Below are positions 1-64,000 of a stretch of DNA of 64,000 nt, one piece after another. Within the stretch, counting starts at the first letter, position 1. Each line of letters opens with the position of its first letter. A program made the translations under genes and the position numbers. The notes under the pieces were generated by a model. It saw only the letters and a program-made list of their open reading frames with translations. It searched no databases and was not told where the DNA came from. This DNA comes from Botryllus schlosseri (Eukaryota): the NCBI GenBank assembly GCA_051294905.1, contig CM119372.1, positions 16,308,001 through 16,372,000 on the forward strand. The letters are read 5' to 3'.

Positions 1-675
1 GCTAATAAGATATATGAAATTATGAAGATATGTATAAAAGACGTAGTGCATAGTTATATGAAATGAATGAACATCGAACAATGAACATTACTGCACGCAG
101 GTTCTGCGCTTCAAAACACCCAGTCAATCGGAAAACCCACGTAGTGACTGCACGAAGGGCTCTATGGAGCATAATCACTTTACCTTTTATGTTCAGAAAG
201 CAGAGTGAGTGTCGTCTGCTGATGGATAATTTCGTTACCACCGTAACCTGCGTTTGCACCTAACAATTTACATGTTAGTCGAAATCAATAATTACAGCGA
301 AACTTAAACCGTTGCGGTTCAACAGCATCCAATCAGAGTTGAGCACGAGTCAATGATTGTACCGTACGTGACTTTTTGGAAAAGACCGATGGAATCGCAA
401 GACAATACTACCTGTCATCGAAATTAATGCATTCTGTTGGAAATACGGTATTCGGATATATATTATCTGGAAACGTATGCTAAAAATGGTATTATAAAGA
501 TGAGGATTTAAGGACAATAATAACTTAATGCCTTTAAAATTAACGTGGGACCCCCTATTACATAAATGGCATTGAGTTACCTATATTATATTCTGCTCGA
601 TGGTAATTTCTGTGATATAGGATATATATCCTTAATTGTTTGCAAGATATAGGCTCGTTCGCAGGTACTTGAACG

Positions 676-1263
676 CATGACCGTAACTGTCGTACTCCGA
701 ACCTCCAAATTGGGGGTGGGCGAGCTCGAAGGGGGCCCGAATTTATTTCATGAACGAACATATAAATGTAGTATTTATTTGAAAATTTGTGCAACTTTAT
801 TCTTTTTTTACTCGCTATGCGCGATTTAGTGTCGATGATTTTGTAGAACCAAGCATTTCGGCGTCGACCATTACCGTGCCGTGCCGCACGAAGACATACG
901 CAGTTTAGTTTAATTATTATTACGGGCCTTAAGTTTTCCACAATAACACCTCACCAGCTCTGCCGGTAATCTGACTACGTGTACTGAGAAAGGTCAAAAG
1001 ATTTCTAGCAATCCATATGCGATTTCCAATATTATGGACCGATTCAATCATGAATTATAGAAAATTTTCGCGCTTGGCGCGATTAGTCCAGATAAAGTAG
1101 CTAATTACTGAATACAAGAAATATCGCTTACAAGTAAGGTCGCAAACGTATATCCCGAAGGGGTCTTGGGGCGAGGCCCCCATAAGTTTGGTTTATCGCC
1201 TCAAGGAAGACCCGAGACCAATGTTTTGGTGGGGGGCGCTGACGAAGTGCATTTTCGGCCTTG
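676..1263 (+). mobile_element. Non-autonomous hAT-type element (family A), internally deleted copy
   Basis: Degenerate ends CATGACCGTAACTG / GACGAAGTGCATTTTCGGCCTTG. TSD CTTGAACG/CTTGTACG (7/8). Internal sequence matches 10290-11921 and 43410-44808. Confidence 0.7.
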
Positions 1264-1293
1264 CTTGTACGTCACGTACCAGGTAGTCTACAC

Positions 1294-3720
1294 CATAGGC
1301 GCCGAGTTTCGGGGTGGCGGGGTGGCGCGGCCACCCCATTACACATTTATGGGGTGGCGGCCACCCCATACAATTAGATTAAACGCCCGCTGTCTGCGAT
1401 TTCTAATCATCAGCGCTGTCAATTAGCGAGTCCGTGATAGCGCGTAAATGCCAGCTATTTACCATTAACCGATACGCGCGCGAACTAGTGCTTAAAATAT
1501 CCCAATAAATTCTAATCCGTGATTAGTAATCGGACAGTCGAAGCAACCTCGTTTACGACGTCGATTTCGACACGCTGCGCTGAGAAACACCATCTTCTCT
1601 CTCGACCAGACGAGCGAATTCACGTTCTCCTTCTCTTATTTAAATTGTATTTGCGCCCATACTCGTTTACAAAATAATTCTTGGGGTAGTTCCGTGATAG
1701 TCTCTTTAATTGGAGGCTTGGAGCGCGAAATAGGACAGTGTGTTTGTGTTTGCCTGCGAATTGAAAGTCATTACTGCGCAAAGTGCGCATATTCATTACT
1801 CTTACAAGGCTTTGCCAAATTTTATCGGGAAATGCAACAATGCAGCTCAAACGTCGTTATAATGAGAAAACAATTGTCGCGATGTTAGACTCGGAACCCC
1901 ATTGTGCTGTGCGCAAGTTGAGGAATTACTGATTGGATGCGCGCTTTCTCGTATACTATCATCTGTAGGCTACTAATTCTTGTCTGCTTTATACACTCGT
2001 ATTCCCTTGATGTCCCTTGTCAGCGTTTGATTTTTTATTAATACTGCGCATTGTGCAGTGCACGGCGTTGAATTACGTTGTCAAATATTGATGCAACACG
2101 AGATTCTCGGTGGCGCAAATTCTGAATTTATTCGATTAGTTTGAACGGGAACATTTGATGTTTCGAAAAACTTCATTGCTGGACGGACTCTATCGAGCGC
2201 ATCCATATTGCGGATCGAATTTCAAACCTTTGGGATTTGTATTTCTATTGATAAGGTCGCGGCATGCGTCCATATTGCTCTTGTTGCAATAACACGTAGA
2301 TAATTAAAAGCGCACCATTTTACGATCAAATTCGACTGGCTGATCGGGGCCTACGTAGGCCGTAGGCCCCGGACTGATGTTAACCAGCGCGTTGTCGGTA
2401 TTAAAACCCTAGGTACGTATAGCCAGGGAGTTTCTCATAAATAACTAGAAATCCCGTCTCATTGAAATGCCAATTCAGTAATTCGTATTATCGATGCTGC
2501 GTACTGCAAATTATCGAGAATCATTTGTATGCGAAATGGGTCATCGATATCTCATGTGCACTATCGTTAGTGGTCTGATTAAGCGCGTCCGCATGCAGGC
2601 CTGCTACCGTCCGCAGTAGTATTTTCGCCAAACAGTAACAATCTCTGAGTGTAATATTGTTTGTGTTTATGTATCTTTTTGATTAAAACTTATGCCCGCT
2701 CCCAAACAAATTTTGCTCGTATGCCATTGCCGAATCTGGGTATTAAGGTATGAATAGCGCACCCTGTAATTGTAATTATTGCGGGTTTGCGGCATGCCTG
2801 CAATTTCGTTACCAGCGCAACCTTGCCGGCCGATTGTACAGTCCGATAAAATTGATCACTACTACGTATTTCGCACAGCGTGCTGATGCTGATTTCAGCA
2901 AACTAACGATCCTTATTAGATGTACAAATTCGACCTCATCGTTAGAAACGTAGATTTTATCGCGCGCTCTGAGAAACACCATCTCCTATAGCGATTTGAC
3001 GACCAAATATACGCGTACCTTCTACAAATTAACTCGCTGAGGGCCGCAAGCCGCGTTTAAAATATTTTGTGAACCATTTTTGTGATAGATATTCACAGAG
3101 CGCAAAGTTGAACAGTGTTTTATTGTGTGTGCCTGCTAGTTGCAATTTATGCCAGTGCCCATAATATTAATCCCATTATTCTTTGCGAACGTGATTCGCG
3201 AAATGCAGCAATGCACAGGGATATCCCTGAGAAATGCAGTCAAAATCGATATCAGCAACCAATTGTCGCGATGCGAGCTACTTAATACTCAGGGTCATGG
3301 ATATCTAAAGTTTTAGATATCCCTGCTCAATACTAAGTAAAACCCATTGTGTTGGCGGTGAAGGATAATTACTGAGTGGCCGCGCGCGTTTGCAATCATT
3401 ATCGTTGTCGCGCTGTTGGATTGCTCAGTCCGGCGACGAATGCCGAGCGCGCGGCAGTCAATGACCTAATTTCGCAATCATCTCAGCTGGAGATCGCGTC
3501 GCGTTACATCGTGCGATATGCGTGCACAAATGAATATCGATAATTGGTCGCGGCCCCGCGTAACACTGATAATACGACTTGTTGAATTGCAACTGAATAT
3601 TAGCGTCGGAAAGGTCATTTCAAAGGGACGGGGATTTGCGTTTCAAAAAGAGGGGGTTTCGACACCCCCTGGCTACGTGCCTGTCGCCACCCCATGCAAA
3701 AATAAAAGTCGTCGCCTATG
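1294..3720. mobile_element. 2.4-kb non-autonomous DNA transposon with CATAGGCG termini and 6-bp TSD
   Basis: Starts CATAGGCGCCGAGTTT and ends AAAGTCGTCGCCTATG (inverted). CTACAC lies at 1288-1293 and 3721-3726. Subterminal GGGGTGGCG/CGCCACCCC motifs. Internal degenerate direct repeat about 1573-1950 vs 2963-3390. Confidence 0.7.
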
Positions 3721-4479
3721 CTACACATAAGATAAATTTCGGAAATATTTCAATACATTATTTTCACGTTCAGTATGAGCTCTGCTTAGTCATCTTAGAC
3801 ATGTCGCGAAGGTATAACTAGGGTTGCATTTTAAACATAAATAAATATAAAACAAACATGTTAAAAACAAGGCCCTTGTTCAAAAGATGTTTTTTAATGT
3901 TTCGTTTTGTTTTTTAGCCAAGACGTCATGAATAGTGCCGTCACAGTGGATTCACATTGACAATTGAAAACATAGGGTAAATATGGCTCCTTTGACGAAA
4001 AAGGCTTCCGATCACTGTCATAAACAGACCAAAAATATCTTTAACCAGCATTTGTACGGTCGGCGGGCATCACCATCAAAACACCCATTCCGTACCAATG
4101 ATCTATATCTTCGTGCAAAAACTGTTGAACCGACAACGATTTCGTGGGTTCCAGCCACCCCACATCTTATACGTCGAATATTTTAGATGCAAATCGTCCG
4201 TAGGCTCAATGGTTTACATGGTTTTAGGACGTATTTACACAATTATGGCATAATTGGACGTTTGAAAAAAAAATTCAAGAAGGCATATGTTTAAAACTTG
4301 TTTTAAACTCCTCCCCCCCCCCTTTATCGTCATATCACAAAATGCAACCAGAATGCTAGTTATCCCAACGAATAGTTTGATGGCGTGGAAGGTTATGACT
4401 GTTCATGAGAGAATTCTCAAGTATGAAATTCGGACTCGACACAGAGCAAAAACCAGGCCATGTTATGCCACGATGCTGA

Positions 4480-5219
4480 AGTACATGCTGACTTTCTAAA
4501 CGTCACGTAATGATATCAACAGGAACAATCAAAAGCTACAACAATTCCACAAAATCGCTTTTCCAACAATTTCGTCGAGGATTCGGCTACACCAGACAGA
4601 TGTGTTCTTTATGGTAAAACACCGGTTCCTTATGCTTACACCGAATATCATCTTAAGAACAAGGTATACAGTAGGCAACACCCTAATCGGACGGTTTTTT
4701 ATTTATGATCCAATAAGGACATCAAAAATCGATGTAGATCCTGTACACCTGATATATTTTTTACATTAGACATCGATGCATTCTTTATATTAATTTAGTT
4801 GATGTAATAACTGGTTCGTTGTCTAAGCACAATTCACCAACTTCCTACCTATAGTGTGTTTGTTCTTACGATTGTGTGATTGCGGGCAAAACTCACAGCA
4901 AAGAATCACTAAAGATTCACAGACGAAGAGCTGAATATTCCGAGCAAACTTTCGAGCAAATATTTTTTGAAATGGGCAAGGCACATGCTCGTTTAGTGCT
5001 GAATTGTTTTTCAAGCTGCAAGCGCCGTGCAGAGAGTGGTCCTAAGTTGAAATGCGAAGAATTCCTACCAAAGACGTTAAAATGACGTGAAAAATTGTAT
5101 TGCAAGAAAAAGTTTCACAGTGCAGGACCTACCAAGGTTCGCTTGCGAACGCGATCCTCCAAATTCCAGAGGTTCACACACAGAACGCGAAAGTGAACCT
5201 CACGTTCACAACATCCCTA
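4480..5219 (-). mobile_element. Partial reverse copy of the TAGGGATGGTGTGAAC MITE (family B)
   Basis: Ends in GTTCACAACATCCCTA (5219). The reverse complement aligns to 57638-58655. Left boundary approximate. Confidence 0.75.
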
Positions 5220-6864
5220 GTTGCGGTTTGCACGTGAAACGTCGTAATCCGACAATCCGACGACCAGGCCGTTACAATACTTCTACATTTTTGAGAGGGA
5301 ATGAATAATCCTGTTGAAATCAATAAATCTAATGACACCACATCGCGTGAATATCGAAGAAAAATTTTCAGGTCAATAAATCTGCCTGATGGAATATCTT
5401 GGTTCCTAAGACACATAGTACCTTCAAAATATTGGCTGACAACTATATAAAATTCTTTCTCTGCCGTGACCGATTGAGAAAAAGCATTTGAGGGAATGCG
5501 TGACAGAAATCTTGCACAAGTTTAATAAACAATGACGCGCCACTTAAATAAATATCACAACGATTGATGGCTTGGAATGGTACTTTTCCTGTAAATATTT
5601 TAGCAGCAGCTCAAAAACCCCAGATTTCCGGAGTGAAATGGCTGCTCCCACTCCCAACAATAATTTGAGAAAACATTATATTTGATTCTCAATACTCCAC
5701 TTAATAGTTAGGGGATCAGGGTTAAGGGGCTATAGTTATATGGTCCTGCTTAAGCAACAGGAAGCAATCTGTCGGTCGGTTTGGAGTTTTCTGGGGGGTT
5801 TCGTTTATGTTATGATTAGACGATGATCTCAGACGAACAATGAGTGATCTTACAAATGGCATGAATGGTCTCCAATCAAGGACTGCTATCCCGGCAATGA
5901 ATAATTTAGCACGTAGAGGTAACGAAGCTCTATATTGTTAGCCTGAAGTGATTGCGTGTCGCAACGACAGTGGGATGTCATTGAGTTTCAGAAAACTACT
6001 TCGTCTCTAAAGTATTATATGCATGTATAAGGCTTGTGAAAATGTTATTTTGTATCAGTGTTACGACGTCACAGATTCGTGTTCACGTTCCTTTCAGCAA
6101 AACTTAAATGAAAGTTGGTGTTCATACAATGCCGAACCTTCCATGGGCTTCCATCTTTGCATTTCAATAATTCGAATTGCTTAGTATGATACAAAATAGA
6201 ACATATATGGAAGAAAATATGAACATATTTAGCAATTCGCTGGTTTCAGTAAAATGGCGCGATGTTCTGTACATGATGCCTAAGTAAGCGAAATTAATCG
6301 GACAAAAATATGCTGACATTGATCTAATACCTACGCTCGTCTATCCGATTTCAACAACCGCATGTCATCATTTTCCTATTTGCGACTTTGACTCCGACTC
6401 ACGGTTCGATCAAACTTCACAGTGCGACTGCAACTCATAACCCATAATGCTTCCTGACTATCATCGGTTTGTAAACAAACTCAGGTTGTGTTTACGTTTA
6501 TTCACGCAGCTCTGTTTGCACCAATCGAAACAAATCGGCCCTATTAGAAGTTGTCCCGCTGTTGAGTCGGATATCATTCTGCACTGCAGTCGTCATCACC
6601 ATAAACCAGCCATTGGAATTCCTGAGGTGATAACGTACGCCATTATGGCCCTCTACACTGACACACGAGCGCGAGTCCGAACAGATGACGGCCCAAGCGG
6701 AGATTTCAACACTTCGGCTGGTGTGCTTCAAGGTGACACCCTGGCACCATTCTTGTTCCTGGTCATCCTTGACTTCGTGCTACGAACGGCCTTCCCGGAT
6801 AATACGAACTTCTTTGAATGGCGGCCACGGAAAGGAACGCGCACGCGTACGACTCGCGAGGGAT

Positions 6865-8185
6865 AGCTGGGGATAGAACTAATGTCACCAACTACCGTCC
6901 GATATCCGTTCTCCCATGCATCGGGATTGTATTCGAAAAGTTGCTCCTCTCCCGCCTGTCCTCATTCCTCGCCAAAATGTCTGTCATTTCCCCTCAACAA
7001 TTTGGCTTCCGAAACAAACACCAAACCGCTCATGCCCTCCTAACAGTGGCCGAACAGTACTATGATATCTCAGAGAAGCGAAATGTGGGATGTAGCATTT
7101 TTCTCGACCTAAAAAAAGCGTTTGACTGCGTAGATCATAAAATTCTCATCTCGAAATTGGCGCGTTACAGACTTCGGGGCCCACAACTTGAGCTCATGAA
7201 AAGTTACCTCACTGGACGCCAACAAATGGTTGCGATCTCAGACACCTTGTCCTCTCCTCACCCGGTGACCTGTGGTGTCCTTTTCACCTTATATGTCAAC
7301 GACATTTTTGAAACCTCCTCATTGAACACCACACTGTTCGCTGATGATACTCACCTCCTCTCTTCCGCAACTTCGACGGCAGAGCTGGATGCCCTGACTG
7401 GTGACCAAATGCCCAAAGTCCATGAGTGGACGGCCCAGAACAACCTTTGCATAAACGCCTCGAAATCGCAATTGCTGACAGTTAATTCAAAAAATAACCT
7501 AACCGTTAATATCGCTGGTCAGCCCGTTTCCAACACAGATAATGCCAAATATCTCGGAGTTTTACTGGACTCGAACATGTCCTGGAAGAGTCATATTCAG
7601 TCCCTAGAAACTAAATTATCACCGAAGTGCGGCCTGTTCTACAGCCTTGGGCGCTTCATGCCAGCATGGGTTCTTCTGGTACTCTTTAAATCCTTAATCC
7701 AATCGAAGTTACATTATGGCATCCTCTGTTGGGGGGCTGCCAGTAAAACTGCACTCAAGCCACTGCAGAAACTACAGCATAAAGTGCTCCGAATCATAGC
7801 TAGGGCCCCAAAGGGGCCTGGCTGCCCATCCAATAAGTTGCTGCTGAAGAGATTCGGCGTCCTAAACATAGAAGATATGCGGAAACTAGAAATCGCCAAG
7901 TTTATGTATCAGTTTCACTGCGGTCGTTGCCCCGAATATTTCAATGACTTCTTTACCTCTGAATCAAAAACGCACAAGTACAACACACGCGCGTCCACGT
8001 CGTCCAAATATCATATGATCGACCGAAAAGATCATCGCTCCATCAAATATGCCGGACCTGATGTGTGGAACAGTATCCCGCCGGCCATCCGACAGTCGAC
8101 GAGCATGTCCACATTCAAGTCGAAATACAAGGAATTACTACTAAATAAATACAGTCCATCCTCAAGATTACCGGACCACGACTGA
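6865..8185 (+). pseudogene. Non-LTR reverse transcriptase (CR1/L2 group), truncated, with the PQGS motif deleted
   Basis: ORF track 6818..8185. It reads VTCGV|LFTLYVND where CR1/L2 RTs have GVPQGSxLGPxLF, i.e. an in-frame deletion of about 9 codons. Confidence 0.85.
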
Positions 8186-8433
8186 CCTATCGATCTCGCT
8201 TCCCATGACATGCCGCCCTATTTCTTGTCGCATTCTTCTTCTATACTATCTTCTTTACTTTCATTCAGTGTGCATGCCTCCTCTTTACATCGCCTAGGCC
8301 AAGGTGGGTGTCAGATTCCATAGACTACTCCTTGTCGCTTCGACATCTTCCTGTCTTTTCATTGTATCGCATTTTTGTGGTGTATTGAACTGATAAAATT
8401 GCTAATAAACCAATGATGATGATGATGATGATG
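6865..8433 (+). mobile_element. 5'-truncated CR1/L2-group LINE (RT C-terminal half, 3' UTR, (ATG)n tail)
   Basis: ORF to 8185 with NYRPIS, QQFGFR, FLDLKKAFD, FADDT and KYLGV motifs. AATAAA at 8404-8409, (ATG)7 at 8413-8433. Confidence 0.9.
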
Positions 8434-10289
8434 CAATCCACGTAGGTATTCTTGCCTACGCAGACGACCTAGCCTTGCTTGCCCCGAACACCGCATCGGC
8501 ACAGCGTCTCATTAACCAGCTAGAAGCCGCCGCCGCTCTTGTTGACCTCCAGATCAACGCCAAGAAGACAGGTTTTGGCCATACCAGCTCTACCGGAGAA
8601 CGCGACACCAATTCAACTGGGAGAAATCGATCTAAAGTATGTAACGAGTTTTGTATACCTCGGTATTGACGTCGCTGACTCTGGAAAAGCGCTCAAGGCG
8701 AGGCGAGCAAAGGCCTGGGGCGCGGCAAGACGGCTACATAGCCTCTTCCATTCAAGTGCCTCAACCCAGCTCAAGACCCGTATCTTCCGTGCCACTGTCG
8801 AGCAGGTTCTTCTCTACAGAATAGAGGCACTCACGCTGACAGAGAAGCTGGCTAAGACGCTCAACGCTAACTACGACGCACTCCTTCGCTATGCACTCGG
8901 CATTCACCATCCGGAGCATATAATATCCGCGAATGCATTGCGAGAACTCACAGGAACGATCCCGTGCCGTCTACTGGCAGCTGAACGACGCTTCCGCCTA
9001 ATCGGCCATCTAGTGCGGCATCAAGACGAGCAACCAGCCGCCGCCATCATCAATCACATTCCCACGGAGCCATGGCGCAGAGGTGGCTGGAATCGGAAAC
9101 ATGGCGCTCGACAATGGAGACTGATCTAGCGCAACGCGGGCGGTCGCTTGAAGACGCCCACGACCGCCTACGTTGGAGTCGCTTAACACGAGCCCAAAAC
9201 TGATGTTCTTTTGTATCCTGTTTTCTTTTGCCCTTTTTAGTTTATCTAATTGAAAAGTCGATATATATATAAACCAGCCAATGCTAGCTTCGGACGTTTC
9301 ATTCCACAGAAGACAGAGCAGCAAACCCTGCAAACTGTTAATATTCAGCAATGATTACCATTGATACGAAAATACGTGGCTGCTGAAGTAATATTTAGTA
9401 TACTGTCCATGCATTACTTCTGAAATTTTTCACATAGATAAACACATGACCATATCGTCAGTAATTGTAAATGGTGTAGTGGCTCGAGACCAGTTATAAT
9501 GGCATACTTCAATCTTTGCGGTAGCAAATATGTTGTGCTTGTTGAGTATCACAAAATATCAATTGTTTTGTTTCGGAAGTGCATATCAAGCATTTCACCT
9601 TGTATACGTGATGATACGCCCCTTCAAGCTTAACATAAGTTTATACCGTAGCTCAGTCACAGTCACAACGCGTAATCTATGGAGACAGTTCAGATATCAT
9701 AACGTTCACAGCCTACATCTTCGTGGAGTGCAGGGGTGGCCAACCGATGACCCGCGGGCCACATATTCCTCGCGAAAAGGTTTCGAGTGACCGGCGAGGT
9801 AACTTTCGAAATTATCAAAAATTATCAAAAAATAAATAGCCCAGGTTATGAACTATTATGCGTAATAGGATAAGCCTCGTTTTCACTGTTACCCAATACG
9901 GCTCGCTCGTATCGGACGACTACAAATGGTCATAAATACTCAAGTGGTCCGAGGCCCATCGCAAAGGCTCGTACATTGCATGCGGCCCTTTGGTCGACAA
10001 GGTAGGCCTCCCCGCGTAGTGGAATGCATAAATGTGGTGAAAAGCGGTAAGCATCATGTTTTTATAGACGATCATGCTGCTGGTGTGATGCAATAGGTGT
10101 AAACGATTTAGTTATTGGCGCAATGGTGGCAACATTTCTGTGTTTTTTTAATATACGTACATGCGTTTGATCGACGTGGAACCGCCGAAATATTGCAATG
10201 TATACTCGACAATGCAGCATCAAAGAGGTTGATATTAGTTGATAACATGTAGGCCTACCTGCACTTTCGCAACGGGGGTTAATTTTATC

Positions 10290-11921
10290 CTGGACCGTAA
10301 CTGCCGCACTCCAAACCCCTTAATTGGGGGGTGAGCTCAAAGGGGTCCAAAAATTATTTTGTGAATTGACATAAAATATAATTATTTTTTTTACTTTATG
10401 CATCTTTTTCTAAATTTTTTCGTGCTGGGCGCGATTTAATGCTGCCCAAAGTCTTGATTATTGGGTACCCTTCCCCAAAGACAAATACGCATGATTTATA
10501 AAAATGTAACGTGCGACTCCGAGATATGTGCCAGAACGATTGGCAGTGAGAAAACCTTGGCCGAAATGGACTGCCCTTATGCTGACCGAAAACTTCGATA
10601 TATAGATATGTATGTTTGATTGTCCATAGGCGCTAAATGGCTGGCGCCGAATGTTCCTGTCCAAGCATTCTGAATCCCACAAGACAAATGCCATCCCGCA
10701 GGGAACAATTATTTGCCAGTGAAGAAATACCAATTTGAAAGCGTGTGCGTCTTTTAGTTTGGTACGTTTCGGCGATTTCAATATGTTTTGATTTAGCAGA
10801 CAGGAGATCACGAAACAACATCATACGAAGTCATCATTATACCAACGGGTCCGCCCGAAGCTGTTTCATTATTATTTACGGCCATTACATTTTCCAAGAC
10901 ACCTCACTCAGCTCTACCGGTAAATCGAATTACGTGAGCGGAGAGAAAATAAAAATTGATAGCAATATATTGGCAATTCCCGATCATATTGACCGATTCA
11001 ATCATGAATTATAAAATTTTTTGCGCTTCGATGTAACTGACTCACTAAACCAGGGCCGGCCAACCCGTGGCCCGCGGGCCACATGTGGCCCGCGAGAAGG
11101 TTTTGAGTGGACCGCGACGTAATTTCGGAAATTAGTATTAATATCAAAAATGGATTGCACATATTGTGAACTTGCAAGGCCAACCAAAAAGTTGATTAGT
11201 CTGTCCGCAACACTTGAGATGTGATGACTAAAATATCAGTTCCGACGCATTGGCAGATCCATGAGTCTGTCACGTACACTACAGTAAAGCAGAATAATTT
11301 GCGATAGATTTATCAAATGTAAAAATTTTCTACACGCTTCGGGCAACATGTTGTCACTCGATTTCTTGCTTTTAATATTGTTACCCCTTTGTGAAAATGA
11401 AAGAACGCCTAATGCATCAGATTGAGTCCATCAATATTCGCGATTACGAGACAAAGTGTCGTTCAACATATGCGACCTTGCGTTTGCGCTCGCAGAAAGG
11501 CCGTCGACAATGAAACATAGGCACAAAATGATTGACGCATGTTGGTCGAAGCTTTCGATATCGATATGTCCAGGCGCCGAATAGTCCATTCCTTGCAAAC
11601 TGAGCCCTGCGATATACAGCAGGCTTGTAATATAGTCAAGTGACAATATTATTGACCTATGAACTTCGAAAAATTTTCGCGCTTCGCGCGGCTAGTGGCC
11701 CGCGCAATAGTTCGTCAATCAAATGTGGCCCTTTGGCTAAAAAGGTTGGCCACCCCTGCACTAAACAATACAACAGATCTCGCTGATAAGTAGCGACAAA
11801 AAGCGCAGCCTGATGGGGGTTGTATTACGTGAAGCCCCAAGAAGTTGGGTTTATCACCCATTGGGGGGTGGCCAAGACCAACGCCTTTTGGGGAGGCTGA
11901 CGAAGTGCTGTTTCGGTCCTG
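10290..11921 (+). mobile_element. Non-autonomous hAT element (family A) with a nested insertion
   Basis: Ends CTGGACCGTAAC / GTTTCGGTCCTG. Perfect TSD ATTTTATC at 10282-10289 and 11922-11929. Confidence 0.85.
11051..11758 (+). mobile_element. hAT (Charlie/Buster-like) MITE, family C, nested in family A
   Basis: Ends CAGGGCCGGCCAACC / GGTTGGCCACCCCTG. Perfect TSD CACTAAAC. Homologous in reverse to 56150-56844. Confidence 0.9.
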
Positions 11922-12884
11922 ATTTTATCAGATTAGCATAGCGCGCGTAGACTTGAAATATTCACGACTACTCGCCGTTTATTTCGTCACGGATTAGTTT
12001 TATAGGAAACGATAAGAGTACCGGCTCATATATATTCGGTACGGGATAGGAATGGATGAATCTTGGGAATGATCGAATATTTGTTTAATTACCAACCGCA
12101 TGTATTCCGAAGAAGTCTGACCAAAAATATCACTGCCACTTTTTCGGTCATTAATCATAATATTCAAGATGCTGGAATGTCGCCCAGGTGTGATTTGGTA
12201 GACAGGATTAAGTCAATCAACGCTTCGCAATCGAAACGGGAGTATTAAAATTCGGACAATATGCCTAATGTACATGATCTGGACGGTATTTGATGTTCTG
12301 AATAGAGCAGAATTGTCACGAACGCATTTTATATCAATGATAAAATATTGTCAGCAACGGCAATCGCTCATTCATCCATCCATCCATTCATACATTCACC
12401 TATTCACCACATACAGAAGCAGCCATGCAGACTTTGACCAACAATATCTCACATTAAGTTTGTTTCAATCAAAATTTCCACCTGCACTCAAGGCTCTCAG
12501 TCATGCTCTGAAGTCTTTATGACAGGTTTCAGTCAATAGCACTTTTTTGAACTTAATATCGACGCAGTGACTGTAGCGAGTGAGGCATCACACATTCCTA
12601 ATGGACATCGTCAAGGAGTCTTGCCGATCACGAATTGTATAAACGTAGCTTTTATCATAGCATCATGATATTAAATATTGTGTACCTATTTACGCCGGCA
12701 GCATACACCATCAATCTACTTCTACACGCTATCCTATGACATCAAGTAATGAGGCTCAATCAACATCGATGTCGCTACATCATTCTTGCGTGTTGAGCAT
12801 TCGTGATTGCATCTACAATCTACATAAATGTCCCATAAGATCAGTATGCATTTGTAGGCTACAAAGCACCGGTAGCATATACAA

Positions 12885-13441
12885 TAGGGGTGTTCAAAAA
12901 TGACTTTTTTTCTCAAGTTGTACTGGCTACTTGATAGAATTGTTTTGATGGAAAGTTTTTTATTTATTATAAAAAATAAATAAAAAAAAATTCAAAATTT
13001 CCTGTTCGCCCCATGAGACTGTTAGGTTGACTATGAAAGCGATGCTCACGAACTTTGGCTCAATTCCAATCTGTGGAAGCGGAGTTATCGCCTTTGAAAA
13101 TTTGGATTTGAATAAAATAGTATATACGGTGAGCACATTTATAATAAATATTCAAAGAATTCGCCACCGTAAATGTTATTTTATTCAAATCCAAAATTCT
13201 TCGACGGCAATAACTTCACTTCCTCTGATTGGAATTGAGCAGAATTTGGTGAGCATCGTTTCTATAGACAACCTAACAATTTCATGGGGTGAACAGAAAA
13301 TTTTTCTTTCTTCTCCTGTAGCAATGCGGTTACTGGTTGGAATTGAACCAAATTTGGTGCGTAGGCCTAAATTAGGTTACCTAACGATTTTATCAAGTAG
13401 CCAGTACAATTTGATAAAAAAAGTCATTTTGAACACCCCTA
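12885..13441. mobile_element. Palindromic (foldback) MITE, family D
   Basis: Ends TAGGGGTGTTCAAAA / TTTTGAACACCCCTA. TSD ATATACAA/ATATACAG. Almost wholly self-complementary. Second copy at 33191-33851. Confidence 0.85.
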
Positions 13442-13916
13442 ATATACAGCCTGACCACGGTAGGTGAGACTGTGTGGTGAGTATACAATCTACATTGAAC
13501 AGTGGTTCTCAACCTTTTCGCCTTCGCGGACCTCTTTTAGACCATCACGGACCCCGCGGGCCCCTTAAGTTTCTGTTGAAATTTAGATCGATTATCATGT
13601 AACCGTCATCTGTGTTGTGGAAATATTATCCATAGACGAGTGATAAACAGCAAAAAGATTACTTTTTCGTATAAATAACATCATAATATGTGTTAGAAAT
13701 CGGTATCAGTAGGCAGTAGTGTCTTGGAATTCCACGCCTTCAATTTGATACAAACGATTGCCGGAATCTATTTCCATAAAGATTGGTGGTGGGCTGATGG
13801 CGAATGTAATATTAACGCGTAATGCTTCCGACGACACCTTTGGGTATGATAGCAACATATATAGCACCAAAATTGAGAATCAGATTTTGAATGAACGTTA
13901 AGCCAAGCCATTTCAA

Positions 13917-14181
13917 TGTTTGTTTGTTTGTTTGTTTGTGGTATTCATGGTGTTTGTCAACTACAATAGTCATTTACACCAGGCCCATATTCTTCAATTT
14001 TGTTTCGTATATGCCGACTTGCAGCACGAGCCACTCACTTCTAGGCTTTTTGTAGACACCGCTTATGCGGATCGCACGGCGAGGATGAGCCTAGATTCTG
14101 GAGTCGACCTCGGTCTGACTTTTACCCGTAACCCATCGGTGTTCAAGCCGAGGATCTTACCACTACGCTATCTATCTCGCC
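13917..14181 (-). mobile_element. tRNA-derived SINE with (CAAA)n tail
   Basis: The minus strand starts GGCGAGATAGATAGCGTAGTGGTAAGA (A-box-like), later has GGTCGACTCC (B-box-like), and ends in (CAAA)5 at 13917-13938. Confidence 0.6.
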
Positions 14182-14237
14182 ACGTCCTCTCCATGTAGCA
14201 GCTCGGAGCTCACCTCGAATTTATTTTGTATATTAGC

Positions 14238-14657
14238 TAGGCTTACCATATTTTGGAAATCTAAAAAGAAGACACTTTTTCAGAAATTTAAGAGTTGCCA
14301 AACCGGAAAAGAATTCTCAAAAACCGGTAAAATTTTCCCATTTTGTGATCGGTTGACTAAAAAAAAAAGGTCGTTTTTCCGCTCAGAGCTCAAAATACCG
14401 TTTTTCTCTCCGTATTGCTAGGTGGATGACTAAAAACAAAAAAAGGTCAACTTTTCGCTCAGAGCTAAAATCACCGTTTTTCACTCCTGTGCTAATTTAC
14501 GGCATATCACTCGCAATTTGCTCTAAATCTGACCTAAATTTTCAAAACAGAGGACAAAATCCCAAAAAAGAGGACAAAAGGGCGTCCTCCGAGGACATTT
14601 TCAAAAAAGTCAAAAAAGAGGACAAATCCTCTTAAAAGAGGACGTATGGTAACCCTA
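14238..14657. mobile_element. hAT MITE, TAGGGTTACCATA family E
   Basis: Ends TAGGCTTACCATA / TATGGTAACCCTA. Perfect TSD ATATTAGC. Subterminal GAGGAC repeats. Reverse copy at 41846-42311. Confidence 0.9.
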
Positions 14658-15879
14658 ATATTAGCCTACGTATGAAATTGGATCCGGTGGCGAGGTTTCA
14701 GTCCCGTAACTGGGCCAGATTAGGAAAATTAACTTCAGGAATTTCTATTTCCAACGACTGTTCACTAATTTGCTGACACTGACGATTTCAAATCCAAGAT
14801 GATAACCTTTCGAAGTCACCATGTTTGACCTTAATACTGCAACTTGCTATTTTTTCCACAAAATCCATCAAAACACCCATCAACAACAATATGATTGTAT
14901 CAGTAAGCTATTGAGACTTTGAGAATTATTATGCGTCTGTATAGTAGGATGTTTCATCTCAGACGGCCATGCTGTTAATGTGAATCCTGAAGTTTTAGCG
15001 GGTATGAGACGAAACTGCATCGTGATTTCCCTATAATTAAAATCAGGTTATAAATCAGTTTTTAAATTCAGGGGCTTCGCGGACCCCCGGTTGAGAACCA
15101 CTGACATGGCATATTTCTAGTTGCTCATGTCCTGTTGCATCATGTGGGTGGAACCATATAGTGGAATACGCATCACCTATTTCCTCGCAATTCCTAAAGA
15201 AATAAGACGGAGGAGGCAGGACGCCAGGATGTGCAGCATTGGCGAAAGGCGTGTCTGAAATTTTGCAAAGGATTAAGAAGCAGACATTGGATAATCGTGA
15301 TTAGTATGGCAATGTTTTACGACCAATAAAATCAAAATTTTGACTTTTTTGACCTAAATAAACTGAATTTTGACCAAGATTTGACCTCGCGTAGGCAAAT
15401 TAGGTGTTTTCGCACGTATTGTTGAAATTGTACTACATATCTTTATTTGTAGTGGGAATTGTCTGTCCTTACGAAGTAATTTGGCCTGAAAAAACGTTTT
15501 TGATTTGAAAACTGACAACTATATGAGCTCTCTTCAGTTTTCCTAACAACACATTAATGTCGACCGAAAACGTCGCTTATCCGCTCTCATCATGACATCA
15601 TGGCCATATCGAATACCACCAATCTTGTATTGCCGTGCAGTCTCTCATAATGTAAGTTAGATAACTTTGCAATCGGATAGAAACGTGTACATCGTGATGA
15701 TGGTCGAGTTCGGCGACATTGATAAGGTCAATGCGTTCGTACCGAAAACCCACAATACTTCCATGGTTATATCTTCAAGTTACGTGCGAAACAAATATAA
15801 GATCATGTATTTCGAATCGATTCATATACAATTTATGTACGTTATTTGCCCAAACTTGTATACAGATAATTAATTATCC

Positions 15880-15947
15880 GTTACGTAATTCAGGCAATTT
15901 TTCAGATGTTACGTAATTCAGGAAACTCTTCAGATGTTACGTAATTC
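15880..15947. repeat. 28-bp tandem repeat, about 2.4 units
   Basis: GTTACGTAATTCAGG(C/A)A(A/C)T(T/C)TTCAGAT-like unit repeated. Confidence 0.8.
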
Positions 15948-16375
15948 GTTCGCTACCACTGCGACGTAATCGCATAGTTTCGAATGGCATGTAACCATTG
16001 AAGTGTTACCAAACCAAACCACTATGACCATGAAAGTCGGTCCGATTCATTCCACATGTGTAGCCATAGTATATAACATTGGTCTCTACACCAATGCTCT
16101 TCAACCCTTTTTGGAGAGGTGCATCGTTCAAAGTTGTAGCTCTATCTCATGCACCACGTCAGGTCAAGCTACACAAACTGCATGTGTCGACAAAGAAAGG
16201 TCCTCAGTCGCATCTGTCTGTCAAATTGTCAGATATCGGTGAACCGACTGAAAGAAAGGTCGTCACTTTCATCTGCATGGCTGCCAAATATTGGTCTATT
16301 ACAGAGACTGATTACTGAAATTAGGTCGTCCGAATCACGAGTTTCAAGCGCAGTATATATAAACCGGTGTTTCTT

Positions 16376-16605
16376 AATTCAATTCAATTCAATTTATTGC
16401 TAGAAATTTTCGTCATTTCAATACACCACAAGATTGCGATACAATGAAAGATACCAAGGTGTCGAAACGACTTCGAGTAGTCTTCGAATGAGGCATGCAC
16501 ACTGAATGAAAAGTAAAAGAATATGATATATAAGCACAGGTGACAAAAATGTGGCATGTGTCGGAAGGCGAGATCGATATGTCAGATCGTGGTCCGGTAA
16601 ACTAG
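16376..16605 (-). mobile_element. 3'-end fragment of a CR1/L2 LINE related to 6865-8433, with a (TTGAA)n tail
   Basis: The reverse complement matches 8168-8410 (TTACCGGACCACGA...ATCGATCTCGC...TTCATTCAGTGTGCATGCCTC...AGACTACTC...TTCATTGTATCGCA...TGTGGTGTATTGAA...AATAAA), followed by TTGAA repeats. Confidence 0.85.
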
Positions 16606-16617
16606 ACGGCTAAAGAG

Positions 16618-17700
16618 TAGAGATGATGTGAACGTGAGGCTCACCGCTCACGTTGACGTTCTGTGCGCGAACCGCAGAAATTTAGAGGTTCACGTTCACA
16701 AAAGAAGTATGGTAGGTTCTGCACTGTGAACCTTTTTCACATATTAGAATTTTCCACGTCATTATAACATCTTTTGTTAAAATTCTTTTCATTTCAACTG
16801 CGGGCCACTCTATGCATGGCGCTGGCAGCATAAAAATCAACACTAAACGAGCATGCACCTTGACAATCTCAAAAATTTTACTTACTTTGCTGCAAAAGTT
16901 CGCTCAAAATATCCAGCTTTCCGTTTTTGAATATTTAGTGACTCTATGCTATGAGCTTGACACGGAATCACGCAACATCAAGAGCGAAGTAGGCTACACT
17001 ACATGTAGGTAGTCGGCGAATGATGCTATGATACAACCAATCACCGAAATTGATATCGTTGTCTGATGTAAAATATCTAGCAGGCGCACTGGGTCAATCT
17101 TGATTTCATATGTTTATTGTATCATAAAAACCAAATCCGTGCGATTGGTGCGTTGGCTACTGCTGTATAACTAGATTATTGGTGTAATATCGGTAGCAAG
17201 CATGGGAACCCGTTTTACACTTTTCTCAATATCAAAGTAGCAATATTCAGACGCCGAATACATTGTCCAGTTTTGCCTAGACCAGTGGTTCCAACCTTTC
17301 TCTAATTTTCTAAAAAAAAGCCATTTTTGCGAAGTGGTAGGTGCTCGGAAAACCGGTTTCCGCGTCTACTTTCCGTTGAGTTTAACTTTTTTCGCGTCAT
17401 GTACAGAATAAGCTGTCTTCGCATGCATTTGTTGACCGTGATAGTCGAATATATCTCACCCTACGTTCCAATATTTTCCTTCCCTGTCGCCGACCAGTCG
17501 CTCCCTTTGATATTTTCGCCCCCTTGTTTCTCAAATTCGCCCACTTGGGGACGATATCACCCACGTTTGAAACGACTGGCCTAGACCGTTAAGGCGTAAG
17601 CTTATATTCCCTTGCAAGTCCTCGTCGAAATTGTTGGCAAAGCGACGTAAGATTTTATGGGATTATTATATCATTTGATTGCCCTATAGTCGATACTTTT
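16618..17700 (+). mobile_element. Family B MITE, right end lost, with a nested hAT MITE
   Basis: Starts TAGAGATGATGTGAACGTGAGG and is colinear with 20663-21629. Right boundary approximate. Confidence 0.75.
17283..17578. mobile_element. hAT (Buster-like) MITE nested in family B
   Basis: Ends CAGTGGTTCCAA / TTGAAACGACTG. Perfect TSD GCCTAGAC. The empty site TGGCCTAGACTGTTAAG is present in the 20663-21629 copy. Confidence 0.85.
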
Positions 17701-18053
17701 GGGCGCAGATCGAAAAATCCCCTAGGTGACACCGATTCTTTTTTTTTTTAAATATAATCCGGCTCCGGCCTATCAGCCAAAATATGAATCCGGCTTCAAC
17801 CCGGCTACTCACAAAAGTAAAAGAGTTCTGACAGTATCCACCCAGGCTCTGGCTAAATCCTTCACACTACTCCATAGTAGTATGGGAAAAAGTACGAGTC
17901 CGGCTGCGATCCAAATCAGGTCTTACCAGCAAAAGTATAAATCCGGATCCGACCAAAATAGAAAAAAAAGTATCTGGCGGATATCCAGTCCATAGATTAT
18001 GCATGCCCCGCTCTAATACACACAAAACGTCCATCCTCACGAAAAAACACGTA

Positions 18054-18899
18054 CCGTAATTTTCCGAATATAGTGCGCCAAAATGTATAATATACGCACT
18101 CTTAAAATGGCGTGTAAATTCTGGGAAAAAGCCTGTACCCATGTATAGTACGCACCCTGTATTCGCAGTACATGAATAGTTGTGTTTTAGTACACGATGT
18201 TGTTCTGTTTTGCGATGTCACTGTCGAACAATCATGACATAACCATCGCATCGCTAATCACAATACAATTACCGGCATTGCCTCTAAACGAGAGCAGATA
18301 GTAGCCAAAGCCTGCGAGGCCGGCGACGCGATAGTTCAGGCTAGCGACACACGACATCTTGCGCACGAGGCCTATTACAATTACAGATGCGATTGCTCAG
18401 GCTAACGGTTATGTCGGGCGCACCAGTCCTGTTAGAGATGCGACTGATTACGCAAGCGTTTATATCTTGCGCACATGGCCTCTTGTGTATGCGATTGTTC
18501 AGGCCTGTCGTTGACGCGATGAATCAGCAAGGATTGCCGCGCACGCTTGTAGCAATCAGCGACCTAATTTCGCTCGCGTACGAACGGCGAACTAACTCAG
18601 CAAGAGATCGCGTGCTGTGCCGTCGACTCTCGTTAATTGGCAACACACTTTTCGTTAATTCGCAACACGCTTCTCTATTTGGCAGCGCGTTACACTCTAT
18701 AATACGAATTACGGGGCACGATGGCTAGAGGCGATGCGCGATTGGAAACAAACATGAAGAAAGGTGTGATTTCAAGTTTCTGATCGAGAGAGATTTTTTT
18801 TCAAGGATTGCTGTACCCATGTATAATACGCACCCCCCCCCCCCTATTTTAGGGCATAAAATCGGTAGAATTTTGCGCATTATACATGGAAAATTACGG
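18054..18899. mobile_element. pogo/Tigger-like (Tc1-mariner superfamily) MITE
   Basis: TA|CCGTAATTTTCCGAATATAGTGCGC ... GCGCATTATACATGGAAAATTACGG|TA, i.e. TIRs with a TA TSD. Confidence 0.85.
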
Positions 18900-20662
18900 T
18901 ATACATTGCACACTCAGCAGAAACATAGCAGCAATCGGTAATCAATCAATCAAACAATTAAAGCGCGCTACAATATAAAGTATAAAACGATTTGTAATAC
19001 TCATAGGCAGATATTGGGTACTTGCGATTTGTAATCGTAATCACTTACGACGATATCATGCCAAAAGTAAGAAATAATGTCTAGTCTATCAATAAGCCGT
19101 AATTCACTTATTATTTTATGGTTATTATATTATGATTTTATACTACCCAATGTGAAGAATGCAGACAGAAGCTTCGTTCTGATATCGCGAAATCTACATT
19201 GCCGTTACATACGTTATAGCCAGTTGTAACGAGGATATTTCAATGGAGTTGAATAATTTTTAGCTAATCCGCGTCATAATTATTTTTCATTAATTAGTGA
19301 TGCTTATATCCAAACGCTATCGCAGGCCCTGCTCAAGATACATAGGTCTATGTGTCAAAAATCGTCACTTTTCCTGCAGGCATGCTTGTAACACGATGTT
19401 TGGTCACTGACAAATTGGGTGAGCAGCGTTTATTAGGCAACTAAACAATTTAATCAGTGAATCCCATAGATCTGGGGGAAAAAGTTATTTTTGAACAACC
19501 CTACTGGACGTGGTGTGCTCATTAAAATGTATCTGTTTCTCGAGTTCGTGCCTCATCTTGCATTCAAACCCAAACGTGTCGTCGGTAGATTTAATAGTAA
19601 ATAATCCATTCCCCATCCACCTATATCAGCGATAGTGGACTCCCGGCTCTCGTTCATATACTGCAGAAATCCCAATAAGTGATTTGGCTTTGAAAAAATC
19701 AAAGTCTTCAAAATTTCCACTTAATACGAAGTCCTTTTCAGGAATTATGTAATCGTAGCAGTTTAGACAAACCCAATGCTTTCATAAGACAGATTACGGC
19801 TGTCAGATAATTGAGCTAAATTTGAACTAAAACGTCAGGGGCCTGCAGGGGCCTTGACGAAAAGGGGTCCGCGAAGACAAAAAGGTTGAGAAACACTGAA
19901 CTACATCATTGGCTGTGGTGAACACAAATGCAATATTGTTCCACATCCCGTATGTTCCAGATGATACCTGAGATTCTGCGACAGTATCTTCCACCTGCAT
20001 TTTGGAGAGTCTGACAAATAAGTATGACTTATTCCACCTGCTCACTTGAAATTACAAGGTTGGAAAGTTATACATTCTCTTTGTTTCGATAACATCTTCA
20101 TGGTAGATCGTTGAAAAGTCCTGAATATATTTCAATGAGATATATTTCTGCTGTCTCTGAAGTTCAAACCACGAACGGCATTTGTGCCTGCGATATTTTT
20201 CATCCTGCCTGCTCTGCAGGGTTTAAACTTGCTGAGATACCCAAATTAGCTTGGTACATCGTCGTCAGTATTGTATTTTCAGAAGGTAACAGCACTGCAG
20301 CAAGCGTCCAGCGTCGAAAAAATATTCTTTTCAATATAACTTGATTGCGATATGTATTATTTGTGACGCGTTGTGAAGTGGATTTTGATGTCCTTTAGTT
20401 TAAAGCTGTTAGTTTTCATCACGCTTTCGCTATCACCAAACACCGCTTAGCATGGATTTTCTGTGTCTTGAGGTGCCGCAGAAAAATCCAGAGCAGATAC
20501 GGCAAACTGCAAAATATAAATAAAATATATTAACGTGCGCTATGATGAACACGACACGATACCACGCGACAGATTTGAAGCGATGGCTTTAAATTTATTG
20601 GATACATCTGTTATTTGGTTTCTAATATACCAGAATGAACGATGACTCGTATATATGTTTAC

Positions 20663-21629
20663 TAGGGATGGTGTGAACGTGACGTTCACGATCGCGGTCT
20701 CTGTGTGAATCTCGGGAATTTAGAGGTTCACGTTCACAAACGAACCTTGGTAGGTTCTGTACTGTGAACCTTTTTCATCTATTACATTTTTCACGTTATT
20801 GTAGCATCTTTGGTCGAAATTGATTGCATTTCAGCTGCGGGCCACTCTATTCATGGCGCTGGCAGCAAAAAAAAATCAACATATACGAGCATACACCTCG
20901 ACAATCTCAAAAAATTTACCTGCTTTGTTACAAAAGTTTGCTCGAAATATCCATCTTTCTGTTTGTGAATATTTAGTGACTCTCTGCTGTGAGCTTGACC
21001 CGCAATCACACAACATCAAGAGTGAAATATGCTACATGTAGGTAGTCAGCGAATGATGCTTGTTCAAACAATCAATGAAATTGATAGCATTAATTGATGT
21101 ATAAAATCTAGCAAGCGTACGTGGTCCATCTCGATTTCATATGTTTACTGTATCATAAAAACCAAATCCGTGCGATTGGGGTGTTGGCTACTGCTGTATA
21201 ACTTGTTAATGGGGTAATATCCGTTTGACATTCTGCTCAATATCAACGTAGCAACACTCAGACGCCGAATACTTTGTCCGGTCTGGCCTAGACTGTTAAG
21301 GCGTAAGCTTATATTCCCTTGCAAGTCCTCGTCGAAATTGTTGGAAAAGCGACGGAAGATATTGAGTTTATGGAATTATTATCATATCATTCGATTGCTC
21401 CAGTTGATAAATTTGGCGACGTTTAAAAAGTCAGTATGTACTTCAGCATTGTGTCATTATGTGTCCTGGGTATCGCGTACATTAATAGCCTCTATATAAC
21501 TTCACTGAAATGTAGGGCTGGAATTAGCAATATGAATTCATGAGGTTCACGTTCGCGTTCACACAGAACCTTTCAAAAAGGTTCGCGTTCACACGAACCT
21601 GAACCTTTCAGAGGTTCACACCATCCCTA
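20663..21629 (+). mobile_element. Family B hAT-type MITE, complete
   Basis: TIR TAGGGATGGTGTGAAC / GTTCACACCATCCCTA. TSD ATGTTTAC/TTATTTAC (6/8). Subterminal GTTCAC/GAACC repeats. Confidence 0.9.
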
Positions 21630-22515
21630 TTATTTACAAACACAAGACCTCAAAATGGTGAAGACCCATTTGTCGACCTATTTTTAGTGCACAAATCTAT
21701 GTCCGCGACTATAAATCTATATCAATCGCGGTAACGAAAAATCAGATTTGGAGAATTCAGCGTTGTAACTAAGTCCCAAGTTAATCTTCGTTTTTTAGTT
21801 AACACTCGTGTCAATTCGAGTCATTTTCAATTCAGCACCGAGGCCTGTCCTGGTCCGAGCCGGCGAGCAGAGGGTTGAGTCATAGAGTTCATTGCTCAGT
21901 TTCTAGTTTAAGTCGTGTTCAACCCCCGTTTCCCAACTCTGCTAGAATGATATTGAATGTCCTGCTTTCATGATATAGCAACCTTACTCACTCTTAGCCG
22001 TTGCTTGTCGTATTTTACAAGCACCGTTACTGATAGACGAAATACCAACAATGTGATAACTTTACTATCGTTTGAAGCTAGCTGGCCGTCCGAGTCGAGT
22101 ACAAGTCGAGTGCATACAGAGATTGACTTGAGCCGAGTCGAGTCATTACAATCCTACGAAAAGTCGTGGTTGTTGACGATAGACCGAAATTATGTAGTTA
22201 TTTAGTTTGGATGCAACACTATTTTCAGATCCGACTATATGATATCCCTTTTCGTATCCCACAAATATAGGACGGGCGCGTGTATACAGGATGTATGTAA
22301 CGCCGTTATTTGATCATTCGTGACATTGTGACATCGCGCGCGCTTCAATTACCAATCCACAAATAGATGCAAATATTTAGACGAGGGGTTCTTAAACCAA
22401 GGGTTCCACTGAAGAAACTATAACCAGATTTTCGTTTGAGAAGGACGACGTCAATGGGACTGTGAACTACCTTGTATGTAGTTATTAGTTATCTTATTTT
22501 AGGCATGGAACATAG

Positions 22516-23866
22516 CAGGGGTGGGCAAATATTTTTGTCCGCGGGTCAAAGGAGAAGTAAAGAATACGTGGGTGAGCCGAATGAAAATTTTTAGCTATAT
22601 TCTCCAGCGTATTTTAATTTCATTTCTAAATTAATTTGTTAATAAATGCTGCTCAGTGAACGCGTTGGTATTTGGTAATCACAAATGACTGTTAATTAAA
22701 AAAAAATCATTAAAACTATCTTTTGCCGTCATGATTCGAAGCAATGTTACACGCAACAGCTCTTTTTAAACCCCTCTCTAGGTTATTCTATGAAGAAACT
22801 AAAACAGCGGTTCTTAAACGTTTTTTAAGCACGCCCCGTTACGATAGTGAAAACTTTGTGTCATAACATGTGATAACATAAAATATTAGAAAGAGCAACC
22901 AGAATGCTCGCAATCCCAACGGATAGTTTGATGGCATTGAAGGTGATGGTTGTTGAGGAGAGAATTCCGAAATATCAGTCGGACAATACACAGACCAACA
23001 ACTAAGAGGTAAATCGCGTAGAGCGCGAAAAAATAACTTCATTTAACTGCGACTTCGCGCCACCTGCAGATGCTTTCACGCCCACCCGTTTGAGAACCAA
23101 TGCATTAAAATGTATTTGGGATAGCACAAAGTTAATTGTTTTGGTCGCTGCCTTCCGCGCATGGTGCAGCTTGGTGAAATAGCCTTGAGGTTGAGCGAAG
23201 CTTGCAGTTTTTCTGAAATTCACCTTACCCTGACAGAGTGAATGTCTTCGTGTTATTGTCATAAGACCCACTTTAATTAAAATCATTCATCTTGACGACC
23301 TGCTCGGCACAAACTATTAAAAGGACGGGTTTACCCCTGACTCCAGTATACAAATATTTAGTGCTCTAAATTTTCTTCGAATTTCAGCTTTCGGCTTTCA
23401 TTCTTTTTTTGCCATGGCCACTCATCCTTTGTGGATGATAGATATGATGACTCGTATAGTAATCGCGAGCACTGATTGACTTTTTTGCGACTTAGGGATT
23501 TGGAAATGTATCACGTAACGATTTGAAACACAGACCGTATAAGGCGCAACGTGACAATGGCAACAAAAAAGGTTTGAGCCAAACTACATGGAAAGAGGGT
23601 TTTCTTGTGACTTTAATAGCTACTCATACTTGGCTACATTGACTTTATTTTCAATCTGGATTACGCATGCGAGGTACGTAGGCAGCGTAATCGTGGGATA
23701 TTAATGAACGATCTTCCTGTTCAGTTGATGCAGCCTGTGGTTTTGTCCACACATCAACATTCAGAAGCAGGTTTTATGTTTTGAATTCCAAGCAACCTTT
23801 CACGCGCTGCACAGAAAAGCTCCGCGGGCCGCATTTGGCCCGCGGGCAGCACTTTGCCGTGGTCTG
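22516..23866. mobile_element. Old hAT (Charlie-like) element containing a further MITE remnant (about 22805-23102)
   Basis: Ends CAGGGGTGGGCAAA / TTTGCCGTGGTCTG. TSD GAACATAG/GAATATAG. 23300-23560 is homologous in reverse to about 60720-60960. Confidence 0.65.
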
Positions 23867-25109
23867 GAATATAGCTTCTTGGACTTGATGTATAACCCCC
23901 TATAGTCCTCGGTTTCTGAAGTTTTGGGGGTCCGGGGAGGGCAAAAAACCTGGAGGGGTCCATGAAAAAAAGAAAAATGAGGAGCCCTTGACTTGGACAA
24001 TTATGAAATAATTATACAATTTTTTCATTTACATTTCGATAATTTTTTCAATAAATTTTTCATTAAATGCCATGTGCTGTACGTTTTGAACGTAGTGTTT
24101 TATAACATCTCTTGCTTCGAATGCGGCCCTGCAGGAACGGAACGTGGACGCGATCCCCGGTTTCGTACACAGTTGGATAGTGAATTGTATTTTAGCGAGG
24201 TATATTGCGTGGCAGATGTTTAATGCGCACACTGCAGCAAGGATGTCGCGACTAGATATTGGTTGTTTAGCACTAAACAGTTTAGAATTAGCAGACCGAG
24301 CTAGGGATTGTCTATGCCGAAAACCAAATCACTGTATACAGCCATCATATAGCCACGTGATAAATAGCCAGCCGGCATTCCGTTAATTCATCCGTAAACA
24401 ATATCCGTCTATATTGCAAGTCCTACCGCGACGGTCAAATACCACAATATTTCAGAGTTTCATTACTAATCGAATTTTAGCAACTGCACAATTTTACCTT
24501 ACCTAGAGTGAAATGGTAATTGCGAAATGAAAATGAATGACCTAAAAAATGATGTTGGGACATATTGCTATAGTTATGCGATGGAGCTTATATATTGAGA
24601 GAGTTACGAATATGTTGGAATTAAGCCTTACATTGAACAATATCAAATCATATAATCTTCCATGCATTAGTAGATTTGGTTCGAGAAGTAGACATATAGC
24701 TAAAGAAGCATAGACTCACTTTTTCTTTCCCCTCTTGTTCTATATATTCTGCAACCAGACGTTCTTCTTGAAAGAGTGCAATAATGATTATTGCATCGGT
24801 CTTCAATAAATTTGAGAATCCGCAACACTGGTCAAATGGAAAAAATCCCAATTGAATGAACCTTCCACGATTCAGCATTCGGCAGTGTGATTATTCAGGA
24901 TACACATTTATTTATCGATTTGCATATTTGGCTTCGGAAAAGGTGTGCACTTAATCACTTATGCGCCTATTCTTGAATAATCCAGTCCGCGAAACGGATT
25001 TACATGCTATATATAATTGTATAATATGCGCCCTCAGTTAACTTGGAAATCAGTATTCTACATCCCGATGAATTTCAAATTGATGCTGCACTCAACCTAT
25101 CTTCTAATC

Positions 25110-26400
25110 CAGGGATTCTCAACCTGGGGAGCGCGCCCCCCTTGGGGGGCACGAGAAATTGACAAAGTCTGTATAAATTGTGACTGAACACGTGTTTCAC
25201 AACCATTCTGAAAAGACGATTGTTGACGATTGACCTCATTTCGTATTCTAGAAAGCTTGCCAATCTCAAACTCCACCAGTCGCGCTCAACGGAGTATAGG
25301 CTGACTTCAACTTCATTTGAGCAAATTTTTGATATTCTTTGAAGATTTAGAGCAATTACTACGTGCAAGTCATTCATTACTTTATAGCTTTGGCATTAGC
25401 CTAAATCTCGGTGCGCTATGTAGCTGTTGTTAATAGCTGGTAACTGCTCTGCCTAAGACAGACTTAGATGCAATATAGGTTGCCCGGATTCGCCCTCAAT
25501 TAGGCTATAAATCAACACAATTTAATTCATTTCCAAAACTGATCAAATTTAGCATGGTAGGACAGAACGACGCCGTGCTCTCTGTAGTCACTACCAGCAT
25601 TAGTCTCAGTGCAACCTACCTTGAAATTATTTGATGTCCTGTTCAATGTTTTTATGTTATTTTCAAACAAGTTTGGGGAAATTTGTCAGCAATGTAAAAG
25701 ACTCAACAACTGGAATGCGGATTCAAAATTAGCGCAAGATATACCTTATGTATACTATTAGATCAGGGATGGTCAACATGCGCCTGCGCCCGTAGAAGGG
25801 AATTTGTGCGGCTGCCGTCGAAGCCTAATTCAATTAGTATGTGTTGGCGGCCGTAGACATGCAAATTGCAATTGCGAATTCACTCCCGAATTTTTGAGAG
25901 ATTTTAATCTTGAAATTTTCTTCGCGCTCCGCGCAATTCAACAAGACTTTTTCGATTTCAGTGCAGTAGCGCCCTTTTTAATCTGAGCCGGAATGGGAAT
26001 CGTCAAGAAATAACAATTCATTCGCGGCTCTGAAAAATTTTCGCACCGCGCGACAATATGCACTCCCAGCAACTATTCAAAACATTGCCACTCGCGATTT
26101 CGGTGCGTACAATAGGCCGTTGCGAAAAGTAGAATAGTCCGGAGTTCACCGGGAATGGATATGGACAGTTTACCATAGGTATTTTGCGTCCATATCGTTC
26201 GATACGGCAATGCCCTGGAATGCGGCCTTGAGCTACATAAGTAATCGAAATGCGGCCATGATTAGCAAAAAGGTCGCCCTCCTCTGTATTAGATGATGTG
26301 CTCTTTTTGACATGACGATAAATGCAAGGGGGGTCAGGGGGCGCGATTTTTTTAACCATCGCTAAGGGGGGCGCGTGTCAAAAAAGGTTGAGAACCGCTG
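25110..26400. mobile_element. hAT (Buster-like) non-autonomous element
   Basis: Ends CAGGGATTCTCAACC / GGTTGAGAACCGCTG. Perfect TSD TTCTAATC. Confidence 0.85.
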
Positions 26401-27352
26401 TTCTAATCAATGCGACGGAGCCCCTTCGACGACAGTGTGTACTGTAAAATATTATAATCCTATCTGAACGAAGTAGCCAACGAATACGCTGATGGGGACC
26501 TAAAGAATCAGATTGGTTACTACGTTTCTCGTACAACCTTTCCGTAATAAGGGAATAAAAACTTAATAAATTGCCTGATTTGCCGCCGGTATGGTGGTTT
26601 GAGATTAGCCATATGCTACCCAAAATTGATCATTGTAAGATCTTCCTCGCGGAACAAGGAATTTATGATCTAATGAAAATAATTATGAAGGGTCCCAACC
26701 CATCCCCCATCCTCGACAAAGATCCTATAATTTGTCTGAAGTCGCATATTAATACCAGGGTAGATTGAAAGCAATAATATGAGCTTCCATGAGTTGCAAT
26801 TTTCTCTCTGTTTTATCCATGATACCTCTTCTTTATCAGCGTCGTTGGAAGAAGTGGGCCTGAAAGTTTTGAGTCGCTGTACGTCATCACACAACTGCCC
26901 TTACATAAATTGCCTGTTTATCATTTACCATGCAGCGAATATGATGCTCCCTTATTGATGCAGAAATCATTCGATTCATTGGTCAACTCAAGTGTAGCAA
27001 TGACAACGATAGTCGAGCGATTTCTAAATTAGGCGACGCGGTACCAGTGTATTTTTACAAGTATCAGTTTAAAATGGTGGCATTTTTCATCGTGATCCAC
27101 TCTTGCGTAACGGACATGCAAACACAGCGAATTCGCGGATTAGTGATCCAATGTACCACCCGCGAGTTCATAAACCAAATCTCTCGCGTTAAAGGTGGTA
27201 TTAAAGTAATGAAACCGCAAAAATGCCATAATATAGTGGATTTATGACGCAGTTCAATACCCATCCCGTAGCAAGTTTATTTGCGGGAGTTAGCTTATCT
27301 TTTTCTACAGTTGATTATTTGAAGAGCTTCTTGGAGGTACAGAACTTCAATA

Positions 27353-27471
27353 TACAATTAAATAGTATATTCATATTGAAATGAACCCGAATATTTTCGG
27401 CTGACACTCCTGACGAGTGTCAGCCGAAAATATTCGGGTTCATTTCAATATGAATATACTATTTAATTGTA
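27353..27471. repeat. Perfect inverted repeat (57-bp arms, 5-nt loop CTGAC)
   Basis: 27353-27409 is the exact reverse complement of 27415-27471. Confidence 0.95.
27406..27439 (+). ncRNA. Minimal type I hammerhead ribozyme motif (Penelope-like element type)
   Basis: ACUC-CUGACGA-G(UGUCAGC)C-GAAA-AUAU-UC-GGGU: complete core, 1-bp stem II, palindromic stem III, 4-bp stem I with one G-U pair. Confidence 0.6.
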
Positions 27472-27494
27472 AGTTGATTATTTTGAAAACTAAT

Positions 27495-27662
27495 ATTCTT
27501 TGGTATGTCGAGAAGCCACTACGGACTACTTGGGACATAGTCACTGGAATTGATTTTGCTTGCCAGGCTATGATTTAGGCCAGGTTGATAGCCGTCGATG
27601 CTGTTTGAACCCGAGACTGTAGATCCCGAGACCATAGTGCTCTAACCACTGGACTTCGGCGA
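27495..27662 (-). mobile_element. Possible tRNA-derived SINE remnant
   Basis: The minus strand reads AGTCCAGTGGTTAGAGCAC...GGGTTCAAAC (A/B-box-like). Boundaries approximate. Confidence 0.4.
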
Positions 27663-30600
27663 CTGTGCGTTTTTCAGTAATTTGACGACATGAACCAACT
27701 CTTCATGATTCACCTTAAGAACTGACTTTGAGAAACACTAAACACGTTTGGCGTGAAGGATCTATCCGAATTTTCCCCTGCAGAGTCTCAAAATCTCCGT
27801 GTTCTTGTACGTGTCCGTTTATCAAGTCGAAATACCGCAATCAATTGTCATCCCGTTATTGCTGAATGCAATACCATACCAAACATTTTGGCCCAGTTTC
27901 ATAAGCGTCCAAAATCGCCACCCCCATTGCTCGCATCAAATAAGTCAAGCAATATGCACTTTGAGCAAACACTACTTGGTAATTTCAATTTTCTAGTAGT
28001 CACGTCTTAATATTTGCATAATTTTCAGTTCATCAGTTTTAGTAACCGCTATTATAATATAACCACGTTCGTACCCGAACGCTCATGTATAGTTATGGAT
28101 ACTGCTTGTTATTTATTAAATTATGTGAGCATACATCCAAGTCGCGATTCCTGATCCACGTACTCACCCGACCGCCGAGAAGAAAAAGCAGTCACATCGA
28201 TACAATCGTTGTGGAAAACCAGCAGCAAAAAGAAACAGTAAGCGATGGTCGTCTTCATAGCGTTTTCTCGTTCTGCGATTGCGCACCCGGTCGGAAAGAC
28301 TTTAGCATCGCTAACTATTGAAATGAAACTGCCGGAAACAAGCCACAGTGTATAAAAATCTGTATATGCATTCGAATCCGATGTACGTTAACTGCATTAC
28401 AATACTGCTCTCACGACTCGCGTTCAAAATAGCAAGTTTCAAAGCGGTGAGTTTCAAAATATCGAATACCATATTTTGGGGGTATAGAGAAATTCGTCTC
28501 ATGTCAGCAGTTCAGTATACGTCCAAATAAAACAAACTTAGCAGCCTAATGAAATTCGCGCAGCTGTGGTTAACGAATGAAGTCAATGAAGTCATATCAT
28601 ACGACAATAATTCTAGGTAACCATTTTTTTATGCGCAACCCTCAGAAATACTAGCGATACTCAATACGCGCCCGAAAATATACAACAGTTCCACCGATTT
28701 AACAATAAAGACACCTTCCCTTTACTGTAGATTTGATAATATTGCAAAGCCTTACGTATGCAATCTGTTACGATTCTATTTAATTCAATCCAACGATATT
28801 GTAATTTATTACACTCATATATGTTGGAAGCCAACTTACCGAAATATTCCCCGGTGTTGATTTGCTGTAGAATGAGAAGTGGAACCGTATGTTCCAGCAT
28901 ATATTCTCTTTGTATTGCTCGCGTATGTCAGATCGCCAATCCTTTTTCTTGCAACCATGCTCTGTGTAATATCTCACTCCTGAATGCTGTAACACTTTGC
29001 CCTCGGAATGTCCGCTTTGAAATCGAAGTATAGCTGTTACGCAAACTTAATCGAATGGAGGAAGACAAATCGCTCGACTATGTGTTTTGAAAACAATGTA
29101 AATTCATTTGCGCAAGGTGCGGGGAAGAAAATTAAACTGCTCTGAGGGATAAGTTTGCGCCATCTGCGTGATTAGAAGACGCGATCGAAATAATGAAATT
29201 CGGGCATTCTCGCTATCCGACCTGACCGCAGCAATATGACATTATTCCCATAAAATTATAGCTTCCAGGAGCGTGAACGCATTATAAGATGTATCACTAC
29301 AAAATGGCAATGGAAACATATGACAATGTGTGTATAATATACGATTGACAAATGTTACGATAACCCACTCCAATCGGAAATATTTATTTTTTGAGATATT
29401 AGACTGCGCTTATACTAAATGTCAAATACAGCGATGATATAGCAACAATTGGATTATTTTGGGTGTATAATAAATCGGTTCTCTTTCCTAAATCGGGCAT
29501 TGAGTCTAGTTTACCGTTTGCCACTTTGGCATATTATCGGAATGTGCGCCGTTCGTTTTGCCAGCGAAGGGGAAATAATTCTTTGATCGATAGCCTTTCA
29601 TACCCATGCCATGATCGGTTAATCCTCATAACACCCACATTTGCGCAGTCATGTCTTTGTCTTCACAGGATGGGGATACAGATGTCTTAGGAATGATAGA
29701 TGAAAGATGGATAGGAAAAAATTATCCTGGAGAGAACGAAATAGGCTCGACAATATTAACATTTTCGTTTTTTAAATCCACTGTTGCTGCATGATCGCGT
29801 CTTGCTTCTCAGTCGTGTCAGAGATGCGACTGCGAATCTGCTGTCGGACACGTAAATCTAACAATCATCTTGCGTCCAAAGGAATATATGATGCGATGCG
29901 TAACAACACACGTTTGTGCGCTGCTTGGTCTCAATCACATTTTGGAATACCGTGTATTATGCGGAAAATAGTTAAAATTCCAAATACCTTTTCTATAGGA
30001 ATAGAGTGCTCGTGGACATTGTCGCGGAAATACCACAGGAAGGCTATGGAACAAACAACTGAAGCGAACGTGGTACTGACATTGTTGTTTTTCGTTAACG
30101 ACATTTCCGAACTATAAATTTTAATATTATGTGGATATTCAAACCCGAAACATTTCGAGCAAACACTCTTCAGGAGCAATCATCAGCAAGAATTTCAAAA
30201 CCTTGCATCTAACTTTATTGCACGCATCCAATATAAAAATACTATATTAAAAGCTACCTACGCCAAAACGTCTCTACATTTACTACACCAAAACACCCGA
30301 GTATGTGCAAATCCATCGACTTTGTCACACTATCACTCCACACAATAGCGTGAATTCACCTTCTTTGAACAAACCAGGTGCAGCCAATTCAAAAGCTAGT
30401 CACCCGAAGCATATTTGACATTAAGATATACAATTCTGCGATTTTCATCCTGTTTATTTTTCGATAATCGCATTATTCATGAAGAGTTGTGACAGATTGT
30501 AGGGGGTCGCATACTTTGTTAATTCAGAAAAGTGTTTGGGGTCACGAATCGTCCATAATTGGTCTGTAGAGATGACCTTTTTACAAGACGATGCGTATAT

Positions 30601-33190
30601 CTTGCGGATGGAACCCTAAACTTGTACGTCAACTTGTGAGATCGCTAATGATTTAGTCAGGATATACGGCAAATCTCCAGGAATTTGTAAATACGATTCT
30701 GCAAAATTTTTAGTCCCAATAAAATCGGTGGCCGTGGTCAGAGGGCTTGTAGGGTGAATAATGAACATACTATTTTTCATATGCATATAAACAAGAGCGT
30801 TCTCACCGTGAAAAGCATTTTACCGCTGAAGTCTTAATAATAGTGGCATGCGTGATCTAAACGATAACTCATCTTAGGTCCAGTTACATTTTGAAACAAT
30901 TAATAATGCTACAAATGTCGCTATTTCGAGATAAGTATGCTCTGCTGCAACACTTGGACACGTATAGGCGTAGCAAAGCCTAGATAAGTCATAAAGTGAA
31001 TGAGCTACAATTTTTACCGGAGCCAATAAAAGATGACAACTTCCTGAATCGCAACGGTCATGATTCACACAGTAATGCCGAATTCAATAGAGCTAATGTA
31101 TGGCATTGCCCCGAGCATTCGCCAACACACCCCCAGAATCGTACATCACGTCTAAGAATACCACCCATCGGCTTGCACTTTTGTTATTACACATATGCGT
31201 GTGAAGATTTGCATATTCCTACACTTGCGAGAATATTGGAAATGCCATACCAAAGGATTATTTAGATATTATAAGTGCGGCGAAAATACAATCATTCATG
31301 CGCTATTGTTACTGCCTATTGCGAATAGTGTCGATCACGACTTGCAAGATTGACGAATTATTTTATATGACACAATAAACAAACGATACAATGAGTTGAC
31401 AGGGAAAATCTCACAAAATCTATGATCTAGCTCCGAGTATCATATAGATCATCATAAGTAAAAGGTATATTCAGTCGTTCACAAAACTATAATTCAGTAG
31501 CCCATTACCCATCTGAAACCTTCGCTTGTAAACTTATGAACAGCATATGAACTATTCGCGCTACTTGAGAACCGTAGCATCGCATCAACGAATCTATACC
31601 AAAACCGTGGCTTCCCATGTTCAACACAACCTTTTTATGTAAGATTTGGCTCATTCGTAGAGAGAATAGTGTATCGCCAACACTTTTTTGCATACGAAGG
31701 CGAAAAAAAGCATTGCGAATTTCGTCTCTGGAGGTAATTGGAGAGCAAGTGCTACAACTTTGACACAAAATGGATAAACTGACGTTAATAAAATAGTAGT
31801 TTATTCAAACGTTAGTGATAAGCAATGCCGCGAGGTTCCTGGTGGGTGTGGCAATGACCCATTTAGAGTCAGATTTATAATATATAAACCTCAATTGGTT
31901 GCTGATTCAGCTGCATGCTTGTTTCTTATCACATTAGCACCCTTTACACGCAGGCTGCGTGAGATACCAGATATACATATCCATAATTTAAGATAGCAAA
32001 ATACATAACGGTTACATCAGTAAATCTGCGAGAAACTCATAAAAGTCTTGACCGCCTGATATGCACAATCTAACATATGGCTTGATTAAGATGTGCGATG
32101 ACCTGCCCTAAATATTCGAAGTCATCAGCTCTGCGGTAAATATGATCACGTGTGCTGAAAGAGCATAAAAATTAGTAACATATGCAAGTACAATTAAAAT
32201 CGGGAAAATTCATTTATTAACCTCAAAATATTTTCAAGCTTTTACCATAGCTAAGACAACAAATGCGCGGTAGGTCGCTGGAAATAAATAGATACGTCTT
32301 CCATTCGTGAACTGTGTAATCCCGGATTCTAGTCGTTACGGAAAGAGTGTGCTTGTTTATGAATCGTGCGTATAAAAGGTAGTGATGAAATGGCCCGTAT
32401 CGTAAGTGGTGTTGAAAATACGAGGGCTCAATAAAGGCGCTTGGTGGCGGCCTGACAAAGTAATGTTCGGATCACGGACTGAGGGTACTAGAAATTTAAG
32501 TGAAAGTACACGGGGTACCAGCTGTAAAAGGTTAAGAAACACGGCTCCAAAGGGAAAGTCAAACTAGGACTGCTCGATATTCGCGAATGGTTAGATCCGT
32601 GCTTCGTGGCATTTCATAACGTTTTGAATTGCTAATTTATAGCATTGGCCTATAAACTTGGAGTATTACTAATTACAAGTATTGTGAATTGTACGCTGTT
32701 CTCAAACCACGCATTCGCTCGAGCTATACATCGATATTATATTCATTCACACAGATTGCTCTAAAACTCTAATGGTTAAAGCGATGGAACGTGACGAGCT
32801 CTAACATTTACGTTACGTCTACAAGGTATTCACTTGTTAAACAGAAATTTTTGAAGGATAGGGAACATTGCTGCTTGATGTGTCAATAAGGCCTCCGGGG
32901 TTAAGCCCTCGCGGCTTAAATAACGCTTTTTGTACTCCATAACTACTCCATAACTGCTTTGCGGCTTTTTATTTGTCACGTTGCTGTGAATTCAACCTTG
33001 AAATTGTATTCCGGTGGCAGATATATTTCTCAATACACGGCCGGAAATATACAGCACGAAATGTGTTTTGCACTTTCATCTTTCTACCTGAAATATTTAA
33101 AATGATGCTACAGATAACGCGGAACGGATCATCTCACTATGCTTTGTTGATGCTCATCAAATAAACGCATTCATCTCTTTAAGTCCATAT

Positions 33191-33851
33191 TAGGGCTCTT
33201 CAAAAATGACTTTTTTTCTCAAATCGTACTGGCTACTTGATAAAATTGTTACATTACCTAATTTAAGCCTACACACAAAATTTGGTTCAATTCCAGCCAG
33301 TAACCGCTTTGCTACAGCAGAAGAAAATTTCTATTTATTATATAAAAATAAATAATAAAAAATTTGAAAATTTTCTGTTCACCCCATGAAAGAGTTAGGT
33401 TGTCTATAGAAATGATGCCACCAAATTTGGTTCGATTCCAACCAGTGGAAGCGGAGTTATTGCCGTCGAAAAATTTTGATTTGAATAAAATAGTATTTAC
33501 GGTGACCGATTCTTTGTTTATTTGTTATAGTTGTGCTCACCGTAAATACTATTTTATTCAAATCCAAATTTTTCGACCGCAATAACTCCGCTTCCACTGG
33601 TTGGAATTGAACCAAATTTGGTGAGCATCGTTTCTATAGACAGCCTAACACTTTCATGGGGTGAACAGAAAATTTTCACATTTTTTATCATTTATTTTTA
33701 GATAATAAATAGAAACTTTCTTCTCCTGTAGCAAAGCGGTTACTGGCTGGAATTAAACCAAATTTTGTGTGTAGGCTTAAATTAGGTAACCTAACAATTT
33801 TATCAAGTAGCCAGTACGATTTGAGAAAAAAGTCATTTTTGAAGAGCCCTG
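33191..33851. mobile_element. Palindromic (foldback) MITE, family D, more complete copy
   Basis: Ends TAGGGCTCTTCAAAAATGAC / GTCATTTTTGAAGAGCCCTG with arms of over 300 bp. TSD GTCCATAT/CTGCATAT (6/8). Confidence 0.9.
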
Positions 33852-34222
33852 CTGCATATGTGTGTCGTGGCGCGGTATTGGTTAGCACCGATAGGCCAAT
33901 TTCTATATTTTTTTAAGGGGAGGGGCATGCATATTAAAATGAAAATATCTAGCGACATTAAATCGTAAAGCGCAATGAAAATTTTCGAAGTTATTTAAAT
34001 ATCTCAAAATTTTCAATCTCGCCCTTATCCAATTGAGGGTTTGGCGCAAGCAGTTGCGGCCCTGCCTAGAATGCAGATCGTTTGGTGCAAGAAATCGTCA
34101 GCTATAAAGTCGTGTAATAGGTAGGCCTATATTGTGGCGTGTCACGAAAATGACGTCATATTTAAAAAATATTTGTTCTCGCATGAAGTCTTTTTATTGT
34201 AATCGTTATATTGTCTTCCAAT

Positions 34223-35451
34223 CAGAGGTGGTCAGTAACGAAGTACTTCTAATTTTCCAAAGTACTCAAGTAGTTTTCCACTACTTGCGGTACTTACTCA
34301 GGTAGAACTAGTTTCCGCTACTTCTACTTCTACTTCGAAATATTTTGCGATCTACTTACTTACCTTTCGCTATTTTCAGTTTGTCAAGTAGAAGTAGTTT
34401 TATCCTCCAATGAGAAAGATAGCCTAAGGACTTTTGGAGCTGTTTTCACGGTGTACCGACATTTAGTTTTCATAAAAGTTAAGTAAAGCCCTGAATTTTC
34501 GTCGCGCTTCGTGCACAGTAGACATAAGGCGACAAATGTGTTTTCACGAATTTGTCGGGGAATATCATTTAGGTAGAGGGCTGTGTGGTTCCGTTCACAC
34601 CGCATTGTCGCCCATATGAGATATGACATCACAGTAAATATGGCCCATCATAACGTTTGTAATTACCGTTCCGCAATCTAGAAATTACCTATCATGTCGT
34701 AGTCTAGCAGCCCATAGCATCTCCTAATCTGGAAAAGTGGACTCTGATCATTTTATCGTAGCACACCACCGTTGAAAATTTCTGGACAAAAGATATGAAA
34801 TATATTTCCGCTTTTAAGAAGTAGTATTTGTGTTTCTCTTTCTATTCCCAGTATCATACTTTAAGTTTTAATTATTTTCAGTTCTTTTGTCTGGAGAACA
34901 TACATGTTGAAGCATAAAAGCAAGTGAGGTAATGCTTCTATTTTCCAAAAATAAATCTACACTATATGATAGTTTTACGACCCGCCATATTTTTTATTAA
35001 AGCATACTAGTCGCGCAAAGTGTCAACTTTACACCGTATCCGATACAACTTCTCCTTATTGCTCTTCGATCCAACTACGGGCCTTATACTTTGGGAGAGG
35101 GTGCCATGCCATGATATTTTCTAAAACGTGCTAGTGTTCGAGTAAACATCGGATTAGTATCGCATTTCCAGATCAATACTATCCTTTACATCCTATGATG
35201 TGGATGAATGCTTATTCTGTCAAAAATTACGACTTAATTTGCAGCTTTTGACAATCCATGTGAACGAATTACGATCGTTTTCACAACTACTTCCTTACTT
35301 GAGTAGATTTAAAACAGTCAATTCTACTTCTACATCAAGTAGTTTTGGGTTGCTTATGGAAAAAGTACTTCTACTCGTACTTGAGTAGATTTTGTCGTCG
35401 CTACTTCTACTTCTACTTGAGTAGCTTTCTTGACTACTTTGACCACCTCTG
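34223..35451 (+). mobile_element. hAT (Ac-like) non-autonomous element, family F
   Basis: Ends CAGAGGTGGTCA / TGACCACCTCTG. Perfect TSD CTTCCAAT. Subterminal TACTT repeats. Second copy from 63023. Confidence 0.9.
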
Positions 35452-38400
35452 CTTCCAATATGTCTCAAAAATGAGTTCTAAGAACCAAAATAAATGCATC
35501 GTGAGTAATCATGATTACTTTTCCATGTAATCGGAATCTAATCGATTACTTCGAGATTTTGCTGTATTCGTAATCGCGCGATTCTTAAAGTAGTCGTAAT
35601 TGCAATCGATTACATTCATGAAGTAATCACCACATGTCTGGACTCACTTGCTATAGTTGCTGACTTATTCATTAATTTGAGTTTAAATACATTTTGAATT
35701 TACATCAGGGGTTCCTAAACCGGGGGTCATGGGGGCCATGAAACAATTTATGCACTCCCATGACTCCACTATGACAAAAGAGAGTCCTGCATTGAAAATG
35801 GTTTTACAAAATGCTGATTCCTCAAAATGAACCATATACCGAGTTTGGTGTCAACGATGTCCTTTTTGATATCGGATTATCAAATCAAGGCATGGAGTTT
35901 GATATTGCACAAATGCGCAGCGCGGGTGTGGTGCTAGAGGGCACATAAACATGAAGATCTTTTCCGTCTTAGGGTTGGAATTCAGATTCAGGCTAACCGT
36001 AAACAAATTGAGTACTTTACAAATTAAGGCACGCAGAAAGATCACATATGGTTGGAGTTAATTTAATTTTCCTAATTTTGTATAATTACTGCGGGTATAT
36101 AAGCTAATACGTCGAAACACTTATCACGGAGTGTGGAATGTGGTGTTTTCTGCATCCAAGTAACCACTTAGTCTGTCAGAGAATGTCTGTTTTAAATACG
36201 CGAGTATTATGGAGATCATATTACATATATCTAGATATATATAGGTTGCATTAACTCATATGGATAAAATATGGGCCTGTACTTCTAGCAAGAACAATAG
36301 CAACTGGAATGGATGATATCCTCCAATATTCTCTGTATACTCTGTTTAGATCTGATGAGATGTTGCCCCATGTATCATGCTACCCTGTAGGTTCCTTATC
36401 TTTATAATTCAGTATGTATATTTGGATCAATCGTGTCATATCCAGTGTTGTGTGTAAACAAGTCGATTTCGGATACTTAAAGACAGCTGAAAGCACACAA
36501 AAGCACTTAACCTTAACATTGCCTGTTGTCAAAACACCACGGGTCAACTGTCAATACCGCTAGTCGAAGTTTCATGAACCTCATAAGTTGAATGTCCACA
36601 AGATAACTATATGCATTCAAGTTCTGTTATGAAAATGAGGAGGAACACGTTTTATTTCTCTTTGGAGTCCACGCCACCAATATGCTTGTGATGCGAGGGA
36701 ACCGCAAGGTCATCGTGTCTGACGCACCACCATTTTTCTACCCGTACAAACCCGGTGTGCTCAACGCCTAGTGTGGTAGCCGTGGACGCCAGTTTTACGC
36801 TCAGGTATTTGGTCTGAACAATATGGTGAGAAGTGGTTCGTAACGGGGTACCCGGGACCGATCTCATGGATTCCGCTGGAGGTCGAGACACACACCCAAC
36901 TCATACGTATGATTCCTGATAACACGCATGTCTTGGCCATCATTGGCTGTAGGCAATAAGGAACGGTCAATAGTCGAATTTTGAATGTTCTCCTGGTACT
37001 TCGTGTGCAGTGACGTACGCAGGGCAGGTTGGAGTTCAAAATCGAAACCTCGTCCTTCCGAAATATCAATTTTATCTCCAACATTTATAAGCTCATTTGC
37101 AATTGCATAATTGGTATCACGCTGTTGCGTTTCGACCGAGCAATACGATGATGCTTTCCAATGTCAGGCCTCGCAATTCTGAACCGGTACCTGAAAGGGA
37201 AGAGAATAAGTCCCACTGATATCCAATAAGTACCTGTTATATTGCTTTCGTTTTGTATGAAAGTTATAATTTAATGATTTTGTTCTTATACCACTCATGT
37301 ATGTACTGCACACATTACGTAAAATCATTTTTGTTTGGCTCGATTTTTGATGCGACGTTATATTTTGTGGGACGCGAAGCTCGGAAATCTAAATATTTTT
37401 TCGTATCATCGATACTTTGGTTAATTTATCACACACACCCCCTTTATTTTTTCTGAAAAATACCTAATTTCAAAGCTATTTTTTGTAAAGTAATTTAAAC
37501 CAACTTATAGTAATCAAATAATACTAAACAAGAGCTTGCAGGCAGTATGTCGTAATGTCAGCTTTCACATGACAAAAACTGAGCTGGAGTTATTTAAAAT
37601 TAACGTTACGCATGACTGATTTTGAAACGCATTGAGAGGTAACCTTGGTTTTGACCAATGACCCCATGTGTTGGGGATGGGATTTTCATCTAAGCATCCA
37701 GAGCATCTTTTATTCTGTGATTAGATGCAATGAATCGATCTTGTCAACATAGCTCCGCTGTTTTATGGCCGTTACTGTGGCATGCGATGTCAAAGTAATA
37801 GAGCTTGACGGTTGCGTGAACACAAAATAGCCACTTTAGAAGTGCGATAACTTTGAATCGAGGGTTCAATTTTGACGGAAATAGTTTGGCTGCATTCAGT
37901 GCTAGATACGAGACCGATCCCTAACTTTTACATGTAAATCTGAGACCCAGTTGGGAAACCATCTGTACGATGTGACTTGGAATCACCTGTGAGCAAACCA
38001 TTCACATATTTGCAATAGAGAAGTTCGTCATCGTATCATATTAAAGAAATAAATCCGAGCGGGGCTTACAATATTCGTAGGCCCCGATCTGAATGTCTCT
38101 TTCTGTGTGGAGGTGTTTTTCAACCACCAATCAACAAATTCGACTGGTTTAATTGTGATATTGGTAATTGTTTTGCTGTAAATCACGCATTAAAGCATTC
38201 AATTCCCTTTAAAAGGGAAATAAGTCTCCTGATTTCTTACTTATATGCATCCCTCGTCAATATTTGAGATATTTATTATTGCGAAGTTTTTACATCCAGT
38301 TCCAACTATATTGATAGGGAGAACATAAAAGTAGAAGTTGCATAAACTTGTTAGCTACCATCATTATAACCCACGTATTGTGGTGGGTTCGCACTAGCAA

Positions 38401-39873
38401 GATTCGCTATTGCGAATAAGTGCAGTGGATGACGGTGATTTCGATAAGTAGGCGGCTTTCTTCACTTGACCTTTTGATCTTGGCTATGTTTATCATACAG
38501 AAGTAATAGTACTAGTCATAGTATTGGTTCTTGTCTCTCTCTTCGAACTATAATGGCAAATAACATAACTCCGCTGTCGGATCCCCTCAACCGATCTTCA
38601 AGATAATATCGATATCTGCAGTTAAACGCCATTTTGGTAGTATCTACTACTAGGCATCCCACTCTATGCGGTCTATAACGTGTTCACTACTTGACTTCTT
38701 TCGCTGTTTTAATGGAAATGTGTTTTCTACAACGATACATCCTCAAACATTGCAAAATAAATCTCGTGAGTTCTGCATTGTCTATTGCAAGTGCGACTTC
38801 TATATAGAAGAAATGTTATCACAATAAAAAAAGAAGTAACTAAACGATATTATAATATCTATAGGTGTATTGGAGCCTTGAACGGAGAAGAAATAGCTTG
38901 CCAGTAGATTTTTGCAATGCTAGCCGAGACCCGCTATTCTGATGCAGACCCCAACAACTTCACTTCATTTATGAGTTAACTGAGCTTTGGGCTTCCTTCA
39001 GTTCTAAAAATCTATGTATGGCAGACATGAACCCACAGCTCAGCAGTGGTTACATAATACTAAATTTGATTTACGCAATTCATTATGTATTGCAGTTTAG
39101 ATGCATCGTATTTACGATAAATGTATCGTTTCTTACTAAACCTCTATCTCAGACGACCGCTTGAATAAGTCGTCTGTTTTCTTGCCGAAGTTGTCATCAT
39201 CGCCGCTGTAATTGATTCGGAGAAGAATCCTAGCTTTTTGAGGCATCGATTCTCATTTGGAGTCGATTGCACTCTGACAAACACAATTACGCATCGGTCA
39301 CTGCGAGTATAGTTATAAGCCTACCTACATCCAAAGTATCGAAGAAGCATCGTGTTACGATGTTGTCCTGTCAATTTAGCTTTGAAATGCTTTCCTAAAC
39401 TTTCCTTCTAATGTCACCAACAGGAAACATTATTAAGCGCAGTAAAACGATAATGTCGACTTAATATGTATTGTTATACTTGTCAAATCCTATACTCAAC
39501 AATTCGAGGCAAAGGTAGAAATCATAAAAGTCAAACCTCCACACTGATGTATGACAGGGCGACCATGAACCGTCCCGTGTGTGATCACGAAACCTAGTTT
39601 TAAAAACGATCAATTTTGTACTCCCTCTTACTGCCCAGCATTACGCAACCCGCTTGAAACTGGTACACAGATACAGGGCATCCTAAAGTAAATTTCTGTC
39701 CACTCTATATCATTCAGCTTCATATAGCCTGTATTGTACACAACACCAATTCCACAGAACTATTAGTCTATAGTTGCCATAAATTCGTAGCGAACATAAT
39801 ATGCGATAGTTCAATGTTTCAACAAGCACAGTTTACTTAATTGCGCGCCCCTTCTATTTGCTCCAATATGAGT

Positions 39874-41298
39874 TCAATTTTCAGACGTTGTGCAGCGGTA
39901 AAGGAATATACTGCCGGCAATACCCACAGTTATCGCAAGAGCGATGGTTATAGTAATGGTTTGTGATATATGATAGGGAAAGATTGATTGCAAAGCAGTC
40001 CCTACCAGACCGAATACGACCATAGACAAAGTCATGAAGAAATACCAAACACCAGATAGCCTACTGCGAAACGCGAAATTGGATTTCAGGTTTTCTTTAT
40101 CGCCAGCTGCTTGATGAATCATTTCGAGAAAGCCAAAGTTTTGAACAGTGGCGGCACAATTCGTGAAAACCACCACTACTACAAACAGAGGCAACAGTTG
40201 CAGAGAAGAAGCGAACGCGAAATTGATCGCAAGTAAACCAACGAAACAGATGGACATCAAAACTTCTCTATAGACGTGCTTCATATCTGAGAGGTATCCT
40301 ACCGCAGTACACGCCATCGCAACGAACGTATCACCTACCGACATAATCCAACCTACTAAAACGATTGAGATGCCCATCTTCTGTGCATATGTAGTAAAAG
40401 ATGCGTCGTACACAGCGAATGCGCCACTGCAAGCTGATGCGACACCTAGAACAAGGACAGATTTCGGGTTGAAAATGTAATACCAAGTTCGACAATCCGA
40501 ATCGTCACGTTTTTCAATGTAATCCGGCAAGAACATCCAGCCAACAACTGAAAGCAACAAGGGAGGGACAGCGCTAGCGATAAATGGAATAGATACGCTG
40601 TCTCTGATGCTATACAGGCTGCCGCCAATAATCGGACCTAAGATGAAGCCTGTACTAGTCATAACTCCAATCATACCGAACGCTTTACCAATATGGTCAG
40701 GTAGCTCTTGCCATAGAAGGGTCAGTAGAGCAACGCTAAAAAAGCCTTGTCCGAGTCCTTGCACAGCTTTCACTGAAACACCAACCGCCAAAAAGGCGTA
40801 ATGATCCAGGTAATCCAGTGACGTAAGACATCCCTGAGATAGCGCCACGCTCAAAAGTCCCATCCATATGAACTTTTTTGTGGGTATGCTCTGCTGAAAG
40901 TAGCCGCATATCAGACTCGCCAACGATGCAAGAAAATAGGATGAGTTGATAATTGCAGCAGCGTATATGCTGTCACCTCCTCGGGAGACACTGACCCTGG
41001 CAAGAAAAGTTCCCGGTATACTCGTGCAAAAGTATATGGAGGATGTACTGATCGCCGCGAATAGTACCGTGAGCTTCTGTCTTCTGCTTGTACTGGACCA
41101 GAAAGACTTCTCTTTTTCTTTCTCCGGATCACGTAAGGTTCCCTGATTTCGTTTGCAATCGCCGGTATCTTCATTATCTTGCTGCTCGCCCGCGAGAAGA
41201 TACTTAGATTCGAAGTTTGCTTCCATGCGTGAAGGTATTTTATTACAATAATAATGGACCTGGAGATTTACAAGCACCAGTCGTTTGATAGTTCTCAT
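39874..41298 (-). CDS. MFS-type transporter, SLC18B1-like (intronless paralog 1)
   Basis: Intact ORF with about 12 hydrophobic segments, N-terminal RRQKLTVL, and the motif GFILGPIIGGSLY...PF typical of SLC18/DHA1-type MFS. Start is ATG 41298 (shared with the paralog) or ATG 41226. Confidence 0.85.
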   Translation of the reverse strand: MRTIKRLVLVNLQVHYYCNKIPSRMEANFESKYLLAGEQQDNEDTGDCKRNQGTLRDPEKEKEKSFWSSTSRRQKLTVLFAAISTSSIYFCTSIPGTFLARVSVSRGGDSIYAAAIINSSYFLASLASLICGYFQQSIPTKKFIWMGLLSVALSQGCLTSLDYLDHYAFLAVGVSVKAVQGLGQGFFSVALLTLLWQELPDHIGKAFGMIGVMTSTGFILGPIIGGSLYSIRDSVSIPFIASAVPPLLLSVVGWMFLPDYIEKRDDSDCRTWYYIFNPKSVLVLGVASACSGAFAVYDASFTTYAQKMGISIVLVGWIMSVGDTFVAMACTAVGYLSDMKHVYREVLMSICFVGLLAINFAFASSLQLLPLFVVVVVFTNCAATVQNFGFLEMIHQAAGDKENLKSNFAFRSRLSGVWYFFMTLSMVVFGLVGTALQSIFPYHISQTITITIALAITVGIAGSIFLYRCTTSEN

Positions 41299-41845
41299 AT
41301 ATTTTAACGACGTCCGATTTCGGTATTCAATTCCCAGTAACGTGCTCACTGCTCAGTTTTACATTCGTAGTCTGACTCAGCACCTATGTCGTAGAGGCTG
41401 TTGTAGGGATTGCAGCTACTTGACTATACTTGATCAATTCTCGGTTGCATATTAAGATTATGAAATATGACCGCTTCATGGAGCCCTGGCTAATACATAT
41501 CAGTAACATGGGCCAATGGGAAAATGTACAGAGCCTATAGCGGTACCAATTCATGAGCGCGACAATGCATCGTTTGTCACCACGGTGGTCATGACAGTCT
41601 CTTGAATATACATATGTTCAGTAACGCACGGTGACCGAATTCCGAACACGTTTAAATATTTATTGCATGCCGTCTTGAAGCCTTATTGCCTGTATACCTG
41701 CCATTCTTTCGACGCATGTTTTCATCCCAATGCTGACGTTCGATGCTCACCATCCACACGAAAACTATTATGATAAAACAATATATTTTAAATTTTCAAC
41801 CTTTCTTATTCGCGTCAATCGGTATAAAATGAGGTTACTAAATAG

Positions 41846-42311
41846 TAGGGTTACCATGCGTCCATTTTTAGGAGGATTTGTTCTTTTTGAGGTTTTTGAA
41901 AATGTCCTCCGAGGACGCCTAAATGTCCTCCTTTTTGGCAATTCGTCCTCCTTTACAGCTTTTAGAGCGAAGATAGTGGGTAGATTTGAGTGAAAATGGG
42001 CATAAATGACGCTAAATAGGAAAATCGTTGTTCGAACGAAAGTGACGACCTTTTTGTTAGTCCATCAACGTAAAATGTGAAAGAATAACTGTATTTCTGG
42101 AGTTTAGCTGGATAGTTGACCTTTATTTTTCGTCAACCAACGGACAATGTGAAAGAAAAAGTGTATTTATGGAGTTGAGCTAGATAGTTGACTTTTTTTT
42201 AGTCAACCGACCCCGAAGTGTTGAAATTTTACCATTTTTTCTGGATTTTGCTCCTGTATTCTAATTTTGAAAAGTGTCCTCCTTTCCCGATTCCAAAATA
42301 TGGTAACCCTA
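41846..42311. mobile_element. hAT MITE family E (reverse orientation relative to 14238-14657)
   Basis: TIR TAGGGTTACCAT / ATGGTAACCCTA. TSD CTAAATAG/CTACATGG (6/8). Confidence 0.85.
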
Positions 42312-42523
42312 CTACATGGTGCATGGTGCGTGGAGTCTTGTGGTGTCAAAATGTGTTCCGATGGAGGCAACCTTAGTTTCTAGTTGCCTCTCGGTATGCA
42401 AACGTAACTGATTTTACGTCACGCGTACGCTGGGTTCTTCGCGGTATAGTCCTTGGCAATTGCAATGCTGTATCTATTTGGTGGAGATATTGCAAATTAA
42501 GCCATCGTGACATTTGTCTAGAT

Positions 42524-42994
42524 TGGTGGTCACCAACGCGGTGGCCGTGAGGACCGCTTGGTCTCCCGTGGTGGCAGTAGCAAATATTAAAATATGAGCT
42601 TTTAAGTTCGAAATGAAGAAGGGTTACATGTCAGCAGCAGTTGAACAAGGGTCAAGCGACCTTAATGAACATGCGAACGCAGTTTTCGAATCGCGTTCAT
42701 TGCTGGTCTTCGCCAAGCGGAGTTCGAAAGGAAATCTGGTTAATATTCCCGAGCTTCGCCGCGGAGATTGGCGCTTCGGCACCAAGTGCAACAACGAAGC
42801 TGAACTCGGAGGCGACGGCATGAGTCCTAGGTATAGAGTTCACTTTCCTTGGCAATGAGAGGAAGACCCGACCATTGCGACTAGGTGAAGAAATTCAATT
42901 GCATGCGGGTTAACGGCAGCAGTAATTGGTAGCCCTTTGCATTGATCAGTACCTATGAAGTAGCTCTTTGTTTCAAAGAGTTTGGTGACCCCTA
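42524..42994. mobile_element. Degenerate Charlie-like hAT MITE enclosing a 28S rRNA fragment
   Basis: Left end TGGTGGTCACCAACGCGGTGG after GTCTAGAT. Right end GTAGCTCTTTGTTTCAAAGAGTTTGGTGACCCCTA. TSD only 5/8. Confidence 0.6.
42569..42851 (+). pseudogene. Degenerate 28S (LSU) rRNA fragment
   Basis: Matches conserved eukaryotic LSU stretches in the correct order: TGGTGGCAGTAGCAAATATT, GAAGGGTTACATGT..CAGCAGTTGAACA.GGGTCA, CGAAAGGAAATCTGGTTAATATTCCCGA, GAACTCGGAG, AGAGTTCACTTTCCTTG. Many substitutions. Confidence 0.85.
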
Positions 42995-43409
42995 TCCAAG
43001 ATCGTTAAGCTGTGAGCAAATGAGCTCCCTCTCAACGCAAGATTTAAAGCATTCCTGCGACAGCCAGACATAAAACAGACAAATACAACAAGAGGCATCA
43101 CTACTAGAGATGTTACAGGAGGCAGTAAATGCATAGAACAAGGCTGCTGCGCTACTTCAAGCAAACGTAAGTAGTATCTATAAATGCATTCTTTCAGTCA
43201 CACATACGCTACCATGAAAATCAATCCACAAAGCAGCAAGAACATCAAAACCGACAAGTCAAAATTCATGTCACAAAATCGCGGACAACCGCACTACCGC
43301 ATCCCATTAACGTTAGACTAACCCTAACCTAACAACAAAGCACCAACGCCATACTATCATACCGATAGAGCCATAATATCCCTACTCAGTGACTGACTTG
43401 CTCTATACA

Positions 43410-44808
43410 CAGGGCCGTAACTGCCACACCCCAAACCCCCCAATTGGGGGGGGGACGAGCTCGAAAGGGGGCCCCAAATTTTTTGGTGAATTAGCATAAA
43501 TTATAGAGTATTTTTTTGAAACTTTATGCAACTTTTTCAAAACATTTTCGCGCCGTGCGCGATTTCAAGTTGCCAAATGTTATGATTCTTGGGTACTCTT
43601 CCCCCAAGGAAAAATACGCAAGATTTGTAGAAATGGGCATATCGGTGTTGGCCATTACCGCGCCACGACCACGACGCACCAAGACGTATACAGTTTTAGG
43701 CCATGTTACACGCGACTCCAAGGAGTGTGCCAGAACGATCGGCAGCGAGAAACCTTGGCCGAAAAGGACTGCCCTTGTGGTGACCGAAAACTTCGTTATA
43801 TATACGAAATACATATACAATGACTGGCGCCGAATGTTCCTGTCTTGGTAATCTGAACCTCACAAGACAAATACCATCCCGCACGGAAAAATTAGATGCC
43901 AGAAGAAATACCAATTTGAAATCGTGTGATCTATTAGTTTAGTACGTTTGGGCGATCCTATATTTTTTGATATAGCAGACAGGAGGTCACGAAATAACAT
44001 CATGTAACGAAGTCATACCAACGAGTCCGCCCGTCAGGAGATGTATAATTATTATTTACGGGCTCTACAGTTTCAAAGACACCTCACTCAGCTCTACCGG
44101 TAAATCTGATTACGTGAGTAGAGAGGACAAGAAATTGATAGCAATATATATCAATTCCCGATCTTATTGACCGATTTTATCACGAATTATCAAAAAACAG
44201 TACAACTGTAATTTCGTGGCAAAAGCGAACAACGTGATTGGGAGGGGGGTCGATTTATCACCCTATGGGAGCACAAGACTCAAGTTTTTGGGGGGCCTGA
44301 CGAAGTGCTGTTTCGTACCTGCCAACGGGTATACACCCGAAGATGTTCAATTATTATTGAGGGGTCCTACCTTTTCAAGCACATCTTACTTAGCTCTACC
44401 CGTAAATCAGATTACGGAAGCAGAGAGAGGATAAAAATTGATAGCAATATATAAGCAATACCGATCATATTGACCGATTCAGTCCTGAATTATAGAAATT
44501 TTTCGCGCTTCGCGCGATTTAGCGGACAAAGCTGACTCACTAAACGGACACCCAATGTATAAACAGCGTCATATTTACCGATTCAGTCATGAATTATACA
44601 AATTTCTCGCGCTTCGCGCCATTAGGCAAGCAAAGCAGACTCACTACACGGATATCCAATGAAGAAACAGCGTATATCCAATGTAAACAGCGTATAGTCG
44701 GAGGGGGGTCTGGGGGGAGAAGGCCCCCAGAAGTCCGGATTACCACCCTATGGGGGGCCCAAAACCAACGTTTTGGGTGGGGGCTGACGAAGTGCTGTTA
44801 CGGCCCTG
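43410..44808 (+). mobile_element. hAT element family A with a duplicated right end
   Basis: TIR CAGGGCCGTAAC / GTTACGGCCCTG. Perfect TSD TCTATACA. An internal second right end lies at about 44290-44321. Confidence 0.9.
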
Positions 44809-44971
44809 TCTATACAGGAAACAAGCGCCAAATCTTCTTTCAGTAAACAACAACAACAACACACTTGCTCACATCAGTACCGTCAGTGAAACGGTCATTC
44901 CGAAATGAATCGATCCGCCAAGTCTTAAACCTTTACGTTCTGCTGAGACTGGACAAGGCACATGGTTAAAC

Positions 44972-45557
44972 CATAGTGTCCTATATGGTGTCGACACGAG
45001 CAAATCTCACGCCTCGGTGAAATTGATTCACGTCACAATTTCCATTTGACTACAGGCAATTTGACGGTCATTTTTGACCGGCTTGCCGAGCATTAAATTT
45101 GGTAAAACGGGTATCAATCGAAAGCAGACTCTGCACTGATTACGAAAATATAAATTTTATTTCGCTCGTGGCCCTGGAACTCCCACAATCAGCTTCGAAT
45201 TTTTCATTGTTATGGAGATTGGCATTGGGACGCAACAAGGCTGTCTGGCGAAACGAGAGAGTAGCTCAAGAGCAAAAGAGCCAGACAGCATTGTTGCGTC
45301 CCAATGCCAATCTCCATAACAATCAAAAATTAGAGGCTGATTGTGGGGGTTCCAGGGCCACGAGTGGAATAAAATTTATATTTTCTTAATCAGTGCGGAG
45401 TCAGCTTTCGATTGATACCCGTTTTACCAAATTTAATGCTCGGCAAGCCGGTCAAAAATGACCGTCAAATTGCCTGTAGCCAAATGGAAATTGTGACGTG
45501 AATCAATTTCACTGAGGCGTGAGATTTGCTTGTGTCGACACCATATAGGACACTATG
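44972..45557. mobile_element. Foldback element with CATAG termini and 7-bp TSD (P/Galileo-superfamily-like)
   Basis: Arms 44972-45249 and 45280-45557 are near-perfect inverted copies around a 30-nt spacer. Flanks GTTAAAC / GTTGAAC. Confidence 0.8.
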
Positions 45558-45654
45558 GTTGAACACAATATACAGCGACACATGATCACGGGGATAAATT
45601 AGCTTTGGGAAATATGAGCATGATCAATTGACACCTGGACAAGTGGGCATGCGC

Positions 45655-45688
45655 GCATTCCGATCCGACCTTCGTCGAGTGAGGACGT
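45655..45688 (+). promoter_or_regulatory. Putative internal Pol II promoter of the LINE (Inr-like GCATTC plus DPE-like GGACGT)
   Basis: GCATTC at 45655-45660 at the element's 5' end and GGACGT at 45683-45688 (about +27 to +32). Inr/DPE internal promoters are known for I/jockey LINEs. Confidence 0.45.
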
Positions 45689-45888
45689 CTCGAGGTAGCT
45701 CTGATTAATGCACGGGGTTTGCGCTCGACTTGAAGAATCAACGGTGAGATCGTTTCATTGTACTATAGTCTAGTACGCAGTGTAGTGTAGAACAGTGCTA
45801 TTCATACAGGTGTTACGTATAACGGATAGATAGGTCAATATACATAGTGGGTTAAAGAAGTAGCTCCCTCTCTACCACAGCGTGGTAG

Positions 45889-48331
45889 ATGGAGGGGATA
45901 CAACATACCAAGGCGCCGGTAAAGCGTAAAACGACTGATCCTATATCATCGGATAGTGACGAGCCTAGCAATGGCGTTAGTAACCGGCTTAAACAGAGTG
46001 GGAACAAAATCTCCGCTCGAAATTATGCAGTAGCGGACCAAAGTTCTGTATTACACACTACTACTACTAATGTTAATGAAAATATTGTTTGTTCTCCTAC
46101 GTCTGGGAGTTTATCCCGACCTCCTGCAAACACAGTTTCTCCGCCAGCGGCACAAACCAGTATTGTTTCCGATAACAATGAAAATAACATAGATAGGAAA
46201 GTGGTGATTTCAGGACAACAAAGGTCTATTCTGCGCTATCACCCAACAGTTGTAAACAGGGCGTTGTCCGCGTTGGTCACCAATTATCAAGACATCAAAC
46301 CTCTTCACAAATCCGGTAGGGGAGATGTGGTACCGATGGATCAAAAATCGCAAAATGATCTCTGGCCCTCAAGTCTTCATCCGGGAATAGCAGATCTTTT
46401 ACTGTCACAACACTTCGATACAAGCTCTACCTATCGCGGACATTTACATGAATATCCGTCTTTTCAAAAAATATTTATGAACGTTTAAAATTTGTTGCTC
46501 GAATGTGTCATTGGTCCCCACCCGGTGGGTCCCAAGGCACACGACCATGGGACCAATGAGACATACGCTGAAAAACTCAAATTTGTTAACTTGTTTTGTT
46601 GTGTACTATAAGCTAAGCTACAGCAAGCCAATGAAGAATGTTTTGTCGCGACCTTTAAGAATAAAATTGATTATATCAACTCAAATGTTGGCGTAAAATC
46701 ATGTTTTGATTTACGCCTAAATTAATGCCACATACATATTACCCGCAAATCGACATTTTGACTTTCAAATACCTCGTAATAGCGATAAAACACCACAGGT
46801 AACTATAATTTACAGCCTATATATATGTAGGCGAGTTTCTGTTGCTAAGTGATTAGTTGGTCCATCTATTTTGCTTGATTTGGCTATGGTACCATAGGTC
46901 CCCCACCCCATAAATATTGTAATTGACTTGAAAATAGTCCACTCGAGGATGGTATTGATTCAAAAAATATGTGCCATTATATACCCTGATACAAGCCCTA
47001 TACTTCACATCAAAAATTATGGCGGGTTTGTCAGTCTGAAAGGTGATATAGAAAAATGAAAAGGTCGATCCAAATTTACTTTAGACCCCCTAAAACGTAA
47101 ATCATTCGTCACAGACCCCATAACTCACGCGGGTCGATTTTTTTTGCATGTGAGGAAAGATTCTGTCAGCATGTAATTGTAGACAAATTCCCGGAGTGTA
47201 ATCAAGGAATTATCATGGAGAATTTTTCAAGTATTTTCGGTCCCAGTGATCCATCGGTACCACATCTCCCCTACTCTGCTCATCACCTGTCACAATCACA
47301 AGCAGGTTACGCAGTTGTTGTCATGCGGTAGTCTAAGCGACCCTGTGACGCATACCGATATCCCAATCGAAACGTCGAAATTCACACCAAGGCCGTTCGC
47401 CAGCTGAGCTGTTATTACGGGTGTTCCATTAGACGTAACGGACGCTGAGTTATTGGACAGCTTCGCCACCTATCATGTAACTTATGCCAAGCGACTCAAG
47501 AAGAGAAGGCTAGAAGACGGAGTCTCCGACAGTCTCTCGGTGTTACTTTGTTTTAGTACAAGGGAAGTGCCAGAATTCATTTCATTCGGATATCTTCGCT
47601 TTAGGACAAAACATTATAATCCACCCCTGACTAGGTGCTTTAAATGTAACCGCTTCGGTCACACCGCGAATTCGTGCCGCGGTAAACTTACTTGCGCGAA
47701 ATGCAGCAGTCGTGACCACGAATACAAGGATTGCCCTAACGTGAAAAAATGCGTTAATTGTAACCAACCGCATAGCGCAGGGTATGGAGGATGCCCTGTC
47801 TACAAAGAGGAAGCTAAAATTCAAATTGTTAAAAAACGCACAAACGTGTCTTTCACAGAGGCGAAGGAAATCGTACGATCTCGAACCCCTGAAACCTCTC
47901 AGACCACCTCAGCTAAGACACTGTATTCCGAAGTACATCATCGTCGTAAAACTACAGCCCGGTCTTCAACAAACAATAAGAAACCAAGTTACTATGCTTC
48001 ACCTGCCCCAAACGACGGCGATCTTAGATATCTGTCAAACTCAACTGTCGTCCCCAGCCAAATTAGTGAAGATCGACAGAATCTAACCACACCCATGTCC
48101 AGCTTGAATATCAACCCAATACAGCTGTTGGCGCTTGTTGCGGAGGTTGTGCAGCTAACGGTATCTGCATACAAAACTGGAAACAGCAACATCTTCGACA
48201 TCGTGGCGAAGGCATCGAGTAAATACTTCGGCTACTCTGTTGAATCCGATCTATTGCAGCAAGCATCAAACACATCAGATCCCTCCGTCGATAAATCTTC
48301 TCCGGTCTCGCAAGGCAGCAAAGTTCAATAG
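45889..48331 (+). pseudogene. LINE ORF1 (gag-like nucleic-acid-binding protein), interrupted
   Basis: Removing 46319-47273 restores the frame HKSG|TLLITC. One in-frame TGA at 47405-47407. Knuckles CFKCNRFGHTANSC, CAKCSSRDHEYKDC, CVNCNQPHSAGYGGC. Confidence 0.9.
46319..47271. mobile_element. TA-targeting non-autonomous DNA transposon (Tc1/mariner-pogo-like) inserted in LINE ORF1
   Basis: Perfect 25-bp TIR GGGGAGATGTGGTACCGATGGATCA. TA at 46317-46318 and 47272-47273. Confidence 0.92.
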
Positions 48332-51300
48332 AACACTCTCTCTTCTCCAATGGAACTGTCGCGGCATATATAGGAAATTGAACGAGTTCAAACAATTTGT
48401 ATCCACCCTAACCATTAAACCGGATGTTATACTTATTCAAGAGACGCACCTCATCGCGAAATACTCCCCGAAGCTACGGGGATACCATCTGCATCGACGA
48501 GACAAGACATTACACTCCGGTGGCCTCGCCACATTTGTGCACGAGTCATTGTCATCCTCGGTTTGCAATGGTTTTCAGTCGACGTGTTTTGAAATGTTAT
48601 GCGTCAACGTTAGCGGAATCAACATTTGCAACGTTTATATGGCCCCCGACGTTGTTATCGGCAGCAACGATCTTGCATGCCTACGTCACTTTTCTTCTCG
48701 GTCATTCATTTGCGGCGATTTCAATGCCCACCACTTACAGTGGAGTCACTGCTCGAACGCCAGAGGCAAAGCGATCTACGATTCTCTCGACCAACACAAC
48801 CTGGTTTTGCTGAACTCATCCCAGCCCACTCGTTTGAACATCTCCACAACAGCAGTAAACAGGTGGTCTCTTTTGGACTTGACCGTAGCCTCTTGTGATA
48901 TTGCCGCGCGATGTAACACTTCCCGTTTCCGACACCCTCATAGGAAGCGACCATTTTGTTATCTTTACAACAATCAATAATAGAATAACTCGTTCCTCGC
49001 CTAGACCCCAGAAGTGGTTGCTTGGAAAAGCTGATTGGGAGAGGTTCTCAATATGTGTGGACGATTCGCTATCGAGTGTACCCGAGAATGATGTGGAAAC
49101 ATTACATTCCACTTTTGTCGACGCTTTGAAGCGAGCAGCCACCGAAACCATTCCGCGCTCCAAATCCACAGACAAGATCCCAGTACCGTGGTGGACACCG
49201 GAATGCGCTCGAGCCATCCGCCGCAAAAGAGCAGCCTTCAAAATGATGAAACGTAGTTTCGCCACTCGTGACGTCATAGAATATAACAAACGCCGCTCCG
49301 AATGCCGCCGAACTATATTGCGATCAAAACGCTCAAGTTGGGAACGTTTCTGCGATACCCTCAACAGTCATTCGGGAATGGCGAAGGTCTGGAAAACGAT
49401 TGGTTCGATTTCGGGTAAATACAGCTCCATGTCTATACCATCTCTTATCTCGGATAACAGTAACGCCATCGGCGACTTGAGCAAGGCAAATATGCTGGCA
49501 TCGACTTTCGCTACCGTTAGCAGCTCCGAAAACTACGATCCTGACTTCCTGCTCACGAAAACCGATTTCGAAAAATCACACCCAATCAGCGACATGGTTA
49601 ATGAAAATAATCCAAATAGTCCTCTCGATAAACCATTTACACTACAAGAATTTATTGTTGCATTACGGTCACGCAAAAGCACGGCACCCGGAGATGACTC
49701 CATTTGCTATGCAACGATCAAACGCCTATCATCCGCTGCGGTTGTCAAGCTTCTTGCCCTTATAAATAGCTCTTGGGGAACAGGATGCGTTCCGGGGGCC
49801 TGGAAGCACTCCATCGTCATCCCAATCTTGAAAACAGGCAAGGAGTCGACTAGACCGGAGTTCTATCGCCCCATCTCGCTCACAAGTTATATATGTAAAA
49901 TTATGGAAACTATGGTCACGAACAGATTGCGATGGTACTTGGAATCCAAGAATCTGCTAAATAGATGTCAATCGGGTTTTCGCCATGGTCGCAGCACGCT
50001 CGACCATATTCTGAGAGTCCATGATACTGTTTATAAAGCGCTACATAATAAAAGGTCGGTGGCGGCAGTTTTTCTTGATATAGAACGGGCATACGACATG
50101 GTTTGGCGAACTGGCCTCATCCACAAGCTGTCACAAATGGGGGTAAAAGGAAACATGCTTAGGTGGATCTCAGATTTTCTAAAAAACATAACCTTCCAAG
50201 TCCGCGTGGGTAGCTCGTTGTCGCGATATCACATTCTAGAAAATGGTTTACCCCAAGGTGGCGTTATTTCGCCATTAGGCCTACTCTTCTCCGTGATGAT
50301 TAATGACCTTCCTACAGTTATCCAGTGTGAGCATGCATTATTCGCGGACGATTGCGCTATATGGGAAAGTGGATTATCCGTGGAATCCAACATCTCTGCG
50401 GTCCAGTTAGCCCTAACATCGATTCAACTGTGGTGTAAACAGTGGGGTTTCAAAATATCGCACACGAAATCAGTGGCGATGCTATTCACAAGAAAGCGAT
50501 CACTGCCATCCGTGTCTCTACGTATCGGTGGAACGCAACTCAGCTTTGTAGACAATTTTAAATATCTTGGTGTTGTTTTCGATAAATTGTTATCATATAA
50601 ATGCCATATAGAGTATCTCGAGAAAAAATGTAGCAACAGATTGAACGTTTTGCGTCTTCTGACTGGAACCTCGTGGGGCGCTGGCAAGAGTTCGCTACTG
50701 ATAATCTATAGGACAATGATACGATCACTTACAGATTATGGAATGCCAGCATACTTCTTCGCCCCGAAATCCCACCTGGTGAAGGTGGAGAAAATCCAAA
50801 ACAAGGCCCTTCGAATTATTTGCGGAGCTATGCATAGTACACCGATTTGCGCATTGCAGGCATCCTGTTGCGAAATGCCTCCCCACATTCGCCATAGGTA
50901 CCTAAGCCTAAACTACCGATGTCTTCTGCTTATTCATCCAGCGAGCAGCCACTCATCTCGGCACATTATCGAAGACTCGTGGCATGAAATATATCGTGTT
51001 ATTAATCCGAGATTCAATACTTTTAACACGCTAACGAAGTCAGCTTGTTTTGAAAACATGACGATCGAGCGATTCGATTCCCCTTCCCCTCCGTGGGATT
51101 TACCGATTCCATGCGTTGATATCGACCTATCTAGGTAAGTCTCGAAACAGGATGTACCCCAGTACATCAAATGTAGATGTCTAGACTTTATCTTTGAAAG
51201 ATTCGGCGAACACGTCCATATATTGACTGATGGTTCAAAGACTGAATATGGTGCTGGACTTGGGGTCTTCATCCCAGAATATTCGTATTGCTATAATCGG

Positions 51301-52071
51301 CCTTGCCCGACTATATCTTCCTCATTCTCAACGGAATTGAAAGCTATAGTCTTCGCGCTGATGTGGATATTACAACAGAGCAGTTCCACAAATCGACGCT
51401 ATGTGATCTTTTCCGACTGCCTGGCGACCCTGAGGGCGTTGTCATCCCCGCATACCCGTAAGCCGCATAAGGAAATATCGCTCTCATTTGATATTCTTTC
51501 ACAGATAAAGACCATGGGTGGCATGGTAACATTTGCCTGGATACCAGGTCACGCCGGAATAGACGGCAACGAGAAGGCTGACCAACTAGCTCGGGCTGCA
51601 TCAAGTCAATCGCGGGAACCCGGTATCGATATCCCAACCGTAACATTATCAGAGGCAAAAGCGGTCACCCGTCAGCTCTGCAGAGTCCAATGGCAGGCCG
51701 AGTTCACTGCAGAGGAGAGAGGGCACCACTACCGGATGTTGCGACCATCTATAGCAACAGAGGCGCCAGATTCCTGCCGAAATCGCCTATGTGAAAAAAT
51801 CCTGTTTCGCCTCCAAACCGGTCACTGTCGCCTGGCGGCACACCTATTCAAAATAGGTTGCGCCGACTCCCCCCTTTGTAATGTGTGTTACGTCCCCGAC
51901 ACGGTTGACCACATACTCTTGCATTGCGAAAAATATGACTTTCACCGAACATTTCTTGCCGACGCATGTACTACGCTCAATTTACCGTTTACTTTAACCA
52001 ATTTACTTACTATGCCGCAATTATTTACGCCGGTCGCCGAGTTTATTATTTCATGTAACTTGTATATATAG
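48312..52071 (+). pseudogene. LINE ORF2: AP endonuclease, reverse transcriptase, RNase H, C-terminal CCHC
   Basis: Motifs LLQWNCRG, IQETHL, GDFNAH, GSDH (APE); YRPISL, FLDIERAYD, PQG, FADD (RT); TDGSK, FSDC, WIPGHAGIDGNEKAD (RNase H); CNVC...H....C. Frameshift near 48923 and premature TAA at 51136-51138. Start approximate. Confidence 0.93.
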
Positions 52072-53548
52072 TTTGAAAGTTTATATAGTTTGAAATTTAA
52101 CCCTATGTCCCAGAGCACGAAAACTAGATCCTTGATTACATATTTTGTCCGTGGTGCACAAGGCCGGAAACGGCGACACGCGCCACTTAAAACTCCTCAT
52201 TAATAATAATAATAATAAATGGGCATGCGTACCTTGAGCATTATTTAGTTCAAGTTGAAGTAGTAATCGACTAATCGTTTAAAAGACTGCCGTTTAACAA
52301 ATAAACTGAAATCATTCAAGCGGGAGTAACGCCGTTTTCGGTGTTCACTGTCCAGTGTCCACCTAGCCACTCCCACTCCATTTTTCAGACGTTTTTGCTG
52401 ACGCTGGTATTAAATTTGAATGTTTTCCAATACTGACATCTTGCGGATGTTAGGCGAATCATGGGAATAGACCGGATATCGTGGTCGTCCAGTACAGAAC
52501 ACGGGGACGGGCTAGAATATTATCGATTGAACGTTGAATTGAAGCAAGATAATTCTGCAATGATAGCACTTGTGGCTACCCTCGTAATCTTACATCGTAC
52601 TAAAATTAATGAGATACAACAGGTGCTTTATCCGTAAAATATAATCGTTCCGGGCTTGAGAAGGCTCGGGCTAATGGAAACTCGAACTTTCGTAAAACAT
52701 TCGTCGTTAGCTAAGATATATGGCATTACAGCAGGGTTGGGATTAAATCATTACCTTCGACTCATTTCAAATTTAGATTCGATTTCAGTCAAGTAATTTC
52801 AAATTTCCCAATTTTGACTCAAACGTATATAGGACGTATGGTCGTAACACTAAAATAAAGTCCATATATGGAAGAGCCATACATATATGTGCAATGTGCA
52901 TAGAGGAGGAATAATGTTGTAGCGTGTTAGTAATTTCGTCGAAATATCCGAGAAAAGAACAGCTTAAAACCATTCTTCTTATCACCATGCATTAGCATTC
53001 ATCTGGACCACGTATCTCCAACATCGATGCGGCATTCTGTGCGTATTCGAATTCAACAACCGAATTGTACAACATCGTAAAATATATCGTTATTTTATAA
53101 CTATCGACCATTATTTATCGGTACTCGTAAACCGCGCATCCATCCCCAGATAGGTTCTCTCATGTGCGATAAAAAGACATTCGACTGCGCGAAAGTTCAG
53201 CTACACTCACACGATAAATTTACGCATGGTTGCAATGATGTCATAATGCCATAGGGCTTGCCTAGCTATTTTGTCTGCTGCTGATGGAATTAACCATATC
53301 GAAAACTCAGGCTCTCTATTGCCACCTAGTTTGCGTATAGGAAGTGTCCGACAAACTACGAAGCGACAGACTGTGCTACAGGTTTAATAACCGGGCCACA
53401 AGAAGAAACCGGGAACTGGATATGTAGCCTCGATGAAGTCTCTCCGCAATAAATACAGCATACTTTATGGTACTATAGCCGCGTTGATGTTGAGTGTTAA
53501 CGCACGGTACGCGGATTTTAAAAACTAAATCGGATGTCGTTAAAATGT

Positions 53549-54970
53549 ATGCGAAATCTCAAACGTTGCATGTTTGTAAATCTGCAGCAGTATTTGAATT
53601 TGAAAATACCTTCAACGATGGACGCTAACTTCGAATCGGAGAATCCTCTCGCTGGCGCGGAAGAGGAAAATACAGACACCGCCGATAGCGAAAAATGTGA
53701 GGGAATCTTATGTGATCAGGAGAAAGGCAAAGAGCAACCTTTCTGGTCCAGTACAAGCAGACGACAGAAGTTCACAGTACTATTTGCGGCCATCGGTACA
53801 TCCTCCATATACTTTTGCCTGGGTATACCGGTGACGTTTATTGCCAGGGTCAGTATCTCGCAAGGAGGTGACAGCATATACGCTGCTGCCATCATCAACA
53901 CGTCTTATTTTCTTGCATCGTTGGCTAGTCTGGTTTGCGGAAACGTTCAGCAGAGGATACCCACGAAAACGTTCATCTGGGCAGGGCTTTTAGGCGTGGC
54001 GCTATCTCAAGGATGCCTGATGTCGCTGGATTACCTGGATCATTATGCCTTTCTGGTGATTGGTATTTTAGTAAAAGCTGTCCAAGGAGTCGGTCAAGGT
54101 TTTTTTAGCGTTGCTCTACTTACGCTTTTATGGCAAGAGGTACCTGACCACGTTGGTAAAGCGGTCGGAATGATCGGAGTTATGACTAGTTCAGGCTTCA
54201 TCTTAGGTCCTATTGTTGGCGGCAGCCTGTATAGCATCAGAGACAAAGTAACTATTCCATTTGTTGCAAGCGCCGTCCCTGCATTGTTGCTTTCAGTTGT
54301 TGGCTGGATGTTCCTACCGGATAATATTGAGAAACGCGGCGATGCGGATTGTCGAACTTGGTATCACATTTTCAACCCGAAATCTGTCATTGTTTTGGGA
54401 CTTGTATCAGCTTGCAGCGGCGCATTCGCTGTTTACGACGCATCGTTTACTATATATGCACAAGCGATGGGCATCTCAATTGTTTTAGTAGGCTGGATTA
54501 TGTCGGTGGGTGATACATTCGTCGCGGTGGCATGTACCGCAGCGGGGTACTTCTCAGATGTGAAGCACGTCTATAGAGAAGTTGTGATATCGATCTGTTT
54601 CGTTGATTTATTTGCGATTAATTTTGCGTTTGTCTCCCGTCTGAAACTGTGGTCACTGTTTGTAGTAGTGGCGGTTTTTGGGACTTGCACCGCCACTGTG
54701 CAAACCTTTGGCTTTCTCGAGATGATTCATCAAGCGACTGGCGATAAAGAAGACCTAAAATCAAATTTCGCATTTCGCAGCAGGCTATCTGGTGTTTATT
54801 ATTTTTTCATGACCTTGTCTATGATCGTGTTCGGGTTGATCGGGACTGCTTTGCAATCATTCTTTTCGTACCATCTGTCGCAAACCATTACTATAATGAT
54901 CGCTCTTACTATAACGGGGATTATTGCCGGCATTATATTTCTTTACCGCTATAGAACGTCAGATAAGTGA
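53549..54970 (+). CDS. MFS-type transporter, SLC18B1-like (intronless paralog 2)
   Basis: Intact ORF colinear with 39874-41298 with the same motifs. Start at ATG 53534, 53549 or 53618. Confidence 0.85.
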   Translation: MRNLKRCMFVNLQQYLNLKIPSTMDANFESENPLAGAEEENTDTADSEKCEGILCDQEKGKEQPFWSSTSRRQKFTVLFAAIGTSSIYFCLGIPVTFIARVSISQGGDSIYAAAIINTSYFLASLASLVCGNVQQRIPTKTFIWAGLLGVALSQGCLMSLDYLDHYAFLVIGILVKAVQGVGQGFFSVALLTLLWQEVPDHVGKAVGMIGVMTSSGFILGPIVGGSLYSIRDKVTIPFVASAVPALLLSVVGWMFLPDNIEKRGDADCRTWYHIFNPKSVIVLGLVSACSGAFAVYDASFTIYAQAMGISIVLVGWIMSVGDTFVAVACTAAGYFSDVKHVYREVVISICFVDLFAINFAFVSRLKLWSLFVVVAVFGTCTATVQTFGFLEMIHQATGDKEDLKSNFAFRSRLSGVYYFFMTLSMIVFGLIGTALQSFFSYHLSQTITIMIALTITGIIAGIIFLYRYRTSDK

Positions 54971-55726
54971 ACTCAATTTGGAACAATTATAGGGGATATG
55001 CAATATTGCAATGTTTTTGCTGAAATATCGTCGGCTAGTTCTGCTATCAATAGGGCAAGTATCGCTAAATCGTCTAGGTAAATGAGTGAGTTGTACAATA
55101 CAGGTTATGCAACTGAGGGATTTATATAAAGGAGTTCCCAACCTGTGGACCATGGCTCATGGGTCCTGGCAGGCTATGAGCGTTTTCTTTTCATACGGGA
55201 CATGAAAACATTTATCATCTTGAAGGAAATTTAATTTACTTGAATCAAAATACTGGTGCAGTAATAATAGGGTTGCCATATTATGGGATCCGGAATGAAT
55301 GACACTTTTTCCAAATCACAAAAGTTTGATTACCGGACTGCTGTTTCAAAATATTTTACGGGAAATACAGTTGTGTTTTAAGAAAGGTCATTTTTCCAGT
55401 CCTATACTCCCCTACATCCACGTTGAAAAGCGAGTGGCTCAGTGTGCTAAGCGACACCGTCACGGCACCAATGGTAGCTGGTTGGAGTCTCGGTTCTGCT
55501 AAATTTCTACGTGTCGGGGGTTTATCTGGGCTCCTCATCGCCGATCCCGCTGTTAACACGACTACTTGAAAAGACCATAAGTGAGTGAAGCTCCAAAGTC
55601 GGCAACAGAGTCCCGAAAGAGGACGCAGAAAATCGAGACTGAAGGAAAGTGCGCGAGCATTAAAAGTCGTCCTCGAGATCAAAAGCAAAGATACTGAACT
55701 TTACCAAATGCATTGTGACGCACAAG

Positions 55727-56980
55727 CAGGGCTTTGGAGCCGGAGCAAGGAGCCGGAGCCCCGGAGCCGTGCATTTTCACCGGAGCTGGAGCCGGAGCCG
55801 GAGCTCTACATAAAATTCAGCCGGAGCTGGAGCCCGTTATTTGAGACATAGCTCCGGCTCCGACGTATTTCATAAGATGCTATTATATATGCAACAACCA
55901 TATCTGATGATTTCACATAATTTAACAGCAGGCCTGAATTTCAATGTTGTGCACAGCAATGGCATGGAGTAAAGTGCGTTCTAGTGCAACTATGATGTTA
56001 TCGACAATTGACAAGTATTCATTATGACGTCACAGGCCGGCACGGCGGCACCTATGTCTTCGTTGCTGCATCCCATGATACTGACGGCTGACAGACTCTA
56101 GATTACTATAGATGACTAACCTATGGGTAGATTAGTAATATATATAGACCAGGGATGGCCAAGCTTTTCGACTAAAGGGGCACATGCAATTGACGAACGA
56201 GTGCGCGGTCCACTAGCCGCGCCAAGCGGGTAAGATTTTCAAAGTTTATAAATGAACTAGGTCAACAATTTTATTACTTGAGTATATTGCGGGTCTACTG
56301 TTTACCTTCCGCTGGGCTCAGTTTGCAAGAACACGACTATTCCGCGTCTGGCCACGTCGATATCGAATGTTTCCGGTAATATGCTACAATCATTTTGTGC
56401 TTACATTTCATCGTCGACGATCTTTTTGCGAGCGCAAACGCGAAAAGACTTTCTCCCGTAATTGCGAATACAGTTAGACTCAATCGAGTAAATTAGGCGT
56501 TTCTTTTTCATTTTCAGGAGGAGTTAGGCTACCGAACAAGAAATCGTGTGACAATTAAACACGCGAAGCGTGAAGAAAATTTTCTCTACTATTTTAGTTA
56601 ATTGTAATGTACGACGATTTACTAAAAATGTGACTGAACCTTGGATCTGCCAATGGGTCGGAAGTGATATTTTAGTCATTAACATCCCAAGTGTCGCAGC
56701 CAGACTTGTAATTTTTGGTTGGCCTTGCAAGTTCACAATCTGAGCAATTCATTTTCGATAATATAACAGGATTTCGATAATATAATAGGAAATCACCTCG
56801 CGGGCCACTCAAAACCGTCGCGGGCCGCGGGTTGGCCACCTCTGATATAGACAGGCCCATTCGACAATTTTCAGAGCCGGAGCAGTGGTAATAATGCGGC
56901 TCCGGAGCTGGAGCTAATGTATGATAGAAGAAAGCGCCGGAGCTGGAGCAGTTAAAATTTACGGCTGCTCCAAAGCCCTG
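55727..56980. mobile_element. hAT element with GGAGCC subterminal repeats and a nested insertion
   Basis: TIR CAGGGCTTTGGAGC / GCTCCAAAGCCCTG. Perfect TSD CGCACAAG. Confidence 0.9.
56150..56844 (-). mobile_element. hAT MITE family C (reverse orientation), nested
   Basis: Ends CAGGGATGGCCAA / TTGGCCACCTCTG. Perfect TSD ATATAGAC. Confidence 0.9.
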
Positions 56981-57637
56981 CGCACAAGGCCTGAACAGGA
57001 GATAAGCGCCACTGCCGTTCTGCAATGTTAATAATAACATCAATATTTCACATTTTGCGTCGTTTATGGCGTTTTCTGGTTGTGCGTGTCCATTAGCCTG
57101 ACTGTCAAAACTGTAAAGGAGTGAGAATTCAAAGAAAGAAGGACAGTTAGGCGTCCTCGGAGTCATGGCGCATGACTCTAACCAAGTCATATGACTCGAT
57201 ACTCAGACGGCCCAGACCAACATTTCATTGTAATTTCGAAGAACAGTAGCGTAACTACCCTATTGGTAACTCGTCTATTGGTACTAGTACTTGAAAATGC
57301 GACCAAAAACTGCTAAAAGTGAGAAAAATTAGTATCTTATAATGCGAACCATTTGATATCACCAAACAGTGTTATAAAAGTGGGCTTAACAAGACTTTAA
57401 CTTGAAACTGAACACAGTGAACAGTCAACACAATGACTTGGACTCGGACTAGAGTCATAATACCATTACTCGAACTCGAACCTTTGCTCGATGACTTGGA
57501 ATCGGACTTGACTCGGTGGTAAATTGAAAATGACTCGACTTTGCTCGAGTCAAAACTAGGAAAGTGAGATTTACCTGTGACTACGAGCCTTGTGACTTGG
57601 TTACAACCCTGGCAGAATCTCCGCCATCGGTATCAAT

Positions 57638-58655
57638 TAGGGATGGTGTGAACGTGAGGTTCACGTTCGCGTTCTGTGTGTGAACCTCGGAAATTTTGAG
57701 GTTCGCGTTCACAACAGAACCTTGGTGGGTTCTGCACTGTGAACCTTTTTCACATATTGCAATTTTCACTTCAATATAACATCTTTGGTGCACATTTATT
57801 GCATTTCAACTTCGGGCCACTCTGTGCATGGCACCGGCAGCATAAGCAATCAACACTACACGAGCATATGCACCTTGACAATCTCAAAAATTTGACTTGC
57901 ATTGTTACAAAAGTTTGCTCGAAATATCCAGCATTCCGTCTGTGAATATTTAGTGACTCTTTGCTGTGAGCTTGACCTGCAATCACATAACATCAAGAGT
58001 GAAATGTACACTACATGTAGTCAGCGAATGATGCTTATTAAACCAATCAATGAGATTGATATCGTTTGCTGATGTGAAAATCTAGCAGGCGTACGGGGTC
58101 AATCTTGATTTCATAGGTAAACTGTATCATAAAAACCAAATCCCAAATCCGTGCGAATGGGGTGTTCCCTACTGTTGTATAACTTGATAGTGTGGTATTA
58201 TCGGTAGCAAGTATAGAAACCCGTTTTACACTCTGCTCAATATCCATGTAGCAATACTCAGACGCCGAATACATTGTTCGGTCTGGCCGAGACCGCTAAG
58301 GCGTAAGCTTATATTCCCTGGCAAGTCCTCGTCGAAATTGTTGGCAAAGCGACGGAAGATATCGATTTTATGGGATTATGATATCATATGATCTCCCCAA
58401 TTGATACATTTGGAGACGTACGTCAATATGTACTTCAGCACTGTGCCATTATGTAGCCCGAGTCGTCGCTAGGTATCGTGTACAGTACATATATTGTACA
58501 ATACATTAATGCAGACAATTACTTAATTGAAATAAACGGTTGAAATTAGCAATATGACGTCAAGTGACGTCATGAGGTTCACGTTCACGCAGAACCTTTC
58601 GAAAAGGTTCGCGTTCACACGAACCTGAACCTTTCATAGGTTCACACCATCCCTA
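57638..58655 (+). mobile_element. Family B hAT-type MITE, complete
   Basis: TIR TAGGGATGGTGTGAAC / GTTCACACCATCCCTA. Perfect TSD GTATCAAT. Confidence 0.92.
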
Positions 58656-60278
58656 GTATCAATAATTGGCTCTCTCGAATTTGATTACCGCATAAGCGCG
58701 CTTAGTGTCGACTTAGTTATTCCAAACCATTTTGCGGCCTGTTTCGCAAGGGCGCATTGTTTGAACTCACTTAAACTCTCGTAATTCGAGACGCGACACG
58801 ACTCTTCGCAATCAACAAGCTCGTACGTAATTTCGCGATACCAGTAATAATCAATGAAATGGACGACTGTGCCACCATAGGGCTACCATATGTTGTGAAT
58901 CTGAAAAGAGGACACTTTTTCAAAATTTTCAGACTATCAATACCGGAGTAAAAACCGGAAAATTGGTGAATTTGTTCCGAGTTTGTAGGTTGTTTTTCAG
59001 AAATGAGTTGACGACAGCATCAGGTTAATTGGTATTCTTTTAATATTCATTGGTGTTTAATTTTCCGTCTCCGCAACCCCATACCATCGTTGTATCATTA
59101 GTACACGAGAAAAAACTCGAGCAAGTAAAGAGTTGTGTTATGTGTTCACTAATTTCGCCTAGCAAAATGAATGCAGAATTTCTATATTATTATTGGCTTA
59201 CGGAGAATATATCACTACATGTAGTTATGAACACTGTTGGCCGTGTTGGGGCATAAAAAATGTTTGCCTCGGCTAGGCATAAGCGAAAACACAGAAAATA
59301 TCGCGATAGTCGCTGCAATTTCACAGTTTCATTTCTTCGGGTCTTATATTGTTGTAGCACACAATTATCGGTGCGGAAATGTCCAAGTTGCTCTATTGGA
59401 CGATGCTCCCCGGGTATTGGAAAAAACCAATTCGGGGATACTTTTACATACGTACATAACTACCTATTCTAAGTGGATTGCTGGTAATGAGCAGTATGCA
59501 ATATGAAGCAATTTCAAAACTAGGCTCTGCGATCGCCACACACATTCATATTGTCATTAAGTAGTCTCGAAGTGTCTTTGACTCGAAATCTTAAGTACCT
59601 TTTCACCTCACTTTGCATATAATGTCGACATGATCGTTTCACTACGTGTATGTGTAATAATGTATTTTGTTCGTGACATTAGCAGGAAATAATTGAGGAA
59701 AACAATTTTATGACAAACTGACAGGTCATCATCATAACTCGATAGTTCCCCGATGTTTTGCGGTGTAGGTAATCATACTCCCAGAAACGACCAATTTGAA
59801 ATTGTGCATGTTTACATTGTAATATCGACTCCGTTTGAGAATAGATTCCCCTTAAAGCCACGGAACCCCTTTGGAAGCAATTAGAAGGGTAAGTAACTGA
59901 TCATGGTATTTCGCAAAGAAAGCATACAATGCAATCGAGTGGTCGTCCCAGATCGAGATTTTAATAATACAAGCTACACCGCAATATACATCCCGTCAGC
60001 TTTAACAGTGTCTTCCAAAATCTTAGGACAAGAATGCAGAAATCGGTAGCTCAGGAATAGTAAAAAGATAATATCGGTCTGAATGCCTATTGATGTCGAA
60101 ACATCATGAATACCAAAATTACAGTAACAACCATGAAACAATAACACTTGACATTTGAGCAAAAGTGATACACCAAAGAAACCATGAAATCATAAATCAA
60201 TTCAACCGAATCGTTTCAACTATCCCTTGACTCGGATTCGATTTCTGGAATTGTTCGGTGCCAACGTGCACTGTAGAT

Positions 60279-61950
60279 CGGTGATTCTCAACCTTTTACA
60301 CCTAGCGGACCGGTAAAATTTCAAAAAATATTTGGCGGACCGCAGGACCTTCAAAAATTCCAATCCACCCAAAATTCAATGTATACAACCGTTTCCGTTT
60401 ATTTGCAAGTATGGTGCTAGAGATACCTGACCAAAGTGCGGCCCGTAGAGCTATTCTGATCGGCCAGTGAAAAGCTGCTTGGAATTCAAAACATAAAACC
60501 TACTTTTTAATGTTGCTGCGTGGACTAAAACCATAAGCTGTTTACATTGAGCCGACAATTCGTTTACTCTCAAGCCAGTTCATTAATATGCCACGATTAC
60601 GCAGCCTACGTACTTCGCGTGCGCAATCCAGATTCAAAATAATGTCAATGTAGCAAATTATGCCGCAACAATTAATGTCACAAGAAGTCACCAAACCTCC
60701 CTTGCTGCTATTTTCACATCGCGCATTACACGGTAGGTGCTTCAAATTGTCACGTGATACGTTTTCAAATCCCTAATTTCTAAAACAAGTCAATCAGTGG
60801 CGTAATTACTTTAATGTATCATCACCCATAAACGATAAACGGGCATGTCAAAAAAAGAAAGCCAAAAGTTGAAATATAAAGAAGGTTTGAAGAACTAAAC
60901 ATTTGTTTACCGGTGTCAGGGCTAAACCCGTCTTTTTAGTAGTTAGTGCCGAGCAGCTAACAACCTTTCTAGTATCCCACATACATTTTATTGCCTTATA
61001 AAAAACGCGGATAGGGATTTAAAGAGAGTTCAAAATGTATCATGTCTAACATTGTTTCGAAATATGACGGCAAACAAATTATATTTCTAGTAATTACCAG
61101 TCATTTTCTCATTCCCTCATTTCGACAGATCCACCGAGGAGCATTTATTCAGTGGAATTCACTGCTTCCAATTTCGAAATAAAATTCATACGCTTGAGAA
61201 TACAGCCAAAACTTTTGACTCGGACCGCCAACGTATTTTCTGCTTGTCATTTGGCCTGCGGAGAAAAATAATTGATCACCCCTGTCCTACTGAGTGTCAT
61301 TTGGAAGGTTTCGTTCGTAATCAAATATGTTCATTATGGGCTTCCTTCATGTAAGTTTATGCTATCGAGTCTGCTTAGACTAAATAAAATTGCCTTGCCC
61401 AGATAAACGTGATACCGCCGAGATTCGATAACAGCGTTTCGTGCCGAAAGCCGTGCATAAGACCACGCCAATTCGAATAATATTATTCTCTTCGACAATA
61501 TCGAGAGAAGATGCGTTTCGGAGTCTGACCAAGCACATTGTTTTGCTACCTTGCTCATTTCGCACAACCACCAGACGTACTACGAATAAAATGAGCCGCA
61601 CAAAATCACCTACAATAGCGAGACCAGGTCATCCCCAAAATGAACGAATCGAAAACGAGTCATCGTACAAACTGCGTGGTTTAGCAAGTCAGCTCGTAGT
61701 TGTCGCTCGCCTGTTGTCATCGGAGACTGCTTGAACTGAAGTCGAATCGATCATGTTTCCATGCCTAATGTTACCTCTCGAAGTTCTGAATCACTTCAAA
61801 ATTTGATGTTTTATCAATTTTACCAATCCATAAGCCTTCCAAATCTTGCATCTTGAAATTAAGGTATACAATTTGAATATACTCTGCGGGCCGGCAGAGA
61901 AGTAGTATCGGACCGGCACCGGTCCGCGCACCGGCGGTTGAGAACCACTG
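60279..61950. mobile_element. Composite hAT (Buster-like) element with internal remnants
   Basis: Ends CGGTGATTCTCAACC / GGTTGAGAACCACTG. Perfect TSD CTGTAGAT. Internal hAT end at 61284. Confidence 0.75.
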
Positions 61951-62214
61951 CTGTAGATAACGACACCATGCCAAATGATTTTGAAGTCATTTGTGCAACA
62001 TTTCCGGCGACATGTACAGTTGACAAGCATATCAAAGTAAGTACCTAATGAACATGAGACTACCACTCATTCGCTTCATCGCGATCACGCTGCTATAGAT
62101 CTTCCGGGAAATTACAGATGTGTGCCACCGATAATGGCCTTCATCATCCCATTATGTGGCATACATAAATATTAATATGGATGTGCAAAACTGAGACTGA
62201 TTTAAATATCTGTG

Positions 62215-62312
62215 ACGTGACGTCGTGATATTCACGTTTGCTTTCACTCAGAACCTTTGAAAAAGGTTCGCGTTCACACGAACCTGAACCTTTCAGAGGT
62301 TCACACCATCCC
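62215..62312 (+). mobile_element. Right-end fragment of family B MITE
   Basis: GAACCTTTGAAAAAGGTTCGCGTTCACACGAACCTGAACCTTTCAGAGGTTCACACCATCCCT closely matches 21567-21628. Confidence 0.85.
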
Positions 62313-62792
62313 TTGAAAAAGTAATATTTGATCTGAATGCGATGGACCTCTTCTAATCCATGAACAATATTCATACCAATAGTACTTGACAGGGTAAATT
62401 GAGCTTTGGGGTACATTATCGGTTGGAGTAACCCGTTGATGAAACGCGACAGTCTATTTGTTGGCACCCTTAAAATAGCGTGGCTCCGTTGAAAGTGGCA
62501 CGCTCGCTTGTGCGTCGCAAGTACTTGTCCCGTTGGGTCCCTGATAATGGGATTTCCGGTGGCATCGTCAACATTCGCTATCGGTTTGCTGAGTATGAGG
62601 AATGTCAGGTTGCACATCATGCGAAACAGTTTTGGATAGGGCGGAAGCTTATGGGGGGAAAACATGCGCATTTGTTCGCAAAGCCAAGGGGATATCTGAG
62701 CAATGAAATAGTCAGCTCTGGATCTGTTATACGCAATCCATATCTTGGTAGCGGCAATGCCACGTTCTCTCAACATACGGTTGTTCTCGTGC
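62313..62792 (-). CDS. Candidate coding exon of an unidentified gene
   Basis: About 160 stop-free codons in non-repetitive, somewhat GC-richer DNA, preceded on the minus strand by the acceptor-like CTTTTCAG. No family confidently recognised. Confidence 0.4.
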
Positions 62793-63022
62793 CTGAAAAG
62801 CTGTATTAGAGCAATTGCATGTTGGACGTATTTCATCGTTGGTGTGAAACTCACGTTCATCCGATGTGGAAATATTTCCAAATTTATATTAACTCTGTAA
62901 AACATATAATATACACACGATCAGTCGTCGACCACGCCTAAGCTTCCGTGCAATGTTTTTTTTTTCCTGTTACATCCACGTTTCAATCTCTTAAGGTTGC
63001 CACATTACCACACACCATATTC

Positions 63023-64000
63023 CAGAGGTGGTCAGTAACGAAGTACTTCTACTTTTTCGAAGTACTCAAGTAGTTTTCCTCTACTTCTGGTACTTACTCA
63101 AGTAGATGTGATTTTCGCTACTTCTACTTCTACTTCGTAATATTTTGTGATCTACTTACTTACTTTTCGCTGTTTTCAGTTTGTCAAGTAGAAGTAGTTT
63201 AATCCTCCAATCAGGAAGATATCCTGAGGAATTTCGGGGCTGTTTTCAAGAAGTATCAACATTTAATTTTCATAAAAGTTGAGTGAAGCCCAGAATGTTC
63301 GTCGCGCTTCACGCTCAGTGGATACGGAGTAACCATCAGTATGATTTCACGAAAATATCGGTGAATATAATTTAGGTAGCAGGTTGGCGTGGTTCCGTTC
63401 ACACCGCATTGTCGCCCTTCGCCCATATGAAATATTTCATCACAATATGGCTCATCATAACGTTTGAAACTGATGTTTCACAATCTAGCATTTACTTATC
63501 ATATCGTAATCTAGCAGTCCATGACGTGACCTAATCTGTAATAGTGGACTCCGACTTGTTTTTTAGATTTAGAGCTGTTTTAGCATACCATCTTTGAAAC
63601 TTTCTGGACTAAAGACATGAAATGCATTTTCCGCTTTTAGAAGTAGTAGTTATATTTCACTTTCAATTACCAGTATCATATACTTTGAGTTCTAATTAAC
63701 ATCAGTTCTTTTGTCTGGATAACATACATGTTGATTGTTGAAGTATAAAAGCAAGTGTAGTAATGCCTTTAATTTCCGGAAATAAAGCTATAGAATATGG
63801 CATTTTTACCATCAGCCATATTTTTTTTCACGTTTACTAATCGCGTCAAGTGTTTACAACTTCTCCGTATTGCTCTTCGATTAAACTACGGGCCCTATAA
63901 TATGGGGGAGTGTACCATACCATGATATTTTCTAAAACGTGCTCTTCGATTAAACAGAGGATTAGTATCGCATTTCCATATCAATACTATCATTTTCATT
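63023..64000 (+). mobile_element. hAT element family F, running off the window end
   Basis: Starts CAGAGGTGGTCAGTAACGAAGTACTTCTA and is colinear with 34223-35190. Confidence 0.9.

Follow-up and report, generated by a model that had tools for sequence, protein, structure and literature searches.

At one point of a 64,000-nucleotide stretch of Botryllus schlosseri DNA (contig CM119372.1 of assembly GCA_051294905.1, positions 16,308,001 to 16,372,000; the whole stretch is hereafter called the window), a perfect hairpin containing the letters of a hammerhead ribozyme core stands between direct repeats. What kind of element inserted there, how did its two arms come to face each other, and could the ribozyme work? 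Our results make it probable that positions 27309-27483 are an insertion of two head-to-head 3'-end stubs of an abundant, likely Penelope-like repeat (PLE, Penelope-like element), whose clipped hammerhead is predicted to be inactive. The features concerned are listed in Table 1, where hammerhead positions follow the general numbering of this ribozyme.

Table 1. Coordinates of the insertion, its parts and the second copy of the repeat (positions of the window; TSD, target-site duplication; X5 and X6 are contig sets described in the text).
Feature	Position	Strand	Remark
Left copy of the 12-bp TSD	27309..27320	+	7-12 bp unambiguously target; site empty in X5 and X6
One-sided 37-nt tail, the repeat's own 3' extension	27316..27352	-	on the inverted (left) arm only
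Left (inverted) arm, a 3' stub of the repeat that ends within the hammerhead, at G8	27353..27409	-	
5-nt loop CTGAC	27410..27414	+	sense strand of the right stub; hammerhead C3-U4-G5-A6-N7
Right arm, a tail-less 3' stub of the repeat	27415..27471	+	native sequence 27409-27471
Hammerhead remnant	27409..27439	+	lacks the native 5' side of stem I and, upstream of it, the strand of the predicted pseudoknot
ATG-started frame of 19 codons, MNILFNCILKFCTSKKLFK	27315..27374	-	crosses arm and tail; stop at the target junction
Right copy of the 12-bp TSD	27472..27483	+	
Second, decayed copy of the repeat family	30110..30190	-	own upstream leader, degenerate hammerhead, no inverted arm

The 119-bp perfect palindrome of the original prediction is real: its 57-bp arms at 27353-27471 match in 57 of 57 pairs around the loop, and it is the sole perfect inverted repeat in the window with arms of at least 14 bp and a loop of up to 30. 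The borders of the insertion, on the other hand, had to be redrawn. They had been read as a TSD of 15/16 bp around a 148-bp insert at 27324-27471, with 29 bp of the insert treated as unrelated to the arms. The ungapped duplication is in fact 12 bp long (27309-27320 and 27472-27483, 100% identical), 151 bp separate its copies, and the 29 bp are part of the family's 37-nt tail. Other copies of the repeat match the window down to 27316-27318, and 27316-27323 is therefore element sequence; the one-base mismatch between the formerly proposed TSD copies arises because the left one ends in that sequence. The last 5 nt of the left TSD copy (27316-27320) are common to the target and to the end of the element's tail. 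What the insertion holds of the element comes to stubs of about 63 and 94 nt with no coding body, both arms being 5'-truncated (in other copies a native leader lies upstream of 27409).

The evidence for a repeat family comes from public data of the same species, of which 4 of 24 runs were aligned to 26950-27850 at 85% likeness. Three of these are contig sets (X1, X5 and X6) and one consists of raw RNA reads (X23); X1 is possibly the source sample and hence not independent, and X5 and X6 come from other samples and studies. Almost all aligned contigs fell on the insert (53,938 of 23,782,245 in X1, 4,132 of 757,910 in X5 and 2,240 of 802,150 in X6), the flanks having a depth of 5-25. The summed depth, which is not a copy number, was 1.5 million at 27322-27352 versus 13-25 in the flanks. 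Judged by the number of distinct contigs, the repeat is very high-copy and its flanks are single-copy. Family contigs are unbroken from 27313-27320 to about 27409 in all three sets. At the distal side, loose ends are found at 27316-27318 (411, 217 and 226 contigs in X1; 93 at 27316 in X5), beyond which the copies pass into unrelated AT-rich flanks (agreement 0.36-0.40); the repeat is thus shown to have a fixed distal end at 27316-27318. Loose ends seen in RNA only, at 27321 (142 reads) and 27329 (102 reads) in X23 with an agreement of 0.50-0.55, lie inside the tail and may come from single expressed loci or related subfamilies. At the opposite side the copies share a native leader upstream of 27409 (457, 176 and 99 contigs and 401 RNA reads; agreement 0.58-0.72). 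At 27408, C accounts for roughly two thirds of the contig depth (4003.5 of 5760 in X1, 413 of 643 in X5 and 157 of 276 in X6).

The same data bear on whether the hairpin belongs to the genome at all. The empty allele that the original prediction had called for exists, the site being empty in both of the other samples: in X5 a contig joins 27312 to 27477 through 2 letters, one more than expected of a clean single target, and in X6 a contig carries 48 letters in place of the window's 202. In this respect the data support a Penelope-type insertion that is truncated, inverted and polymorphic among samples. Its presumed recency held in part, since the flanks of X5 and X6 differ from the window by 5-7% and 'recent' can consequently mean only 'not fixed'. 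That the hairpin arose in assembly or amplification is very improbable, even if no contig spans the junction of the insertion among the eight X1 records listed: the inversion is confined to the repeat and halts at the family's own tail end, the framing 12-bp duplication is single in other haplotypes, similar joints recur in three independent contig sets, and the X1 depth falls from 13-17 in the outer flank to 8 at 27509-27514, in keeping with one haplotype out of two.

Nor does a miniature inverted-repeat DNA transposon (MITE), in which the 57-bp arms would be terminal inverted repeats with TA ends and the hammerhead letters incidental, account for these copies. The palindrome does begin and end with TA, and other foldback elements occur in the window. 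Instead of fixed terminal inverted repeats and a short fixed TSD, however, we find family copies that are one-armed or have variable arm lengths, that extend beyond one arm into a fixed one-sided tail and beyond the centre into a leader common to the family, and a duplication of 12 bp; the empty site lacks the tail as well, and the second window copy has no inverted arm. We regard this identity as scarcely credible.

The hammerhead letters lie where the original prediction had placed them, with CUGACGA at 27410-27416, GAAA at 27426-27429, C17 at 27435 and GGGU at 27436-27439. Stem II is a single pair (G27417-C27425) without a bulge, closed by a 7-nt loop II (27418-27424), stem III is the dimer-type palindrome AAUAUU at 27429-27434, and the predicted cut falls after C27435. 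A type I descriptor, which adds G10.1-C11.1, A15.1-U16.1, H17 and a 4-bp stem I to the core, matched the window twice (27410 on the plus and 30173 on the minus strand) and had no match in 200 simulated windows matched for dinucleotide composition; the bare core pattern CTGANGA...GAAA occurs at chance level (5 observed, 4.3 expected in the window). Rfam searches at E up to 10 of 25000-30000, 27400-27480 and 30100-30220 returned no hammerhead family. A match to mir-3913, under its gathering score, mirrors the long hairpin only and was rejected. The expectation of many other copies with the same core was confirmed in the contig sets and by the decayed copy at 30110-30190; nhmmer found no further copies in the window. 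Ten places vary in at least 5% of the X1 depth, and the eight listed are all outside the core; G27436, in the first stem I pair, varies in 19% (X1).

The ribozyme had also been considered complete, and this did not survive comparison with the family, which reads C at 27408 and has a different shared sequence upstream of 27409. The native stem I is ACCC/GGGU, and the ACUC found here instead is supplied by the left arm's end. In folding predictions, the hammerhead fold of 27406-27439 has an energy of +8.7 kcal/mol versus -10.5 kcal/mol for the best fold, which consists of two hairpins, and the whole insert folds at -95.9 kcal/mol; the suggestion that the hairpin sequesters the ribozyme is in agreement with these values. 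We infer that the hammerhead of this insertion is inactive, and a transcript of it is predicted to form a 57-bp double-stranded hairpin, not a ribozyme.

RNA reads and other collections add little to this picture. Of 12,895,792 reads of X23, about 6% of the run, 2,799 aligned, on both strands, and read starts or ends did not pile up at the cut site or at any other place. An ordinary RNA library makes this a weak test; for an anole PLE, too, no RNA-seq ends were found at the site of cleavage (PMC11167929). The depth of X23 on the insertion flanks is zero, and as this sample may lack the insertion, that value says nothing about expression of the 27309-27483 copy. No RNA run was listed as containing the 2.2-kb stretch. 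A metagenome scan with a pattern requiring the non-native CTC gave 0 matches, and viral contigs gave 0 matches to the hammerhead pattern. The single match of the 21-nt core-plus-loop motif, on the minus strand of a GC-rich metagenome contig (L001:404-424), lies directly after a stop codon, has neither stem I nor stem III and was treated as chance.

The second copy in the window (copy 2) is 71.8% identical to the first over 71 columns, and its local score of 53 compares with 33 for the best of 790 control segments. By eye, 13 of 16 letters of its leader match the family leader. Its stem III region is not palindromic, and downstream it reads LNIHIILKF, versus MNILFNCILKF in the first copy. The 19-codon frame has its ATG 14 nt past the predicted cut site on the minus strand and counts 7 codons without the tail; the two listed family variants inside it (mirror positions 27459 and 27464) are both synonymous, and the frame had no match among proteins. 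Judging from sequence, this frame is a candidate for the N-terminus of the element's ORF, a reading to be weighed against the fact that frames so short are common by chance. In Adineta, the pseudo-LTR (pLTR) of Pen2a holds the first 12 ORF codons, or 22 with the tail (PMC3846280). Searches for a coding body came back empty: no protein homologue was found for a 40-residue frame, 25 read-through frames covering 25601-31602 contained no Pfam family, and an 80-residue frame upstream of copy 2 had no homologue, with none of its 16 multi-stretch matches belonging to a reverse transcriptase (RT) or GIY-YIG family. To the eye, the frame upstream of copy 2 had looked like the C-terminus of a GIY-YIG protein; protein and Pfam searches lent this no support, and it was dropped. 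Beside neither window copy did we find an RT or GIY-YIG ORF tied to the repeat family.

Elsewhere the window contains a LINE at 45889-52071 on the plus strand, with a zinc-knuckle ORF1 and endonuclease, RT and RNase H-like frames that, judged from translations, are interrupted by a few stops and frameshifts, as well as further RT remnants at 6818-8185 and 8524-9129. Two large foldback or MITE-like inverted repeats lie at 44965-45564 and 33212-33831, with arms of 285 nt and 207 nt that are 95% complementary. A local inverted gene duplication is represented by two uninterrupted MFS/SLC18B1-like ORFs on opposite strands, at 39874-41352 (minus) and 53522-54970 (plus), 84% alike over 1,402 nt. Together with the LINE-type ORFs, these two transporter genes give the window the appearance of animal DNA.

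A closer competitor holds that the repeat derives from a pLTR as a non-autonomous element of SINE or retrozyme type, borrowing the PLE enzyme, as opposed to being the broken end of a coding PLE. The very high abundance would suit such a derivative, as would the lack of a coding remnant beside either window copy, and animal retrozymes have been proposed to stem from pLTRs (bioRxiv 10.64898/2026.07.22.740005). Like the non-LTR animal retrozymes (Cervera and de la Pena 2020, PMC7229834, and the same preprint), the present repeat is short, high-copy and type I hammerhead-bearing, with a TSD of more than 4 bp. Unlike them, it has an inverted layout with a tail and a minimal hammerhead, and neither window copy shows tandem 150-450-bp units with a canonical type I hammerhead, and a tandem retrozyme finds no support at this locus. 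Canonical metazoan type I motifs have a helix I of 6 bp and a helix II of 4 bp (PMC4209133), both lacking here, and the ATG frame across arm and tail, with its synonymous common variants, resembles what is seen in PLE pLTRs. A non-autonomous derivative accordingly appears doubtful to us.

Placing the repeat with the coding PLEs rests on analogy in structure. In endonuclease-bearing (EN+) PLEs, an adjacent inverted 5'-truncated copy is found and a tail of 30-40 bp often occurs at one end only (Craig et al. 2021, PMC8557442); in another description the inverted pLTR is shorter than the direct one, with a 31-bp tail and a 9-bp TSD (Arkhipova et al. 2013, PMC3846280). The insertion has an inverted 5'-truncated copy joined head to head, a tail at one end only that is contiguous with the arm in other copies, and a short TSD that is single at the empty site, with one letter extra in X5. 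The pLTRs of PLEs carry minimal type I hammerheads with a palindromic stem III, present mostly as dispersed truncated copies (PMC4209133). The repeat inserts in the manner of a PLE, and its likely identity is the end of a coding PLE rather than a non-autonomous derivative. The insertion itself is unlikely to have a function.

How the two stubs were joined can be pictured along the general lines of target-primed reverse transcription. The PLE reverse transcriptase/GIY-YIG endonuclease would place one nick in each strand of an AT-rich target, with about 12 bp between the nicks; cDNA would be primed by one strand at the proximal start point of the element (27471) and by the other at the distal one (27316), aided by the 5-nt match between target and tail end, and both cDNAs, stopping after about 60-95 nt, would be joined via a few paired bases at the hammerhead. 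Consistent with this, the PLE enzyme has been reported to nick and extend both strands, with two RT start sites bracketing the tail and AT-rich targets (Frangieh et al. 2024, PMC11167929). The original prediction had invoked a fold-back primed at ACTC/GAGT: the first cDNA would pair with itself there (or at ACTC/GGGT, with a G-T wobble) and copy itself, the tail of the first strand being lost at resolution. The left arm holds 37 nt with no counterpart in the right arm; merely copying the latter could not have produced them, and the fold-back requires that extra step. It is weakened further by the ACCC, not ACTC, of most copies, even though copy 2 has T at this place and ACCC could pair through a G-T wobble.

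Joints in other copies speak to both routes. Of 128 joints, 15 were listed, and 13 of those 15 join a left arm head-to-head to a right arm; the listed joints fall at varied points, some with filler letters and several with no shared letters, neither of which a fold-back would lead one to expect. Against joining of two primed cDNAs stands the observation that the tail-bearing arm is the shorter one in all seven listed joints with 7 nt of tail or more, an asymmetry which that route does not predict by itself. A fold-back accommodates it, because the loop then belongs to the longer, tail-less arm, here as in those seven informative joints. The count, taken from 15 of 128 joints, may nonetheless be biased, since a joint whose tail-bearing arm is the longer one amounts to a short skip, which alignment software may treat as a deletion. 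The arms are moreover identical down to a shared minority allele (A27360/T27464; the other allele accounts for 69-90% in the three contig sets), as the copying of one strand would give. Self-priming has been proposed as a source of junction palindromes, there on the antisense template (PMC3846280), and the tail has been ascribed to endonuclease-mediated resolution (PMC8557442). Two separately primed cDNAs would explain the tail, the TSD and the filler letters at other joints, and fit somewhat better than a simple fold-back. We lean towards the two-primer route, keep fold-back with later loss of one tail as a possible but lesser contender, and consider any other route improbable. In the literature searched, no description of twin priming in PLEs was found. 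The many short polymorphic insertions are good material for studying how PLE inverted ends and tails form, and counts of arm lengths, tails and junction letters would separate the two routes.

Comparison of the family with the clipped copy also suggests how an intact hammerhead with a 1-bp stem II might be held together. In the family leader, four bases before stem I, the sequence GCUGACG is by eye complementary to all seven loop II bases UGUCAGC, one of the pairs being G-U and the other six Watson-Crick. Among 4,266 30-mers of the window, 53 (1.2%) contain a perfect 6-nt complement of loop II. Copy 2 keeps six of the seven possible pairs, with three more G-U, and as none of its changes is compensatory there is no covariation support for the pseudoknot. 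When the leader is left out, loop II pairs with the core's own CUGAC in the fold of 27406-27439, and from its native position in the insertion the upstream strand is absent. In intact family members the 1-bp stem II is likely held by the 7-bp pairing of loop II with the upstream strand, and stem III would likely require a partner molecule. The leader may even be a switch, because loop II can pair instead with the core's own CUGAC: when present it would pair with loop II and free the core, and when lost by 5' truncation, as in this insertion, the RNA would fall into an inactive hairpin. That the intact ribozyme is a type I, dimer-type PLE variant with a 1-bp stem II, a leader-paired 7-nt loop II and such a switch is offered as a tentative model. 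Just 5' of the predicted pseudoknot strand the leader also has a pyrimidine run followed by AG, which could be a 3' splice site by analogy with the Penelope of Drosophila virilis, where an intron ends at helix I (PMC4209133).

A pseudoknot of this kind has a precedent. In an active hammerhead with a 1-bp stem II, described in 2011, the pseudoknot is needed for fast cleavage, and shortening it lowers the rate about 20-fold and then more than 100-fold (PMC3088659). The main text of the literature that we searched contained no description of a pseudoknot in PLE hammerheads, though such a variant may be in print. PLE hammerheads have no settled role and show little activity in vitro, and a natural variant with a predicted pseudoknot could show whether a tertiary contact is the missing factor; if true, the switch would mean that a PLE hammerhead has a defined tertiary contact as well as an off state of its own. 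The insertion is ordinary, and only the family's ribozyme with its predicted 1-bp stem II stands out.

Set beside known systems, the insertion is a new, very small example of a layout already published for PLEs. With the endonuclease-bearing members it shares head-to-head stubs, a one-sided 37-nt tail, a 12-bp TSD in AT-rich DNA, a shorter inverted arm and a hammerhead near the 3' end, and the candidate ORF start in the terminal repeat may be a further likeness; it differs from them by its extreme truncation. As in PLE minimal hammerheads (PMC4209133), the core is full (CUGANGA, GAAA and NUH, its ends closed by stem I), with G10.1-C11.1, a 4-bp helix I, a palindromic helix III region, an unstable monomer fold and dispersed single copies, and the palindromic helix III with a 2-nt insertion recalls the Penelope of Drosophila virilis. 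Helix II sets it apart: it has 1 bp here, as compared with 6-8 bp and an unpaired base after A9 in the minimal PLE motifs described there, including the 7-8-bp helix II of schistosome PLE hammerheads. PLE motifs have been described as devoid of helix III or of the usual loop-loop contacts (PMC7761336), whereas here loop II is complementary to the leader in the predicted pseudoknot. The 1-bp stem II with a pseudoknot, predicted in our case, is a feature in common with the hammerhead of PMC3088659, which is type II and from a metagenome, whereas the one predicted here is type I, belongs to an animal retroelement and has a dimer-type stem III.
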